Source: an uncultured Oscillospiraceae bacterium
Lineage (GTDB): Bacteria > Bacillota > Clostridia > Oscillospirales > CAG-382
Length of the DNA: 64,000 bases
NCBI GenBank assembly: GCA_964485815.1
Contig: CAZAJX010000001.1
Span: 7,866 to 71,865 of the forward strand
Direction of reading: 5' to 3'
Shown: one piece after another, positions 1 through 64,000 of the stretch
Layout of the letters: every line of letters begins with the position of its first letter
Numbering within the stretch: position 1 is the first letter of the stretch
Notes under the pieces: model-generated
The model's database searches: none
What the model was told of the DNA's origin: nothing
What the model saw: the letters and a program-made list of their open reading frames with translations, nothing else
Made by a program: the position numbers and the translations under genes

Positions 1-109
1 CTGTGAAGCCCGGACTTTCCTCACGGTAAGACCTTTCGGTATGTTACCGCGCGATTGTTCAAAATGGTTGCAGATAATCATAACATATTAAAATATATTT
101 GTCAAACGG

Positions 110-138
110 TTGAAATAAATTTTCGAATATATTATAAT
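110..138 (+). promoter_or_regulatory. sigma-70-type promoter upstream of murD
   Basis: TTGAAA (110-115), 17-nt spacer, TATAAT (133-138), about 30 nt upstream of the murD ATG. Confidence 0.5.
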
Positions 139-166
139 GTAGAATATGGAAAGTGAGTGTTGATAT

Positions 167-1507
167 ATGCTTAATGAATATACAAGTAAATATTTTGGCA
201 GATCCGTTGGCTTTATAGGAGTGGGAATAAGCAACATTCCCATTATAAAAGCCTTTTGCGGTGCGGGTGCTTTAGTTACCGTCCGAGATATGAAGGAAAA
301 AGATAAAATATACGGTATTGAACAGCTTGAGGGACTGGAGATACGTTACCTTACGGGAGCAAACTATCTTGCGGACATAACCGAAGAACTGCTTTTCCTC
401 GCCCCCGCAGTCCGTCCCGATAAGCCCGAGCTTTTAAAAGCGGTTAAAAACGGTACACGTCTAACCACCGAGCTAAACGAGTTTCTTTCACTCTGCCCCT
501 GCAAGACCTTCGGTATAACGGGAAGCGACGGTAAGACCACCACTACCACCCTTATTGCAAAAATTCTTGAAGCGGACGGCAAAAAAGTATGGCTTGGCGG
601 AAATATCGGCAAAAATCTCTTCCAATGTCTTGACGAGATACAGCCCGATGATTACGTGGTAATGGAATGCTCCAGCTTCCAGCTTATGAAGATGCACCAC
701 TCTCCGGACGTGGCGGTGTTCACCAATCTTTCTCCCAACCATCTTGATTGGCACACAGATATGGACGAATATTTTGACGCCAAGAAAAATATATACCGCT
801 TTAACGAAAACTGCAAGGTTATCGTAAATGCGGACAACGAATATACCGCTTCTGTTGAAAAGGAACGCACCGTTACCTTTATTTCCTGCAAAGAAAGACT
901 TGAAAACGGCGTTTATTACGACGGTACCGGTATTTATGCCCACGGCAAACAGATACTTGCGGAAGAGGATATAATGCTTCTGGGTATCCACAACAGATAT
1001 AATTACTGCTGTGCCGTTGCAGCTACGGCAGGTATTGTTTCCCCCGAAGCCGTAAAAACGGTTGCACGTAATTTCGGCGGCGTGGAGCACAGATGCGAAT
1101 TTGTGCGTGAGCACGAGGGTGTTAAATATTATAATTCCTCCATAGATTCCAGCCCCACCAGAACGGAAGCGGCTTGTAATTCCTTTAAGGATAAGGTAAT
1201 TATCATCTGCGGTGGATACGATAAAAATATTCCTCTTGAACCCCTCGGTCCTTTGTTTAACAACAAAGTAAAGGCGTGCGTGCTTATGGGCGCAACGGCG
1301 GATAAGATCGAAACCGTGCTTAAAAACTGCGGTTTTGACGGAACGGTTTTGAGAGCATCCGATATGCAGGATGCCGTTAACAAAGCCGCATCCCTTGCAA
1401 AAGCGGGGGACAGCGTGCTTCTCTCCCCCGCCGCCGCCAGTTTTGATATGTTCAGAAACTTCGAAGAGCGGGGAAACATATTCAAAAACTGCGTTAAGGA
1501 ATTATAG
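167..1507 (+). CDS. murD: UDP-N-acetylmuramoyl-L-alanine--D-glutamate ligase
   Basis: 446 aa. Mur ligase P-loop GITGSDGKTTTT and MurD-like N-terminal Rossmann segment (GVGISN). Length and C-terminal domain are typical. Confidence 0.9.
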   Translation: MLNEYTSKYFGRSVGFIGVGISNIPIIKAFCGAGALVTVRDMKEKDKIYGIEQLEGLEIRYLTGANYLADITEELLFLAPAVRPDKPELLKAVKNGTRLTTELNEFLSLCPCKTFGITGSDGKTTTTTLIAKILEADGKKVWLGGNIGKNLFQCLDEIQPDDYVVMECSSFQLMKMHHSPDVAVFTNLSPNHLDWHTDMDEYFDAKKNIYRFNENCKVIVNADNEYTASVEKERTVTFISCKERLENGVYYDGTGIYAHGKQILAEEDIMLLGIHNRYNYCCAVAATAGIVSPEAVKTVARNFGGVEHRCEFVREHEGVKYYNSSIDSSPTRTEAACNSFKDKVIIICGGYDKNIPLEPLGPLFNNKVKACVLMGATADKIETVLKNCGFDGTVLRASDMQDAVNKAASLAKAGDSVLLSPAAASFDMFRNFEERGNIFKNCVKEL

Positions 1508-1604
1508 TAAAACAGTCACTTTCCACTGATAAAATAACGCTTCTCATAGGACGACTAAATTATCGTGAAACCCAAATACTTCGTATGAATCGAGGTTTGT
1601 AAAA

Positions 1605-2132
1605 ATGGATTATTGGATTATTATAACGCTTGCTTTATTGACTGCTGCAATTCTGATCTTTTGCTTAACGTACTATCTGACTTCCAAAAAGCTTAATTTC
1701 AACATTAAGTGCGTGCAGAAAGAGATGCGATTAAAAAACAGAGACGAGAGTTTAATCAATTTGACAGTAATATCCCTGAGAAAAGTAAAAGGATGGAATA
1801 CTATGACTGTATTCTACACCATCCTACACTATATTTTAAACTTATCCAGCATTCTTTTCAGCTGTATAAGCGTGTATTGGGTAGGTTCGAATAATGATAA
1901 TTATTCAATTTACGCTTCGGTGATCGCTATATTGGCGGTAACGATTAACCTTTTTCTTCGTTGCGAGCGCAAATGGGCTACTTACCGCGATGTTCTCTCT
2001 AAAGGACGAGAAGAAACAAACAACTTTATTGCGGGTCTTAACAATAATGAAAACATACAAGATTTTGTAAGACTGTATGCAAACAAAATAATTGAAATCG
2101 AGCGAAAAATCAACGATTCTGATTTGACATAA
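1605..2132 (+). CDS. hypothetical membrane protein, possible SLATT-like 2TM domain
   Basis: 175 aa. N-terminal TM helix, then two further hydrophobic helices followed by ERKWATYRDVLSKGREE, which resembles the helix pair plus W..YR signature of SLATT/DUF4231 proteins. Lies in a visibly AT-richer stretch. Confidence 0.35.
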   Translation: MDYWIIITLALLTAAILIFCLTYYLTSKKLNFNIKCVQKEMRLKNRDESLINLTVISLRKVKGWNTMTVFYTILHYILNLSSILFSCISVYWVGSNNDNYSIYASVIAILAVTINLFLRCERKWATYRDVLSKGREETNNFIAGLNNNENIQDFVRLYANKIIEIERKINDSDLT

Positions 2133-2248
2133 AGTTAAAACATCGGGGTCATATGTTAAGTTCGCTCGATAAGACACTCAAGATGCTTGTTAAACTAAAA
2201 CGTTCCGGTAAAATTGAAGGCAATGTTAAAATGGATAGGAGAATTAAA

Positions 2249-2431
2249 ATGAACAACATTACAAAAGTTGTCAAATCAGGTTTATGCACCGGTTGTCGTG
2301 CTTGTAACTGTGAGCATATTACGTTTGAGAAAAATAATAACGGATTTCCTTCTCCTGTTGTCGATCAAAGCTGTACGAACTGCGGTGAGTGCTTAAAGCA
2401 CTGTATATATTTTGACGAGAATGACGATTGA
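2249..2431 (+). CDS. small 4Fe-4S-cluster-binding (ferredoxin-like) protein or remnant of an FrhB-type N-terminus
   Basis: Internal ATG at 2249 preceded by TAGGAG. Two Cys clusters: CTGCRACNC and CTNCGECLKHC. Only about 60 aa. Confidence 0.4.
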   Translation: MNNITKVVKSGLCTGCRACNCEHITFEKNNNGFPSPVVDQSCTNCGECLKHCIYFDENDD

Positions 2432-2447
2432 TAATAATGGTGTAACT

Positions 2448-3494
2448 ATGAACTCAAAAATAATCTCTCTCCGTATGGAGCGTCAATGCTTTATTAACAA
2501 GGCTGACGAAAGCGAATACATAAACCTTTACCGAGATTTGCAACCGGGACAGAACGTATATTGGAACGGGTTCGGTGAGCCGCCTACGCTTTCGTTCCGT
2601 GCAAATTTTAACGATATTGAGTTTAACAAAGACAGACAATACGACAGATTGTTAATAAAAGGCAGATTCGGCGGCGGAAATCTGGGCTGGATAATGCCTG
2701 AAGATATGGAGCTTTTTACCGCACTTTACCGTAAGCCGCTAAAAAGTCCCACGTTGGCACAGCTTCAGTTGCTCGAACTGATACAGTCAATAGGACCTTT
2801 AAATATTCAGCAAATGAAGGAAGAAACCGGTCTGCTTGTTAAAGAGATAACCCCTGCTTTACATCGTCTGCAGGAAGCGTTCCTTATATACGAAGATCAG
2901 TATGACGGAGATTGGGACAGAGGATGGTACAGATTCGACGAGATGTTTCCCAACGTAAACGTTGAAAAACTCACACGGCACGAAGCGTTGAAAATAGTAT
3001 TACAGCGTTTTGCTTACCGTCTTGTTTGGTTTGATACCGCGATGGCAAAATCGTTTTACAAACTGACCGAAAAAGAAATTAAACTCGCCGTCAGCGAGTT
3101 GGTAGCCGATGGAATATTGATTTCATCGGATAACGGATTTATGCTCAAAAGCGACTCGGAATTGCTCGAAAACTACGAACCGAAAGAAATGCATTTCGTA
3201 TATGCGCTTCACAGAAACGATTTTCTCTATAAATCCCACGAATATATTTTGAAGGATTATGCAAAACGTCTTACCGACGGACTTGAATATGACTGCGAGC
3301 CGTTGCAATATCTCCTTATCGACGGTGAGTTTCACGGCGCGTCCGTGGGTCATTTCCGCAACGGTCCTTACGATTTAAACGACATTGTGTGCGATTTGCC
3401 CGATGCCGAAGAACGCAAATCGGAAATTATAAACGCTGTTCAAACTGTGAATTTCGGAAAACTGCCTTTGCGTTTTATGGGAAAAGAATTATAA
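2448..3494 (+). CDS. winged-helix DNA-binding protein, AlkZ/YcaQ-like (crosslink-repair glycosylase family) candidate
   Basis: About 348 aa from the ATG at 2448. The overall pattern (LRMERQ.., RLLIKGRF.GGNLGWIMPEDMELF, C-terminal LLIDGEFHGASVG) resembles DUF1006/AlkZ family members. Motif memory only. Confidence 0.45.
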   Translation: MNSKIISLRMERQCFINKADESEYINLYRDLQPGQNVYWNGFGEPPTLSFRANFNDIEFNKDRQYDRLLIKGRFGGGNLGWIMPEDMELFTALYRKPLKSPTLAQLQLLELIQSIGPLNIQQMKEETGLLVKEITPALHRLQEAFLIYEDQYDGDWDRGWYRFDEMFPNVNVEKLTRHEALKIVLQRFAYRLVWFDTAMAKSFYKLTEKEIKLAVSELVADGILISSDNGFMLKSDSELLENYEPKEMHFVYALHRNDFLYKSHEYILKDYAKRLTDGLEYDCEPLQYLLIDGEFHGASVGHFRNGPYDLNDIVCDLPDAEERKSEIINAVQTVNFGKLPLRFMGKEL

Positions 3495-3542
3495 TTACAA
3501 AACTGCGTTAAATCGCTTTAAAATAATAAAAGGAGTGGTTAT

Positions 3543-4589
3543 ATGGAAAATATATACGGTCTTGCTTGCAGGCTTGCCGCTTTGCCCAGCGTTTCCGGTA
3601 ACGAGGACATGGCGTTTGACGGGCTTAAAGAAATCTGCGGCGATATGTTTGACGAAACAGTTACCCTGCCCACGGGAAGCTTTATAGGCATAAAGAGATG
3701 CGGAAAAGAAAACGCGCCGAAGGTGTTGCTTGATGCACATCTTGACCAGATAGGATTCGTTGTTAACGGATACGCGGGCGCGGGATTTTTGAAGGTTGCG
3801 GCGGTAGGCGGTATTGATACCCGCGTGCTGTGCGCCAACGGCGTACATATACATTGCCCCGACGGAACGATTGAGGGCGTGATCTCCTCGGTATCCCCTC
3901 ACTTAAGACAGGGCGGAAACGCAAACGCACCCATTAAGCTTGAAAGTCTGATGATAAGCACATATCTTGACGAGGACGAGGTAAAGAAAAAAATACCGAT
4001 AGGTACGCCCGTGTCATTTTCAGCACAGCCCGTTCTGCTGAAAAACGACAGAATGGCATCTCCCCAGATGGATGATAAGATATGTATCGCATCCATACTT
4101 CTTGCTGTAGAAAAGCTTAAGGACACCGACCTTAACGTTGATATTTACGCTCACTTTGCGGGCGGCGAAGAGATTGGATATATCGGCGCACGGACGGGCG
4201 GATGGTATATAGACCCCGATTACGCAATAGCTTTGGACGTATGCGGCGCATACGGACCTGATATGCCCGAATGGAGAAAGGATTGCGTTTTGGGAGAAGG
4301 CTGTACCGTATCTTATTCCGCCACGGCAGACAGAAGGTTTACCAAAAAGATTATCCGTACAGCCCGGGAAAAGAATATAAAAATACAGTTATTGGGCGAG
4401 CCCAGCCACACCGGTACGGACACACACGCTCTGGCTTTGGTGCGCGAAGGCGTGCCTGCGGCACTCATATCCATTCCCTTGCGCAGTATGCACACATACA
4501 CAGAGGTTATTTCCCTGCGGGACGTAGATGCCGCCGCTAATCTTTTAGCGGAGGTAATTAAGACTATGGAGGTAGAAAACAATGCTTGA
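3543..4589 (+). CDS. M42 family metallopeptidase (TET/FrvX/glutamyl aminopeptidase-like), paralog 1
   Basis: 348 aa. RBS AAAGGAG. M42 metal and catalytic motifs present: DAHLDQIGF, MDDKICIA, GGEEIGYIGA. Confidence 0.85.
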   Translation: MENIYGLACRLAALPSVSGNEDMAFDGLKEICGDMFDETVTLPTGSFIGIKRCGKENAPKVLLDAHLDQIGFVVNGYAGAGFLKVAAVGGIDTRVLCANGVHIHCPDGTIEGVISSVSPHLRQGGNANAPIKLESLMISTYLDEDEVKKKIPIGTPVSFSAQPVLLKNDRMASPQMDDKICIASILLAVEKLKDTDLNVDIYAHFAGGEEIGYIGARTGGWYIDPDYAIALDVCGAYGPDMPEWRKDCVLGEGCTVSYSATADRRFTKKIIRTAREKNIKIQLLGEPSHTGTDTHALALVREGVPAALISIPLRSMHTYTEVISLRDVDAAANLLAEVIKTMEVENNA

Positions 4590-5595
4590 AAGATTAAAGA
4601 AATATTGTGATACCTTCGGTCCTTCGGGAATGGAGGACGAGATCCGCAGAAATATTATTGCAGATATAGACGGTTTTTGCGAATACAAGACCGATAAAAC
4701 GGGAAACCTCATTTGCTTCAAAAAAGGTAAAAAGACCCGCGCCAACCGTGTTGTGTTTTGCGCTCACATGGATGAAGTGGGCGTTATGGTAGATTACGTT
4801 ACACAAGAGGGTTTACTCCACTTCGGTACGATCGGCGGAATTGAATCCAAGGATCTGTGCGGTAAATATATGGAATTCGGTGAGCAGGGTATTTCCGCTG
4901 TTATCGGCTCAAAGGCTATACATAACCAAAAGCCGGAAGAGAGAGGAATGTGCCCTCCCATAAACCAGCTTTATCTGGATATCGGCGCATACGATAAAGC
5001 AGACGCTATGAGATACGTAGGCGTAGGCGATTGCGCGGTGTTCCGTCCCAACTTCAGAAAAGATGGTTCTTTCGTATCCTCAAAGGCGCTGGATGACAGA
5101 TTCGGATGTGCCGCGCTGGTTGAGATCATACGTGGTGAGATCGAATACGATACGTATTTTGCTTTCACCACTGCGGAAGAGGTAGGAAGCAGAGGCGCAC
5201 AGACCGCTGCTTACAAGCTGTGTGCGGATTACGCAATCGTATGCGAAGCCACCGCCGCAGGGGACGAAAGGATAACTCCCCCGCACCTTTCCCCTTGTAC
5301 GCCGGGAGATGGGGCGGTGATCTCCGTTATGGACAGAGGAACGATATACGATAAGGATTTTGTGGATACAGCGGTGAGCACGGCAAAAGAGAACGGTATT
5401 AAATACCAGCTCAAGCGTCTGCCTACAGGAAGCAACGATTCCAGAACGTTCCAGCTTTCACTTACGGGAGCGAAGGTTCTGGCGGTTTCCGCACCAACAA
5501 GATACATCCACTCCCCTTGCAACGTTTGCAGAACAGACGATATGGAGCAGGTTATAAAGCTGCTTAAAGCACTTACAGACAGGAGCTACGAATAA
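4582..5595 (+). CDS. M42 family metallopeptidase, paralog 2
   Basis: 337 aa. Motifs CAHMDEVGV, LDDRFGCA, TAEEVGSRGA. The start overlaps the upstream gene by 8 nt. Confidence 0.85.
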   Translation: MLERLKKYCDTFGPSGMEDEIRRNIIADIDGFCEYKTDKTGNLICFKKGKKTRANRVVFCAHMDEVGVMVDYVTQEGLLHFGTIGGIESKDLCGKYMEFGEQGISAVIGSKAIHNQKPEERGMCPPINQLYLDIGAYDKADAMRYVGVGDCAVFRPNFRKDGSFVSSKALDDRFGCAALVEIIRGEIEYDTYFAFTTAEEVGSRGAQTAAYKLCADYAIVCEATAAGDERITPPHLSPCTPGDGAVISVMDRGTIYDKDFVDTAVSTAKENGIKYQLKRLPTGSNDSRTFQLSLTGAKVLAVSAPTRYIHSPCNVCRTDDMEQVIKLLKALTDRSYE

Positions 5596-6587
5596 TGTAT
5601 AATACAATTAAAAAATATATTTCCGCTTTTTCGGTTTCGGGATATGAAAATCCTCTTGCACAAATTATTTGCGATGATATCGCCCCCTATTGCGACAGTG
5701 TTGAGATCGACGCTGTGGGTAATGTAATTGCTTTTAAAAAGGGTGCGGACAGCTCAAAGCGTCTTATGACCGCCGCCCATATGGACGAGATCGGCTTTAT
5801 GGTTACATACGTTGAGGAAAGCGGTCTTATCCGCGTAACCAATATCGGCGGTATAAACGCGGTGGCTTCCTCATACGGAACGGTAGTATTCGCTAACGGT
5901 ACCAAGGGAATTATCGTTTTGGATATGGGTGCGAAAAAGGAAGATATTTCCGTAAAATCCATGGTAGTGGATATCGGTGCAAAAAACAAAACTCAAGCTG
6001 AAAAGAAGGTTAAAATCGGCGACGTTTGCGCGCTTGAACAGAGAATAACCCGTCTTATGAACAACCGCATTGCCGCAAAGGCGTTTGATGACCGCCTTGC
6101 TTGCGCTATAACGCTGGAGGCGGCGAAAAAGGCAGGAACTCCCGCATACGATACATATTACGTGTTCACCGTGCAGGAAGAGGTTGGATGCAGAGGAAGC
6201 AAGCCCGCCGCTTTCGGAATCGCGCCCACTTACGGTATCGCGCTTGACGTTACTCACACCGGAGATATGATCGGCGGCCCCAAGATGACCGTTAAATTGG
6301 GCGAAGGCGCGGCGATAAAGATAAAGGATTCCTCGGTAATTTGCTCCAGAAGCGTTATTAACAGAATGACCGAGCTTTCCGAAAAGCACGGTATTAAGCA
6401 TCAGTACGAGGTGCTCACCGCTGGAGGAACGGACACGTCCTCTATGCAGACCGCCTGCGCAGGTGCCTTTACCGGATGTATTTCCATCCCCACCCGCTAT
6501 ATTCACACCCCCGTCGAAACGGTGGATATGGCTGACGTTAACGCTTGCGTAGATCTGCTTGCGGCAATTATAGAAGAAGGATTTTAA
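5595..6587 (+). CDS. M42 family metallopeptidase, paralog 3
   Basis: 330 aa. Motifs AAHMDEIGF, FDDRLACA, VQEEVGCRGS. TAATG stop/start overlap with paralog 2. Confidence 0.85.
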   Translation: MYNTIKKYISAFSVSGYENPLAQIICDDIAPYCDSVEIDAVGNVIAFKKGADSSKRLMTAAHMDEIGFMVTYVEESGLIRVTNIGGINAVASSYGTVVFANGTKGIIVLDMGAKKEDISVKSMVVDIGAKNKTQAEKKVKIGDVCALEQRITRLMNNRIAAKAFDDRLACAITLEAAKKAGTPAYDTYYVFTVQEEVGCRGSKPAAFGIAPTYGIALDVTHTGDMIGGPKMTVKLGEGAAIKIKDSSVICSRSVINRMTELSEKHGIKHQYEVLTAGGTDTSSMQTACAGAFTGCISIPTRYIHTPVETVDMADVNACVDLLAAIIEEGF

Positions 6588-6592
6588 AAAAT

Positions 6593-7825
6593 ATGTTTTC
6601 TGAAAAGCTTTTGGCTCTGGCAGCGGAATGTGAAAAGGACTGCGCCGAGCAATTCGAATATATTGACAAAGTCGCATTTATCAACACCCAAAAGGTAATG
6701 AAGGTTTTTGCGGATAACCGTCTTTCCGACAGACATTTCGCTCCTACCAGCGGATACGGATACAATGATGATGGCAGAGATCTGTGCGACAAGATGTTTG
6801 CAGATGCTTTCGGTGCAGAGGCAGGCTTTGCACGGCACAGCATTATAAACGGCACACACGCTCTTTCTATAGGCTTGTACGCCCTTTTGCGCCCCGGCGA
6901 TACACTTCTTTCGGTAGCGGGAAAGCCTTACGATACGCTGGACGAGGTTATCGGCATTTCCGGCGGAAACGGCGACGGTTCGCTTAACGATTTTGGTATC
7001 GGATACAAGCAGATCGATCTGGACGAAAACGGTTATCCGAGATACGATGAAATAAAAAATGCTCTTACCGAAGATAAAAGCATTAAAGTAGTATTCGTAC
7101 AGCGCAGTAAGGGTTATTCAGCCAGAAGAACTCTTATGGTGAGCGACATTGACCGCATTTGCGATACGGTGCGGGAATGCTCGAACGCATACGTTATGGT
7201 CGACAACTGCTACGGTGCGTTTACCGAGGAAACCGAGCCGAAGGCCGACCTTTTGGTAGGTTCTCTTATCAAAAACGCAGGCGGCGGAATGGCTGAATCC
7301 GGCGGTTACCTTGTAGGAAGCGCAAAAGCGGTTGAGCTTGCGTCTTACAGATATTCGACTGTAGGTGTAGGCCTTGAATGCGGGGCTTCGCTGGGACAGA
7401 CAAAAAGCATGATAAAAGGTCTGTTTTACGCGCCCCACACCGTGGCTCAGGCTGTAAAGACCGCAGTATTTGCTTCCAGAATTTTTGAAAAGCTGGGCTT
7501 TACCGTATCGCCGAGATATGATGAAAAAAGATCGGATATTATCCAGACCTTTACTTTAGGCAGCGAGGACGCTTTGGTGAAATTCTGTCTTGGAATTCAA
7601 GCGGGAAGCCCCGTTGATGCCCACGTAGCCCCCGTTCCCTGGGAAATGCCCGGATACAATGACAGAGTCATAATGGCGGCAGGTGCGTTTACGCAAGGAT
7701 CGTCCATTGAACTTTCCTGCGACGGACCCGTACGTCCCCCGTATATCGCATATCTTCAGGGCGGACTTACCTATGAAAGCGGTAAGTACGGTATACTGAA
7801 AGCGGCACAAACCGTAACGGAATAA
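6593..7825 (+). CDS. methionine gamma-lyase-family PLP protein (YnbB / aluminium-resistance protein family)
   Basis: The ATG at 6593 gives MFSEKLL.... The segment FAPTSGYGYNDDGRD...FGAEAGFARHSIINGTHAL is characteristic of this family. Confidence 0.75.
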   Translation: MFSEKLLALAAECEKDCAEQFEYIDKVAFINTQKVMKVFADNRLSDRHFAPTSGYGYNDDGRDLCDKMFADAFGAEAGFARHSIINGTHALSIGLYALLRPGDTLLSVAGKPYDTLDEVIGISGGNGDGSLNDFGIGYKQIDLDENGYPRYDEIKNALTEDKSIKVVFVQRSKGYSARRTLMVSDIDRICDTVRECSNAYVMVDNCYGAFTEETEPKADLLVGSLIKNAGGGMAESGGYLVGSAKAVELASYRYSTVGVGLECGASLGQTKSMIKGLFYAPHTVAQAVKTAVFASRIFEKLGFTVSPRYDEKRSDIIQTFTLGSEDALVKFCLGIQAGSPVDAHVAPVPWEMPGYNDRVIMAAGAFTQGSSIELSCDGPVRPPYIAYLQGGLTYESGKYGILKAAQTVTE

Positions 7826-7833
7826 AACAGCAC

Positions 7834-7862
7834 AAAAAATCCCGCGCAAAGCGGGATTTTTT
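7834..7862. terminator. bidirectional intrinsic terminator
   Basis: AAAAAATCCCGC-GCAAA-GCGGGATTTTTT lies between convergent genes (7825 + and 7869 -). Confidence 0.75.
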
Positions 7863-7868
7863 ACTTAA

Positions 7869-8210
7869 TTAAAAGAAGAACAAGGGTATCATATACTGGG
7901 AAGCGGACATGCCTGCAAGACCGAGTATCAATACTATGTAAACAACGTAGAATATAAGATAAGCTACGGTACCGATAACGCTGATAAGGTTGATGATAAA
8001 GCCGATGGTGGAAAGAATCTTACCAACCTTTGTAATACCGGTGAGAACACCCTGCTCGGAAAGCTTCTTTGCCTTATTACGAGCGATTATAGCAAAGATA
8101 AGTCCTACCAAAGGTACGGGAAGAACGAGGGAGAGCAGACCGAAAACAAAGACGCTGGAATCGGAAGGTGCTACAGCAGGAGTGTTGGTTGCGTTGTAGT
8201 TGTTGTCCAT
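7869..8210 (-). CDS. small multi-pass membrane protein (DUF4190-like)
   Basis: 113 aa. Hydrophobic helices, including FAIIARNKAKK-type loops. Confidence 0.5.
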   Translation of the reverse strand: MDNNYNATNTPAVAPSDSSVFVFGLLSLVLPVPLVGLIFAIIARNKAKKLSEQGVLTGITKVGKILSTIGFIINLISVIGTVAYLIFYVVYIVLILGLAGMSASQYMIPLFFF

Positions 8211-8246
8211 AATAAAATATATCCTCCAAAAAATTATTTATAAACT

Positions 8247-8576
8247 TTAGCGGAAAAAGGAAAAAAGATTGCCGAATATCATAAGAACATAAAACGCAAA
8301 AAAAGAATACTGTAACGCTACAAGGCACAGATAATACGTCCAAAAGAGGCTATATCCTATTCCGGCGTATATACCTGCCTTGGACAGAATACTGCCAACC
8401 ATAACCTTGTTACAAGTTACACCGTTATTTTGCGCAAGATAAGCTTTAACCTTTTTCTGAGCGATAATCCCCAAAATAATGCCGGGGAGTCCGTAAGAAG
8501 AAAGCGCCGCAGCCACTATACCCAAAGTCAAAACATTGGACGGAGCGATGGGTTCATTGTTTTTGACATGTTCCAT
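8247..8576 (-). CDS. small multi-pass membrane protein (DUF4190-like), paralog
   Basis: 109 aa. GIILGIIAQKKVK is similar to the neighbouring gene. Confidence 0.5.
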   Translation of the reverse strand: MEHVKNNEPIAPSNVLTLGIVAAALSSYGLPGIILGIIAQKKVKAYLAQNNGVTCNKVMVGSILSKAGIYAGIGYSLFWTYYLCLVALQYSFFAFYVLMIFGNLFSFFR

Positions 8577-8731
8577 AAAGCAGCCTCCTTACGAAAACAT
8601 TATATATGCAACGGCTGAAAAATGCAATATTTTTTACAAAAATATGAACAAATTTATCTTTTTACGTCTGATTATATATTATTATTGATTTTTTGCTTTA
8701 TTTATAGTAATATATAGTTTGATTGTAATCA

Positions 8732-9712
8732 TCAGGACTCGAAGAAAGCAAACACGGTTTGCAAATATTTTTCCAGCTTTTCGGATACGCAGATAAATGC
8801 AGAATGTTTTGCGCCTTCTATACTTATGAACTCGCATCCCAAAAGCTTTGCAAGCTTTTCCTGAGGCTTTCTGCGAACGACTGTATCCAACGCGGAATTG
8901 ATTACAAGCACCTTGGAAGAAACCTTTTTGAGCTCTTTTGCTTTAAGCATTTTATTTCCCACGCTTACAGCCTCGTACATCCAGCGGTTGGTTGAGGATG
9001 AGGTCTGATACCGTTTATCCGAAAGGCGCACGTCAAGATTGTGTCTGAAACGGGGATAGCTGGTATCGTGGCATTTATCAAAGGGAGGATCGGGATTGAA
9101 ATCCGAAGCGTATCTGAACCTTGAAGCCCATCCGTGCTTTGCCGCGCCTGCCTTGAGCATAAGCTTGAGCAGGAATATGGGGCAATTATTGGTAAAAGGA
9201 AAAACCATAGGTGAAGAAAGCACTGCGCGGGATATCTTTTCACCGCAACGCGTAAGATACAGAGTCGCTATGCTTCCGCCCATTGAATGAGAAAAAATAT
9301 TAACGTTTTCTTTTCCGCCTACGGGAATTACTATATTATCCACAAAAGTTTCCAGGTCTTTGACGTAATCCTCAAAGCTGTTGACGTGGGCAAGCTCGTA
9401 TCCCTCGACCTGTCTTTCGGAAAGACCGTGACCGCGGTGATCGTAGGTGAACACGTTATATCCTTTATTTATGAAATACCACGCCAGCTCGGTATATTTT
9501 TTAGAATATTCCGTAAAACCGTGAACTATTACTATACTACCCACGGGATTTTGAACGAGATAATTTCTGTAAAAGATACGCACTCCGTCAAATGAACAAA
9601 AAGTTCCCTCTGATGCGCATTGGGAAAGAATATCCTCCACCTCGCAGATACGGCCAAGATATTCATCTTCTTTAATTACTTGAATTTGTTTGGGAGAATA
9701 AAGCATTTTCAA
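8732..9712 (-). CDS. alpha/beta hydrolase (lysophospholipase / monoacylglycerol-lipase-like)
   Basis: 326 aa. HGFTEYSKKY oxyanion region, nucleophile elbow SHSMGG, C-terminal His region. Confidence 0.75.
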   Translation of the reverse strand: MKMLYSPKQIQVIKEDEYLGRICEVEDILSQCASEGTFCSFDGVRIFYRNYLVQNPVGSIVIVHGFTEYSKKYTELAWYFINKGYNVFTYDHRGHGLSERQVEGYELAHVNSFEDYVKDLETFVDNIVIPVGGKENVNIFSHSMGGSIATLYLTRCGEKISRAVLSSPMVFPFTNNCPIFLLKLMLKAGAAKHGWASRFRYASDFNPDPPFDKCHDTSYPRFRHNLDVRLSDKRYQTSSSTNRWMYEAVSVGNKMLKAKELKKVSSKVLVINSALDTVVRRKPQEKLAKLLGCEFISIEGAKHSAFICVSEKLEKYLQTVFAFFES

Positions 9713-9769
9713 AAGACTCCGTTTTGGGATTTTTTAAAACTAATAATACCGAAAAAGGCGGTGATAATA

Positions 9770-10735
9770 ATGGAAAAAGGTATAAAAAGGACTTTTGGAC
9801 GAATTTTGTACGTTACTGTTATTATCGCAATTACTCTTTTGATCGTTTCCGCAGGCGCGACCAAGTTGATATATGACGCATCCTTTCCCAGATACGAAAA
9901 TAAAGATATTTTACTTGATGAAGAATTAACGTATCTTAACGAAAAGAGAAAAGAATTATTCTTTTTATCCGGTGAATACGAGCTTGCGGGTTATTTATAC
10001 CCCGCAGAAAATGACACAAAAAGCGGATTGGTAGTTTTTGTTCAGGGAATGAACGCCACAACGGAAAACTATCTTTGGCAGATTAAAAGCTTTACGGAAA
10101 GCGGATACGGTGTGTTTATTTTTGATCCCACCGGCTGCGGAAGCAGCGAGGGAAAGAGCAGTATCGGTTTTTCCCGTATATTAGTTGACCTGAACTCGGC
10201 GCTGGATTTTATTTCAGAGGAAGACAATTTCGGGTTTGATAAAATCTTTCTGTTCGGGCATAGCAGAGGCGGCTATGCAGCGTGCTGCGCCGTCCATTAC
10301 GGACACGATATAACCGCAGTAGCTTCGGTTAACGGAATTAACAGCGCGATGGAAGGCGTGATGATGCCTGCCGCAAAGGTTATAGGCAACGTTGCATATA
10401 CAAATTATCCCCTTTTGTGGCTGTATCAAGTGAGTATTTTCGGAACGGAAGCGGTAAATATTTCTGCCGCAGAAACCCTTGCCGAGCACAATATACCCGC
10501 TTTGATAATTCATTCCGCAGAGGATGAAATTGTACCTGCAAACAGATTTTCCATTGTTTCCCACGTTGAAAACACAGAATTCATAACCGAAATACAGGAT
10601 TATAACAGCGAAAATGCGGATTCCCATACCGGAGTTCTGTTTGATACCGACGGAAAAGCAAACCAAGATTTACTAAGTATTATTACTGATTTTTTTGACA
10701 AAGCTGCACAAGCGGCGGAAAACGGTGAAGAATGA
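9770..10735 (+). CDS. alpha/beta hydrolase with N-terminal membrane anchor
   Basis: The ATG at 9770 (MEKGIKRTF) is followed by a TM helix. Nucleophile elbow GHSRGG; HSAEDEIVP acid region. Confidence 0.7.
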   Translation: MEKGIKRTFGRILYVTVIIAITLLIVSAGATKLIYDASFPRYENKDILLDEELTYLNEKRKELFFLSGEYELAGYLYPAENDTKSGLVVFVQGMNATTENYLWQIKSFTESGYGVFIFDPTGCGSSEGKSSIGFSRILVDLNSALDFISEEDNFGFDKIFLFGHSRGGYAACCAVHYGHDITAVASVNGINSAMEGVMMPAAKVIGNVAYTNYPLLWLYQVSIFGTEAVNISAAETLAEHNIPALIIHSAEDEIVPANRFSIVSHVENTEFITEIQDYNSENADSHTGVLFDTDGKANQDLLSIITDFFDKAAQAAENGEE

Positions 10736-11745
10736 AGGAAGTAGTCCTTATACCGGCGTATAAGCCGGATAACGAAATGTGTAACCTTGCGCGTAAGCTT
10801 CAAAACTGCGGTTTTGACGTTTTGATAGTAAATGACGGAAGCGGCGCCGAATACGATAACGTGTTTTTAAAGGCGTCCGCATTCGCAACGGTGATCTGTC
10901 ATAACAAAAACCAAGGTAAAGGCAGAGCGTTAAAAACGGGAATGGAATACATACGGGATAATTTTAAAGAATGTGAATTCTTTATAACTGCAGATGCTGA
11001 CGGTCAGCACAAATGCAAGGATATTATCCGCGTAGGAGAAGCGTTGAAAAACGGCGCAGAATTTGTACTGACTACCCGTCTGCTTAACAGAAAAATCCCC
11101 AAAAGAAGCAAATTCGGAAACGATCTTTCAAGAGTGATATATACACTTTCAACTGGCAGATATTTCAAAGACAATCAATCCGGACTTCGCGGTTTTTCAG
11201 CAGACAACATTGATTGGCTTTTGAAGGTAAAGGGCGAAAAGTACGATTACGAAATGAATATGCTGTACTATGCCTCAAAGCAAGCCATACCGATCACAAC
11301 TCTTGATATAGAAGCGGTTTATATTGACGGTAATAAATCCTCCCATTTTAATCCCGTAAAGGATACCGCAAGGATATACCGTTTGCTGTTAAAATCCGCA
11401 AAAGCTTCTATTATCACAGCTATTCTTGCCGAGATTGCCATATTTATTTGCGGTCTGGTTACCGACGTACCCTATGACAGTCTTTACGTGCTTACCTCGG
11501 GATTTGCGGCGGCGGTTACAGCTTATGTGATCAACAAATTCTTTATCTTCAAAAACGTTGATTATCGTGACGGAGGCAGAAATATGCTGTACACGGTATT
11601 ACGCTATACGCTGTATGCTTTGGGTACTGCCGTGATCACATCATTTTTACCAATTATACCCCTTTTTGTTGCATTTAATATTTGTGCTCTCATAGGATTA
11701 CCTATACGGTATTTCGTCCACAAATATATTCACGATTTTAATTAA
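10732..11745 (+). CDS. family 2 glycosyltransferase fused to a GtrA-like membrane domain
   Basis: 337 aa. GT2 motifs VNDGSG and DADGQH. The C-terminal half has 4 TM helices typical of GtrA. ATGA overlap with the upstream gene. Confidence 0.7.
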   Translation: MKEVVLIPAYKPDNEMCNLARKLQNCGFDVLIVNDGSGAEYDNVFLKASAFATVICHNKNQGKGRALKTGMEYIRDNFKECEFFITADADGQHKCKDIIRVGEALKNGAEFVLTTRLLNRKIPKRSKFGNDLSRVIYTLSTGRYFKDNQSGLRGFSADNIDWLLKVKGEKYDYEMNMLYYASKQAIPITTLDIEAVYIDGNKSSHFNPVKDTARIYRLLLKSAKASIITAILAEIAIFICGLVTDVPYDSLYVLTSGFAAAVTAYVINKFFIFKNVDYRDGGRNMLYTVLRYTLYALGTAVITSFLPIIPLFVAFNICALIGLPIRYFVHKYIHDFN

Positions 11746-12721
11746 GAGATTTTTCCACAGCGGTATCGAATCCGCTTTCGGAAAGGCGCAAAACCTGTTC
11801 AATACACGAAACTGCGGTGCTGCTGTTGGCGGCACCGTGCATTTTTACTACCGTCTTTTTTGTGCCCAAGAAGGTGGCTCCTCCGCGGGAATTGAAATCA
11901 AACGCCGTATTAAGCTGTTTATAAAGAAATTCGGAAGCTTCGGGGAATTTATCTCCCAATATCTTCTTGCTGATTTCTGCGGCAACCTTTCCGGTCGCCT
12001 CGGTATCCTTAAGCACGATATTTCCCGCAAAGCCATCGCATACCAGCACGTCAGCCTTACCCAAAAGCACATCGCTTCCTTCAAGGTTTCCGATAAAATT
12101 AAGACCTGATGCTTCCAAAAGCGAATAGGTTTCCTTGACTACACCGCTCCCCTTTCCTTTTTCCGTACCCGTGGAAAGGAGGGCTACACGGGGAAGCTCG
12201 ATTCCGTACATACTTCTTATAAATGCGCTTCCCATTTTTGCAAATTCAACGAGATCCTTAGGTGTGCAGTCTACGTTTGCTCCGCAATCCACGAGGCAGA
12301 TATAGCTTCCGTCTACAGCAGGAAGAGAAGATGACAACGCAGGGCGTTTAAGACCTTTTTGCAGACCGAGTCTGCAGATAGTTCCTACCAACAATGCACC
12401 TGTATTCCCTGCAGAGATCATACCGTCGCACTCGTTATCTCTGAGATACTCCAACGCAAGTACCATAGAGCTGTTATCGCATCCGCCGAAAACGCTCATC
12501 GGTGATTGTGTGTTGCTGATATATTCCTTTGTTTCCAGAACGGTATAACGGTCTTCGGTTATACCGTTTTCCGCCATAACGCTGTCGATCACGTTTTTCT
12601 CACCGGAAAAGACGCAAAAAAGGTCACTATGCGATTTCATATATTCGGCGGAACCGCAAACAATGGGTAACGCTCCCTTATCTCCGCCCAGAGTATCTAT
12701 TACGATTTTTTTCATATTCAA
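11738..12721 (-). CDS. plsX: phosphate acyltransferase PlsX
   Basis: 327 aa. Full-length PlsX-like sequence (IVIDTLGGDKG..., ISAGNTGAL, GATFLG). Confidence 0.9.
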   Translation of the reverse strand: MNMKKIVIDTLGGDKGALPIVCGSAEYMKSHSDLFCVFSGEKNVIDSVMAENGITEDRYTVLETKEYISNTQSPMSVFGGCDNSSMVLALEYLRDNECDGMISAGNTGALLVGTICRLGLQKGLKRPALSSSLPAVDGSYICLVDCGANVDCTPKDLVEFAKMGSAFIRSMYGIELPRVALLSTGTEKGKGSGVVKETYSLLEASGLNFIGNLEGSDVLLGKADVLVCDGFAGNIVLKDTEATGKVAAEISKKILGDKFPEASEFLYKQLNTAFDFNSRGGATFLGTKKTVVKMHGAANSSTAVSCIEQVLRLSESGFDTAVEKSLN

Positions 12722-12780
12722 AATTTCCTTTATAAGGTGTTACGGGAATGAGCAAACCTCATTCCCGTTAAATTTTTATA

Positions 12781-14406
12781 TTATTCGATTGCGAGAATAA
12801 AGCTGTAAATATCCTGACCGCCTCTTACATATCCGCATTCAATAAGGGGATATTGGCTTTCCAGTATATCTTTAAGCTGAACCAGCTCGGAGTGTGTTAC
12901 GTCCGCACCGTAGAACACGGTGATAACCTGCTTATCGTCGATATTCTCTAATTTCTCAAGCAAGCCCATAACAGCAGACAGCTTATTTTGGCAGGCACAA
13001 AGGATGTTATCGTCATCCAGACCGATATAATCGCCCTTCTTAACTTCAACACCCGAAATACAGGTGTCCCTTGTAGCAACGGTAACGTATCCCGTCGTAA
13101 CGCATTCCATACTGTCGGTCATACTGTCCGCAACCGCTTCCACCGTATCCAAAGAAAGATCCATCATAGAAAGTGCGGAATATCCTTCGGCAATAGAACG
13201 GGAAGGAATTACGGTTACACGGGCGGAATTATACATTTCCGCCGCTTGCTTTGCAGTCAAGAACACGTTGGAATTGTTGGGAAGTACGATTATATTCTCC
13301 GCATTAAGCTTTCTGAACGCTTTAATAAAATCGTCTGCCGAGGGGTTTTGAGTCTGTCCGCCGTCCACAATAGCGGAAACGCCGATTTCGCTGAAATAGG
13401 ACTTAATTCCGTCGCCTGCGGCAACCGCAACAACTGCATATTTTTCCTTTTCACCGTGCTGCTCGGTAGTTTCGCTGTGCTGAACGGACATATTCTCGAT
13501 CTTTATACTAAGCAATTCGCCATAGCGCAGTCCCAGTTCAAGTACCTTATTGGGTTCAAAGGAGTGTATATGTACCTTTACTATATCGCCGTCCCAAACG
13601 GAGACGATAGAATCACCAAGCTTTTCAAGCTGTGATATAAAATCGCCGTGATCAAAAGCGTTTACATCGGTTTTGGAATTAAGTAAAAGAAGTATAAATT
13701 CGGTACAATAGCCGTATTCGAAAACCGAATCCGCATTAAAGGATGCTGTGAGCGAAGGAGCGAACTCCATTTCGGAAACGCTGACGTTATCTATATATTC
13801 GTTGCGTAATGCGGCCTCCATTCCCTCAAATACGCACAAAACGCCTGCGCCGCCGCTATCAACGACGCCTGCTTCCTTAAGCACGGGAAGAAGCTGAGGT
13901 GTGTTTTCCAGAGAACGGCGTGTTTCGGCACAAAGCTCCGCAAAGCATTCCTGAAAAGATGAATACTTTTCGCAATTCGTAAGGATACGCTTGCCGCCGT
14001 CCTTGAGAACGGAAAGCATAGTGCCCTCTACGGGATTAAGCACCGATCTGTATGCGTACTTTACGCCGGAAGAAAAAGCGAGAGCGAAATCGGAAACCTC
14101 CAAAATGCCCTTGTTTTCACATCCAACGGCAAATCCGCGAATAAACTGTGAAAAGATAACTCCCGAATTACCACGCGCCGACATAAGCGTGTTTTTGGAA
14201 AAACCGATCATATAATCAGATGCATTATCGGTTACGGGTGCGGAAAATCCACCCTCAAATGTCTTTGCCATATTGGAACCCGTATCTCCGTCGGGAACGG
14301 GAAATACGTTAAGGTTATTGATTGTATCCGAATTCAGTTTTAAATTCTTAAAGCCGTTTTCCAACAGAAGCCTTAGTTCGCTTCCGTTTAGTAGGTTTGT
14401 CTGCAT
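12781..14406 (-). CDS. fakA: DAK2-domain fatty acid kinase ATP-binding subunit (FakA / YloV family)
   Basis: 541 aa. The N-terminal DhaL/DAK2 motifs LNVFPVPDGDTGSNM, ARGNSGVIFSQ, PVEGTMLSV and EAGVVDSGG closely parallel S. aureus FakA. Confidence 0.85.
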   Translation of the reverse strand: MQTNLLNGSELRLLLENGFKNLKLNSDTINNLNVFPVPDGDTGSNMAKTFEGGFSAPVTDNASDYMIGFSKNTLMSARGNSGVIFSQFIRGFAVGCENKGILEVSDFALAFSSGVKYAYRSVLNPVEGTMLSVLKDGGKRILTNCEKYSSFQECFAELCAETRRSLENTPQLLPVLKEAGVVDSGGAGVLCVFEGMEAALRNEYIDNVSVSEMEFAPSLTASFNADSVFEYGYCTEFILLLLNSKTDVNAFDHGDFISQLEKLGDSIVSVWDGDIVKVHIHSFEPNKVLELGLRYGELLSIKIENMSVQHSETTEQHGEKEKYAVVAVAAGDGIKSYFSEIGVSAIVDGGQTQNPSADDFIKAFRKLNAENIIVLPNNSNVFLTAKQAAEMYNSARVTVIPSRSIAEGYSALSMMDLSLDTVEAVADSMTDSMECVTTGYVTVATRDTCISGVEVKKGDYIGLDDDNILCACQNKLSAVMGLLEKLENIDDKQVITVFYGADVTHSELVQLKDILESQYPLIECGYVRGGQDIYSFILAIE

Positions 14407-14412
14407 TGTAAT

Positions 14413-15303
14413 TTATTCTTTCCCTTCAATAGTTACGGTCTTGCCGTAAACGTATGTAATAAGAGTACCCGGTCCGACGGATGCGCCCACGATCGGTCCG
14501 ATATTTGTAATATAAACATATTTGAATTTACCCAACGCCAGCACTTCGTCGCGAAGCTTTTCGGCTTCCTCCAAAGCATCGCCGTGGGAAATACACAGTA
14601 TACTGTTTTCTATATCTTCGGCGGCGGCGATAGTATCTTTTGCCATTTCTTTGCGGGCATTTACAGCGCCTTTGACCTTTCTGTAGGCAAAGTTATGCCC
14701 CTTCACATCGGAAATAATAAGAGGCTTTACACCGAAAATATTACCGAAAAATGCGCTGGCGGTGGTTACACGGCCTGCTCTGCGCAGGTATTCAAGACTT
14801 TCCACCGTACCGCATTGATTCACCTTAAGACGGTTTTCCTCTATCCAGCAAGCGATCTGATCTATACTTTTTCCTTCATCCCGCATAAGGGCGGCTTTTA
14901 CCAAAAGCATCCCCTGACCCAAAGAGCTGATAAGCGAATCCACGCAGCATATCTTTGCATCGGGAAAGGCTGGCAAAAGCTCGGAGGCTACTACCTGAGC
15001 AAGTCCCACGGAACCGGACAATCCGGACGAGCAGGATATATACAGTATATCCTTCCCCTGCTCCAGCCAATAAGTGAATACGGAAACGAATTCCCCTCGG
15101 GGGACTTGGGTGGTTTTTATATTCACACCGTTACGCATAAGATCGTAGTATTCCTTTGGTGAATATTCCTCCCAATCAAGGGATGCAGAATGCTCGATAC
15201 CGTCGGCAACGAAATTCATCTTAACGTATTCGATATTATATTTACTGCGTACTTCAGACGGGAGATCACAGGTGGAATCACCGATAATAACAAATTCTTT
15301 CAT
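14413..15303 (-). CDS. DegV family fatty-acid-binding protein (FakB-like)
   Basis: 296 aa. DegV pattern (IIGDSTCDLP, TTQV, SSGLSGS). Confidence 0.85.
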   Translation of the reverse strand: MKEFVIIGDSTCDLPSEVRSKYNIEYVKMNFVADGIEHSASLDWEEYSPKEYYDLMRNGVNIKTTQVPRGEFVSVFTYWLEQGKDILYISCSSGLSGSVGLAQVVASELLPAFPDAKICCVDSLISSLGQGMLLVKAALMRDEGKSIDQIACWIEENRLKVNQCGTVESLEYLRRAGRVTTASAFFGNIFGVKPLIISDVKGHNFAYRKVKGAVNARKEMAKDTIAAAEDIENSILCISHGDALEEAEKLRDEVLALGKFKYVYITNIGPIVGASVGPGTLITYVYGKTVTIEGKE

Positions 15304-15324
15304 ACTATAACGCTCTTTTTAAAA

Positions 15325-16257
15325 TTATTTGCCGGCAATTTTCTGCATTAATGCTTTTTCCTCGGCAAGTCCTTCGGAAATAGGCTTTCCGAGATAGAAA
15401 GCGGCGCACAAGCCGGGACCGATAGACGGACCGCAAGCCATACCGACGTGAGTGATAATAACCTCCTTGGGCTTTATCTCGGTACGGATCATCTCAGCCA
15501 ACGTTTCCGCGGCGGCAAGACGGTTTGAATGAGCGACGAAAACTATATTCTCCTCGGGATTAACTATAGTTTCCTTCATATACTTAACGGTAGCGTCAAG
15601 AGCCGTGCGCTTACCTTTGAATTTAACTATAACCTCTGCAAGACCCTTGGAATTGAAATCTGCCATAGGGTTTACGCCTACGAGAGTTCCGAACAACGCC
15701 TTGAAGTTGGAAATTCTGCCCGTCTTTACAAGGAAAAACAGATCGTCCATAGGACCCATCTGATGAACGGAATTACGAATGCTGTTGATATAATCTGCAG
15801 TTTCTTCTATAGTTGCACCCTCCTGACGTTTCTGTCCCGCAAGAACGGTGAGCAACGCCATAGACGTGGAATAACGGAGAGAATCCACGCATATGATCTT
15901 TCTGCCGGGATACTTTTTCATAAGATCATCGGCAATACGCAGGCAAAGGCTGTACGTGCCGGAAAGGGCGGATGAAATGGAGATGCTGAGTATATCCTTC
16001 CCCTGCGCCAGATACTTTTCGTACACCTCGTAGCCTTCCTGCTCGGTAAAGGTGGAGGTTTTATACAGCACGTTTCTGCCGCTCATAGACTTATAGAATT
16101 CCTCAGGAGAAACAATTCCCCAATCTAGATCGGCGTACTCGGTATGTCCGTCAGGAAAATACACCGTGCCGTGGAGGTAATCGGGAATATCGAAACGTTC
16201 TCTCAGTTCTGCGGTGAGATCACAAGCACTATCGGGAATGATAACAAAATCGCTCAT
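15325..16257 (-). CDS. DegV family fatty-acid-binding protein (FakB-like), second paralog
   Basis: The internal ATG at 16257 gives MSDFVIIPDSACDL. DegV pattern throughout. Confidence 0.85.
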   Translation of the reverse strand: MSDFVIIPDSACDLTAELRERFDIPDYLHGTVYFPDGHTEYADLDWGIVSPEEFYKSMSGRNVLYKTSTFTEQEGYEVYEKYLAQGKDILSISISSALSGTYSLCLRIADDLMKKYPGRKIICVDSLRYSTSMALLTVLAGQKRQEGATIEETADYINSIRNSVHQMGPMDDLFFLVKTGRISNFKALFGTLVGVNPMADFNSKGLAEVIVKFKGKRTALDATVKYMKETIVNPEENIVFVAHSNRLAAAETLAEMIRTEIKPKEVIITHVGMACGPSIGPGLCAAFYLGKPISEGLAEEKALMQKIAGK

Positions 16258-16437
16258 TACGTCATATCCTTTCAAAAAATACTCTAACGGAGTGATTATA
16301 ACACAGACACATACTTTTTTCAACAAAAAAACACTTTTTTATTAAAATATATATTGGAAAAACCGAAAAGATATGTTATAATTCATATGCGCTGTTTGGA
16401 AACCAAACATAAAAATGCGTTTACGGAGGAAACAGAT

Positions 16438-17391
16438 TTGCTTTATTTGTATATTGTTCTCGGCGTTATTGCATTAAGCGCTGTAATCGGCGTAGCCGTA
16501 ATGCTGAAAATAACCGTACCGATCTCAAAGCAGGTGTACCAAAATACTTTGGTGCGCAATTCACCCGATAAATGGAAAAGAGAGTGCTCCTGTCCCGAAA
16601 ACGAGGAGCAAATGGAAATGTGGAACACCGGCTGTGCCTGGGCGGAAGAAAACAAAGACCGTATGCGTGAGGTTTCAATAACCAACGACGGACTTAAGCT
16701 TGTGGGTGAGCTGTACGATTTCGGTTCTGACAAATGTGTGATCATTCTTCCCGGCAGATGCGAAAGCCTTATGTATTCTTATTACTACGCCCGCCCCTAC
16801 GGTGAAATGGGTATAAACGTTTTCCTGCCCGACCCCAGAAGCCACGGCAACAGCGAAGGTATATACAGCACGCTGGGTGTTTGCGAAGGTAAAGATACTA
16901 ACGCCTGGGCAAGATATCTCAACGAAAACGAAGGTATTAACGAAGTATATCTCCACGGCGTATGCGTAGGCGCCAGTACCGCAATTTTTGCCGCGGTGGA
17001 CGTAGATATGCCCAAGTGCATAAAAGGTATGGTAAACGAAGGCTGCTACGTTAATTTCTATGAAACCTTCAAGAATCATATGATCGCAGACGGACATCCC
17101 GTGTTCCCCGTATGCGGAATGGTAATGCGTCAGGTAAAAAAGCATACCGGCGTAGATATTATGAAAAAGTGTCCTCTTAATTACGTTGGCAAGGTAAAAA
17201 TACCCGTGCTGTTTATATTCGGTGAAAAGGATATTTACACCGTACCCGAAAAGAGCAAGATATTGTTTGCTGCTTGCGGCAGCGAGGACAAGAAGCTGGT
17301 ATGGTTCCCTAAGGGCGGACACAGCCATCTGCGTATAAACAACACCGCCGAATACGATAATGCGGTAAAAGAATTCATACAGTCACATTAA
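16438..17391 (+). CDS. alpha/beta hydrolase with N-terminal signal-anchor
   Basis: In-frame TTG at 16438 lies 7 nt after GGAGG and gives an N-terminal TM helix (LYLYIVLGVIALSAVIG). Nucleophile-elbow region HGVCVGAS, C-terminal GGHSH. The start choice is uncertain; the ORF opens at 16354. Confidence 0.6.
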   Translation: MLYLYIVLGVIALSAVIGVAVMLKITVPISKQVYQNTLVRNSPDKWKRECSCPENEEQMEMWNTGCAWAEENKDRMREVSITNDGLKLVGELYDFGSDKCVIILPGRCESLMYSYYYARPYGEMGINVFLPDPRSHGNSEGIYSTLGVCEGKDTNAWARYLNENEGINEVYLHGVCVGASTAIFAAVDVDMPKCIKGMVNEGCYVNFYETFKNHMIADGHPVFPVCGMVMRQVKKHTGVDIMKKCPLNYVGKVKIPVLFIFGEKDIYTVPEKSKILFAACGSEDKKLVWFPKGGHSHLRINNTAEYDNAVKEFIQSH

Positions 17392-17398
17392 AACAAAA

Positions 17399-17430
17399 AC
17401 ATCCGATAAATTCAAAATTTATCGGATGTT
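17399..17430. terminator. bidirectional intrinsic terminator
   Basis: ACATCCGATAAA-TTCAAAA-TTTATCGGATGT is flanked by A and T runs and lies between convergent genes. Confidence 0.7.
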
Positions 17431-17435
17431 TATTT

Positions 17436-17810
17436 TTATTTGTTTTTTTGAAAAAAAGGATGCTCTCTGCCAAAAGCACAATCGTAAACGAAATGTTCAC
17501 AGTTGTTTTCAAGGATATTATATCCCGTTTCCCCAAGTCTGCTTTTTGCGCGGGACACGGCTTTCTCGGGCGGGAACCTTTTTTTGCGCTCGCTCTTTTC
17601 GGTAACGCCCGTTTCGCATATCCCTTCGCCGATAAAGGTATAGATATCCGTTGACAGAACGCATATTTCCTCGGGACCTACGCCTGAATTATCGGGATAT
17701 CCGAATTGGATTACGGTGTTATCGTCAACGTATATGCCGTAATGATAATAAAACTTAACCTTTACACGGATAATATCTCCGTATTCAGGCAAAGTGGTTT
17801 TCCAGATCAT
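17436..17810 (-). CDS. LRAT / PLAAT (H-Rev107, NlpC/P60 superfamily) phospholipase-acyltransferase-like protein
   Basis: 124 aa. Has the conserved His context (YHYGIYV) and the catalytic Cys motif NCEHFV typical of LRAT-family enzymes. Confidence 0.7.
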   Translation of the reverse strand: MIWKTTLPEYGDIIRVKVKFYYHYGIYVDDNTVIQFGYPDNSGVGPEEICVLSTDIYTFIGEGICETGVTEKSERKKRFPPEKAVSRAKSRLGETGYNILENNCEHFVYDCAFGREHPFFQKNK

Positions 17811-18046
17811 TTTATTTTTTCTTCCACCTTACGCACAATATCCCCTACGGTCTTAAGTTCGGGAAGATCGGAATTGGTGAATCTTACTCCAAACTCCTGC
17901 TCTATTCCCATCGCCATATACAGCATACCGATAGAGTTCATTCCCAAACCGTCGGAAAGAGTATCGGATTCGGTAATGCGGGAGGAATCGATCTCTCCTT
18001 CAAAAACGTTATCGAATATTTTTTTAAGACGTTCGAGAGTGTTCAT
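17807..18046 (-). CDS. acyl carrier protein (stand-alone)
   Basis: 79 aa, acidic. Phosphopantetheine-attachment-like LGMNSIGMLYM. 4-nt overlap with the downstream gene. Confidence 0.7.
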   Translation of the reverse strand: MNTLERLKKIFDNVFEGEIDSSRITESDTLSDGLGMNSIGMLYMAMGIEQEFGVRFTNSDLPELKTVGDIVRKVEEKIK

Positions 18047-18047
18047 T

Positions 18048-18719
18048 TTATTCTCCTTTCAAAGCTTGCACATATACTTCACGGCAAGCGTTGATCTTTT
18101 CCAAAAGCAATGCGGAAACGTTGTTTATATCTCCCACGGAGGGGAACTTCTTTTTACAATGATCCGCAGGATAAAAAGGATCGCCTACAACGTACAATCT
18201 TTTTCTCATTCCCGCGGACGGTCTTGAGTACACGGGGATTATAGGCGCACCGCTTTGCAAAGCGATAAGAACGGCGCCGGATTTGATATCAGACATACCG
18301 TCCTCTCTTTCAATTCTGCCCTGCGGAAAAATTGCGAGAACGTGGCCGTTTTTTATAACCGAAACCGATTTGCGCACGGCCTCGATATCGGAAATACCGC
18401 GGTCAATTTTAATGCATCCCATAAGCTTTAACAGAAAGGAGAGAATTCCCTTTGACATTACTTCTTCGGAAGCAAGGAAGAAAACTCTTCTGTACCAAAA
18501 ACAGCTTCCCAACAAAAGTGCATCTGAAAATCCGGTATGGTTTGCCGCGATCAAAGCGCCGCCTTTAAAGTTTCGCTTGTACTTCTTTCCATCAAGTCCT
18601 ATGGCGCGCACCTTGAAAAGGCGGACCACAAAATAGTGAAGCCTGCCGTAATCCATAGGCAAAAACTTTGGATTAAACAATGAAAAAAACTTATTTTTTG
18701 CCATTTTCTTTTTCCACAC
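18048..18719 (-). CDS. PlsC/LPLAT-family acyltransferase
   Basis: 223 aa. HX4D motif NHTGFSD, FPQGRIE motif, PIIPV motif. Confidence 0.75.
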   Translation of the reverse strand: MWKKKMAKNKFFSLFNPKFLPMDYGRLHYFVVRLFKVRAIGLDGKKYKRNFKGGALIAANHTGFSDALLLGSCFWYRRVFFLASEEVMSKGILSFLLKLMGCIKIDRGISDIEAVRKSVSVIKNGHVLAIFPQGRIEREDGMSDIKSGAVLIALQSGAPIIPVYSRPSAGMRKRLYVVGDPFYPADHCKKKFPSVGDINNVSALLLEKINACREVYVQALKGE

Positions 18720-19353
18720 GTCTTTTTAATTCTTCACCCAATTCCATTGTCTTGTCCTCCAACAGCTTGGTAAGACGAGTTATCTCCTCGGGAGAAGGAT
18801 TTTCCTCTTTGCAATAATCACGAATATATATCTTTTCGCCGATCATTACTCGGGTGCGGTTCTTGAAGGAATATGCTCCGTCGGTATACATAGGAACTAT
18901 AGGTGCATCGGTACGCAAAGCGATGATCACCACGCTGGGCTTAAAGGGCCAGGGCTTTCCGTCAACGGGAAGGCGGCTTTCGGGAAAAATTCCGATAGTT
19001 CCGCCGTTATCCAGCACTTTTAAGGATTCGGCTATGAAGGAAAGATCTCTCGTATCGCGGTTAACGAAAATTCCGCCGATGGCAAACAGAAACTTTGAGA
19101 ACATTTTTCCCTTGTTAAACATAACCTCCGCAATCAAAAAACGCAGAGTGCGGAAAGGAAATATATTCATATACAGCACAAAATCCATTAAGGACTTGTG
19201 GTTTGACATCAGTATACAAGGCTTGGGAAGCTTTTTACCTTGGGATTCCTTGTTAATATAATACAGCTTGGGACGGAGAAAAATTCTGGTGGGAATAAAG
19301 CCCGTAAGCTGAACGAAAGCGCGTACAAATTGGTTGGGTTTGCCTTGGCGCAT
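18691..19353 (-). CDS. PlsC/LPLAT-family acyltransferase (second)
   Basis: 220 aa. HX4D motif NHKSLMD, FPESRL motif, PIVPM motif. Overlaps the next gene by 29 nt. Confidence 0.75.
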   Translation of the reverse strand: MRQGKPNQFVRAFVQLTGFIPTRIFLRPKLYYINKESQGKKLPKPCILMSNHKSLMDFVLYMNIFPFRTLRFLIAEVMFNKGKMFSKFLFAIGGIFVNRDTRDLSFIAESLKVLDNGGTIGIFPESRLPVDGKPWPFKPSVVIIALRTDAPIVPMYTDGAYSFKNRTRVMIGEKIYIRDYCKEENPSPEEITRLTKLLEDKTMELGEELKRRVEKENGKK

Positions 19354-19356
19354 AGG

Positions 19357-21303
19357 TCAGATCTGCCTTTCTATGTATTCGCAAAAATCGCGTAAAGTAT
19401 AGAAATAATTGTTTGAATCGGAATAATCTATGGGGAATTCCTTTGAAAGCTCGGTGAGCAGAGTAAAATACTGCAAGGAAGAAGCACCAAGCTCGTGCAT
19501 AACGTGAGTATCGGGACCGATATCCTCTTTTTCAACGCCGAGTATGGGAGCAGCTATGGTACGTACCTTATCGGCAAGAGGGGAATTGACATCAAACTCT
19601 GCGGCTTCCTTTATCTCCACCTCGTTAAAGGGGATAAGCTTTACTCTGCCGTCTGCAAGGGCGTTTTTAAGATATTTTCTGCCTACCTTTATTGCAGTTT
19701 CGGATGCGATGGGATCGTATGTCATATAAAAATCACGTATCTGCATAGGAAGCGGCAAGGATTGGTTGGTCTTATAAATATTGGAAATAAGGTTGGAAAC
19801 CTTCGCACCGCGCAAATAGGGGCTGATGCGGACGATCATAGTAAGCTTTTCATCGCTTCCCTCTCCCAATCCAAGGACGGAATACATCATAGCCTCGGGG
19901 AGATCAAACGCCTGCTCGATGGTATCGGGATTAAGATTTTCGCCGTTTTCGCCGATAACCGAATCGCCTTTTCTGCCGCGGATGTAATAATATCCGTCAA
20001 CACAATCAACGATATCGCCTGTATTGTACCAACCCTCGTTAAGCTTTTCGACACCGTTTACAAGCATACGCTTGCAGGTGGAATTGCCCTTGATAAGTAG
20101 CACGCCGTTTTCATCGATCTTATATTCAATAGATGCAAAGGGCTTGCCTACGCTGTTTTGCATAAGCTCGGAGGGCTTATTGCGAAGCTCGGTAGAGGTT
20201 ATACCCACCTCGCTCATTCCGTAACCGTTGTGCAAGGGATAGCCGATAGCGGAAAACAGACGGAGGGTGGATTCCTTTATATAGCTGCCGCCGGAAATGC
20301 AGTAACGCACGGTGGGACCGAACAGTTTATCGGTAACCTCGGTCATAAGCTTACGGGACAGCCAGTTTCCCAAAGCGGGGCTTATATTCTGAACCTTAAG
20401 GCAGATAGCGGTACCCTTTTCAAAGCGTTTTCTTGTTTTCTCATCTTTATTGTTTATCTCACGCATTACCTGCTTTTCGATAGTATGCCACAGCAAGGGC
20501 ACGGCAAAAACGTGGGTAACCTCGTGGGCACGGCAGGTCTTCATCAACGTTTCGCCCGACATATCTCTGGGGAATACCATTGTATTCCAATAAAATGCAT
20601 GCCAGAAATAAACGGCGATGAGTCCGAAAACGTGATAAAAAGGAAGGAAGCATATCTGCTTTAATCTGCCGTTTACGTGAACGGCGATATTCATGTTCTC
20701 CTCAAACATAGGTCCTGCGTTAAGGACCTGCTCGCTTATTTCGTTACCGGTGTAAAAGCAAACAACCTGATTAAGTGTAGTCGCCGAAGTGGACAAAGCG
20801 ATCTCGTCCTCAAAGCAATCCACAAAATCGCTGCCTTCGGGAAGCGCGGTAATGTCAATAAACTCACCGGGAAGAGATGTGCTCTTCATACCGATAACGT
20901 ATTTTATATTAAGCGTTTCAATTAGTCCTGCGGACATATGGAGAGGATGGCGGCGGTTTACCAGATAAGGCTTGTTTCCGCTGCGGAGAATTGCCCAGAA
21001 AGCGACAATCCATTCAAGGCAGTTATCCATATCCAAAGCAACGTATCCGTGAGTAGCACCGATATGGGCATAAAGGGACTCGGAAGTACGGCGGATCATT
21101 TCTTTTACCTCGCCGTATGTATGCTCGTGAATTCTAAATCCGTCGCCGGTTTCCGCAGCTATTGCCGTGGGGTTGCTGAACATGATCTCATAAACCGATT
21201 TAAAGCTTTTATCCGATGCATTAAGCGCTTTAATATTGTTTTTTACCAGCTTGAGATAATCTTTGAGGTATTTTTTCATTTTCATACAACTCCGTATTGA
21301 CAA
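19357..21303 (-). CDS. AMP-binding (adenylate-forming) enzyme with C-terminal carrier-protein domain
   Basis: 648 aa. Adenylation-core motifs GYGMSEVG, YNTGDIV and GRKGDSVIGENGENLNPDTIE. The C-terminal ~80 aa carry a LGASSLQYF Ppant-site-like motif. The P-loop-equivalent region reads STSATTLNQ, which is degenerate versus TSGTTGxPK. Confidence 0.7.
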   Translation of the reverse strand: MSIRSCMKMKKYLKDYLKLVKNNIKALNASDKSFKSVYEIMFSNPTAIAAETGDGFRIHEHTYGEVKEMIRRTSESLYAHIGATHGYVALDMDNCLEWIVAFWAILRSGNKPYLVNRRHPLHMSAGLIETLNIKYVIGMKSTSLPGEFIDITALPEGSDFVDCFEDEIALSTSATTLNQVVCFYTGNEISEQVLNAGPMFEENMNIAVHVNGRLKQICFLPFYHVFGLIAVYFWHAFYWNTMVFPRDMSGETLMKTCRAHEVTHVFAVPLLWHTIEKQVMREINNKDEKTRKRFEKGTAICLKVQNISPALGNWLSRKLMTEVTDKLFGPTVRYCISGGSYIKESTLRLFSAIGYPLHNGYGMSEVGITSTELRNKPSELMQNSVGKPFASIEYKIDENGVLLIKGNSTCKRMLVNGVEKLNEGWYNTGDIVDCVDGYYYIRGRKGDSVIGENGENLNPDTIEQAFDLPEAMMYSVLGLGEGSDEKLTMIVRISPYLRGAKVSNLISNIYKTNQSLPLPMQIRDFYMTYDPIASETAIKVGRKYLKNALADGRVKLIPFNEVEIKEAAEFDVNSPLADKVRTIAAPILGVEKEDIGPDTHVMHELGASSLQYFTLLTELSKEFPIDYSDSNNYFYTLRDFCEYIERQI

Positions 21304-21444
21304 AATATCTTTATTATTTTATACAAAACCCGTATAATTGTCAATAGATACGACAGCAAAAAGTTTTTGAGACACCTTGATTTTTTACGAATTATATGTT
21401 AACATAAGCGTAGCATACAAAATCCACATTACAGGAGTACAACT

Positions 21445-22806
21445 ATGAAGAAAATCATTGCCGTACTGCTTGTTGCAGTACTCACCCTTTCCATCGTTGC
21501 ATGCGGCGGAAACGAAACTTCCGATACGGACAGATCCAAGCCCGAAGCAAGCGAAACCGTTAGCGGCGAATCCGAAGGCAACGAATCCGTTGACGGTGAA
21601 TCCCAGCCTTCCGATGGATCCGTTCCTGAGGACGAGTCTGATCCCGAAGACGAATCCGTCCCCGAGGATGAATCTCAGCCCGAGGACGAATCCACACCCG
21701 AAGATACCGAAGCCATCCCTGCATTTGCTTCCAATTTTGTTACTTGGGCAAGCTTGGGTGTAGGACTCCGCGCTACCGACAGCACGTCTATTCAGCTTAC
21801 CGGTGTAAACAAAGAAGCCGGCTACGGCGACATAATAATTTATACATACGATTACGCACAGGACAAGGTAACCGTTAAGGACGGTAAATATGCTGATTAC
21901 GCTTACCTCGTTGCAGAGTATGATTCTTCCCTCTTCGGTGTAAAGAAGACAGGATTTTTTGCTGCAGGCTCTCTTTCCGATAACGCTTTCCTTACCATTC
22001 CCGACGTAGGCTTTATTATTGCCGCACACAAGGATCAGACGGTTATGGCTGCAAGACTCAGCGAATGTCCCGATGATGTTACACTGTTTGCCGCCGGCGT
22101 CCAGGTTTGCGACGTTAACTATTCTATCACCAAGGTTAACTCCGCTATCACTATCGACGGTAATATAGAAGACGCTTGGAAACAGCACAAGATAGATTCC
22201 ATAAACGAATCCAACAACAAGTGGGCTTACTGGAGCTTTGTTGAAAATGAGTATTATTCCACTGCGGAATACTACGTTACCTATGACAATGATAACCTTT
22301 ACCTGGCAGTAGTTGTTGATTCTCCTTATCACTATTGCCCCATATCCCCCTCCGAACCCGGCGGAATGTACCAATACGAATGTATTCAGGTAAAAGTTAC
22401 CACTGTCAGCCCCAAATCCGAATATATTATGGAGAATTACGATCACGTTATCAATAACGCGGCTAATACCGACGGATACGTTCGCGCTTACGGATTTGCC
22501 GTAAATGATGACGGTGAGACCTGCTACTACGAAAACAGCGGTGTAAGCAAGACCTTCCGGGGTAAGGCCGTATGTACAAGAAATGACGATGCACAGCTTA
22601 CCGTTTACGAAGTATCCATTCCCTGGTCTTCTCTCGACCTTACTGTTGCCGAGCTTGATACGTTCGGTCTGACCTTCTCTATCAACTCCACAAACGAAGA
22701 AGATGTTGAAAAAGGAACCTGGAGAAACCTGGTTCTGTTTGACGGCGGCGGAGTTATAAAGCGTAACGACTGGGCAAAAATTCCCGAAGTTACTATAGTT
22801 CACTAA
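21445..22806 (+). CDS. lipoprotein with acidic PEDES repeats and a CBM9/DOMON-like carbohydrate-binding domain
   Basis: Signal peptide plus lipobox (LSIVAC). Tandem [S/D/V/Q/T]PEDES repeats are encoded at about 21625-21708. ITIDGNIEDAWK is typical of CBM9-like modules. Terminator downstream. Confidence 0.65.
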   Translation: MKKIIAVLLVAVLTLSIVACGGNETSDTDRSKPEASETVSGESEGNESVDGESQPSDGSVPEDESDPEDESVPEDESQPEDESTPEDTEAIPAFASNFVTWASLGVGLRATDSTSIQLTGVNKEAGYGDIIIYTYDYAQDKVTVKDGKYADYAYLVAEYDSSLFGVKKTGFFAAGSLSDNAFLTIPDVGFIIAAHKDQTVMAARLSECPDDVTLFAAGVQVCDVNYSITKVNSAITIDGNIEDAWKQHKIDSINESNNKWAYWSFVENEYYSTAEYYVTYDNDNLYLAVVVDSPYHYCPISPSEPGGMYQYECIQVKVTTVSPKSEYIMENYDHVINNAANTDGYVRAYGFAVNDDGETCYYENSGVSKTFRGKAVCTRNDDAQLTVYEVSIPWSSLDLTVAELDTFGLTFSINSTNEEDVEKGTWRNLVLFDGGGVIKRNDWAKIPEVTIVH

Positions 22807-22830
22807 TCAACACCAAATCAATCCCCCAAG

Positions 22831-22868
22831 AAAAACGCCCTGCGACATATTTCGCAGGGCGGATTTTA
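22831..22868. terminator. bidirectional intrinsic terminator
   Basis: CGCCCTGCGA-CATATT-TCGCAGGGCG with a flanking A run and T run, between convergent genes. Confidence 0.75.
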
Positions 22869-22881
22869 TTATTGTTAATGA

Positions 22882-24183
22882 TTACTTAACGTCCTCTTCG
22901 TTGAACACATCTCCGCACTCGGGACAGAACTTGGGAGGCTTTGCGGGATCCTCAGGCTCCCAACCGCATTTGTCGCACTTATAAAGGAGTGCGCCCGCAG
23001 GCTTTTTGCTTCCGCACTCGGAGCAGAATTTACCTTTGTTCTCGGCGCCGCAAGAGCATTTCCAACTGTCGGTTCCGGGCTTCTTGCTTCCGCATTCAGT
23101 ACAGAATTTGCCGGTTGCAACGTTACCGCAGGTACACTTCCAACCGTTTGCGTTTGCAGTTACAGGCTGAGGCTTTTCACCCATTGCATAAAGATTTGCG
23201 GGATTTGCGGCGTTACCTGTGTTCATCGCCATGCCCATTCCCATAAAGCCCGTCATTGCGCCGGCGGAATTGTTTGCCGCTGCCTCCATAGCAGATGCCT
23301 GGGACTGAACGAGAGTAGCCGCAGCCATAGTAGGATCGCGAAGGATTGCGGCGCGCTGTGCATCGGTAATTATCTTCGCCTGATCCTCGGGCAGATCGAT
23401 AGGATTAAGAGCAACGCTCTTTACCTCAATACCTCTGCCGTTTTTCCATTCATCGGAAAGCTGGTTGCGAAGCTCGTCCTCTATCTCCTGCGTATGAGCA
23501 GTTATTGCGGAGGGACGGATGCCCAGCGCAGAAAGCTTACCGATAGAGGGAGTAAGTGCAGACACGAATTCACGGCGCATCTGGGAATCCAGATCATCTC
23601 TTGTATACTCTTCGGAAACGTTTCCGGCAATCTTCGAATAAAATATAATGGGATCGCAGATCACATAAGAATATGTGCCCGAGCATCTTATAGATACGTC
23701 GATATCCAGATTAATATTAACATCTACCACTCTGAATGGAATGGGATTGATGGTTCCGAATTTATTATTGAGAATTTCCTTGGTGTTGAAATAATAAACA
23801 CGCTGATCCTTGCCCGTATCACCACCATAGGTAAAGCGTTTTCCAAGAACCTTGAAGGTGTTCAAAAGACTTTCACCGAACTTGCCGGAGAAAATACTGG
23901 GCTCCGTTGAAGAATCATAGGTGTATTCGCCGGGCTCCGCACAGATATCCACTACCTTGCCCTGCTCAACTATTACCATACACTGTCCGTCAGCTACGGC
24001 GATGCCCGATCCGTTTGAGATAATATTATCGCTTGCTTTTGTGTTTGAAGATCTTCCGCTTATGCGTTTTGCGCCTTTGCGCATAAGAACATCGTTTTCC
24101 AAAGCATCACAATAGAAAAACTCTTTCCATTGATCTGCCAGAGTTCCGCCAAGTGCGCCGATTCCTGCTTTAATAAGTCCCAT
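22882..24183 (-). CDS. SPFH/Band-7 domain protein with C-terminal triple zinc-ribbon (COG4260-type)
   Basis: 433 aa. N-terminus MGLIKAGIGALGG..DQWKEFF, SPFH core, Ala/Met/Gly-rich linker, then three CxxC...CxxCG ribbons (WKCTCG..FCTECG, WKCSCG..FCSECG, YKCDKCG..FCPECG). Confidence 0.75.
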   Translation of the reverse strand: MGLIKAGIGALGGTLADQWKEFFYCDALENDVLMRKGAKRISGRSSNTKASDNIISNGSGIAVADGQCMVIVEQGKVVDICAEPGEYTYDSSTEPSIFSGKFGESLLNTFKVLGKRFTYGGDTGKDQRVYYFNTKEILNNKFGTINPIPFRVVDVNINLDIDVSIRCSGTYSYVICDPIIFYSKIAGNVSEEYTRDDLDSQMRREFVSALTPSIGKLSALGIRPSAITAHTQEIEDELRNQLSDEWKNGRGIEVKSVALNPIDLPEDQAKIITDAQRAAILRDPTMAAATLVQSQASAMEAAANNSAGAMTGFMGMGMAMNTGNAANPANLYAMGEKPQPVTANANGWKCTCGNVATGKFCTECGSKKPGTDSWKCSCGAENKGKFCSECGSKKPAGALLYKCDKCGWEPEDPAKPPKFCPECGDVFNEEDVK

Positions 24184-24463
24184 AAAGAACAGCTCCTTTC
24201 ATATGTAAAAAAACAAATCGGTAAACAATATAACAAGGTTTTCACTTCGTTTAAATAATTATAGCATACTTTTTCCGAAGTTGCACTATTAATTAATGAA
24301 TTTTTTTGCTTTTTTAAGTAAAAAATGCACTAAATTTGATCTTTTTTTAAAACAAAATTGAGCATATGGAAAAAATCGTTGTATTATCGAATTTTATGAT
24401 TTACAAATTTCGGTTTTATGGTATAATTGTTAATGTAAAAACAGTATTAAAGGAGAATGTGTT

Positions 24464-25408
24464 ATGATCAAAATCACAATCGTCGGAACCGGCAGCGTAG
24501 GCTCTACCATCGCTTATACACTTACAGTTACCGGTCTTGCTTCCGAAATCGTTATGATTGATATTAACGGTGAAAAAGCTATGGGCGAAGCGTTGGATAT
24601 TCGCCAAGGTACTCCTTTCTGCTCATCCTGCTCTCTCTATGCAGGAAGCTATACGGATGCCGTGAATTCAAATATAGTTATAATCACCTCCGGCATTGCC
24701 AGACAGCCCGGTCAGACAAGACTTGATCTTGCTCAGACGAACGTGAATATCACAAAAAGCATCATTCCCGAAATTACAAAATACGCTCCCGATGCTACTT
24801 ACATCATAGTAAGTAATCCCGTTGATATTCTCACGTATACTTTTTGCAAGTATTCCGGACTGCCCCAGGAACGTATTATAGGCTCCGGTACTATTCTTGA
24901 TACCGCACGCCTCCGTTCCAGACTTTCCGAATACTATTCCATAAACCAGCAAAACGTACACGCGTACGTGCTCGGTGAGCACGGCGATTCCTGCTTTGTT
25001 CCCTGGTCTGTTGCCAATATTTCCAACATTCCTATTCAGGATTACGGTAAGTCCGTTAAGATGAAGGGCGTGGAATTTCCCGAGCTTCAGTATGACGATA
25101 TCGAAGAATACGTTAAGAAATCCGGTGCACGTATTATAAGCCGCAAGGGCGCGACCTTCTACGCCGTCTCCGTATCTGTATGCCATATCGTTAAATGTCT
25201 TATAAGCGGTATGGACACAACGCTGACGGTATCTACTATGCTGGACGGCGAGTACGGTATAAACGACGTTTGCCTCAGCCTGCTTAACGTAGTAGGTATG
25301 AAGGGCGCACACAGCAAGGTGCTTATTCCCCTTAACGACCAGGAGCTTAAGGCACTGCACCACAGCGCAAACACCTTAAAGGAAACTATGCGCAATATTA
25401 ATTTATAA
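24464..25408 (+). CDS. ldh: L-lactate dehydrogenase
   Basis: 314 aa. NAD-binding segment ITIVGTGSVGS, ITSGIARQPGQTRLDL, GEHGDS catalytic His region. Confidence 0.9.
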   Translation: MIKITIVGTGSVGSTIAYTLTVTGLASEIVMIDINGEKAMGEALDIRQGTPFCSSCSLYAGSYTDAVNSNIVIITSGIARQPGQTRLDLAQTNVNITKSIIPEITKYAPDATYIIVSNPVDILTYTFCKYSGLPQERIIGSGTILDTARLRSRLSEYYSINQQNVHAYVLGEHGDSCFVPWSVANISNIPIQDYGKSVKMKGVEFPELQYDDIEEYVKKSGARIISRKGATFYAVSVSVCHIVKCLISGMDTTLTVSTMLDGEYGINDVCLSLLNVVGMKGAHSKVLIPLNDQELKALHHSANTLKETMRNINL

Positions 25409-25420
25409 AAAACGCTTTCA

Positions 25421-25447
25421 AAAAGGACTTCTGCGGAAGTCCTTTTA
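25421..25447 (+). terminator. intrinsic terminator after ldh
   Basis: AAAAGGACTTC-TGCG-GAAGTCCTTTT followed by a T-rich run. Confidence 0.75.
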
Positions 25448-25519
25448 TTGTTGACAAAACTTCGAATATGTGGTAAAAATATTATAGAGTTATTTTACGT
25501 TTACAGAGGTGATAAAGCA

Positions 25520-26371
25520 ATGAATATCGGTCTTGTCTTATCCGGCGGAATGTCGAGAGGCGCTTATCAGTTCGGAGCGCTCCGTGCAATACGTGAGTAT
25601 ATTGAGCCGCAAGACATTAAATATATAAGCGCTGCTTCTATCGGAACTTTGAACGCCTATGCTTTTTCATCCGATAATCTGGAAGTCGGCGGATTTATGT
25701 GGCACTCTATCAATCTTACACACACGAGAGTGCTGGTAACCACAATTTTGCGTAGCGAGTTTCTTACCGAAGTTATACGCCGTCTTGCAAAAAAAGAAGC
25801 AAAATGCGAAAAAATGTACGTTCCGTTTATCAACCTGCGGAACAGAAGCATTTTTTACACGGATATTGCTCACAAAAACGGTGAAGAGTTGAAAGAACAT
25901 CTCGCCGCAGCCGTGGCAATGCCGGGAATTAACCACCCCGTTATGATAAACGAGCTTAATCTTTATGACGGCGCGGTAGTGGATAACATACCGGTTTTTC
26001 CCTTAATGCAGCTTAATCTGGATTATATTATCTGTATCCATTTCGACGATTACAACTATACGTTTGAATCTCAGTATTTTGATAATAAAATAGTTAAGAT
26101 CAACTTTTCCGGTGATAACAAGATATCGGATTCAATGTGGTTTACAAGAAGCGACGTTAAGGAAATGGAAGAACAAGGCTACAGAAAAGCGAAAGCTATA
26201 ATGGACTTTGTATTCGCTGACGGAATGGAAAACACAGAAGCCATATACAACAAGATCGAAGCGTTGAATGCGATGAATTCCCACAAGATACGCCGCACCA
26301 CCTCCGATATTATAAACGATAATTTTGATAAGCTTAAAAAGCGACTTGCCAAGAGAAAGATTGTTGAATAA
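25520..26371 (+). CDS. patatin-like phospholipase
   Basis: The ATG at 25520 gives MNIGLVLSGGMSRGAYQFG (GGxxRG oxyanion motif). AASIG nucleophile motif; DGAVVDN catalytic Asp motif. Confidence 0.8.
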   Translation: MNIGLVLSGGMSRGAYQFGALRAIREYIEPQDIKYISAASIGTLNAYAFSSDNLEVGGFMWHSINLTHTRVLVTTILRSEFLTEVIRRLAKKEAKCEKMYVPFINLRNRSIFYTDIAHKNGEELKEHLAAAVAMPGINHPVMINELNLYDGAVVDNIPVFPLMQLNLDYIICIHFDDYNYTFESQYFDNKIVKINFSGDNKISDSMWFTRSDVKEMEEQGYRKAKAIMDFVFADGMENTEAIYNKIEALNAMNSHKIRRTTSDIINDNFDKLKKRLAKRKIVE

Positions 26372-26382
26372 GAGGTAAGATT

Positions 26383-26571
26383 ATGAGAATAACAAAACGT
26401 ATTAAAACTATTGCGGTGTGTGCGGTTCTTGCCTGCGGCGCTATTGCCGGCGCGGCTTTGGGTATTATGGTTTACCAGACCGTAAAGGCAGTGGAAGAAA
26501 AAATCAAGAAGACTATTAACGTTAAAAGCATCTTGAGTAAAATTCCCTTTTTAAAGCGCAAGGTAAAATAA
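26383..26571 (+). CDS. small single-pass membrane protein
   Basis: 62 aa. One TM helix and a basic C-terminus. Tightly packed between neighbours (stop/start spacing 1 nt). Confidence 0.4.
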   Translation: MRITKRIKTIAVCAVLACGAIAGAALGIMVYQTVKAVEEKIKKTINVKSILSKIPFLKRKVK

Positions 26572-26572
26572 A

Positions 26573-27280
26573 ATGGAACTTAACATATTAAGCTTTAATA
26601 CCCAACATTGTATGAACTATATTACCCGCAAGATTGATTACGAATCCGTTGCGAATCTGATAAAAGAATTGGACGCGGATATTATCGGTCTTAACGAAAT
26701 GCGGGGCGTCGGTGAATTGGAAGGCTATGAAGCCCAAATGGAGATTCTGGCTGCTCTTACCGGATACCACTATTATTTCGCTCCCGCGCTTCTTGTCTGC
26801 GGAACCAGTGAATACGGAAACGGAATATTATCAAAATACCCCATAAAAAGCGCACAAAAGATAATGATTTCCGATCCCGAAACAAAAAGCGGACACCAGC
26901 ATTACGAAACCAGATGTATACTTAAAGCGGAAATAAATGTAGATGCCGGACTTACCGTTTTGGTATCTCACTTTGGTTTGAACCTTGATGAGCGTGTGAA
27001 TGCCGTGAAAACGCTTATACCTGCTCTGGAAAAAGAGAAATGTGTTTTTATGGGAGATCTTAACACTACGCCCGAAGAACCAGTTCTTAACGATATCCGC
27101 GCCCATATGAAGGATGCCGATGATATGTTAAGCGGAAAGCTGCTTTCTTTTCCCTCGGATAAACCGGAAATGAAGATCGATTATATCTTCGTATCCCCCG
27201 ATATAAAAATAAAATATGCGGACATACCTGCAAAGATCGTTTCCGATCACAGACCCTATATTGCTAAAATAGAAATATAA
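26573..27280 (+). CDS. endonuclease/exonuclease/phosphatase (EEP) family protein
   Basis: 235 aa. EEP-like motifs (ILSFN, GLNEM, GDLN, SDHRP). Confidence 0.75.
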   Translation: MELNILSFNTQHCMNYITRKIDYESVANLIKELDADIIGLNEMRGVGELEGYEAQMEILAALTGYHYYFAPALLVCGTSEYGNGILSKYPIKSAQKIMISDPETKSGHQHYETRCILKAEINVDAGLTVLVSHFGLNLDERVNAVKTLIPALEKEKCVFMGDLNTTPEEPVLNDIRAHMKDADDMLSGKLLSFPSDKPEMKIDYIFVSPDIKIKYADIPAKIVSDHRPYIAKIEI

Positions 27281-27290
27281 AAACGTATAC

Positions 27291-27322
27291 AAAACGGCTT
27301 TGGTTAAAACCAAAGCCGTTTT
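27291..27322. terminator. bidirectional intrinsic terminator
   Basis: AAAACGGCTTTGG-TTAAAA-CCAAAGCCGTTTT between convergent genes. Confidence 0.8.
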
Positions 27323-27376
27323 GTGTCGAACCGTGTTTTTTCAAAACAACCGAATTCAAAAAGGAGTCAAAATAAA

Positions 27377-28684
27377 TCAGTCTTCAATAAGTCTGTCCTT
27401 GAGAATGGCGTTAACGTAATCGGAAATAGCCTGCGAGCCGCTGAGTTGATGAGGCTCGGAAATTTCATCAAATCCGCCGCCGAAATGGAACTGACAGTAG
27501 TTTTGGTACGCATCTGCACCAAAGCGGATGGATATGACTTCTTTGAAGCCGTAATGTCCTTCAAAACCGTTAAAGAATACTGCTACGCGGTAATCCGAAA
27601 CAGCATCGTAATCTTCTACGGGAACACGTTCGTAGCCGTTGTCAGTGCCGAGATAAGTGTAATTCTTAAACTCTTCCCAAAGGCCTTCAAGGTCGGAAAC
27701 CTCTTTTGCGTCGGTTTCGCCTTCAAGACGGAGGCGTGCAACCATTTTCTCTGCCTTCATGTCCCACACTTCGATGATTACGGATTTGCCATCGGTATCA
27801 TACTTGGGATAATCAAGCTCTGCGGGGATAAAACCATCGGAATACAGCTTGATCTCTGCGGTATTATCCTTGCAGTTAAGGGATTCAACGTATTCGATAG
27901 AGCTGCCGCTGCCGAAATAGAACATACCCGTGCCGTAAGGAGCGAGCGTTTCTTCATAAAGTTCACGGTAGAGTTCAAAATGAGCCGCCATATCGTGGAA
28001 ATAGTAAGAGATGGAAGCGTGGGCATTAAACCAGAAATCATTTTCGCTTACGGGAGTTTCAATATCCGTGAATACACAGAAACCGTTAACGTTGTCAAAA
28101 GATGCGGAATTGAGCACGGTTGCGCGGGTCTTGATAACTTCCCAGATATCTTTTTCGATATCAAAGGAATATTCATTGGTGCCGATTTCCAGGCCGTTGA
28201 AGCAATCTTGGTATTCCTGAGAAGAATAGAACTTCACGCCGGGATAGACTTTGGTATTGCCTTCGAGATCGGTTATCTTAACGAGATCGTAAGCAGTAAA
28301 AAGCTTAACGGTATCGTCAATGATAAAAAGCATATCCTCTGCGGAAAGAGTAAACCATTCCCCTGCTTCTCTGCGGTAAACAAAATCGTTTATCTGCTCT
28401 TCGCTGAAAATGCTTACAACGAATTTGCCGTCAGCTTCGGATGCAAAGGAATATTCGCCGAACTTGCCTGAAAGCTGTTCCTGAGGAACCGGAACGGTAG
28501 TATCGGTTATGATACTCTCTTCCTCGGGAATGAGATCGCTTACATCAGGTGCATAGGATTCCGTATCCACGGGCTTGTCCTCGGTTTCAGCCATACCCAT
28601 AAGCAAAAGACCGCCGGAGAGTATGCATGCCGCCAAAAGGAGGGAAAGCGCAGAACGGAAAAATAGACGTTTGCTGAATTTCAT
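27377..28684 (-). CDS. secreted/anchored hypothetical protein
   Basis: The ATG at 28684 (MKFSKRLFFRSALSLLLAACILSGG) gives a signal peptide with a possible lipobox. No recognisable domain. Confidence 0.55.
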   Translation of the reverse strand: MKFSKRLFFRSALSLLLAACILSGGLLLMGMAETEDKPVDTESYAPDVSDLIPEEESIITDTTVPVPQEQLSGKFGEYSFASEADGKFVVSIFSEEQINDFVYRREAGEWFTLSAEDMLFIIDDTVKLFTAYDLVKITDLEGNTKVYPGVKFYSSQEYQDCFNGLEIGTNEYSFDIEKDIWEVIKTRATVLNSASFDNVNGFCVFTDIETPVSENDFWFNAHASISYYFHDMAAHFELYRELYEETLAPYGTGMFYFGSGSSIEYVESLNCKDNTAEIKLYSDGFIPAELDYPKYDTDGKSVIIEVWDMKAEKMVARLRLEGETDAKEVSDLEGLWEEFKNYTYLGTDNGYERVPVEDYDAVSDYRVAVFFNGFEGHYGFKEVISIRFGADAYQNYCQFHFGGGFDEISEPHQLSGSQAISDYVNAILKDRLIED

Positions 28685-28754
28685 ACTTTTACCTTCTTTC
28701 TGTATTTTGTGTAAACACATTATAAAATACAGATGTTATAGATTTGTAATGATA

Positions 28755-30140
28755 TTAATCGGAAGTTGTAAGATTGTTGTAAAGTAATGTAAAGTTTATG
28801 TATACAGTAGTGCCCTCTCCCTCTGCGGAAACAAATTCAAGGCAAGTTTTATGGGCTTCCGCAATACGCTTACACAAAGCCAGTCCCAAGCCCGTGCCGC
28901 CTTCGGTACGGGAACGGGATTTATCGGTGCGGTAAAAGGGCTCGGTTATATGGGAAAGCTGTTCCGAATTCATTCCTATACCCGTGTCTTTTACGAACAG
29001 TCTTACGGTATCCTCCGTTATCTCTGTTCCCACGGTAACCGTACCGCCGACCTTACACGCCTTTACGGCATTTTCAATAAGGTTGGAAAGCAGTATGTCC
29101 ATAAGAGGCTCGTCTGCCATAACACAAGCGTCCTCTGCCGCACACAAAAGCTCTACTCCCCTGCCTCGGGCATCCTTGTTCAAGCGGTTGCAGGTGCGGT
29201 AAGCAAGACCGCGCAAGGAAATTTCTTTGGGCGAAATACCGTTTTCACGGATAAATGCCGAATCCAAAAGCACCTCGCTTATATCCTTAAGCCGCATTGA
29301 TTCGGACATTATATATTTAGCCGCGTCCACGCGCTCTTCTTCAGGAATTTTTGCGCTGCAGATATACTCTGCGTAACCGTGTATTGCGGTAAGGGGTGTG
29401 CGCATTTCGTGGGCAAGGTTATCCAGCATATTCTGCTTGCGGTCTGCGGTATCCTTAAGCTGGGTTATCTGACGGGATACCTTGTCTGCCATTACGTTGA
29501 AATCCCGTGCCAAAGCGGAAACCTCATCATCCCCCTTGTCCGAAGCGCGCACGGAAAAGTTGCCGTTTGCAATATCGCCCGTGGCTGATCTGAGCTTTAT
29601 GAGAGGAAGGTACAGTTTTCTTAAAACAAAATACAAAACCACACCTAAAAGCAGAGATGCTGCCAGTGAGCCCGAAACAAAGACGATACAAAGACGGGTG
29701 AATTCTTTGTCCAGATATGACACGTCCTTGGAATACACCATAGTGATTGTGCCTTCACACACGTCCCTGCTGATAACTATATACCGTTTTCCCTCACTCC
29801 GAGTCATAGAAAGGGTATTTTGGACGGGAATGGGGACCGATTCGGAAATGCTTGAATAACCTACGTTTCCGTCGGTAATGAATTTTAAGGAAATATTTTT
29901 ACCTTTATAAAACTTGCCGTATGTAGCCTGCAAAAGTCCTGCGCTTTGTGCGCCTGTATATTCGTAGTCTTTTTCGAAAGCATCCGTTATACTTAAAAAT
30001 TCGGTACTGCAAACGTTTTCTGCGGCTTCTATATTGTTATGGAAGGTATACATAGCCAAAACGAAAACAGCCGTATTAAGAAACAGCAAAAATAATATGA
30101 AAGTGAGCAAATATGTTCGCTCAAAAAATTTCATTCTCAT
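28755..30140 (-). CDS. sensor histidine kinase (TM-HAMP-HisKA-HATPase)
   Basis: 461 aa. H-box LAHEMRTPLT, N-box LIENAVK, G-boxes DTGIGM and GTGLGL. Confidence 0.85.
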   Translation of the reverse strand: MRMKFFERTYLLTFILFLLFLNTAVFVLAMYTFHNNIEAAENVCSTEFLSITDAFEKDYEYTGAQSAGLLQATYGKFYKGKNISLKFITDGNVGYSSISESVPIPVQNTLSMTRSEGKRYIVISRDVCEGTITMVYSKDVSYLDKEFTRLCIVFVSGSLAASLLLGVVLYFVLRKLYLPLIKLRSATGDIANGNFSVRASDKGDDEVSALARDFNVMADKVSRQITQLKDTADRKQNMLDNLAHEMRTPLTAIHGYAEYICSAKIPEEERVDAAKYIMSESMRLKDISEVLLDSAFIRENGISPKEISLRGLAYRTCNRLNKDARGRGVELLCAAEDACVMADEPLMDILLSNLIENAVKACKVGGTVTVGTEITEDTVRLFVKDTGIGMNSEQLSHITEPFYRTDKSRSRTEGGTGLGLALCKRIAEAHKTCLEFVSAEGEGTTVYINFTLLYNNLTTSD

Positions 30141-30784
30141 ATTTCAAAACGGTAACCGACTTTGAATACGGTTTTTATCCTATCCTTTATTCCCAACTTG
30201 TGACGAAGCTGTTGCACGTGTACGTCCACGGTACGGGTATCTCCGCAGTAATCGTAATCCCACACTTTTTCAAGTATTTTTTCACGGGAAAGCGCGAGGT
30301 TTCGGTTGTTTATAAGCAATTCCAGCAAGGAAAATTCCTTGGGCGTGAGAAATACGTGCTCCCCGTTTTTGTATGCGTTTCTGCTGCTGAAATCCACTGA
30401 CACATCGTCAAAGGAAAATGTATCCGCATCTCTTTTGGTACGACGGAGAACTGCCTGAACGCGGGCTGTCAATTCCGCCATCTCAAAGGGCTTTACTATA
30501 TAATCGTCCGCTCCCAAGGCAAGTCCTTTGATACGGTCATCAAGCCCCGTTTTGGCTGTGACGAATATTACGGGCACATTGTTGAGCAAACTCATTATCT
30601 CAAACCCCGATATGCCGGGAAGCATAACGTCGAGAATAATCAGATCCGGCTGTTCACTTTTTACAAGTGATAACGCCTGAACCCCGTCATACGCAGGGAT
30701 ACATTCGTGTCCGACGAGAGTGAGATTTTTACACACCAGACGGTTTATGGGAAGTTCATCGTCAACTATAAGCAGTTTTGCCAA
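30137..30784 (-). CDS. OmpR-family response regulator
   Basis: 215 aa. Receiver domain (DDE..., DLIILDVMLPG, K in VTAK) plus a winged-helix C-terminal domain (VDVHVQQLRHKL). ATGA overlap with the kinase gene. Confidence 0.9.
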   Translation of the reverse strand: MAKLLIVDDELPINRLVCKNLTLVGHECIPAYDGVQALSLVKSEQPDLIILDVMLPGISGFEIMSLLNNVPVIFVTAKTGLDDRIKGLALGADDYIVKPFEMAELTARVQAVLRRTKRDADTFSFDDVSVDFSSRNAYKNGEHVFLTPKEFSLLELLINNRNLALSREKILEKVWDYDYCGDTRTVDVHVQQLRHKLGIKDRIKTVFKVGYRFEI

Positions 30785-30944
30785 CGTTTTTCACTCCTTG
30801 TACTTTATTAATCCTATTATAGCAGACGGATGTTATGAAATTGTAATGAAAAATAAATTTATTTTAAATAAAATGCACATTGAAAAACCTTATTATCCGT
30901 GGTAAAATCCCTTCTTGGAAAAATGACGAAAAAGGAAATCTGAA

Positions 30945-32228
30945 ATGCTTACCGCTGTAATTATTGCCGCGCTGACCTGCGTGGCGTTTATATGCAATAT
31001 ACTTATAAAGCCAACCGTGAACATAAAAGGCAAAAGCTACGGAATATATTGGATCGCTCCGCTGTTGGGTGCGCTTGCCTGTATTATTGCGGGAGTGATT
31101 TCCCCAAAACAGCTTTTGGAAGGACTTACCGCGGACAGTGATATAAACCCTTTAAAGATACTTGCGTTGTTTTTGTCCCTAACGCTTATGTCGGTACTGC
31201 TTGACAGCGCGGGATTTTTCCGTTTGCTGGCAGCAAAAACGCTGTCTATGGCAAAGCACAGCCAATGGGCATTGTTTATATGTCTGTATCTTACGGTATC
31301 CGTGCTTACCGTATTTACCTCAAACGATATCATTGTACTTACCTTCACACCGTTTATTTGCTATTTTGCTCATAATGCAAAAATAGATCCCGTGCCCTAT
31401 CTGGTGGGTGAATTTGTAGCCGCAAACACCTGGAGTATGGCATTGGTTATAGGAAACCCCACAAATATTTATCTTGCGGGAACAGCGGGAATTGATTTCG
31501 GAGAATATTTTGCCGTAATGGCAATTCCCACTCTGCTTACGGGTTTAACCGCGTTCGGTGCTTTATGTCTTATATTCCGCAAAAAGCTTTCATTACCTAT
31601 GAATGCAGCGGAAAATGAAAAGCCTGAAGCCGATATTCCGCTTATGGTGATCGGCGGCATTCATTTGGGTGTTTGCATTTTGCTTATGGCGGTATCAGCT
31701 ATGCTTGATATCCCTATGTGGATAGTTTCGGTCATATGCTTTTTAAGCCAGTATTTATGGTCTTTAATTTACTGTATCGCCACGAAAAAGCTTACATATA
31801 TTGCGGAATCCTTTAAAAGAACGCCCGTTATAGCCGTGCCCTTTGTGCTGTCTATGTTCACCCTCGTGCTGGCATTGGTAAATACGGGTGCCACTGAAGC
31901 GGTAAGCAAATTCCTTCTGAGCGGAGGAAGCATACTTAAATGCGGTATTTCCTCGTTCTTTGCTTCCAACTTTATAAACAATATTCCTATGAGCGTGCTG
32001 TTCTCGGCATTGATCGGAGGAGATAAGGCGGCAGTATATGCTTCTGTTGTAGGCTCCAATCTGGGCGCATTCCTTACTCCCGTAGGAGCGCTTGCGGGAA
32101 TAATGTGGACGGGGCTTTTAAAAAAACACGGCGTAAAGCTTTCCTTTGCAAAGTTTTCCTATTACGGAATATTGGTTTCCTTACCTGCGCTTATTGCCGC
32201 TGTCGCCGGCTTATACATTGTACTGTAA
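30945..32228 (+). CDS. ArsB/NhaD-superfamily anion permease (citrate-transporter-like)
   Basis: 427 aa, about 10-12 TM helices. Motifs such as FTSNDIIVLTFTP and NIPMSVLF are typical of the ArsB/NhaD permease fold. Confidence 0.65.
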   Translation: MLTAVIIAALTCVAFICNILIKPTVNIKGKSYGIYWIAPLLGALACIIAGVISPKQLLEGLTADSDINPLKILALFLSLTLMSVLLDSAGFFRLLAAKTLSMAKHSQWALFICLYLTVSVLTVFTSNDIIVLTFTPFICYFAHNAKIDPVPYLVGEFVAANTWSMALVIGNPTNIYLAGTAGIDFGEYFAVMAIPTLLTGLTAFGALCLIFRKKLSLPMNAAENEKPEADIPLMVIGGIHLGVCILLMAVSAMLDIPMWIVSVICFLSQYLWSLIYCIATKKLTYIAESFKRTPVIAVPFVLSMFTLVLALVNTGATEAVSKFLLSGGSILKCGISSFFASNFINNIPMSVLFSALIGGDKAAVYASVVGSNLGAFLTPVGALAGIMWTGLLKKHGVKLSFAKFSYYGILVSLPALIAAVAGLYIVL

Positions 32229-32313
32229 CAAAAAATCACCTCTCAAGATGGTGCAACTTAGGGATTTACGAAAAACAGTAAATTTTTGAGCGACACCTTC
32301 AAGCGGGGCAAAC

Positions 32314-32360
32314 AAGAAAAGACCACATATAAGGATAAAACCTTGTGTGTGGTCTTTTTC
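32314..32360. terminator. hairpin terminator at the end of the defence operon
   Basis: GACCACATATAAGG-ATAAAA-CCTTGTGTGTGGTC with a flanking A run and T run, 10 nt beyond the stop of the 32370 gene. Two positions are G-U on the plus strand and C-A on the minus strand. Confidence 0.55.
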
Positions 32361-32369
32361 TGTTTGCGG

Positions 32370-32648
32370 TTATTCTTCCGCCTGGGGCAACATTACTTCA
32401 AGCATAATTCTTGCTCCGAGCCGAAACGCATATACGAATATTTCACGTTCGTTTATGTCCGTAAGCTCGGCATAGCAATCATCGAATTTTTCCAAAATCT
32501 CTTTTTGCTCTTCCGTAAGCGTTGCCTGTAGGTTATCGTGGTGATCGGCAATATAGCCCATCAACTGCTTTGCCAAGGGAGTGGATTCTCGGCATCCGGT
32601 GTTGGGGCAAATGTTGCCGTACCACAGTTCTTCAAGTATGTTTCTCAT
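32370..32648 (-). CDS. small helical protein, DUF6809-like (family seen on Firmicutes mobile elements)
   Basis: The ATG at 32648 gives MRNILEELWYGNICPN.... 92 aa. Family assignment is from memory of similar N-termini (LYYGNI.P) and is not verified. Confidence 0.45.
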   Translation of the reverse strand: MRNILEELWYGNICPNTGCRESTPLAKQLMGYIADHHDNLQATLTEEQKEILEKFDDCYAELTDINEREIFVYAFRLGARIMLEVMLPQAEE

Positions 32649-32723
32649 AGGCGCACCTCCTTGTAGCACAACACTATACCACAAGGAGGCGCGATAGTCC
32701 AGATAACAAATTGTGAACAAAAG

Positions 32724-34070
32724 TTATTGTAGCATTTTATATTCGCACAATTCCAATATTTTTTCTTTTGAAACACCAATTCGGCTTAAAATACAACAGT
32801 AAACGAGACCACACAGATAATGTGCAGTAATTGCGATTTCCATATCTAATGTTCTATGTCTGCCGTGTGTTATATCGTTTCTATATTTTACAAAAGCTCT
32901 AATGGATTCATCACTTATATGAACTGCCGTTTTATTCAACTTGTTCATTTCTTCTATATACTTGGCAAACAATGCACAAAGTTTTTCTCCTAACGGGAAT
33001 GACCAATAGGACATACTTGAGAAAATCATATTGTATGTATCATTGCTTAAACCGGGAGTGTCTTTTCTAAAATTTTTAATAGTTGATTTTACCGTCGAAG
33101 TCAATTGAGACAGAATGGTATTTTCTTCAGTTTTTATATCGTCGATGTACCCCAACTCGCACTCCAAGGCAGAACAAATTTCACGCACTTTAGCATCGGT
33201 CATTGTCGAGGAGTCTTTATCATCCTTAGGCAAAAAACCTAACAATGTAGTTTTATGCTCTTCGTCCTTTTTATAAAATAATTTTACAAGATTTGCAAAT
33301 GATTCTCCTAAATCCTCAATACAAATATTATGATGACAATCTTTTTCTGTTTCGGGCACATCATTCCGAACATAAACGCTTGCTATATTTGAGAACCGAT
33401 CCGATTCAGAATCATAGGTTTGCAGGTTTATTTTTTCAAACCCGACATTGTATCTAAAGGTTAAAAAGGACAGGACATCTTTGATCTTGTTATAATGGTA
33501 AAAAAACGATGAGAGCGGTTGTTCAGAATCGAAGCGCAATTCTAACACCACATTGTTGTTAGTTATAGAATGCCCTTTGACACCAAAATTCTCACTAATA
33601 ACCGAGCGTACGCTAATATCTATGGAACCATCTTCATAATCAATATGATATTTTCTTTCATCATCTTTGGGGCTGAGAATTGCACCCTCCGAAGTGTGTG
33701 TAATATTCAGCCCTTGGATATGAAAAACTGAATTTAAAGTTCCACCTGATAAAGTAATTCCTTTAAAAAACAACAAATTCTCTTCATAAACATTTGACGA
33801 TGATTTTATATACGCGGAAGTCCGAAGCGCAGAGGCCCCAAACACCTTAAAAACTCTATTTCCAAGAAATATTGCTATATTATGATTGTCGTGTGTTTTA
33901 CCTAAGATGAAACCATCTGTAGAAGGAATTTCGACCGATGATGTACCACCAAAAAAAGAATATACGGAGTCTGCCATAAAAGTAAAAACAAAATCATCGG
34001 GTTGTGCCGAAAATACAATTTGTTTACCCTCTTCTATGGGCACTATTCCTGTTAGCAATTTTTTGCTCAT
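32724..34070 (-). CDS. large HEPN-like (Rx4H) protein, ApeA-like architecture candidate
   Basis: The ATG at 34070 (MSKKLLTG...) gives 448 aa. The C-terminal helical region carries FVKYRNDITHG (R-x4-H, encoded at 32865-32882). The N-terminal ~300 aa have no domain I can name. Starts 20 nt downstream of the MTase stop on the same strand. Confidence 0.5.
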   Translation of the reverse strand: MSKKLLTGIVPIEEGKQIVFSAQPDDFVFTFMADSVYSFFGGTSSVEIPSTDGFILGKTHDNHNIAIFLGNRVFKVFGASALRTSAYIKSSSNVYEENLLFFKGITLSGGTLNSVFHIQGLNITHTSEGAILSPKDDERKYHIDYEDGSIDISVRSVISENFGVKGHSITNNNVVLELRFDSEQPLSSFFYHYNKIKDVLSFLTFRYNVGFEKINLQTYDSESDRFSNIASVYVRNDVPETEKDCHHNICIEDLGESFANLVKLFYKKDEEHKTTLLGFLPKDDKDSSTMTDAKVREICSALECELGYIDDIKTEENTILSQLTSTVKSTIKNFRKDTPGLSNDTYNMIFSSMSYWSFPLGEKLCALFAKYIEEMNKLNKTAVHISDESIRAFVKYRNDITHGRHRTLDMEIAITAHYLCGLVYCCILSRIGVSKEKILELCEYKMLQ

Positions 34071-34090
34071 ATCAAAACTTCTTTCATTAT

Positions 34091-35041
34091 TTAAGGTTGA
34101 AGTAAAATATCTGCTATTTGAAATGCCATTCGTTGTATAACTGGTACACACACCGAATTTCCAATCTGCTTATAAGCATCGTCAATAGTAATAGTATTCG
34201 GAAAATAAAATTCTTTCGAGAACCCTTGAAAATCAAGGCACTCTCTTAAGGTCAATTTTCGTATGCCGAAGTTATCCCACACCACGGGGACTCTGTCGGG
34301 GTATGTTCCCATGTTTGCGGTCAACGTAGGACACATCATATTTTTCGTCCATCTGACCTCGTGATCAGTGATACGATAAATGGCATTACGGTCACGCATA
34401 TGCTTTGCGAGATAATCATATGTTTCCGAGCCGTTGTAGTAGTAAACATCGTTTTGTTTCTCATCTCGATGTATAATATCCGCAGAACGGAGCGTAAGTT
34501 CGGTAGGTTCGGGGTGCTGATAAATACGACCTGCAATGTCGTCTCTTACGGCAACGATATATATGCGTTTCCGTATTTGAGGAAGATTTCCGTATTCATT
34601 TGCAGCCATTACACGATAGTAAACCGAATAACCGAACTGTGCCAATGAATTGAATATAACGAGAAATGTTTTCCCGTTATCGTGTTCCATCAGGTTCGGC
34701 ACGTTTTCAAGGAATATAACCTTGGGTCTTTTGGCATCGATAATGCGGGTAATCTCAAAGAAAAGATTGCCTCTCTTATCATCAAAGCCCTTTTGCCGTC
34801 CAGCTATCGAAAACGGCTGACACGGAAAGCCTGCGGTAAGTACATCAAAATCAGGTATATCATTTGCATGAATACTACGGATGTCCGCTTCTACAAGATA
34901 TTCGTTACCGAAATTGTGTCGGTATGTTCTGCAAGCGGCGGCATCGTATTCGTTAGCCCAAACAATATCAAAACCTGCTTGCTTGAACCCCAAGCAGATG
35001 CCACCAATACCTGCAAACAAACTGATTGCTGTTGGTTTCAT
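34091..35041 (-). CDS. DNA (cytosine-5)-methyltransferase (M1)
   Basis: 316 aa. Motif I LFAGIGG, motif IV GFPCQPFS, motif VI ENVPNL, motif VIII QIRKRIYIVA, motif X GNSVCVPV. Confidence 0.9.
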   Translation of the reverse strand: MKPTAISLFAGIGGICLGFKQAGFDIVWANEYDAAACRTYRHNFGNEYLVEADIRSIHANDIPDFDVLTAGFPCQPFSIAGRQKGFDDKRGNLFFEITRIIDAKRPKVIFLENVPNLMEHDNGKTFLVIFNSLAQFGYSVYYRVMAANEYGNLPQIRKRIYIVAVRDDIAGRIYQHPEPTELTLRSADIIHRDEKQNDVYYYNGSETYDYLAKHMRDRNAIYRITDHEVRWTKNMMCPTLTANMGTYPDRVPVVWDNFGIRKLTLRECLDFQGFSKEFYFPNTITIDDAYKQIGNSVCVPVIQRMAFQIADILLQP

Positions 35042-36600
35042 TATAAATCGGTGAGCAGGACTTGGCGGTCAAGTGAGAACAAGTCCTTTATTTGGGCGTG
35101 GGTATATGGCGCAGTTTGTTGTTTTTCTACCATTTGAATAACATTGGATACGGCAACGGCACTACCATGAACACCGGTTTCGTTGATAATACGCATCAAC
35201 TGTGCGTTGATATTGCTACCGAAACCGCCTGCAATATACGAGAAAAAGGCAAGGCGATTGGAAGAAGAACAATAGTTGCCGAGACCTTCGATATAGTTAT
35301 GCACCATACGATTGTGATGGTCATTGCTGATGGTGTACTTACTGTATGCCTTGTTATCGATGATTCCACAGTAGCCATCGCTGTCAGAAAGAAGCAACAC
35401 ATCCGGTGTCAGCCCTATGGGACCAACGTGACGAGCATCGAAGCCGAACACTTCCTGGAAGAGTCGAACGGTGGCTTTTTCAAACTCAGTTGCCTCATCT
35501 CTACCTTTGAAAGCCATTTCAAAGTATTCGGTCATAAACGAACCGATCGCACCACGGGGATAGAGACGAAGAAGTGCCTCCTCGACAAATTTCGCATCAA
35601 GTCCGGTCTGCTCGGTAATTCTATCAACAAGATCGGGAGTGATACGAGTAATCGGGGTTTTCAAGGATTCACTCACAAATGCCTGCTTCACCTTTTGTTC
35701 GTTGATGATTTTTGCTGTGATAGTCTTTGTAGCGGTCAAATTACGAGTATCTTTGTTATGCTTGGGGTCAATTCCGTATTTACGCTGAAAATACTCGTGC
35801 TGTTCAGGTCTGTCAATAAACGGGGGAGTTGTTGCCAAAATGGCGCGCACTTCCTCAATTTTTTCAGGAATGATACGGAGCATTCTATCTTCGTCGCTAC
35901 GCTTGGCAAGCTGGGTATATTCAATCCAGTTGATGAAGGTATTTGCGGTATCGGTTAAATGGCTATACGGATGATCAGGATTGACGGTGCCCGTCTTGGG
36001 AGCGTATTTGGTAAAGAAATCGGCATCCAAGGCTGCATCGCCATCGCTTCTGAAGGCGTGCAATTTTCCTACAACGGCACGATAACAAGCCTCTGTTTCG
36101 TTCTCCGCATTCGTAATAACAACTTTGGCAATTTCTTCTTCCGAAAGATATCCAACCTCGCTATCCATCAGCAGACGAAGCAAGAAACGGAAAGGACGAA
36201 TCTTGAATCGGCGCGAAACATCAACGCCACGACCCGTAGAGAACGATGACGGGAACTGATATTTCAATACCTGGTTTTTCAACACGGTCACAGGAGAATC
36301 TCCGTTCATTATTGCTTCACCCGCAAGCGTTAGTTTGAGCTGTTTTGTAGATTCCTGTGTGAAGATCAAGCCAAGACTTGCAACCCAAGCTTGGTATGTA
36401 CGAGCACCGCCACCCGTTTGGTCACGGCGTTCGCCCTTGCGCTTGATGTTGGATTCTTCTAACGCCTCTTCAAGCGTTAAGTGCGTATCTCTTTGACCTT
36501 GCCATTCTTGGTTTAAAGAGATTTCGGCGAAGGTAGCCAACACTTCGGGTATGGAATTTAGTTTTCTTTTCGGGCGTGTGACCCACCAAAAGTTAATCAT
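35041..36600 (-). CDS. type IIS restriction endonuclease (AlwI-family N-terminal region, FokI-like PD-(D/E)XK cleavage domain)
   Basis: 519 aa. N-terminus WWVTRPKRKL...RRDQTGGGARTYQAWVASLGLIF resembles RE_AlwI family openings. The C-terminal PDVLLLSDSDGYCGIIDNKAYS (encoded at 35350-35406) parallels FokI PD...DTKAYS. TAATG overlap with M1 and 8-nt overlap with M2. Confidence 0.7.
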   Translation of the reverse strand: MINFWWVTRPKRKLNSIPEVLATFAEISLNQEWQGQRDTHLTLEEALEESNIKRKGERRDQTGGGARTYQAWVASLGLIFTQESTKQLKLTLAGEAIMNGDSPVTVLKNQVLKYQFPSSFSTGRGVDVSRRFKIRPFRFLLRLLMDSEVGYLSEEEIAKVVITNAENETEACYRAVVGKLHAFRSDGDAALDADFFTKYAPKTGTVNPDHPYSHLTDTANTFINWIEYTQLAKRSDEDRMLRIIPEKIEEVRAILATTPPFIDRPEQHEYFQRKYGIDPKHNKDTRNLTATKTITAKIINEQKVKQAFVSESLKTPITRITPDLVDRITEQTGLDAKFVEEALLRLYPRGAIGSFMTEYFEMAFKGRDEATEFEKATVRLFQEVFGFDARHVGPIGLTPDVLLLSDSDGYCGIIDNKAYSKYTISNDHHNRMVHNYIEGLGNYCSSSNRLAFFSYIAGGFGSNINAQLMRIINETGVHGSAVAVSNVIQMVEKQQTAPYTHAQIKDLFSLDRQVLLTDL

Positions 36601-37663
36601 AATCCACCTCGTCCTTCAATGAAGATTCCATTGACTCATATTCGATGCCCGCAAAGGTTTTCAAGATAGCTTCAAAGATAATTTTGGCGCCTTGGCACGG
36701 AACAGCCATACCGATCTGCTTTCTTACAGATTCTTTAGACCCCTCAAATACATAGTTGTCAGGGAATGTCTGCAATCTTGCACGTTCACGATTGGTGAGG
36801 GCACGAGGCTCTTCCCAGTGATAGATATGTGTTCCACCACCGCCAGAACCCGTTACTGTGTACGCAGGCTTCGTAGGATCGAGTCTCTTATATATTTGGC
36901 TGATTTTTGCTCCACGAACATTCAATTTCAGTTCTTCCGGCAAGTCTGCGTTGAAAGCATTTTGACCGGGGAGAATGTGCATCAGACGCTCAACTACCTT
37001 CGCAGATTGCTTTGTGAGTTCGTTGTTCGGAGCGTCTGCGGGGATAGGCGGATTCTCAATTGCGTTTCTGCAAGTTACGTCCATATCCGCATAAGGAGCA
37101 TAACTCGGTATCTTAAATTCATACGGCAGATCTTTACGAATACCCACAATAATAACTCTGTGACGAGCCTGCGGAACACCGTATTTTTCAAAGCAGTAGA
37201 GATTAGGGTATACGCGGTATCCGGCATCACGCATATCGGAAAGAATTTTCTCAAATGCGTTTCCTTCATTTGCACTACGCAAACCACCGACATTTTCCGC
37301 TAAAAACCATTGAGGCTGATGCGTTCTCAAGATCTGAACGCCGTAAGAATATAAGGGACCGAACTGACCGTTGAATCCTTTTTGCTCTCCCACTACGGAA
37401 AAGTCGTTGCAAGGGAATCCGAAGGCAAGAGCGTCAATATGAGGCAGGCTGTCCAAGTCAAGTTTACGGACATCACCCCATATTACGCTATCAGGGTCTT
37501 GAGGACAAATATTCCGTCTATAAGTATTACAAGTATCGCTGTCATAGTCGTTTGCCCAAGCGTGTACAATTCGATAATTATCCAACCCAATGTCAGCATT
37601 GGTAGCTCCCCAAGCCAATCCTCCGGGGCCGCAGAACAATTCACCCAATTCAAAAATAGCCAT
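36593..37663 (-). CDS. DNA (cytosine-5)-methyltransferase (M2)
   Basis: 356 aa. Motif I LFCGPGG, motif IV GFPCNDFS, motif VI AENVGGL, motif VIII QARHRVIIVG, motif X-like IGMAVPCQ. Confidence 0.9.
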   Translation of the reverse strand: MAIFELGELFCGPGGLAWGATNADIGLDNYRIVHAWANDYDSDTCNTYRRNICPQDPDSVIWGDVRKLDLDSLPHIDALAFGFPCNDFSVVGEQKGFNGQFGPLYSYGVQILRTHQPQWFLAENVGGLRSANEGNAFEKILSDMRDAGYRVYPNLYCFEKYGVPQARHRVIIVGIRKDLPYEFKIPSYAPYADMDVTCRNAIENPPIPADAPNNELTKQSAKVVERLMHILPGQNAFNADLPEELKLNVRGAKISQIYKRLDPTKPAYTVTGSGGGGTHIYHWEEPRALTNRERARLQTFPDNYVFEGSKESVRKQIGMAVPCQGAKIIFEAILKTFAGIEYESMESSLKDEVDYD

Positions 37664-37677
37664 AATCTTATTTCTCC

Positions 37678-37887
37678 TTAAATTTCATCGCCGTTATATA
37701 AAACGAACTTTCTGACAAACGATGCGCCTACGGCATCTGCGATAACATCTAACTCCGCTATGGTAAAACTTTCTCTTTTCATTTTTGCACTAAAGCTCTG
37801 CGGGGACAAACCAATTCGACGTGCTAATTCAGCCATGCTGATATTAGAACGCACACACAAAACTTTTATCTGTTCGGAAATACTCAT
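37678..37887 (-). CDS. XRE-family HTH protein (candidate RM controller/C-protein)
   Basis: The ATG at 37887 is preceded by GGAGGCAAAT and lies downstream of a consensus promoter. HTH segment NISMAELARRIGLSPQSFS. First gene of the RM operon. Confidence 0.7.
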   Translation of the reverse strand: MSISEQIKVLCVRSNISMAELARRIGLSPQSFSAKMKRESFTIAELDVIADAVGASFVRKFVLYNGDEI

Positions 37888-37917
37888 ATTTGCCTCCAAA
37901 TATATTTCATCCCTTAT

Positions 37918-37946
37918 ATTATAAATGATTTCGTTTAGCTTGTCAA
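37918..37946 (-). promoter_or_regulatory. consensus sigma-70 promoter of the C-M-R-M-HEPN operon
   Basis: The minus strand reads TTGACA (37946-37941), 17-nt spacer, TATAAT (37923-37918), about 30 nt upstream of the ATG at 37887. Confidence 0.65.
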
Positions 37947-38106
37947 TATTTTTGATTAGCATATTTGTAAAATTTCATATTATATCCGTTCCTTTCGGGG
38001 AGCGGATTTTTTTATTTTGCAGAAATTTTCAAAACCAATGCAAAAAAGCATCAATCCCGTGGCTTGTCTATGAGGGGATGAAAAAATTATAAGTTTTTCT
38101 CAAAAA

Positions 38107-38494
38107 GTGGACCAAAGCCGACAAAAATGTCCAACCAGGGAGTGAGGAGAGAAAAATTTATTTTTTTCGTAAAAGCGGACCAAAAGACATTTTATTCTCC
38201 AACAGAGGGTGAGAGGAAAAGTTTTTGAAGATTTTTTGAAAATGGGTCCCCAATAAGCCCTTCAAATCTCCGTATAGCGAAAGACGGAAAATTTCTTTAC
38301 GTTTTTCTTCGATTTTCGTCATTTGGAGCTTTATTTCTCCAACAGGTGGTGAAAAGAAAAATATTTTCTCGATTTTTCGTCATTTGCGTTCCAAAAATTC
38401 CAACTGGGGAGTGAGGGGAGAAAAAAACATAAATTTTCATGCTTTGGTGGAAATACAGCACTCAATTTTCCAACTGGGGGGGTGAAGGCACCCC
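38107..38494. repeat. array of six degenerate direct repeats (~68-bp period); candidate iterons/origin
   Basis: The core TCCAAC-N(1-2)-RGNGRGTGA-purine run-A(n) starts at 38130, 38198, 38338, 38399 and 38469. A degenerate copy lies near 38269. Units 1 and 2 also share G(T/C)GGACCAAAG at 38107 and 38175. The region has no long ORF supported by an RBS. Confidence 0.6.
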
Positions 38495-38562
38495 AACAAC
38501 CAAGAAAGGAGGTACACCGATGAACACAACGCTTACAACAAAAACGAAAGGAGGTCGATACG

Positions 38563-40857
38563 ATGCAGGATTTTATGGCGGAGATGAAAGCAATGCCCAT
38601 ATGGTTTCATTGGCATTGGGAACAGGATAAGAACGGACGGCAGACCAAAGTGCCGCACGATGCGAGGGGCGGAGTAACCGGAACTTCGGAGAATTGGTCG
38701 CATACGTGGGTCACATACGAAGATGCGCTTGCCCTAAAAGATGAGCAACACGCCTCGGGACTCGGCTTTAAGGTGCCTAACGGATACTTCTTCCTCGATG
38801 CCGATCATTACGGACTTGAAGACCCTTTTATACAAGTGCTCCTTGAACGCTTCAATTCATATACGGAGCGTTCGGTCAGCGGCGGAGGCATTCATATTTA
38901 CGGCAGATGCGATGTCGGAACGCTACCCATTATTACCGATAAAAACGGAAAGCAAAAGCTCGACGGCGCATTCTACGTAAAAAATCCCGGCAACCGCCTT
39001 GAGCTTTATATCGGTGATCTCACCAACCGCTTTGCCGTATTCACCGGAGACGTGGTATGGGAGCAACCGCTCAAAGATTGCACCAATGCCGTGCTGACAA
39101 CCCTCGATAAAAATATGCGCCGATCCGAAAAGAAAAAGTACAGCAAAAGCCGTGATGGGGACAAGGTCACCTTTGACCTCATCTGCAATCTGCGAAAGCA
39201 GAAGAACGGAGATAAATTCCGCAAGCTCTTCGATGACGGTGACATCAGTGACTACGGCTCTCACTCCGAAGCCGATGCCGCCCTCTGTGCCTTGATAGCT
39301 TTTCGCACCGGGGATGACCCCGATATGATCGATACGCTCTTCCGACAATCGGCTCTATATCGTGAAAAGTGGGAGCGTGATGACTATCGGAGTGCCACTA
39401 TCAATATTGGCATTCGTGCCTGCAACGGCGAATATCACCGCTCCAAAATGCCTCATCCGTATTTTGTCAAGTTCAACGATGAAACGGGACAGCCGTATAT
39501 AAGCATTCCTCTTCTTGCCAAATACGTGCGAGAGCATCTTTGCTATCTGCTTGTCCGTGACAATGGTAAACAAGGACTCCTTCGGTACGTTTACGATGAG
39601 GACGGATGCTACCGCTTATATTCCTCGGATATGTTCCTCGGAGCAATCAAGCGGTTTATTGCCGACTACGATGAGGAGCTTGTGAAAATGAGCAAGGTCA
39701 ATGAAGTCTTACAGCACATCAGCACCGATCTCAACTATATCAGCCAAGAAGAGTTGGATAGTGACGAAAGCATTATCAATTTCAAAAACGGTTTGCTGCA
39801 AGTCACGGAGACGGACACAACACTTCTTTTGCACACACCCGAGGTCATCTCTACCATACAGATCCCGTGTGAGTGGCGTGGGCATCCGACCCCAACCCCA
39901 GTGTTTGACCGTTATATGCATACCCTCACCAACGGAGATAAATCCACCGAGGAACTCCTCTTACAGTTCATAGGCGCGTGTATTTCCAATATGAAAGGAT
40001 GGCGAATGAAGAAATCGCTCTTCCTTGTAGGTGACGGCAACACGGGTAAATCACAGCTCAAAAGCCTTGTGGAGCGGTTGCTCGGCAAAGGCAACTTTAT
40101 CGGTATTGACCTCAAGGAGATTGAGGCTCGGTTCGGCACGGGTGCTGTGTACGGCACTCGTCTGGCGGGTAGTTCGGATATGAGTTTTCTTACCGTGGAC
40201 GAGCTTAAGACCTTTAAGAAGATGACGGGCGGTGACAGCCTATATGCCGAGTTCAAGGGGCAACAAGCCTTTGAGTATACCTACGGCGGACTCCTGTGGT
40301 TCTGTATGAACCGCTTACCGAAGTTCGGTGGAGACGATGGGCAATGGGTGTATGACCGCATTATGGTAGTCAACTGCCCCAACGTGATACCGAAGGAAAA
40401 GCAAGACAAAATGCTCCTCGATAAGATGTATGCCGAGCGTGAGGGTATCGTCTACAAAGCCGTAAAAGCCTTGCAGACCGTTATCGCAAACGGCTATAGG
40501 TTCTCCGAGCCTGAATCCGTAAGCCTCGCACGTGAGCGTTATATGAACGAGAACAGTACTGTGGTCTCCTTCTTTGAGGAGTGTATGTGTCCGCTCCCCG
40601 GCGGCAAAATCAATCCCCATTGTACTACCGGGCGCATCTTTCGTGTGTACCAGGCTTGGTGCTTTGAGAACAACCACGGCTATGCGAAGTCAGCCAAGGA
40701 GTTCCGCGAGGAGCTTACCAACTACCTCGGTACTACCTATGCCGATATGACTACGCGCCAAAAAGGAAACACCTACTACCGCGAGTACACGCTCACGCTT
40801 GAAACCAAGGAGCAATATTCAAGGGAGTACGGCTTTGATACCACAGAGTTCTTATGA
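38563..40857 (+). CDS. bifunctional primase-polymerase (AEP) / PriCT / D5_N-SF3 helicase (P4-family phage/plasmid primase)
   Basis: 764 aa. RBS AAAGGAGG. AEP motifs FFLDADHYG and SGGGIHIYG. PriCT-like SHSEADAALCALIAFRTGDD. Walker A VGDGNTGKSQ. Confidence 0.85.
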   Translation: MQDFMAEMKAMPIWFHWHWEQDKNGRQTKVPHDARGGVTGTSENWSHTWVTYEDALALKDEQHASGLGFKVPNGYFFLDADHYGLEDPFIQVLLERFNSYTERSVSGGGIHIYGRCDVGTLPIITDKNGKQKLDGAFYVKNPGNRLELYIGDLTNRFAVFTGDVVWEQPLKDCTNAVLTTLDKNMRRSEKKKYSKSRDGDKVTFDLICNLRKQKNGDKFRKLFDDGDISDYGSHSEADAALCALIAFRTGDDPDMIDTLFRQSALYREKWERDDYRSATINIGIRACNGEYHRSKMPHPYFVKFNDETGQPYISIPLLAKYVREHLCYLLVRDNGKQGLLRYVYDEDGCYRLYSSDMFLGAIKRFIADYDEELVKMSKVNEVLQHISTDLNYISQEELDSDESIINFKNGLLQVTETDTTLLLHTPEVISTIQIPCEWRGHPTPTPVFDRYMHTLTNGDKSTEELLLQFIGACISNMKGWRMKKSLFLVGDGNTGKSQLKSLVERLLGKGNFIGIDLKEIEARFGTGAVYGTRLAGSSDMSFLTVDELKTFKKMTGGDSLYAEFKGQQAFEYTYGGLLWFCMNRLPKFGGDDGQWVYDRIMVVNCPNVIPKEKQDKMLLDKMYAEREGIVYKAVKALQTVIANGYRFSEPESVSLARERYMNENSTVVSFFEECMCPLPGGKINPHCTTGRIFRVYQAWCFENNHGYAKSAKEFREELTNYLGTTYADMTTRQKGNTYYREYTLTLETKEQYSREYGFDTTEFL

Positions 40858-40864
40858 CCCCTTG

Positions 40865-41000
40865 GGTAGCAGAGGTAGCAGTAGTAGCAGTTTCAAAATC
40901 TTCTCAGCAAAATTCAGAAAACCTTATAAGTAGGTGTATAGGTAGAAAGAAGATATAAAAATCTGTCAGCAGAATTGAAATTACTGCTACCTCTGCTACC
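40865..41000. repeat. 19-bp perfect inverted repeat separated by 98 nt
   Basis: GGTAGCAGAGGTAGCAGTA (40865-40883) and TACTGCTACCTCTGCTACC (40982-41000), directly after the primase stop. Confidence 0.8.
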
Positions 41001-41170
41001 TACACGAAAGGAGGTGGTGCCTATGATTGTGTTTACCGATGCCGAGGGCCCGGTCAAATCTCTGTGACTAAAATTACGGAAAGCGGGCAAGGGCTCTCAC
41101 GCACAAAAAGAAGAATTCAAACGGGGTATTAACCCCTATTCAAACAAAATCAAAAATTGGAGGATTTTCT

Positions 41171-41440
41171 ATGAAATTTAAGCCTGTTTACAACAAAAAA
41201 CACCGTGTTACCGCTTCGGACAGAGAGGCATTTACCACTCAGGACTACACCTGTATGTTCATTCTGCAGACGATGAAGGGACAGCCCGTCGCAATATCAA
41301 GATCCAATGATCTCGATTGCCTCATTTGGAGAGTACAGTATGGCTTCTCCACAATCTACTTTGGTGAGTACGCCGATGCGATGGATTATTGCCGTGAGCG
41401 TTTCTGTGACCTCAACGGCAAACCGATCAAGTGCAAATAA
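41171..41440 (+). CDS. hypothetical protein (element-encoded)
   Basis: 89 aa. RBS TGGAGG 8 nt upstream. No recognisable domain. Confidence 0.55.
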   Translation: MKFKPVYNKKHRVTASDREAFTTQDYTCMFILQTMKGQPVAISRSNDLDCLIWRVQYGFSTIYFGEYADAMDYCRERFCDLNGKPIKCK

Positions 41441-41452
41441 GGAGTGCATATT

Positions 41453-41734
41453 ATGACGGAAATCAAGTATCACCCCTTAATCAAAGCCTCGGACGATGGC
41501 ATTGAGTTCGTGCCGATGTTCTCTACAAATAACGAGAAGACCGTCAAGGAAACCCACACGATGTACCTTGAGGAAATCATCCCCCGGTACTATCGCTTGA
41601 AAACAACGGCTACTCAAAAAAAGACTACCGCCTATAAAATCCATTGCCCCTCGTGTGGTGCCGTTATGGATAAGAGCGGCGGCTCTGTCTCCGAACACAA
41701 ACTTTCGCTCTATGCTTGCCCCAAATGCAAGTAA
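41453..41734 (+). CDS. hypothetical zinc-ribbon protein (element-encoded)
   Basis: The ATG at 41453 follows TAAGGAG. C-terminal CPSCG...CPKCK. Confidence 0.55.
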   Translation: MTEIKYHPLIKASDDGIEFVPMFSTNNEKTVKETHTMYLEEIIPRYYRLKTTATQKKTTAYKIHCPSCGAVMDKSGGSVSEHKLSLYACPKCK

Positions 41735-41758
41735 ATCAAAAATCAGGAGGATATCTAT

Positions 41759-41974
41759 ATGACACTCACAACACAAGCTCTGTGTGAGCACTTTCGCAAG
41801 CACAACAACCTCACTCTCTACACAAAAGACGGCATCCCCGTTACTTTTGAGATCGGCTACAGATATGCCGTGGCAGAAAAATACGAATCACACGGATTTA
41901 AGGACATTGACAAATTGGTTGCCTTTTGCAACAAGTACGGCTTTTCCTTCAAACCCGTCATCACATCTCTTTAA
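41759..41974 (+). CDS. hypothetical small protein (element-encoded)
   Basis: 71 aa. RBS CAGGAGG. Shares Y..D...HG.K...L..(F/Y)C...G(F/L)SF with the next ORF, so the two look like tandem paralogs. Confidence 0.55.
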   Translation: MTLTTQALCEHFRKHNNLTLYTKDGIPVTFEIGYRYAVAEKYESHGFKDIDKLVAFCNKYGFSFKPVITSL

Positions 41975-42018
41975 GGCTGTATGCGCCTTAAAATTCAACA
42001 CACAAAGGAGATTTTACC

Positions 42019-42234
42019 ATGATTAACAAAGAACGTCTTGAAAAGATGCTCAAAAAGGACGGAAAAGTTGCCGTCTACCTTCCTGACAACACCCAGTGCA
42101 AAGTTGTTGCTCAACCTGTGATTCGTCTTGTAAAAGAAGGTCACAAGCCTATTGAGTTTCCCATTGATTGTCATGACCTTTGGGAGTACTGCCTTTTGAC
42201 GGGGTTGTCATTTACACAAAACAACAAAAATTAA
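42019..42234 (+). CDS. hypothetical small protein (element-encoded), paralog of 41759..41974
   Basis: 71 aa. RBS AAAGGAG. See the previous entry. Confidence 0.55.
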   Translation: MINKERLEKMLKKDGKVAVYLPDNTQCKVVAQPVIRLVKEGHKPIEFPIDCHDLWEYCLLTGLSFTQNNKN

Positions 42235-42248
42235 AGGAGGATATCATA

Positions 42249-43187
42249 ATGAGTAATTACGCAACCAAGCTCCCTTATATCGAGGGCATTGACTACGCAG
42301 ACCAGTTTTGGAATGCCGCACGTGGCAAAAAAGGACATAGGGAGGCATTGCTGAAAGGTATGGACAACCGCACGGGGGCTTTTACCATCACTCCCGCATC
42401 GCAGAAAAAGTATTCCGAGCTTTTGAAGAAGCAGAGTTTGTTCAGAACCATTGCCACCGACATTTGCACGTATAACAGCGATAACAGTATCAAAACCGTC
42501 AACGAAAAGGACGTTGCCGTTTGGGTACCGGACGGCGGCTCGATTTCTCTCAGTGATGTAGCGGAGGATTTTGATAACCTCTCTCTCGATAGCCACAAGT
42601 TGGCAACCTTCCTTAAGATTGAGGAGTCATTCGTGCAGGATGCCACCTTCAACTTTGAAGATTATCTGCTGAAGCGTTTTGCCAAGGATTTCGGCAGAGG
42701 TGAGGATGATGCTTTCATCAACGGCTCGGGAGTGGATATGCCTACCGGAATTCTTGCGGACAACGGCGGTGCGGATATCGGTGTAAAAGCACAAGCCATT
42801 ACCTATGAAGACATTGTAAAGCTGTTCTTCTCGGTAGAGCCGGAATATCGTAAAAATGCCGTATGGATTATGAATGATGAAACGGCATTGGCTCTCCGCA
42901 CTCTCAAGGACGATGGCGGCAACTATATTTGGAATCACACCAATGACACCATTCTCGGCAAAAAGGTATTCATATCCGAATTTATGCCTTCAGCTGCAAC
43001 CGGTACAAAGCCTATTGCTTTCGGTGACTTCAGCTACTATTGGATCGTAAACAGAAGCCCCCTCAGTGTTCGCACCCTTACCGAGCAGTTCATCATAAGC
43101 GGATGCATCGGATATTTGGCATTTGAGCTTCTTGACGGAAAGCTCATCCGCCCCGAGGCAATCAAGGTCATTCAGGTGACCGAGTGA
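42249..43187 (+). CDS. phage major capsid protein, HK97 family
   Basis: The ATG at 42249 follows AAAGGAGG. 312 aa. HK97-MCP-like pattern: LFRTIAT, EDDAFINGSGVDMPTGIL, NAVWIMNDETALALRTLKDDGGNYIW, ILGKKVFISEFMP, IAFGDFSYYWIVNR. Confidence 0.8.
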   Translation: MSNYATKLPYIEGIDYADQFWNAARGKKGHREALLKGMDNRTGAFTITPASQKKYSELLKKQSLFRTIATDICTYNSDNSIKTVNEKDVAVWVPDGGSISLSDVAEDFDNLSLDSHKLATFLKIEESFVQDATFNFEDYLLKRFAKDFGRGEDDAFINGSGVDMPTGILADNGGADIGVKAQAITYEDIVKLFFSVEPEYRKNAVWIMNDETALALRTLKDDGGNYIWNHTNDTILGKKVFISEFMPSAATGTKPIAFGDFSYYWIVNRSPLSVRTLTEQFIISGCIGYLAFELLDGKLIRPEAIKVIQVTE

Positions 43188-43197
43188 GGACGAGCCT

Positions 43198-43365
43198 ATG
43201 GAGAAAACCAAGGAACGCTCTCATAAGACCGAAACCATTATTGACGGTACGGTCTATATCGTGGAATCGGTTAGTGCCGATGCCGCCAAGGATGTGGTTT
43301 ACGGAAAGGTGAAAAAGCTCATCATCGACCACGCAAAGTTATCCGTAAGTTCACAAGCATCATAA
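43198..43365 (+). CDS. small TnpW-like protein (not in the supplied ORF track because it is under 60 aa)
   Basis: The ATG at 43198 gives a 55-aa product MEKTKERSHKTETIIDGTVYIVESVSADAAKDVVYGKVKKLIIDHAKLSVSSQAS. The pattern (T.Y.V....A.......KV..LI) recalls the small proteins next to TnpX-type recombinases. Memory-based. Confidence 0.4.
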   Translation: MEKTKERSHKTETIIDGTVYIVESVSADAAKDVVYGKVKKLIIDHAKLSVSSQAS

Positions 43366-43438
43366 CACAAAAGACTTGACTTTTTGGCGATAGTACGGGA
43401 TAATACAGTACCGCTTGAAGGCTGTCGGAAAGGAGTAA

Positions 43439-45091
<1,653 letters not shown>

Positions 45092-45176
45092 CCGAATTAA
45101 CGACTATGCCATTTTCCCAGGGATGCAAAATCCCTAATTTGCACCCACACACGAGGTGATTTTTTCGTATGTAATT

Positions 45177-45935
45177 TTAGCAGTATTCCGCTTTTCCCGT
45201 CATAAACACTCTTCTATCGGAGCATACGCGGATAATAAGCTCGCCCTTGGCAAGAGAAACGGTTATATCCGTATCCGCATCGCAATATCCCTTTGCCACG
45301 GCTACGGCGGCAAGGGCGCAAGCTCCGGTTCCGCAAGCGGCAGTTTCTCCGCTTCCCCGTTCCCACACACGCATTTCAAGTCGGGTACGGGAACACACCT
45401 TGGCAAATTCCGTATTTACACGGTTGGGAAAGCATCTGCTATGCTCGATAACGGGACCGATCTCCTCCAGACAAAGCTCCTTCGGATTATCGCAAAAGAT
45501 AACGAAATGAGGGTTACCCATAGAGGCAGTAGTACCGTGAAACACTTTTCCGTTTGCGGATACGGCGATATCGTCCATTACCTCGGATATTCCCATATCC
45601 ACTTTAATTAACTCGGTAACTCCGTTTTCGGTGATAGGATACAGCTTTTTTACCCCTGCCCCCGTTTCCAGAGTTATGCAGGGCTTATTGACCATACCCT
45701 TATCTACTGCGTAACGTGCTACACAGCGCGCGCCGTTGCCGCACATTTCCGCTTCGCTTCCGTCTGCGTTGAAGATGCGCATTTTAATATCGCAAATATC
45801 GGAGGGCAAAACGAGGATTATACCGTCTGTACTATATTCTTTTGAAAGTATAACGCTTTGCTTTTCCGGATCGTCTATATTCCCGTTTATAATAACGTAG
45901 GAATTGCCGATACCGTGCATAGGGGTATATTCCAT
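45177..45935 (-). CDS. dapF: diaminopimelate epimerase
   Basis: The ATG at 45935 (MEYTPMHGIGNSYVII). Catalytic Cys motifs MCGNGARC and TAACGTGA. Confidence 0.85.
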   Translation of the reverse strand: MEYTPMHGIGNSYVIINGNIDDPEKQSVILSKEYSTDGIILVLPSDICDIKMRIFNADGSEAEMCGNGARCVARYAVDKGMVNKPCITLETGAGVKKLYPITENGVTELIKVDMGISEVMDDIAVSANGKVFHGTTASMGNPHFVIFCDNPKELCLEEIGPVIEHSRCFPNRVNTEFAKVCSRTRLEMRVWERGSGETAACGTGACALAAVAVAKGYCDADTDITVSLAKGELIIRVCSDRRVFMTGKAEYC

Positions 45936-45937
45936 TT

Positions 45938-46138
45938 TTACTCCTTTTTGGAAAACAGAGTGCATCCGTATGCCCGATATTCCTCGATAAGCTGACGTAT
46001 ACGCTCTTCGGACGCGCCGAAATGCTTTGCAAGACACGGAATGCACATAAATTCCTCCGCGCCTCTGTTTATCATCTTTTTATGGCATCCGATATCGTCT
46101 GCTGTGAGGGAGACGCCGCAACGGATACAATTAGGCAT
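45938..46138 (-). CDS. small Cys-rich (zinc-ribbon-like) hypothetical protein
   Basis: 66 aa. CIRCG...CIPC pairs. Tightly packed between GH27 (8-nt overlap) and dapF (2-nt gap). Confidence 0.45.
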   Translation of the reverse strand: MPNCIRCGVSLTADDIGCHKKMINRGAEEFMCIPCLAKHFGASEERIRQLIEEYRAYGCTLFSKKE

Positions 46139-47264
46139 CGACTATCTTACATCTGAACAGACGACAAGCATGGGGCTGAAGGTTATAAAAACGCATAACG
46201 TCAACAGCTTCGCCGGTTTCACCGGTCCAAAGCTCTTTCCACACAAGCTTTTTGCCCGTTGCATATCCAAGACCGATACTGTCAAGCTGGAAGTTGGGAC
46301 CTTCGACGTTGTCACCCATATTGAATACGCCGATGGCGAGATCGCCGTCATCAAGACGCTTTGCGATCATATACACTCTGCCTGCCCACCAGTTATCGGA
46401 TTCGATAATATAAGCCTGACGGCAACCTGGATCCTGATTTATGGCAATAACGTCTTTATTTAAAAGAATGGATTTGGTTTCGTCCGTCATATCTCTTACG
46501 TCGCAACCGATCATAAGAGGAGAATTGAACAATGCCCAAACGGTAAAGTGAGTTTTATATTCCTCAAAGGTACAGCCCGTAACGCCTACGTTACCCTTGC
46601 CGTTCATACCAACGACCAACATATCCATATCGTTAAAGCAGCCCGCGCCGTTGTAATCCCAGATATTAAGCTGATGCAGAGTAAGATCTCTTATAGATGC
46701 CCAACTATCCACGATATCGCCGGTGGAGCGCCACATATGCGCACCTGTGGTCTTTATCCATTTATGTGTTTCGTGGCTTCCCCAAGAGCAAGCGGAAAAC
46801 AGAATATCTCTGCCGCTGTTTGCAAGGGCGTTGCCCATTTTTTTATAAAGCAAATGTCCGGGTACGAAATTGGGACGGTAGCAATAATCGTATTTAAGAA
46901 AATCCACTCCCCATTCGGCAAAGGTCTTTGCATCCACGTACTCGTGGTCAAAGGAACCGGGATAATCCGCGCAGGTTCGTGTTCCCGCACAGGAATACAT
47001 ACCGAATTTAAGTCCCTTTGAATGAACGTAATCCGCAACAGCCTTCATTCCGTGAGGGAATTTTACGGGGTCGGCAACAAGCTTGCCCTCTGCGTCACGT
47101 TCACGCAGGGACCAGCAATCGTCAATAACAAGATAATTGTAGCCTGCTTCCAACAGACCGTTTTCTACCATAGCATCCGCAGTGGTGCGAATGAGTTCGT
47201 CATTTATATTCGGGCCGAAAGTGTTCCAAGAATTCCAACCCATCGGGGGTGTTTTAACTACCAT
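46131..47264 (-). CDS. alpha-galactosidase, GH27
   Basis: The ATG at 47264 (MVVKTPPMGWNSWNTFG). Motifs IDDCWS, LKYDYC and DMLVVG match GH27 signatures. Confidence 0.85.
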   Translation of the reverse strand: MVVKTPPMGWNSWNTFGPNINDELIRTTADAMVENGLLEAGYNYLVIDDCWSLRERDAEGKLVADPVKFPHGMKAVADYVHSKGLKFGMYSCAGTRTCADYPGSFDHEYVDAKTFAEWGVDFLKYDYCYRPNFVPGHLLYKKMGNALANSGRDILFSACSWGSHETHKWIKTTGAHMWRSTGDIVDSWASIRDLTLHQLNIWDYNGAGCFNDMDMLVVGMNGKGNVGVTGCTFEEYKTHFTVWALFNSPLMIGCDVRDMTDETKSILLNKDVIAINQDPGCRQAYIIESDNWWAGRVYMIAKRLDDGDLAIGVFNMGDNVEGPNFQLDSIGLGYATGKKLVWKELWTGETGEAVDVMRFYNLQPHACRLFRCKIVDA

Positions 47265-47437
47265 AAATTTACAATCCTCCTTGTATTTTATGAATAAATT
47301 ATATGTTATTAAAAATAAAAAGTCAACCACTTTATACAAAAGTTATTGAAACGGTGTATAATAAGTGATATAATGAAAAAAATAAGTGCAGTTTAACCGA
47401 CTACTGTAACGCGTTAAATATGAGAAGGAGAAACTGC

Positions 47438-47758
47438 ATGAAAAAATCTTTATTTGTTTTGTTGGCTCTTTGCGTTATCGCTTTAGGAGCGCTTACCGCA
47501 TGTGCCAGCGGATGCGACGATCGAACAGATGCGTCCAACACCTCAACCACATCCAGACCTAACGTGTCCAAGGATAACAATTCAAGGGTTGAAAATTCCA
47601 AAAACGACACATCTTCGCCCGTTTCCATACCTGACGTATCTATGGATATGTCTGATATGAGCATTATTCCCGATATGAGCGATATGTTTCAGGATGACAG
47701 CACTATCGGCGATTATTCCGACGGTATGCTGCAGGAATCCGGCAGCGGCTCGAAGTAA
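47438..47758 (+). CDS. small acidic lipoprotein
   Basis: The ATG at 47438 follows GAAGGAG. Signal peptide plus lipobox (LGALTAC). Ser/Asp/Met-rich repetitive tail. Confidence 0.55.
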   Translation: MKKSLFVLLALCVIALGALTACASGCDDRTDASNTSTTSRPNVSKDNNSRVENSKNDTSSPVSIPDVSMDMSDMSIIPDMSDMFQDDSTIGDYSDGMLQESGSGSK

Positions 47759-47806
47759 AAAAGCGGCTTTCACGCCGCTACATAATATATTCAGGAGGTA
47801 CATATT

Positions 47807-49693
47807 TTGAAGCGTTTTATCGGTCTTACTCTTGTTACGGCGGTACTTTACGGTTTGTTATTGCCCATAACCGCAAGCGCGGTAACAATATATGATTACA
47901 CCCTTATCTACAAGGGAAAATCCTATGAATATTCCACCTGCTACACCTCCCAAGGCTCTCCATACACCTCGGTGGACGGAAAAGAGCTTACCGACGGCAA
48001 GCTTCCTGCCGATGATTACGGCACTGATTGGATCGCTTTTGATTACCGCCTTGAAGCGCCTATGTATGCCGTAATGGATCTGGGTAAGAGCTATGATGAT
48101 CTGGGAAAGTTCAGAGTATATCTTACCGCGACCAACCATTCCGGTATTGACAGACCCTCCGAATGCGTATTCTACGTTTCAGAAAACGGAAAAGATTTCA
48201 CCAAGGTTGGCGAAGGCAAATACGAGGACGAATCCGCAAGGAACACCTGGTGTACCCTTGAGCTTGACGGAAAAGTGAGCGGAAGATACGTTAAGGTTTC
48301 TTTCGGCGATTCACCTTTATCGGGAGTGTTCGTTTTCTGCGGTGAATTTGAGGTTTACACCATTCAGGGCAATGACGTTCCCGCCGCATCAATTCCCGGA
48401 ATTGAGATAATAGACGATTCTTATTTAAAGCTGGACGGCGATTACATAACAAAACTTCACCTTAATCATACGGTTGAATATGTGCTTAATAACCTTGACA
48501 GTACGGAAAAGGTATTTGCCTTTGATGCAAAAGGAAACAAGCTTTCGGAAAAAGACGTTTTAAAAACCGGAGATTACTTTGCAAAGATTATAAGCGATAC
48601 CGAAATAGACAGAATTTATGCGGTGGTTGAAGGAGATATTAACGGCGACGGTAAAATCAACTTATCCGATTACCTTTACAGCCTGCGCATAGACAAAAAC
48701 AATATTAAGGTTTCCGATGCGGGAAAGAAAGCAAATTGCGGAAAAGCACGCATCAAAAACCATATTACAGGAGCAGAAAATATGTTTGCCGCATATCCTC
48801 ATCATCCCGTTGCGCCCGACGTACACGTAACGGAATATGCAAAGCATTCCTTAACACTTACAAAAACAAACGATAAGCTTTATACGTTATCCACCACCGC
48901 TTCCAATGGAAAGCCCTTGACACAGACCTTCTATAAAACCGATTGGGGAACCTGGAATATAGGTGCGCTGTCCATCGGCAACGTTAATATTGCGGGCGGC
49001 GGTACCGACTGGGAATACGTTTTCCGCGCTAAAGGTGCCGAAGGCGGTTTTTCCGGCGGAAACCACGCCAACGAAATATTGGTTGAATTAAAAATATACG
49101 ACGGCGTTTCCGACAAAGAGATAAAGCTTTCAAGCGGACAAAAGGCGCAAAACCTTGAAAAAATTAAGATCGTTGAAAAAACAAAGCTGCACCTCGGAGA
49201 TTCCGACAACTGCTATGCCGCCGTTACACGAAACTATATGTTCTATGGCGAAACGATCACTCTGGATTGCGATTTTGAATTTATAACAGATATGGAGTTT
49301 TCCCTTTCTTATACCTGTATGTTCCCCGTTCCCAAGACGGTAGGATTATACTGTCTGTTCAGAAACGTTGACGGAACCGAGAATTACGTGGAAACTACGG
49401 AGGTAGGCAAAGCGGATTACAGCGGTCCTATGTATAAGGACAACGCCGCAACCGAATGTGTTATCTGGGGCAAAAAGAATAGAGATTACGCCTTTGTCGT
49501 TCAAGTCAGCACAGTTGAAGATTCCCTCGATAACTTCAGCAACCACGCAAAGACCTTCTATTGGGATATGAACACCACTTCCAACAAGCTGTATTTCTCC
49601 CGTTTTCCCGATTCTGCTTACGAAAAAGTGGAAAAAGGCACAAAATGGCACACATCCAGCGCTTGGACGGTTTTCTGTCTTGAGGACTACTAA
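47807..49693 (+). CDS. secreted protein with discoidin (F5/8 type C)-like domain and a dockerin/EF-hand-like Ca-binding repeat
   Basis: TTG start after AGGAGG. Signal peptide. Discoidin-like N-terminal domain (..GRYVKVSF). GDINGDGKINLSDYLY repeat. The large C-terminal region is unassigned. Confidence 0.6.
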   Translation: MKRFIGLTLVTAVLYGLLLPITASAVTIYDYTLIYKGKSYEYSTCYTSQGSPYTSVDGKELTDGKLPADDYGTDWIAFDYRLEAPMYAVMDLGKSYDDLGKFRVYLTATNHSGIDRPSECVFYVSENGKDFTKVGEGKYEDESARNTWCTLELDGKVSGRYVKVSFGDSPLSGVFVFCGEFEVYTIQGNDVPAASIPGIEIIDDSYLKLDGDYITKLHLNHTVEYVLNNLDSTEKVFAFDAKGNKLSEKDVLKTGDYFAKIISDTEIDRIYAVVEGDINGDGKINLSDYLYSLRIDKNNIKVSDAGKKANCGKARIKNHITGAENMFAAYPHHPVAPDVHVTEYAKHSLTLTKTNDKLYTLSTTASNGKPLTQTFYKTDWGTWNIGALSIGNVNIAGGGTDWEYVFRAKGAEGGFSGGNHANEILVELKIYDGVSDKEIKLSSGQKAQNLEKIKIVEKTKLHLGDSDNCYAAVTRNYMFYGETITLDCDFEFITDMEFSLSYTCMFPVPKTVGLYCLFRNVDGTENYVETTEVGKADYSGPMYKDNAATECVIWGKKNRDYAFVVQVSTVEDSLDNFSNHAKTFYWDMNTTSNKLYFSRFPDSAYEKVEKGTKWHTSSAWTVFCLEDY

Positions 49694-49710
49694 TACCAAT
49701 ATACATATTT

Positions 49711-49742
49711 TCCCGTAGTGGTCTTCACTACGGGATTTTTAT
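49711..49742 (+). terminator. intrinsic terminator
   Basis: CCCGTAGTG-GTCTT-CACTACGGG followed by ATTTTT. Confidence 0.75.
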
Positions 49743-49767
49743 ATACATATAATAATATTAAAAAGGA

Positions 49768-50004
49768 GTGATGAAAATGGACACTGTTTTAGTGCTAACG
49801 TCAATGACTTACGCATACAAAGCGCAAGAATTACTGAACAAACACGGAATAAAAAATTCCCTTACCAGAAACGCGCAGACACAGCGTATACGCGGCTGCG
49901 GATACGGAATAGTAATCGATACGAGCCAGAGCCAGTATGTGCAAAACCTGCTTTTAAACAACGGAGTAAAAATTGCAGGAATTACCGGAGTGAACAAAAG
50001 ATGA
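49768..50004 (+). CDS. DUF3343-like small protein (putative S/Se-handling partner)
   Basis: 78 aa. The pattern ...SMTYAYKAQELL.K.GI......P......GCGYGI resembles DUF3343. ATGA overlap with the desulfurase-like gene. Confidence 0.55.
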   Translation: MMKMDTVLVLTSMTYAYKAQELLNKHGIKNSLTRNAQTQRIRGCGYGIVIDTSQSQYVQNLLLNNGVKIAGITGVNKR

Positions 50005-51146
50005 TATATTTTGATCACGCCGCCACAGGAATGCCGAAAAGCGAAGGCGTTATAAACGCTGTGGCTTCTGCAATGAGATTCTGCGGAAATCCCGGACGCG
50101 GCAGCTACGAGCTTTCTGCGGCAGGCGACCGCGCATTGTTTAACTGCAGGAATGAATTGGCAAAATACTTTGATACCTCGCCTGAAAACTGTGTACTGAC
50201 AAAAAACACCACCGAGGCGCTGAATCTTGCCATAAAAGGCTATGTTTTGGGAGCAAAGAAGAAACTCCATATACTGGTTTCGGATTTTGACCACAATGCA
50301 GTTGCACGGGTAATATATAATCTTAAGCAAGAAGACAAAATAAAGGTAACCATTTTTGAATCCGATCTGTTTGACGATAAAAAAACTATAGAAAATTTCG
50401 AAAACAGCATTACCGCAGATACGTCACTTGCGGTTCTTACCCACGCTTCCAACGTATGCGGACGGATATTTCCCGTAAAAGAAATGGTAAAAGCGGCAAG
50501 GAGCCGCGGCATAACGGTTATCACCGATATTGCGCAGACCGCAGGAATACTGGATATAAAAGCCGGTGAATACGGAGATATTCTATGCTTACCCGGTCAT
50601 AAGGGACTCTACGGCCCTGCGGGAACGGGTGCGATGGTAATGGCAAAAGATTTTGATAAAGAATTACATCCGCTCATTCACGGAGGCACGGGCATACTGT
50701 CTGCTGATATGAAAATGCCCGCTCTTCCGCCTGAACGGTTTGAAGCGGGCAGTCTGAACGCACCTGCCTACGCAGGTCTTTGCACAGCGTTGAAAGAACT
50801 GAATTCAAGAGATAAAAAGCTCACTCAAAAAATATACAAATACCTTTTGAGCGAGCTGAAAAATATGAAAAGAATAACCGTGATAGGCGCACCCGATGAG
50901 GACAAAACAGAAAACTGGGTGCCGATAATACTTGTAAATCTATGGGGGTATCACAGTCAGGAAGCCGCCGAAATGCTGGCGGAAGAGAATATTGCCGTGA
51001 GAGGCGGATTACACTGTGCATATAAAGCCCACAAAAAGCTGGGAACACTTAAGACAGGCGGCTTGCGCATAAGCCTTGGAAGAGGAAACACTATGGTACA
51101 CGCAAAAGCGTTAATAGACACTCTCGCCCGCAAGGTGTCCCGTTGA
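50001..51146 (+). CDS. class V aminotransferase / cysteine desulfurase family protein
   Basis: 381 aa. PLP-Lys context PGHKGLYGPAGTG. THASNVCG segment. Confidence 0.8.
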   Translation: MIYFDHAATGMPKSEGVINAVASAMRFCGNPGRGSYELSAAGDRALFNCRNELAKYFDTSPENCVLTKNTTEALNLAIKGYVLGAKKKLHILVSDFDHNAVARVIYNLKQEDKIKVTIFESDLFDDKKTIENFENSITADTSLAVLTHASNVCGRIFPVKEMVKAARSRGITVITDIAQTAGILDIKAGEYGDILCLPGHKGLYGPAGTGAMVMAKDFDKELHPLIHGGTGILSADMKMPALPPERFEAGSLNAPAYAGLCTALKELNSRDKKLTQKIYKYLLSELKNMKRITVIGAPDEDKTENWVPIILVNLWGYHSQEAAEMLAEENIAVRGGLHCAYKAHKKLGTLKTGGLRISLGRGNTMVHAKALIDTLARKVSR

Positions 51147-52322
51147 AAAGGCGATCTGCAGATTATATCCGCCGGTATAAGCATCAACATCAATAACCTC
51201 ACCTGCAAAATACAGCCCTTTGACAAGACGGGATTCCATTGTCGAAGGGTTGATTTCTTTTACGTTTATTCCGCCCGAGGTAACGATAGCTTCCTCCACG
51301 GGACGGGTGCCCGTAACGGTAAAGCACAGTCCTTTAAGAAGATCGCAAATACGTCTGCGCTCCTCCTTGGTGATTTCGTTAACACGTTTTTCGGAAGAAA
51401 TGCCCGAAAGCTCAACGAAAACGGGAATAAGCTTTGAAGGAAGCAAGCCCGATAAAACGTTTGAATATATCTTGTTTTTGTTATCCGAAAAATCCCGAAG
51501 CAGACGTTTGTCCAGCGTGTCTTTATCCAATGCGGGCTTAAGGTCGATAGACATCTTAACGGGATAATTTTTACCGATAACGGCAGATGCGGAAAGGATA
51601 GTGGGTCCGCTCACGCCGAAATGGGTAAAAAGCAATTCCCCCTCATCGGAATACAGTATTTTTTCGTCTTTGGTAAACTTTACTGCTACGTTGCGGAGAG
51701 AAAGCCCCATAAGATCGCGGCAGGTCTTACCCTCGCACACCAACGGAACAAGTGATCCGCGGGGTGTAACCACGGTATGCCCCACCGCAGAGGCAAGAGC
51801 ATAACCATCTCCGGTAGAACCGGTACGGGGATATGACTTTCCTCCCGTAGCAATTATTATGTTCGGAGCGTAATAGGTGCGAAAATGGCATTTTACACCT
51901 ATAATTTCGCCGTTTTCGGTAAGAAGCTGTTTTGCAGTATCTTTTACGCAGGTGCAAAGCTTTTCTGTTTCGCGGCGAAGGCAATGACGGATATCCTGAG
52001 CGCTGTCACTTTCGGGAAAAACACGTCTGCCTCTCTCGGTCTTTAAAGGTATTCCGCGGGAGGAAAAAAACTCCATAGTATCTTCGGGAGAAAAATCCGT
52101 AACAGCACGGTACAAAAAGCGGGGATTAGTAGGTACGTTTTCCAAAAATTCGTTGAGGTTGCAATTATTGGTAAGGTTGCATCTTCCTTTTCCCGTAATA
52201 CCTATCTTTAAACCGAATTCTTTGTTTTTTTCGATAACAAGCACTTTGGCACCGTTTTGTGCCGCCGTGATCGCCGCCATCATTCCTGCGGCACCTGCGC
52301 CGATAACTATAACGTCCTGCAT
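51111..52322 (-). CDS. NAD(P)/FAD-dependent oxidoreductase, HI0933/BaiN family
   Basis: The ATG at 52322 (MQDVIVIGAGAAGMMAA). GKGRCNLTN and GGYNLQ motifs are typical of this family. Confidence 0.8.
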   Translation of the reverse strand: MQDVIVIGAGAAGMMAAITAAQNGAKVLVIEKNKEFGLKIGITGKGRCNLTNNCNLNEFLENVPTNPRFLYRAVTDFSPEDTMEFFSSRGIPLKTERGRRVFPESDSAQDIRHCLRRETEKLCTCVKDTAKQLLTENGEIIGVKCHFRTYYAPNIIIATGGKSYPRTGSTGDGYALASAVGHTVVTPRGSLVPLVCEGKTCRDLMGLSLRNVAVKFTKDEKILYSDEGELLFTHFGVSGPTILSASAVIGKNYPVKMSIDLKPALDKDTLDKRLLRDFSDNKNKIYSNVLSGLLPSKLIPVFVELSGISSEKRVNEITKEERRRICDLLKGLCFTVTGTRPVEEAIVTSGGINVKEINPSTMESRLVKGLYFAGEVIDVDAYTGGYNLQIAFSTGHLAGESVY

Positions 52323-52945
52323 ACAGACAACACCTCCTCGCTGAAAATGCTCCACGGATACCCGGAAACAGGCGGAACGGAAACGACGGTATGTCCTTTC
52401 CCACACGAAACAAAGCTTAATTTATATGACCACAACGCGGTTTTATCCCCTGCACCGCCGTAACGCTTATCGCCGTAAAGGGGTGTTTTGCGGGAGGAGA
52501 ACTGCAAACGTATCTGGTGCGTTCTGCCCGTTATCATTTTGGCTTTTACAAGGGCGTACCCCTCTTTTTCTGCAAGTACGGTGTATTCAAGAGAGGCTTC
52601 TCTTACCCCTCTCCGCATACGCTTTACCACGTAGGATTTGTTTTTTTGTGTATCGTGATACACAAGGTCGGAAAGGACACCGCTTTTTTCGGGCAAAGAA
52701 CCGACGGTTACAAACAGATACTCTTTATCAAAGCCCGCAAAGCGCAATTTTTCCGCATTTGCGGAGGTAGTGCCAAGCAATACCGCGCCCCCTGCAACCT
52801 TATCTATACGGTGGACGGGATATGCTTCACCGCCGCAAGCGTTTCTTACAAGAGCGGGCAAACTATGCTCCCCTGTGTCCTCGCACACCGTGCCTATATC
52901 CTTTTGCGCTACTATGCAATTTTTATCCCGATAAAGTATATCCAT
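52307..52945 (-). CDS. RluA-family pseudouridine synthase (no S4 domain)
   Basis: 212 aa. Catalytic-Asp motif HRIDKVAGG. TGRTHQIR motif. Confidence 0.65.
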   Translation of the reverse strand: MDILYRDKNCIVAQKDIGTVCEDTGEHSLPALVRNACGGEAYPVHRIDKVAGGAVLLGTTSANAEKLRFAGFDKEYLFVTVGSLPEKSGVLSDLVYHDTQKNKSYVVKRMRRGVREASLEYTVLAEKEGYALVKAKMITGRTHQIRLQFSSRKTPLYGDKRYGGAGDKTALWSYKLSFVSCGKGHTVVSVPPVSGYPWSIFSEEVLSVCRTL

Positions 52946-53082
52946 TATATTTCACCTGCCGATATATGATTTTACCACACCGAAGACGGTTTCGCAAGGA
53001 AAATAAACAAAATACTTTACTTTTGAAAATACCGATAGTATAATATTTACATTCAATATCTGAAAAAGGAAGATAACTTGCG

Positions 53083-54864
53083 ATGAAAAGATTATTGGGG
53101 TTTGTTTTGAGTGTTATTATGTTAACCTCTCTGCTTATAGCCACACCGTATCCGGTGGAAGCCGAAGGTGATAAAAACTACAACGGCTTGAAGGTTGCAT
53201 ATATACCCATTGACAACCGTCCCGTTAATTATGACCGTGCGATAATGCTGGCAAAAAGCGTGGGAATCGATCTGGTAACGCCCGAAGAGGACTTATTCAG
53301 AACAGCGCTTGACAATATGTCCCCCAATAAAAACGGTTCTACCTACGGCGACAGAGAAAAGCTTCTTGAATGGTTAAAGGAAACGGACAAGACCTGCGAT
53401 TATTTCGTGCTGTCCCTTGACCAGCTTTTAAGCGGCGGATTGGTTGCCTCCCGTTGGCTGGATAACACCGATCTTTCCTTTGAATTTGAGGTTGCGGATT
53501 ATATTATAAATCTTGCAAAAAACAACACGATAGTTCTTTTTGATACGGTAATGCGTCTTGCATCCACGGTAAATTACCAAGGCTACCAGATGAACGAGTA
53601 TAACAACCTCCGTTCTTACGGATCTATGGCGAGAAAGGTGCTTAAAGGAAACGAGCTTACCGTCAAAAATATAATCGCCGGCTACAAATACGCACCGAAC
53701 GGAAGCAAGATAAGCACGCCTCTTTCGGAAAATGCGGTGGACAAGTATCTCGCTTCCAGAACGAGAAAATTAAAGCTTATTGACTACATACTTTCCCAAT
53801 CCCTTGATGATCTTGAGTACTGCTATATCGGTGTGGACGATTCCTCCACTACCGAAAATATACAGACAAACGAGATAAATTATATATCAAACAAGCTGAA
53901 AAATAACGGAATGATATATGCGGGCACCGACGAATTGGGGCTTATGGGTATAACCCGTATTGTAACCAAGCTGTACGGAAAGGCGGAGATCGGTGTCACC
54001 TACTTCGGCGGAGGGGAAAATAATATTGCCGACGGATTCGATTTTGCAACACTGAAATATGAATTGGAAAATCATATAAAATCCCTTGATTGCACAGTCA
54101 CCGCAGGAGGAAAGGGCAAATTGCAAGTACTCTGTCTTACCCAAGGCGCAACCAACGCAACCGCAAAGCAGCTTGTTGACAAAGCAGAGGAATATATAAA
54201 AAAACAAATTCCCGTTATTATTATTGATCCCAACACGGGAACGGGAAGCGTTTTGGAAAAGGAACTGCTGAAGCGTAACTTTCCCCTTGCAATGATATTG
54301 GGATATTCCAACTGGAATACTGCGGCGAACGCTTTGGGAATTGCTTTATCAAACGGTATTTCAAGGTATTCATATCTTGCCAACTGTTCTCAAATTACCG
54401 AAGAAAGTCATTACGGATTTTTACAGACCATTGCATTCAGCGGTATGAAGGATATTTCCTACAAATATTTCGGATTTTCTATCGAAAGCCCTAACGCAAG
54501 CGGTAACGGAAGCTATACTCATATTCTTAAAATGATAAACAATTCCAATATGATAACCGATCTTTCAACCTACAGAGTCAACTCCCACGGCAAGGTTAAA
54601 GCGGATAATTTCAGATATCCTTGGGACAGAGCCTTTGAAATGGTGTGCGACGTATCAGTGGAAGGATTCGTTACAGGTGTTATCGGAGATATTTCCGATG
54701 ACAGAACAGTACGCATAAACGATTATCTGTTGGCTAAAAGAATTATTGCAAGTAACTATTCACCGAATGACGGTGAAACCGCCCGCGGCGATGCCGACGG
54801 AAACAGTAAAATTGACGAAAACGATTGTCTTATTATCAAAAACCAAATATTGAACGGCAAATAA
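53083..54864 (+). CDS. secreted DUF4127-like protein with C-terminal type-I-dockerin-like duplicated repeat
   Basis: Signal peptide. YIPIDNRPVN resembles the DUF4127 N-terminal signature. The C-terminus has GDISDDRTVRINDYLLAKRII plus GDADGNSKIDENDCLIIKNQIL. Confidence 0.6.
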   Translation: MKRLLGFVLSVIMLTSLLIATPYPVEAEGDKNYNGLKVAYIPIDNRPVNYDRAIMLAKSVGIDLVTPEEDLFRTALDNMSPNKNGSTYGDREKLLEWLKETDKTCDYFVLSLDQLLSGGLVASRWLDNTDLSFEFEVADYIINLAKNNTIVLFDTVMRLASTVNYQGYQMNEYNNLRSYGSMARKVLKGNELTVKNIIAGYKYAPNGSKISTPLSENAVDKYLASRTRKLKLIDYILSQSLDDLEYCYIGVDDSSTTENIQTNEINYISNKLKNNGMIYAGTDELGLMGITRIVTKLYGKAEIGVTYFGGGENNIADGFDFATLKYELENHIKSLDCTVTAGGKGKLQVLCLTQGATNATAKQLVDKAEEYIKKQIPVIIIDPNTGTGSVLEKELLKRNFPLAMILGYSNWNTAANALGIALSNGISRYSYLANCSQITEESHYGFLQTIAFSGMKDISYKYFGFSIESPNASGNGSYTHILKMINNSNMITDLSTYRVNSHGKVKADNFRYPWDRAFEMVCDVSVEGFVTGVIGDISDDRTVRINDYLLAKRIIASNYSPNDGETARGDADGNSKIDENDCLIIKNQILNGK

Positions 54865-54877
54865 TCATTCAAAAACT

Positions 54878-54907
54878 AAAGCGTTGCACTTAAAAATGCA
54901 ACGCTTT
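54878..54907. terminator. intrinsic terminator hairpin
   Basis: AAAGCGTTGCA-CTTAAAAA-TGCAACGCTTT. Confidence 0.65.
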
Positions 54908-54990
54908 ATTGTCGGGGTCCCCGGGAAGCCGCAAGGCTTCTTGGGGTGATTGTCGGGGTCCCCGGGAAGCCGCAAGGCTTCTTGGGGGTG
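54908..54990 (+). repeat. tandem duplication (41 + 42 nt) of a GC-rich hairpin element
   Basis: ATTGTCGGGGTCCCCGGGAAGCCGCAAGGCTTCTTGGGG(G)TG occurs twice back to back. Each unit can fold as CCCCGGGAAGCC-GCAA-GGCTTCTTGGGG. Confidence 0.85.
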
Positions 54991-56022
54991 TTATACGCTT
55001 TCTGCTATTTCGTAAATGAGCTTTTCCGTCTTTTCCCAGCCGATGCAAGGGTCGGTAATGGATTTTCCGTAGACGGCGGTATCGGATATTTTCTGGCATC
55101 CGTCCTCGATATAGCTTTCGATCATAAGTCCCTTTACCATTTTACGCAGATCATTGGAGCAACGGCGGGTGTGCATTACGTCCTTGGAAATTCGTATCTG
55201 CTCTAAAAATTGCTTGCCCGAATTGGAATGGTTGGTATCTATGATAACGGCGGGATTTTTAAGTTCCGATGCGGAATACAGATCGAACAGCCGTATAAGA
55301 TCCTCATAATGATAATTGGGCATTGACTGTCCGTGCTTATTTACGCTTCCGCGAAGGATAGCGTGGGTATAGGGATTTCCTTTTGAGGTAACCTCCCAGC
55401 TTCGGTATATAAAGGTGTGACCGTGCTGGGCGGCGTAAATGGCGTTCATCATAACCGAAAGATCGCCGCTGGTGGGGTTTTTCATACCCACGGGGATATC
55501 AAGTCCCGAAGAGGTAAGACGGTGGTTCTGGTTTTCCACGCTTCGTGCGCCGACGGCAACGTATGAAAGAAGATCCGAAAGATAGCGGTAGTTTTCGGGA
55601 TAAAGCATTTCGTCCGCACAGCCGAATCCCGTTTCCGCCAAAGCACGCATATGAAGCTGACGGATAGCGATAACACCCTTGATCACATCGGGCTTTTCAT
55701 GAGGATCGGGCTGGTGAAGCATTCCTTTATATCCTGCACCCGTGGTACGGGGCTTATTGGTATATATACGGGGAATGATTATTATCTTATCCGATACCTT
55801 GTCCTGCACGATACGAAGACGGTGGATATAATCGATTACAGCATCTTCTCTGTCTGCGGAGCAGGGCCCGATGACGAGAATAAATTTCTCGCTTTCGCCG
55901 CTGAACACCTTACGTATTTCCGCATCGTTTTTTTCTTTTACCTTTGCCATTTCCTCGGTAACGGGATATTGCTCCTTTATCTCCTGAGGAATGGGAAGCT
56001 TACGGTGAAATTCCATATTCAT
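54991..56022 (-). CDS. 3-deoxy-7-phosphoheptulonate (DAHP) synthase, class I alpha (AroG/F/H-like)
   Basis: 343 aa. VIGPCS, KPRTT, GARSVENQ, VGMKN, IIDTNHSNSGKQ and YGKSITDPCIGWE parallel E. coli AroG. Confidence 0.85.
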   Translation of the reverse strand: MNMEFHRKLPIPQEIKEQYPVTEEMAKVKEKNDAEIRKVFSGESEKFILVIGPCSADREDAVIDYIHRLRIVQDKVSDKIIIIPRIYTNKPRTTGAGYKGMLHQPDPHEKPDVIKGVIAIRQLHMRALAETGFGCADEMLYPENYRYLSDLLSYVAVGARSVENQNHRLTSSGLDIPVGMKNPTSGDLSVMMNAIYAAQHGHTFIYRSWEVTSKGNPYTHAILRGSVNKHGQSMPNYHYEDLIRLFDLYSASELKNPAVIIDTNHSNSGKQFLEQIRISKDVMHTRRCSNDLRKMVKGLMIESYIEDGCQKISDTAVYGKSITDPCIGWEKTEKLIYEIAESV

Positions 56023-56036
56023 ATATATTACCGTCC

Positions 56037-56894
56037 TTACTTTTTATCGAATTTTGTTCTGCGTTCCCCTGCTTTGCGCATCACTGCCCGCATCTCTTCA
56101 CGCTGACCGTTGGCAACATATTCCCTGAAACGGGAAAATTCTGCAGAAAACGCATCCATCTGCTTCAAAAGAGCATCTCTGTTCATCAAAAACAGTTCGC
56201 TCCACATCTCATCGTTTATTTTTGAAATACGGGTAAGATCCCTGAAGGAGTCGCCCGTATATTTTTCAAGCCCTTCCTCTTCGTTGGTAGTCATAAGCGT
56301 TACCGCAATACAGTGGGTAAGCTGGGAAAGAAACGCGATCATATCGTCGTGCTCCTCGGGAGAAAGTACGGAGATACGGGAAAAGCCCAATATCTCTCCC
56401 AACTGCTTGCAGGTTTCCACAGCCTCGGGAGTATTTTTTTCGGTGGGAGTTACGATATAATTTGCGTCTTTGAACACGCTGTCATCGCTGAATTCCACAC
56501 CGCTTCTTTCTCTGCCCGCCATAGGATGTGCGGAAACGTACTCAACGTCGGAGCGGAGCCTCCCTTGTACCTGATTAACAACCAGCGTTTTTACGCCCGT
56601 AATATCGGTAATAAGCGTACCGCTTCTAAAAAGATGCTGATACATTATTATCCACTTAACGAAGGCGGCGGGATATAGAGCGAAAACTATAAGATCTGCC
56701 TGAGCGATAAGTTTCTCATCGGGAGTGGTTGCGCCTTCCAATATCATGCCGCGCTCCAATGCGTAGTCTATATCTTTTTGCTCAAGAGTTATGGCGCGTA
56801 CCTTATATCCCTGCTTGGACAACGCAGAAGCATAGCTTCCGCCCATAAGACCTAAACCGATTATGAGAATGTTGGTATTCTTATCAATCTTCAT
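56037..56894 (-). CDS. tyrA: prephenate dehydrogenase
   Basis: 285 aa. NAD-binding segment IIGLGLMGGS, HPMAG motif, SHxxxxx helical dimerisation domain. Confidence 0.85.
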   Translation of the reverse strand: MKIDKNTNILIIGLGLMGGSYASALSKQGYKVRAITLEQKDIDYALERGMILEGATTPDEKLIAQADLIVFALYPAAFVKWIIMYQHLFRSGTLITDITGVKTLVVNQVQGRLRSDVEYVSAHPMAGRERSGVEFSDDSVFKDANYIVTPTEKNTPEAVETCKQLGEILGFSRISVLSPEEHDDMIAFLSQLTHCIAVTLMTTNEEEGLEKYTGDSFRDLTRISKINDEMWSELFLMNRDALLKQMDAFSAEFSRFREYVANGQREEMRAVMRKAGERRTKFDKK

Positions 56895-58098
56895 AACATT
56901 TCACCTCGATTCCCAAGGATTTAAGTCCTTCAAAAAAGTGGGGAAAGCTTTTTGATATAGCCTCTGCTCCCTCAATAACTCCGCCCGTAAGAGTAAGTAA
57001 TACCGCAAGGGACATAACGATACGGTGATCATTATGACCGCACAAAGACTCTGTAGGAGCGCTGAATTCCGTTGGGTATACCACTACCGAATCATCGTGT
57101 ACGGTAACGGAAACTCCGAACTTTTTTAATTCCTCTGCCATAGCCGTGGCACGGTCGCTTTCTTTAAAGCGCAGGCGTGACGTTCCGTTGAACACTCCGC
57201 CGTACTTTGCGGCGGCAACTGCAAATAAAACGGGTCCGAGATCGGGACAATCGCCTATATGAATGGTGGGAATACCTGCTTCAAGAAGAGAAAAATGCTT
57301 TTCGTAAATTTTATCTCCCTGAAGTGAATCCTCCCTCAAACCGAGTATATTTACGTTACCGCCCAGAGAATTCAATGCGGCGTAAAAGGATGCGCCCGAA
57401 TAATCTCCTTCAACGGTAGTTTCGGTGGGAACAAATCCCCTGCCGCCTTTTACAAACAACGTGTGATCGTCTGTCCAGCAAGCATCAACACCGAATTCCT
57501 TTAATGCCTGCAAAGTAAGCTCGATATAAGGACGGCTCACCACAGGAGGTATTATGTTAACCGCGCTATCCTCGCCCAACAGCGGCAAAGCGAACAGCAG
57601 ACCGCTTATAAACTGACTGCTTACGCTTCCCGATATACGGTATTCCCCTGCTGTGAGAGGACCTTTGAGAATAACGCTATTTTTATCCTGAGAAAACACA
57701 AAGCCTTTTTCACGGCTCAGCTCCTCGTATGCATCCAGGGGACGGCGGAAAAGGGACTGTGCGCCCGTAAAAGCCACGTTTTTACCGCACAAAAGTGCCG
57801 CCGGGATGAGAAAGCGCAACGTACTTCCGCTTTCCTTGCAATATAGCGCCTGATCGGGAGAGGCGTTGCAAATATCGGTTCCGTATACGGTTACGGTATC
57901 GTTATCATATTCAAATCTCGCACCGAGGCGGGAAAGACATTCAACGGTCGCTTCCACATCATCGCAATCGGGAACGCCGTGAACAATGCTCTTGCCTTTC
58001 GCAAGGGCGGCGCAAATAAGCATACGGTGTGCCATACTTTTGGAGTTAGGAGCAGATACCGTGCCTGCCGCAACTCCGGGTGCTATTTCAACCTTCAT
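56884..58098 (-). CDS. aroA: 3-phosphoshikimate 1-carboxyvinyltransferase (EPSP synthase)
   Basis: 404 aa. SKSMAHR, LKESDR-like FKESDR, DHRIVMS motifs. Confidence 0.9.
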   Translation of the reverse strand: MKVEIAPGVAAGTVSAPNSKSMAHRMLICAALAKGKSIVHGVPDCDDVEATVECLSRLGARFEYDNDTVTVYGTDICNASPDQALYCKESGSTLRFLIPAALLCGKNVAFTGAQSLFRRPLDAYEELSREKGFVFSQDKNSVILKGPLTAGEYRISGSVSSQFISGLLFALPLLGEDSAVNIIPPVVSRPYIELTLQALKEFGVDACWTDDHTLFVKGGRGFVPTETTVEGDYSGASFYAALNSLGGNVNILGLREDSLQGDKIYEKHFSLLEAGIPTIHIGDCPDLGPVLFAVAAAKYGGVFNGTSRLRFKESDRATAMAEELKKFGVSVTVHDDSVVVYPTEFSAPTESLCGHNDHRIVMSLAVLLTLTGGVIEGAEAISKSFPHFFEGLKSLGIEVKCYED

Positions 58099-58531
58099 TT
58101 TTATATCCTTCCAAAAGATAATCTATTGCTTCAAAATATCCCTTTACTCCGTGTCCCGAAATGGTTTTCACGCAGACATCGCGGATATAGCTTATTTTTC
58201 GAAAATCCTCGCGGGAGTTAACATCGGATATATGAACTTCAACCGTGGGGATCTTTACCGAAGAAACCGCATCGCGGAGAGCGATGCTGGTGTGGGTGTA
58301 TGCCCCCGGATTAATAACTATTCCGTCTACTCCCGTAAAATATGCCTGCTGTATGGCATCTACGAGATCACCCTCGTGGTTGGACTGATATTGTGTAATT
58401 TCGTTACCCGTAGAAACGCCGTATTCATTTATACGGTTACACAGCGTTTCAAAGGTTTCCGTTCCGTAGTGGGCAGGCTCCCGTATTCCCAGCATATTGA
58501 GATTCGGTCCGTTTATAACAAGTATTTTCAA
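58088..58531 (-). CDS. aroQ: type II 3-dehydroquinate dehydratase
   Basis: 147 aa. ILVINGPNLNMLG, QSNHEG, NPGAYTHTS, EVHISD motifs. Confidence 0.9.
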   Translation of the reverse strand: MKILVINGPNLNMLGIREPAHYGTETFETLCNRINEYGVSTGNEITQYQSNHEGDLVDAIQQAYFTGVDGIVINPGAYTHTSIALRDAVSSVKIPTVEVHISDVNSREDFRKISYIRDVCVKTISGHGVKGYFEAIDYLLEGYKNEG

Positions 58532-58533
58532 TT

Positions 58534-59766
58534 TTAAAAATCCTTTCCTATGTTCTCTGCCACGCTGACCGCATCGCCATTCACGGCAATACGCTTATGG
58601 CAGGTGGAAATATATGTGTTTATACGCTCGTTATAGCGTTTCTCCACCGCTTCCCTGCTGGATGCCAAGGGACGGTCATCTGTAGGAACAAGCTGTTCCA
58701 AGGGGCGGTCGATGAAATATATAATACCGTTTCGACGGAGCGCATTTACGTTTTCATCCCGCAAAACCGTGCCGCCGCCGCAAGAGATAACCACGCCCGA
58801 AAGCCCTGACAGCCGTTTGGTTACCGCAGTTTCCATATCTCTGAAGGCGGTTTCGCCTTTGGCGGCAAAGATTTCGGTTATTTCCATTCCTGCTTCCTTT
58901 ACGATCTCTTTGTCTATATCGTAAAATTCACGGTTCAGTTTATCTGCAATAAGCTTGCCTACGGTGGATTTTCCGCAACCCGGCATTCCCGTAAGCACGA
59001 TATTCTGCTTGGATGATTCAAGTTCGTTGTATATACTTTCGATAACGGTTTCATCATATTTAACAGATGCAAACAGCTCCGATGCCGCTACAGCCTGATA
59101 CACCAACATATACAATCCGCCTTCGGCAGGTATGCCCTTCTTTCTTGCGGACAAAACCAGTTCCGTGGAAAGCGGATTGAACACCGCATCCACCACTGCA
59201 CAAAGGTTGGGAAAAGCATCTATATCGATAGGCGTATTATCACATTCGGGAAACATTCCTACGGGAGTTGTGTTTATGATAATTTCCGAATCCGACAGTT
59301 CTTTGTATGCGTAAGAATATGTAACACAGCCTTCCTTGGGAGCACGTCCCACACGGTGGATACGCTGTGCGCCCAAAGTCTTTGCAACCGCAAAAGCGGT
59401 TTGCGAGGTTCCGCCCGTACCGAGAATAAGCACTTTTTTGCCGCAGATATTGCCCGCAGTCCTCTCTACAAGCGCCTTAAGACCCACAAAGTCCGTATTA
59501 TAGCCGTACAAAAGTCCGTTTTTATTTACGATAACGTTTACCGCGCCGATCTCACGGGCAGTTTCGCTTATATAGTAGAGATGGGGTATAACGTCTTTTT
59601 TGTAAGGTATGGTAACGTTTATCGCTTCAAACTCCCGCTCTTCCAAAAACTCGTTTAGTTTTTCACGGGGGATTTCTTTTAAAACGTAATCTGAAGTTTC
59701 TAAACGCTTATGTATATCCGGTGAGAAGCTGTGTCCCAGCTTTTCGCCGATAAGTCCGTATTTCAT
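58534..59766 (-). CDS. aroE: bifunctional shikimate dehydrogenase / shikimate kinase fusion
   Basis: The ATG at 59766 (MKYGLIGEKLGHSFSP = AroE N-terminus). GTGGTS NADP site. The C-terminal half has the Walker A GMPGCGKST and an AroK-like fold. Confidence 0.85.
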   Translation of the reverse strand: MKYGLIGEKLGHSFSPDIHKRLETSDYVLKEIPREKLNEFLEEREFEAINVTIPYKKDVIPHLYYISETAREIGAVNVIVNKNGLLYGYNTDFVGLKALVERTAGNICGKKVLILGTGGTSQTAFAVAKTLGAQRIHRVGRAPKEGCVTYSYAYKELSDSEIIINTTPVGMFPECDNTPIDIDAFPNLCAVVDAVFNPLSTELVLSARKKGIPAEGGLYMLVYQAVAASELFASVKYDETVIESIYNELESSKQNIVLTGMPGCGKSTVGKLIADKLNREFYDIDKEIVKEAGMEITEIFAAKGETAFRDMETAVTKRLSGLSGVVISCGGGTVLRDENVNALRRNGIIYFIDRPLEQLVPTDDRPLASSREAVEKRYNERINTYISTCHKRIAVNGDAVSVAENIGKDF

Positions 59767-59767
59767 A

Positions 59768-60868
59768 TTATTCTCCCTTAAGCCAATCAGTACCGAAGCG
59801 GGTGCAAAGTATGTCTGCAAGGGCTATTGCCGTTACGCTGTCAACAACCACGCGGGCACGGTGAACGATACAAGGATCGTGACGCCCCGTAAGGCTCAGC
59901 ACGGCATTTTCGCCCTTTTTAAGATCAACCGTGTTCTGAGAAACAAAAACCGACGGTGTGGGCTTTACGGCGGCGCGGAACACAATGGGCATTCCGTTGG
60001 TAATACCGCCGTTTATGCCGCCGTTGTTATTGGTTTCGGTAGTAACGATACCGTCCGTATAACGGAACCCATCGTTACAAACGCTTCCTCGCATTTGGGA
60101 AACGGCAAAGCCTGCGCCGAATTCAACGCCTTTTATACCGGGAACGCTGAACAATGCGTGAGATATAACGCTTTCCACGGAATCGAACCACGGCTCCCCT
60201 GCACCTGCGGGAAGTCCGGTTACGGCAGTTTCCAGAATACCGCCCACGCTGTCGCCCTCCGAAGCGGCACGGGAGATGGCCTCCTGCATAAGAGCGCCTT
60301 TTTCTTCGTTAATAACTGCAAACAGAGAGGTATTCAACTTATCTATGCAAGCGTTAAGGTTTGTATTATCAAATTCCGAATCTTTTATTTGACCGATAGA
60401 ATGAATATGTGTGCCGATGTTTATGCCCCTTGCTTTAAGCGCCTGCATAAGTATGGCGCCTGCGGCTACGAGAGGTGCGGTGATACGGCCTGAAAAATGA
60501 CCGCCTCCGCGGTAGTCCTGAAAGCCGTGATATTTACAAAACGCAGTATAATCCGCGTGCCCTGGACGGGGAGTTACGGAAAGGGACTCATATTTACTGC
60601 TGTCTGTATCTCCGTTGGGAATGAGTATGCAAATGGGTGTTCCGGTAGTATATCCGTTGAAAACACCGCTAACGATACGGAAATTATCTTTTTCGCTTCT
60701 GGGGGTGGATATTTTTCCCCAAGGACGGCGAAGGTCCAGACGGGAAGCGATATATTCTTCATCCACGGGAATACCGGGTGCAATTCCGTCGATCACAGCA
60801 CCGATCTCTTTTCCGTGGCTTTCACCGAAAAGTGTAACGGAAATACTGTTACCAAAGGTATTTTTCAT
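59768..60868 (-). CDS. aroC: chorismate synthase
   Basis: 366 aa. GESHG, RPGHAD, GGGHFSGR-type and GRHDPC motifs. Confidence 0.9.
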   Translation of the reverse strand: MKNTFGNSISVTLFGESHGKEIGAVIDGIAPGIPVDEEYIASRLDLRRPWGKISTPRSEKDNFRIVSGVFNGYTTGTPICILIPNGDTDSSKYESLSVTPRPGHADYTAFCKYHGFQDYRGGGHFSGRITAPLVAAGAILMQALKARGINIGTHIHSIGQIKDSEFDNTNLNACIDKLNTSLFAVINEEKGALMQEAISRAASEGDSVGGILETAVTGLPAGAGEPWFDSVESVISHALFSVPGIKGVEFGAGFAVSQMRGSVCNDGFRYTDGIVTTETNNNGGINGGITNGMPIVFRAAVKPTPSVFVSQNTVDLKKGENAVLSLTGRHDPCIVHRARVVVDSVTAIALADILCTRFGTDWLKGE

Positions 60869-61873
60869 TTACAGTACCTCTCTTAACTGTTTTTCGAAAG
60901 CATCCAACGGGAGCCTCCTGAATTCAAACGTGCCGATATCACCGACATAAACAACGTTGATATCTGCACCGGAAAGTTTTTTATCGTGATGGATGGCATT
61001 GATGACATTTTCCGTGTCAAACTCTGCGGTAACAGGCAGAGAAAGGGATTTCAAAACGGGAACGAGCCGTGCACGCACGGAAGCATCGCACATAGGAAGC
61101 ATACCCAAAGCCACGCATTCGCCGTGTAAAAGAGTGAGATCCATTGCCGTTTCAATTCCGTGCCCCACCGTATGACCGAAGTTAAGCACACGGCGGAGGG
61201 AGGATTCTTTTTCATCCTGCTCTACAACGTTTTTCTTTATAATTATGCTTTTGGTTATTATTTCTTCAAGATTATCCTTTGTTACGCCGTTTTCGATAAG
61301 CTCAAAAAGAGCTTTATCGCAGGTGAGCGCCATTTTGACCGATTCTGCAAGTCCATTGGAAATATGTCTGGCAGGAAGAGTGGACAAAAGATCGGGATCT
61401 ATAAGCACTTTTTTGGGCTGTTTGAAGGCGCCGATCACATTCTTCACGCCGTCCACATCGATTGCGGTCTTGCCGCCCACGGAGGAATCCACCTGAGAAA
61501 GTAAGGTGGTGGGAATATTATAAAAATCAACGCCCCGCATATACGTGGCGGCAACGAAGCCCGCAAGGTCCCCTACTACTCCACCGCCCACGGCGACAAC
61601 GCAATCCGTACGGGTAAAGCCGATAGCGATCATTTCACAGCAAAGACGCATATACGAATCAAAGCACTTGGTCGCTTCGCCCTGAGGGAGAGTGACAATA
61701 TGGGGACGTGCGCAAAATGATGCGAGAATACGTGAATACTCCGCGGGAACGCCGTCATCCGTAACTATAAGCACCTTGCGGTCAAGACAAAGATAACGGG
61801 ACGCGTTTTTAAGACAACCGCGTTCGATTACTATATCATAACTGTTTTTTTCAAGTGAAAGAGGTAAAACCAC
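60869..61873 (-). CDS. aroB: 3-dehydroquinate synthase
   Basis: GTG at 61873, 7 nt after GGAGG, avoids overlap with pheA. GGGVVGDLAGF, GGKTAID and GHTVGHGIE motifs. Confidence 0.85.
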   Translation of the reverse strand: MVLPLSLEKNSYDIVIERGCLKNASRYLCLDRKVLIVTDDGVPAEYSRILASFCARPHIVTLPQGEATKCFDSYMRLCCEMIAIGFTRTDCVVAVGGGVVGDLAGFVAATYMRGVDFYNIPTTLLSQVDSSVGGKTAIDVDGVKNVIGAFKQPKKVLIDPDLLSTLPARHISNGLAESVKMALTCDKALFELIENGVTKDNLEEIITKSIIIKKNVVEQDEKESSLRRVLNFGHTVGHGIETAMDLTLLHGECVALGMLPMCDASVRARLVPVLKSLSLPVTAEFDTENVINAIHHDKKLSGADINVVYVGDIGTFEFRRLPLDAFEKQLREVL

Positions 61874-61890
61874 TTTTATGCCTCCAATAT

Positions 61891-63009
61891 TCAGGAAATA
61901 TGAGAAAATGAGCCTACAAGCTTCAGCTTGTCGCAACAGGTGGAAAGGGCGCCCAGCATAGCTTTTCCGTTTTCGGAGTAGATATCTCCCTCTGCTTCAA
62001 CGAAGAAATAGTATTGCCACAAAAGCTCCTTCATAGGTCGGGAACGCAGAGATTGCATATTATATCCGTATTTACCTATAATATCAACTGCTTCAGCAAG
62101 CTTGCCCGCTTCATTTCGAACGGTGAACATAAGTATAAAACGATTTTCCATTGCCCTGCCGCTTTTTTGGGTGGGAACGGCGGACAGCACGGCAAAACGG
62201 GTAGTATTGCACTTGCTTTCGTTAATTTCACTTTGGGCAACCTCAAGTCCGTAAAGGTTTGCCGCTTCCTCGCTGGCAATAGCGGCAGTATGCTTATCTC
62301 CCAAAGCCGCCACGTACTTTGCGGCAAGGGCGGTATTGACGTACTCGGAGGTTTCCCACCCCTTTTCCTCAATATATTTGCCGCATTGCATAAGCGCCTG
62401 AGGATGGCTTACAACACGGGTTATTTCTCCGATATCAGTGCCGGGAAGAACAAGAAGATCGTGGGTAACGGAAAGATCAAAGGTAGCGGTAACGTAAAGC
62501 GGGCCTGAAAAAAGCATATCGCAAACGTCGCCGACATCCCCTGCGCTGCTGTTTTCAATGGGAAGGACGGCAGTATCACATTCGCCGTTTACAACCGCAT
62601 CATACGCTTCGCCAAAGGATGGAAAGCCTACACGAACCGCATCCGGAAAGATCTTGCCTGCGGCAATAGATGCAAATGCGCCCTTAACGCCGCAATATGC
62701 CACCTTCATACCGTTGAACAAACGTCCCTGATATTTGCAGGAAAGATCGATAATGTCCCGCATAAAGGTAACGTAAAAGCTTCTTACGATATCGTCTGCT
62801 TCCGAAAGATATTCGGTATTTTTGCGGATTATCGCCTCTTCTCTGGCTTCGTCCTTAATAGGCAAGCCGTGCTCCATTTTATATTCGGCAACAAGGTGTG
62901 CCGCTTCCATACGGCGTTTAAATAGACGCGCCATCTCTTTATCAGTTTCATCGATAATTTGTCTTGCGGTGAGTAATCTGTTGTCTTCCATAGCTATTGG
63001 CAACTCCAT
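61891..63009 (-). CDS. pheA: bifunctional chorismate mutase / prephenate dehydratase
   Basis: 372 aa. N-terminal AroQ-type CM helix (IDETDKEMARLFKRRMEA), PDT domain (ENSSAGDV, TRF), C-terminal ACT domain. The start could also be the ATG at 62991. Confidence 0.85.
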   Translation of the reverse strand: MELPIAMEDNRLLTARQIIDETDKEMARLFKRRMEAAHLVAEYKMEHGLPIKDEAREEAIIRKNTEYLSEADDIVRSFYVTFMRDIIDLSCKYQGRLFNGMKVAYCGVKGAFASIAAGKIFPDAVRVGFPSFGEAYDAVVNGECDTAVLPIENSSAGDVGDVCDMLFSGPLYVTATFDLSVTHDLLVLPGTDIGEITRVVSHPQALMQCGKYIEEKGWETSEYVNTALAAKYVAALGDKHTAAIASEEAANLYGLEVAQSEINESKCNTTRFAVLSAVPTQKSGRAMENRFILMFTVRNEAGKLAEAVDIIGKYGYNMQSLRSRPMKELLWQYYFFVEAEGDIYSENGKAMLGALSTCCDKLKLVGSFSHIS

Positions 63010-63023
63010 ACAAAATTAAGCAA

Positions 63024-63038
63024 GTTAACAGTGTTAAC
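63024..63038. promoter_or_regulatory. 15-bp perfect palindrome, candidate TetR operator O1
   Basis: GTTAACAgTGTTAAC lies between the minus-strand consensus promoter and the pheA ATG. Confidence 0.5.
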
Positions 63039-63051
63039 ATCTTTTTTGAGG

Positions 63052-63080
63052 ATTATACACCTATTTTGAAACAATGTCAA
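63052..63080 (-). promoter_or_regulatory. consensus sigma-70 promoter of the shikimate/aromatic operon
   Basis: The minus strand reads TTGACA (63080-63075), 17-nt spacer, TATAAT (63057-63052). Confidence 0.65.
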
Positions 63081-63100
63081 TAGAAACCGATAAATTCACC

Positions 63101-63129
63101 TTGATTTTTTGCGTATTTAATGATAAAAT
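63101..63129 (+). promoter_or_regulatory. promoter of the TetR gene
   Basis: TTGATT (63101-63106), 17-nt spacer, TAAAAT (63124-63129). Confidence 0.5.
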
Positions 63130-63135
63130 GATGTT

Positions 63136-63150
63136 GTTAACACTGTTATC
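63136..63150. promoter_or_regulatory. near-palindrome, candidate TetR operator O2
   Basis: GTTAACAcTGTTAtC is the inverted copy of O1 with one mismatch and lies just downstream of the TetR -10 element. Confidence 0.5.
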
Positions 63151-63169
63151 TGCAACTATGGAGGAAAAT

Positions 63170-63712
63170 ATGCCTTATACGGAGGAATATGTAAATCACG
63201 AGGAGCTGAAGAAAGCGCTTATTCTCGCAGGGATACGCCAGATAGAGCAAAACGGAATTGGCGGTTTATCACTCAGAAAAACAGCAACTGAATGCGGGGT
63301 TTCCTGCGCCGCCCCCTACAGACATTTTGAGAGCAAGGCGGGACTTGTTTTTTCTATAATCGCATATGTAAACGGTCAGTGGTCGTTACTTAAAGAGCAG
63401 ATATCCGCTTCTTTTAAGAATGATAAACGCAAAATGGTTATTGAAATATGTGCGGCGACGGTTCTTTTCTGGAGAGCGAATCCCAACTTCCAAAGCGTAA
63501 TTATGCTTGATGATAAGTTGTTGGACGATGAACAGATAAAGGAAAAAAACAAAGTGTCTGATGAGATTTCCCGCTTGGTAAGTTCCTTGTACTCCGATGA
63601 AAAAAGAGATACTACAGTATTTATGGTACGTTCCGTATTATACGGAGCGGCTGTAGACAAACACGTTGATATATCCTTGGTACGAAGCTGTTTAGAGGCA
63701 ATATTAAAATAA
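63170..63712 (+). CDS. TetR/AcrR-family transcriptional regulator
   Basis: The ATG at 63170 follows GGAGGAAAAT. HTH segment LSLRKTATECGVSCAAPYRHF. Confidence 0.8.
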   Translation: MPYTEEYVNHEELKKALILAGIRQIEQNGIGGLSLRKTATECGVSCAAPYRHFESKAGLVFSIIAYVNGQWSLLKEQISASFKNDKRKMVIEICAATVLFWRANPNFQSVIMLDDKLLDDEQIKEKNKVSDEISRLVSSLYSDEKRDTTVFMVRSVLYGAAVDKHVDISLVRSCLEAILK

Positions 63713-63732
63713 AATAACGAAAGGCGCTCCCT

Positions 63733-64000
63733 ATGAAGATAAAGACAAAGAAAATGCCTTATTCAAAGGTGAACTCCCTGAAAAAACCCAAACACAAAAA
63801 GCCCGTAAAACCGAATATTCTGTTCAGAAGTATTGTGAGGATAGCATCCGTTCCCGATCTTCTGAAGGTAAGATTCAAATATGAAGGCAAGCTTCCCGAC
63901 AAAATGCCTTGCCTTATACTGATGAATCACTCAAGCTTTATTGATCTTGAGATAGTTTCTAAAATAATGTATCCCCGCCCGTACGGTATCGTAACCACAT
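63733..64000 (+). CDS. PlsC/LPLAT-family acyltransferase (partial; runs off the window)
   Basis: ATG at 63733. HX4D motif NHSSFID. Truncated by the window end. Confidence 0.6.
   Translation, partial: MKIKTKKMPYSKVNSLKKPKHKKPVKPNILFRSIVRIASVPDLLKVRFKYEGKLPDKMPCLILMNHSSFIDLEIVSKIMYPRPYGIVTT

Follow-up and report, generated by a model that had tools for sequence, protein, structure and literature searches.

The five minus-strand genes at positions 17436-21279 of the window (the whole 64-kb stretch of DNA analyzed here) form a real operon, LIG-AT1-AT2-ACP-LRAT, which hundreds of uncultured Clostridia from the gut have kept. Its most likely function is to charge carrier proteins of its own with scavenged fatty acids and to pass these on to glycerolipids. 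The operon places a bacterial protein related to human PLAAT/LRAT enzymes in a clear genomic context, and a literature search found no published description of it. We favor, at somewhat better than even probability, the view that it represents a pared-down version of a self-contained, carrier-protein-dependent module, widespread in Clostridia, that places free, scavenged or recycled fatty acids on a glycerolipid backbone, which would thereby become di- or tri-acylated.

Results

Re-reading of the window DNA confirmed that the five genes are tightly packed. The gaps are +3 nt between LIG and AT1, -29 nt (GTG start) or -14 nt (ATG at 18704) between AT1 and AT2, +1 nt between AT2 and ACP, and -4 nt between ACP and LRAT, where the LRAT start overlaps the ACP stop. 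Upstream of LIG lies a sigma-70-like promoter-like site, TTGACA-17-TAAAAT (21316..21344, minus strand), which is a consensus match only (11 of 12 positions). At the other end, an intrinsic-terminator-like hairpin (17397..17431) with a 16-bp stem and T-runs on both strands is common to the operon and a convergent hydrolase gene. The packing, the bidirectional terminator, the parts list and the motif calls of an earlier sequence-only reading are thus borne out by the open reading frames, the hairpin, Pfam and the motifs re-read from the DNA. All five proteins are predicted to be cytoplasmic.

LIG (19357..21279, minus strand) is a 640-aa ANL adenylating enzyme with a C-terminal carrier, denoted LIG1-ACP1 (PF00501, 4.6e-31; PF00550, 1.8e-07). 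The mechanically called reading frame opens at a TTG at 21303; the real start is the ATG at 21279, because the homologs have 640 aa and a GGAG is positioned 10 nt upstream. Motifs read from the DNA comprise FLPFYHVFGL, the A10 Lys in AIKVGR and, in the fused carrier domain (19360..19581, minus strand; PF00550, residues 578-644), ELGASSL with Ser602, which is invariant among homologs (codon at 19477-19479). An AF2 model of LIG (mean pLDDT 87) adopts an A-PCP didomain fold, with the CAR A-PCP didomain, MenE, McyG A-PCP and EntE-EntB as best matches, all at no more than 19% identity. This fold is generic for ANL enzymes, and comparing folds grouped LIG neither with FAAL nor with AasS: AasS and FadD13 are no closer than MenE, the CAR A-domain and aryl-acid ligases, again all at no more than 19% identity. 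It is therefore only the genomic context that points to fatty acids as the substrate of LIG. Fusions to alpha-oxoamine synthases, enzymes of a type that condenses acyl thioesters with amino acids, occur in some relatives of LIG.

The P-loop (A3 motif) of LIG at 20767..20793 on the minus strand translates to STSATTLNQ, compared to the canonical TSGTTGxPK. The sequence-only reading had called this motif degenerate and had seen in it a possible sign of an atypical substrate or mechanism. The degeneracy is upheld by the AF2 model, in which the motif is predicted to form a loop between two strands. Among 80 related genomes, 66 of the 68 P-loop motifs read conform to SAT(S/T)(L/M), and S166 and T168 are invariant among homologs. 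Across the wider LIG1 family, STSATTLNQ marks one end of a continuum that begins at TSGTTGxPK; the degenerate P-loop is a labile feature of this whole family instead of a signal of a unique mechanism. As the P-loop of LIG lacks every Gly as well as the Lys, adenylation may be weak or altered.

AT1 (18691..19353, minus strand; 220 aa, pI 9.8, no TM segment; PF01553, 1.1e-18) and AT2 (18048..18719, minus strand, with an alternative ATG start at 18704; pI 9.9; PF01553, 6.6e-21) are LPLAT-family acyltransferases that share 31% identity and are encoded by one fused reading frame in 15 loci. Both contain an HX4D motif, HKSLMD in AT1 (19183-19200) and HTGFSD in AT2 (18522-18539), and AT1 has the conserved motifs SNHxSLxDF, GxIxVxR and FPxxRLP. 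PlsC and the Aas acyltransferase domain are the top-scoring references for both proteins; the best PDB match of AT1 is Thermotoga maritima PlsC (5KYM, 5.4e-12), and AT2 matches the Aas-type model PRK08633 (8.8e-19). The two score 60 and 72 bits against an AGP_acyltrn cut-off of 103 and, together with ACP, fall under the NCBIfam equivalog cut-offs for PlsC, Aas and AcpP. The proposed analogy to Aas holds for the way of working of the operon, which would resemble Aas/LplT, but not for membership in that family.

The free-standing carrier ACP, or ACP2 (17807..18046, minus strand; 79 aa, pI 4.6; PF00550, 1.1e-09), has its Ser38 codon at 17933-17935 (GLGMNSI). A sequence comparison found no similarity between ACP and the fused carrier of LIG.

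LRAT (17436..17810, minus strand) is a 124-aa cytoplasmic Cys-His thiol enzyme of the LRAT/PLAAT fold (PF04970, 1.6e-21; 3.1e-09 against PLAAT3). It contains His23, Gln35 and Cys104 (NCEHF); His and Cys are conserved among homologs, in which the third position is taken by Gln or His. The gene is optional, present in 55 of 69 loci and always located after the free carrier, and it is fused to an acyltransferase in two relatives (L091 and L092) and to a PPTase in another (L111). This placement and these fusions point to action on acyl-carrier thioesters. Nothing supports the earlier suggestion that LRAT deacylates phospholipids to start a Lands cycle.

Related loci were examined in 80 metagenome-assembled genomes (MAGs), all of Clostridia, and matching species number at least 479. 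These MAGs originate from rumen and hindgut. LIG-AT1-AT2-ACP is colinear in all 72 genomes with enough flank, with AT1 present in 76/76, AT2 in 74/74 and ACP in 72/72 loci. Since this order is kept across proteins that are only 45-55% identical, it is not a matter of chance, and the co-conservation that the sequence-only reading had proposed to check is strong. An Sfp-type PPTase is co-located in 30 of the 80 loci.

The wider family comprises 637 representatives at 50% identity. Its fuller members combine on one strand LIG1-ACP1, AT1, AT2, a second FACS-like ligase, ACP2, LRAT, a PPTase, an esterase, FakB, a GPH-type transporter and FakA; the one-strand order LIG1-AT-AT-LIG2-ACP-LRAT-(PPT)-ABH-DegV-MFS-FakA is found in L109, L111, L112, L118, L121, L122 and L131. 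At least two acyltransferases follow LIG in 34 of 35 loci, and where the flank suffices, ACP is present in 23/28, LRAT in 19/28, LIG2 in 15/28, MFS_2 in 12/28 and Fak in 22/30. LIG2 is FACS/Aas-like (PRK06187, 1.5e-59; PRK06814, 1.5e-37). PlsX occurs only beside clusters lacking LIG2 (6/13 versus 0/15, p=0.005, phylogeny not corrected for). In L091 the order is FakA-LIG-(AT-LRAT fusion)-DegV-ABH-...-MGDG-synthase-type GT-GT21. Judged by gene content, the window operon appears to be a reduced form of these fuller relatives, in which the free carrier has a second ligase.

Adjacent to the operon, a gene at 16354..17391 on the plus strand (start probably downstream of 16354) encodes a membrane-anchored alpha/beta hydrolase (Hydrolase_4) with one N-terminal TM segment (residues 26-59). 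Such a hydrolase is near LIG in 19 of 37 full-flank loci, and a 38% identical ortholog lies inside the L091 operon. The minus strand then carries two DegV/FakB fatty-acid-binding proteins (14413..16326; genes at 15325-16326, with a probable start at 16257, and 14413-15303; TIGR00762, 186 and 210 bits versus a cut-off of 99.7), a FakA-type fatty acid kinase catalytic subunit (12781..14406; YloV subfamily, 537 bits versus 396; FakA_VfrB, 1.8e-134) and the phosphate acyltransferase PlsX (11738..12721; TIGR00182, 271 bits versus 243), which is present in 29 of the 37 full-flank loci. Fatty-acid-kinase genes or plsX are located within 7 kb in 36 of these 37, in 11 architectures, a count not corrected for shared ancestry. 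More loosely associated are a lysophospholipase-L2-like hydrolase (8732-9712, minus strand), a membrane-anchored hydrolase (9620-10735, plus strand) and a polyprenyl-phosphate-type GT2 (10732-11745, plus strand), whose families adjoin plsX in 29-36 of the 80 loci. The linkage to FakA/FakB/PlsX and lipase-like hydrolases and, in distant relatives, to transporter and diacylglycerol glycosyltransferase genes strongly backs the lipid or fatty-acid role that had been proposed.

Discussion

Overall, the interpretation given by the sequence-only reading is partly supported. Our own proposal builds on the observed domains, on catalytic motifs that are intact, on the order and fusions of the genes and on their linkage in the genomes; from these, the fatty-acid substrate, the pairing of donors with acceptors, the nature of the acceptor and the part played by LRAT are inferred. 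In the mechanism that we propose, LIG would adenylate a fatty acid and then thioesterify its fused carrier ACP1, and an Sfp-type PPTase would phosphopantetheinylate ACP2. A second FACS-like ligase may load ACP2 in fuller relatives; since the window clade is without this ligase, ACP2 there probably relies for its loading on LIG acting in trans, or on FakAB and PlsX via acyl-phosphate. AT1 and AT2, as basic peripheral PlsC/Aas-type paralogs, would draw acyl chains from the carriers and attach them by ester bonds at two positions of an acceptor built on glycerol; candidates are glycerol-3-phosphate, a lysolipid and a deacylated backbone that has been imported. The optional PLAAT-fold enzyme may form an acyl-cysteine intermediate from acyl-carrier and hand the chain on, either to a third acceptor site or, in an editing role, to water. 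Together with the neighboring esterases, FakA/FakB and PlsX, the operon would turn fatty acids from the environment into membrane lipid. Given the glycosyltransferase genes and the GPH-type transporter of relatives, the acceptor could equally be a phospholipid or a glycolipid or glycoside.

A special case of this explanation names the acceptor: esterases would deacylate lipids of dietary or host origin, a GPH/MFS_2 protein would import the deacylated or lyso backbone (for example, a glycerophosphodiester, a lysophospholipid, or glycosyl-glycerol from plant galactolipid), and AT1 and AT2 would re-acylate both of its glycerol positions, with the ligases choosing the fatty acids. LplT/Aas is the Escherichia coli precedent, eukaryotic Mfsd2a is a lysophosphatidylcholine carrier in the MFS_2 family, and the transporter lies within the operon in relatives, where it follows LIG directly or separates FakB from FakA. 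The consistent presence of two acyltransferases, the membrane-anchored and lysophospholipase-L2-like hydrolases nearby and the rumen and hindgut habitats also agree with this scenario. However, the transporter is absent within 7 kb of LIG in the 80 loci of the window clade, and where present its match to GPH sugar carriers is weak (35-49 bits versus a cut-off of 231), and we consider this version rather unlikely. We assign a similarly low probability to a specialized acylated metabolite or envelope lipid, secondary-metabolite-like and distinct from bulk membrane synthesis. In that case the ligase or ligases would activate particular acids, for attachment by LRAT and the acyltransferases to a glycolipid, a lipoteichoic-acid anchor, a head-group (as in N-acyl-PE or acyl-PG) or a small molecule. 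A parallel would be the fatty-acid-amide pathway (A + ACP + C-domain) of gut Clostridia, bacteria in which free-standing A + ACP lipid pathways have a precedent (PMC13310621). The dedicated non-AcpP carriers and Sfp-type PPTase, the three transferases for two carriers, the GT2, GT28 and GT21 genes in or beside the operon of relatives, a CE4 deacetylase in 13 loci and the restriction to particular lineages are in keeping with such a product, as is the synthesis of N-acyl-PE by PLAAT enzymes. Yet it is to FakA/FakB/PlsX, suppliers of bulk phospholipid synthesis, that the operon is tightly and repeatedly linked, the acyltransferases match PlsC and Aas best, and no conserved condensation, tailoring or export genes were found in the related loci.

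Plain housekeeping in fatty-acid-auxotrophic Clostridia without FASII, with AT1 or AT2 as the sole PlsC, ACP as the general carrier and LIG as an ordinary acyl-ACP synthetase, seems improbable to us. It would accommodate the PlsC-like acyltransferases, the position of plsX beside fakA/fakB genes and not fab or acpP, and the absence of fab genes from the 64-kb window and from the conserved neighbors. Against it, ACP reaches 30 bits versus the 70-bit AcpP cut-off (TIGR00517) and is only 35-60% identical among relatives in which LIG is about 50% identical, the acyltransferases are below the AGP_acyltrn cut-off, and the co-located PPTase is Sfp-type, not AcpS-type. Moreover, the two ligases, two carriers and LRAT enzyme of relatives far exceed the needs of a PlsC and an ACP. 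Least probable by far is that LRAT is a cell-wall hydrolase adjacent by coincidence, an alternative that the sequence-only reading had itself raised, even though LRAT belongs to the NlpC/P60 superfamily (PMC10318531). Sequence prediction found no signal peptide or TM segment in LRAT. A structure search with its AF2 model (pLDDT 90.7) gave only PLAAT/HRASLS proteins among the ten best PDB matches (TM 0.72-0.80 for the seven best), whereas MepS/Spr scores E~1. The 4-nt overlap with ACP, the retention of LRAT after the carrier gene in both the window clade and the wider family, and the fusions to LPLAT and PPTase domains in relatives likewise speak against a cell-wall hydrolase.

Results

Organization and conservation of the operon

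The operon lies on the minus strand and begins with LIG, an adenylating enzyme with a fused carrier, ACP1 (ORF at 19357-21303; AMP-binding and PP-binding in Pfam). The true start of LIG is placed at 21279, because its homologues are 640 aa long and a GGAG lies 10 nt 5' of this ATG. LIG is followed by two acyltransferases of Pfam family PF01553, AT1 (18691-19353) and AT2 (18048-18719, with an alternative ATG at 18704), by the free carrier ACP, or ACP2 (17807-18046; PP-binding), and by LRAT (17436-17810; PF04970, 1.6e-21). ORFs read from the DNA bore out the positions and tight packing of these five minus-strand genes as claimed in an earlier sequence-only reading, with intergenic spacings of +3, -29 (-14 from ATG 18704), +1 and -4 nt, and every motif quoted in that reading was found again. 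The bidirectional terminator that it had placed at the operon end is a 16-bp hairpin (17397-17431) facing a convergent hydrolase gene, and a promoter-like TTGACA-17-TAAAAT site lies upstream of LIG. No signal peptide or transmembrane segment was found in any of the five proteins. With a pI of 9.8-9.9, AT1 and AT2 are strongly basic; the free carrier is acidic (pI 4.6). The window contains no Rfam family and no tRNA.

A scan of one genome per species identified LIG relatives encoded in at least 479 species, and 80 loci were kept from it for context reading. All 80 are from Clostridia MAGs, assigned to Oscillospiraceae, Acutalibacteraceae, Lachnospiraceae, Ruminococcaceae, Faecousia and others, and mostly from the guts of ruminants and other animals; their LIG proteins are 45-91% identical to that of the window. 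Where the contig was long enough, the genes 3' of LIG included AT1 in 76/76 loci, AT2 in 74/74, ACP in 72/72 and LRAT in 55/69. The five-gene set singled out from one sequence is thus co-conserved; the operon is a conserved unit, and a chance neighbourhood is ruled out. A fusion of AT1 with AT2 in one protein of 422-451 aa, seen in 15 loci, is evidence for joint action of both. A homology search seeded by a Lachnospiraceae member returned MAGs only and no cultured host.

An adenylating enzyme with a degenerate P-loop

LIG has the two-domain fold of ANL enzymes. It matches PF00501 (4.6e-31), its AF2 model is an A-PCP didomain (pLDDT 87), and Foldseek aligns it with ANL structures at E 1e-26. 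The motifs FLPFYHVFG, NGYGMSE, TGD and GRxGD...GENxNPD and residue K532 are invariant or nearly so, and motifs A4, A5, A7 and A8, the A10 Lys and the carrier Ser are kept invariant in LIG relatives. The Gly-rich P-loop (A3, T-S-G-T-T-G-x-P-K) is missing: the window LIG carries STSATTLNQ, without Gly and without Lys. The sequence-only reading had called this loop degenerate, which was confirmed by re-reading the DNA, and the Gly- and Lys-less form is kept across the window clade, in which 66 of the 68 motifs read among 80 loci are SAT(S/T)(L/M). The AF2 model shows a loop between two strands at this position, with the lowest confidence in the N-domain. Alignment of the best 150 of 637 relatives (see below) revealed a continuum of P-loops, from canonical TSGTTGKPK through MSSGTSxxxK to TSATTLNQ as in the window, with the other motifs fixed. 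For enzymology, these proteins form a naturally occurring gradient of P-loop decay in adenylating enzymes that retain every other motif. P-loop decay does not track either the loss of LIG2, a second, FACS-like ligase found in some relatives, or the presence of Fak genes: degenerate P-loops occur with and without LIG2. Canonical P-loops were also seen in clusters without LIG2.

Searches of PDB sequences and Foldseek searches assigned LIG to none of FAAL, AasS or FACS and gave generic ANL matches only. LIG shows no special closeness to AasS among ANL enzymes: structure 8i35 (AasS) comes 32nd, at 15% identity, with CAR, MenE, McyG and EntE above it, and the Aas model PRK06814 matches at 1e-08 with 34 bits (cut-off 1349). 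Since LIG is equally far (<=19% identity) from the CAR A-domain, MenE, McyG, EntE-EntB, FadD13 and AasS, its substrate cannot be read from its fold. The context of Fak, PlsX, LPLATs and the FACS-like LIG2 makes the ATP-dependent loading of long-chain fatty acids onto a carrier protein a candidate role.

Acyltransferases and free carrier

AT1 and AT2 are paralogues (31% identical) that have the LPLAT fold with HX4D and motifs II-IV, conserved across 76-79 sequences. T. maritima PlsC (5KYM) is the best and sole PDB match of both; judging from the aligned ranges, they have about 25-30 fewer residues than 5KYM in front of HX4D. In NCBIfam, their matches to the models for PlsC and for the Aas acyltransferase stay below every curated cut-off, with 60.0 bits for AT1 and 72.1 bits for AT2 against the 102.95 of TIGR00530 (AGP_acyltrn, PlsC-type). 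Similarly, the free carrier possesses the conserved Ser and scores 30.1 bits against the AcpP equivalog model TIGR00517 (cut-off 70.45) and 40.8 bits against its best subfamily model (cut-off 71). By its sequence, it is not AcpP. We rejected the possibility that the two carriers are duplicates, as there is no detectable similarity between them.

A PLAAT-like enzyme beside a carrier

LRAT scores 77 bits against PF04970 (cut-off 24.3) and aligns with human PLAAT3 at 3.1e-09. The top 10 Foldseek matches of its AF2 model (pLDDT 90.7) are all PLAAT/HRASLS proteins, with TM scores of 0.72-0.80 for the seven best and 25-30% identity. LRAT shows the permuted NlpC/P60 fold and keeps the first His and the NCEHF Cys of the human PLAAT and LRAT enzymes; all 60 sequences compared have these residues, His23 and Cys104. 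Unlike in the human proteins, Gln takes the third triad position in the window protein and in over 90% of its clade; in distant operon-linked homologues this position is His in several lineages, as in PLAAT3, and Glu in one locus (L100). Also in contrast to the human enzymes, LRAT lacks a C-terminal membrane anchor, having no hydrophobic segment, its gene always follows that of the free carrier, and relatives include fusions to LPLAT or PPTase. Based on this gene position, the fusions and the missing anchor, we infer that LRAT probably uses carrier-bound acyl groups, its donor being a thioester of the carrier and not an ester of a phospholipid. The sequence-only reading had proposed lipid remodelling of the Aas or Lands-cycle type. 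This idea found partial support, which does not extend to a Lands-cycle function of LRAT in particular.

Neighbouring genes

The operon closes a lipid block of 12.5 kb (8732-21303). The block also encodes three hydrolases, one lysophospholipase-L2-like and two membrane-anchored, a polyprenyl-phosphate-type GT2, PlsX (271 bits; cut-off 243), FakA (537 bits with the YloV model; cut-off 396) and two DegV/FakB proteins (186 and 210 bits; cut-off 99.7). There are no fab genes in the window, which is otherwise unrelated outside the block. At least one Fak or PlsX gene is present in 36 of the 37 loci with full 7-kb flanks, in 11 architectures. When all flank ORFs of the related loci were clustered to find recurrent neighbours, the three hydrolases recurred in 28-31 loci, GT2 in 36, a CE4 deacetylase in 13 and small Zn-ribbon/TM proteins in 33, and an Sfp-type PPTase lay near the operon in 30.

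Two small membrane proteins are encoded at 7869-8210 and 8247-8576 (minus) in the window, with relatives beside the LIG operon in 33/80 genomes that often carry a zinc ribbon at the N terminus or a region rich in Pro and Gln; one relative's operon (L091) includes a Zn-ribbon protein at 7558-8121. An acidic lipoprotein (21445-22806, plus; pI 4.1, with E/D/S/P-rich repeats) is divergent from LIG. It occurs in 4/80 loci, all close relatives, and is therefore not a module member; a 472-aa antisense ORF over it is probably spurious. Two genes away from the operon, an SPFH/Band-7 protein (22882-24183, minus) with C-terminal zinc-ribbon-like CxxC repeats is kept in close relatives only. About 4 kb from the operon are genes for a patatin-like phospholipase (25448-26371) and for a protein of the endonuclease/exonuclease/phosphatase family (26573-27280), and the pair is also present in L081, a locus with a 97% identical LIG and the sole close relative whose context was read for it.

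A larger module in the wider family

A profile search of 1.84 billion representatives (E<=1e-30) found 637 LIG relatives, counted as representatives at 50% identity. Contexts were read for distant members (30-35% identity) and for 44 metagenome loci. At least two acyltransferases follow LIG in 34/35 eligible loci; a free carrier is present in 23/28, LRAT in 19/28, LIG2 in 15/28, an MFS_2/GPH-type transporter in 12/28, a PPTase in 10/28 and Fak genes in 22/30. LIG2 is FACS/Aas-like, about 500 aa long and encoded directly 5' of the free carrier. Seven loci show the one-strand order LIG1-AT-AT-LIG2-ACP-LRAT-(PPT)-ABH-DegV-MFS-FakA, where LIG1 is LIG. As these contexts show a larger module, the window operon is a reduced form of it; LIG2 and the MFS_2/GPH-type transporter occur in 0/80 loci of the window clade.

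Individual loci join the parts in other ways. Two (L091 and L092) have the order FakA-LIG-(AT-LRAT fusion)-DegV-ABH-Zn-ribbon-MGDG-synthase-type GT-GT21. In L111 one ORF (5785-6825) joins an LRAT domain to a 4'-phosphopantetheinyl transferase domain, with Ala at the third triad position, and in L094 a PPTase takes the place of LRAT at the operon end. PlsX was found beside LIG2-less clusters only (6/13 vs 0/15; Fisher p=0.005, ignoring shared ancestry), and LIG2 and PlsX thus appear to be alternatives. Two LIG relatives, P0356 (L083, 8001-11264; 1087 aa) and P0422, are fusions of ANL, ACP and alpha-oxoamine synthase. P0356 stands alone in a Firmicute-like context with no other lipid genes nearby. 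The synthase has a class I/II aminotransferase fold, and the product of these fusions may be an amino-lipid or a sphingoid-like base.

Discussion

The feature is real and strongly conserved and, as far as we found, uncharacterized; our literature search returned no description of the operon and no account of the function of any bacterial LRAT/PLAAT protein. What the genomes show is one inherited unit of two carrier systems, a pair of PlsC/Aas-type acyltransferases and a thiol enzyme with the PLAAT fold, with some of these parts fused in some loci. This unit is physically integrated with Fak genes and esterases and, in relatives, also with a transporter and glycolipid glycosyltransferases.

The closest comparisons are with systems for lipid salvage. 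In E. coli Aas/LplT and in fusions of MFS, LPLAT and acyl-ACP synthetase (PRK08043, PRK08633, PRK06814), an ANL enzyme and an LPLAT are likewise joined through a carrier thioester; AT1 and AT2 match the Aas acyltransferase domain (AT2 at 8.8e-19), and relatives of the operon add an MFS transporter. However, the parts of the operon are separate proteins that have a fused and a free carrier of their own in place of AcpP, there are two acyltransferases instead of one, and the module adds a PLAAT-fold enzyme and a PPTase. In addition, the transporter is of the MFS_2/GPH family and not of the LplT type, and all operon scores are far under the equivalog cut-offs. Chlamydia encodes a split acyl-ACP synthetase, AasC, side by side with the lysophospholipid acyltransferase LpaT, for scavenged fatty acids. 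Here too ligase, carrier and LPLAT are coupled for lipid salvage, but with the housekeeping ACP and one acyltransferase, and without dedicated carriers, an LRAT enzyme or linkage to Fak.

The FakA/FakB-PlsX-PlsY-PlsC route of Firmicutes resembles the operon in apparent purpose and in genomic company, given that FakA, two FakB and PlsX adjoin it, that genes of this route lie inside the operon in relatives, and that the acyltransferases are PlsC-like. The module differs from it by ATP-dependent ligases and private carriers, by AT1 and AT2 falling under the AGP_acyltrn cut-off, and by the seeming alternation of LIG2 and PlsX. In Myxococcus ElbD and in aryl-polyene clusters, a dedicated ANL enzyme and ACP pass acyl groups to LPLAT/AGPAT-type domains for special lipids, but these systems have reductase or PKS parts, belong to other phyla and lack Fak linkage and LRAT. 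Compared by description, the fatty-acid-amide pathway of gut Clostridia (OaaA adenylation enzyme, OaaACP and OaaC condensation domain; PMC13310621) similarly pairs a free-standing fatty-acid-adenylating enzyme with a dedicated ACP. Its transfer step uses an NRPS condensation domain and forms an amide with a small amine (PMC13310621), whereas the operon has no C domain and would transfer through two LPLATs and the LRAT enzyme. Judged by sequence, the operon does not belong with AasS/Aas, PlsC or AcpP, and it has parts absent from the salvage systems compared.

We lean towards carrier-dependent salvage of fatty acids into lipids as the general scheme. LIG, together with LIG2 where present, would activate free fatty acids and load them onto ACP1 and ACP2; AT1 and AT2 would transfer acyl chains to two positions of a glycerol-based acceptor; and LRAT would probably take an acyl group from a carrier thioester and either hand it on to a third acceptor or release it to water. 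ACP2, orphaned in the window clade, would probably be loaded there by LIG in trans, or else by FakAB and PlsX via acyl-phosphate. Candidate acceptors are glycerol-3-phosphate or a lysophospholipid, a deacylated backbone brought in from outside, and a glycolipid or head-group. A special case that names the acceptor, re-acylation of an imported backbone, would account for the transporter and is possible but rather unlikely. More ambitious, and as a whole rather doubtful, is a joint reading in which gut Clostridia assemble whole glycerolipids on carrier proteins, independently of CoA and FASII. Two ligases and two private carriers would then feed two LPLATs and a PLAAT-type acyltransferase, which would use acyl-carrier thioesters as donor, and a di- or tri-acylated lipid would be rebuilt on a backbone of dietary or host origin, imported in deacylated form. 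LIG2 would be replaced in the window clade by FakAB and PlsX, or by a P-loop-less ligase using acyl-phosphate directly. To our knowledge, acyl-carrier thioesters are not a known donor for the PLAAT family. N-acyl-PE was reportedly formed by transacylation in fatty-acid-auxotrophic rumen Butyrivibrio, in work of the 1970s.

Production of a specialized acylated envelope lipid or metabolite would also agree with the private carriers, PPTase and GT genes; we consider it possible but unlikely. A plain housekeeping role as PlsC and ACP is very improbable, given scores below threshold, a PPTase of the Sfp type and relatives of such complexity. The proposal that LRAT is a cell-wall hydrolase is effectively excluded; wall hydrolases of the MepS/Spr type match its model at E~1.

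At least 479 species-level Clostridia genomes carry the module; together with the 637 representatives of the wider family, they derive from rumen, hindgut, human gut and termite gut. The hosts are almost exclusively uncultured, and the genes are currently annotated only as "AMP-binding protein" or "acyltransferase". If the proposed scheme is true, many gut anaerobes possess an unrecognized ATP-driven carrier route beside fatty acid kinase and build membranes from dietary and host fatty acids through it. This would be relevant to fatty-acid toxicity and biohydrogenation ecology in ruminants, to the action of FASII-targeted drugs on gut commensals, and to the bacterial lipids that reach the host. 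For bacterial PLAAT/LRAT proteins, the operon offers a concrete, testable setting, and it suggests acyl-carrier proteins as a new class of acyl donor for this family.

Other features of the window

Three tandem paralogues of M42 glutamyl-aminopeptidase are encoded at 3543-6587, their ends overlapping or abutting. A defence and restriction-modification island (32724-37663, all minus) comprises an ApeA-like HEPN protein (32724-34151), two C5 cytosine methylases (34091-35041 and 36593-37663) and a FokI/AlwI-type endonuclease (35041-36600). Adjoining dapF, a small integrated element (38563-45091) encodes a D5_N/NrS-1-type primase-helicase (38563-40857), a phage capsid protein (42180-43187) and a large serine recombinase (43442-45091), and may be a phage satellite or remnant. 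A DUF4127 protein with a C-terminal type I dockerin (53083-54864) suggests a cellulosome-bearing, Ruminococcus-like host; its gene is followed by a complete shikimate/aromatic amino-acid operon (54991-63009).
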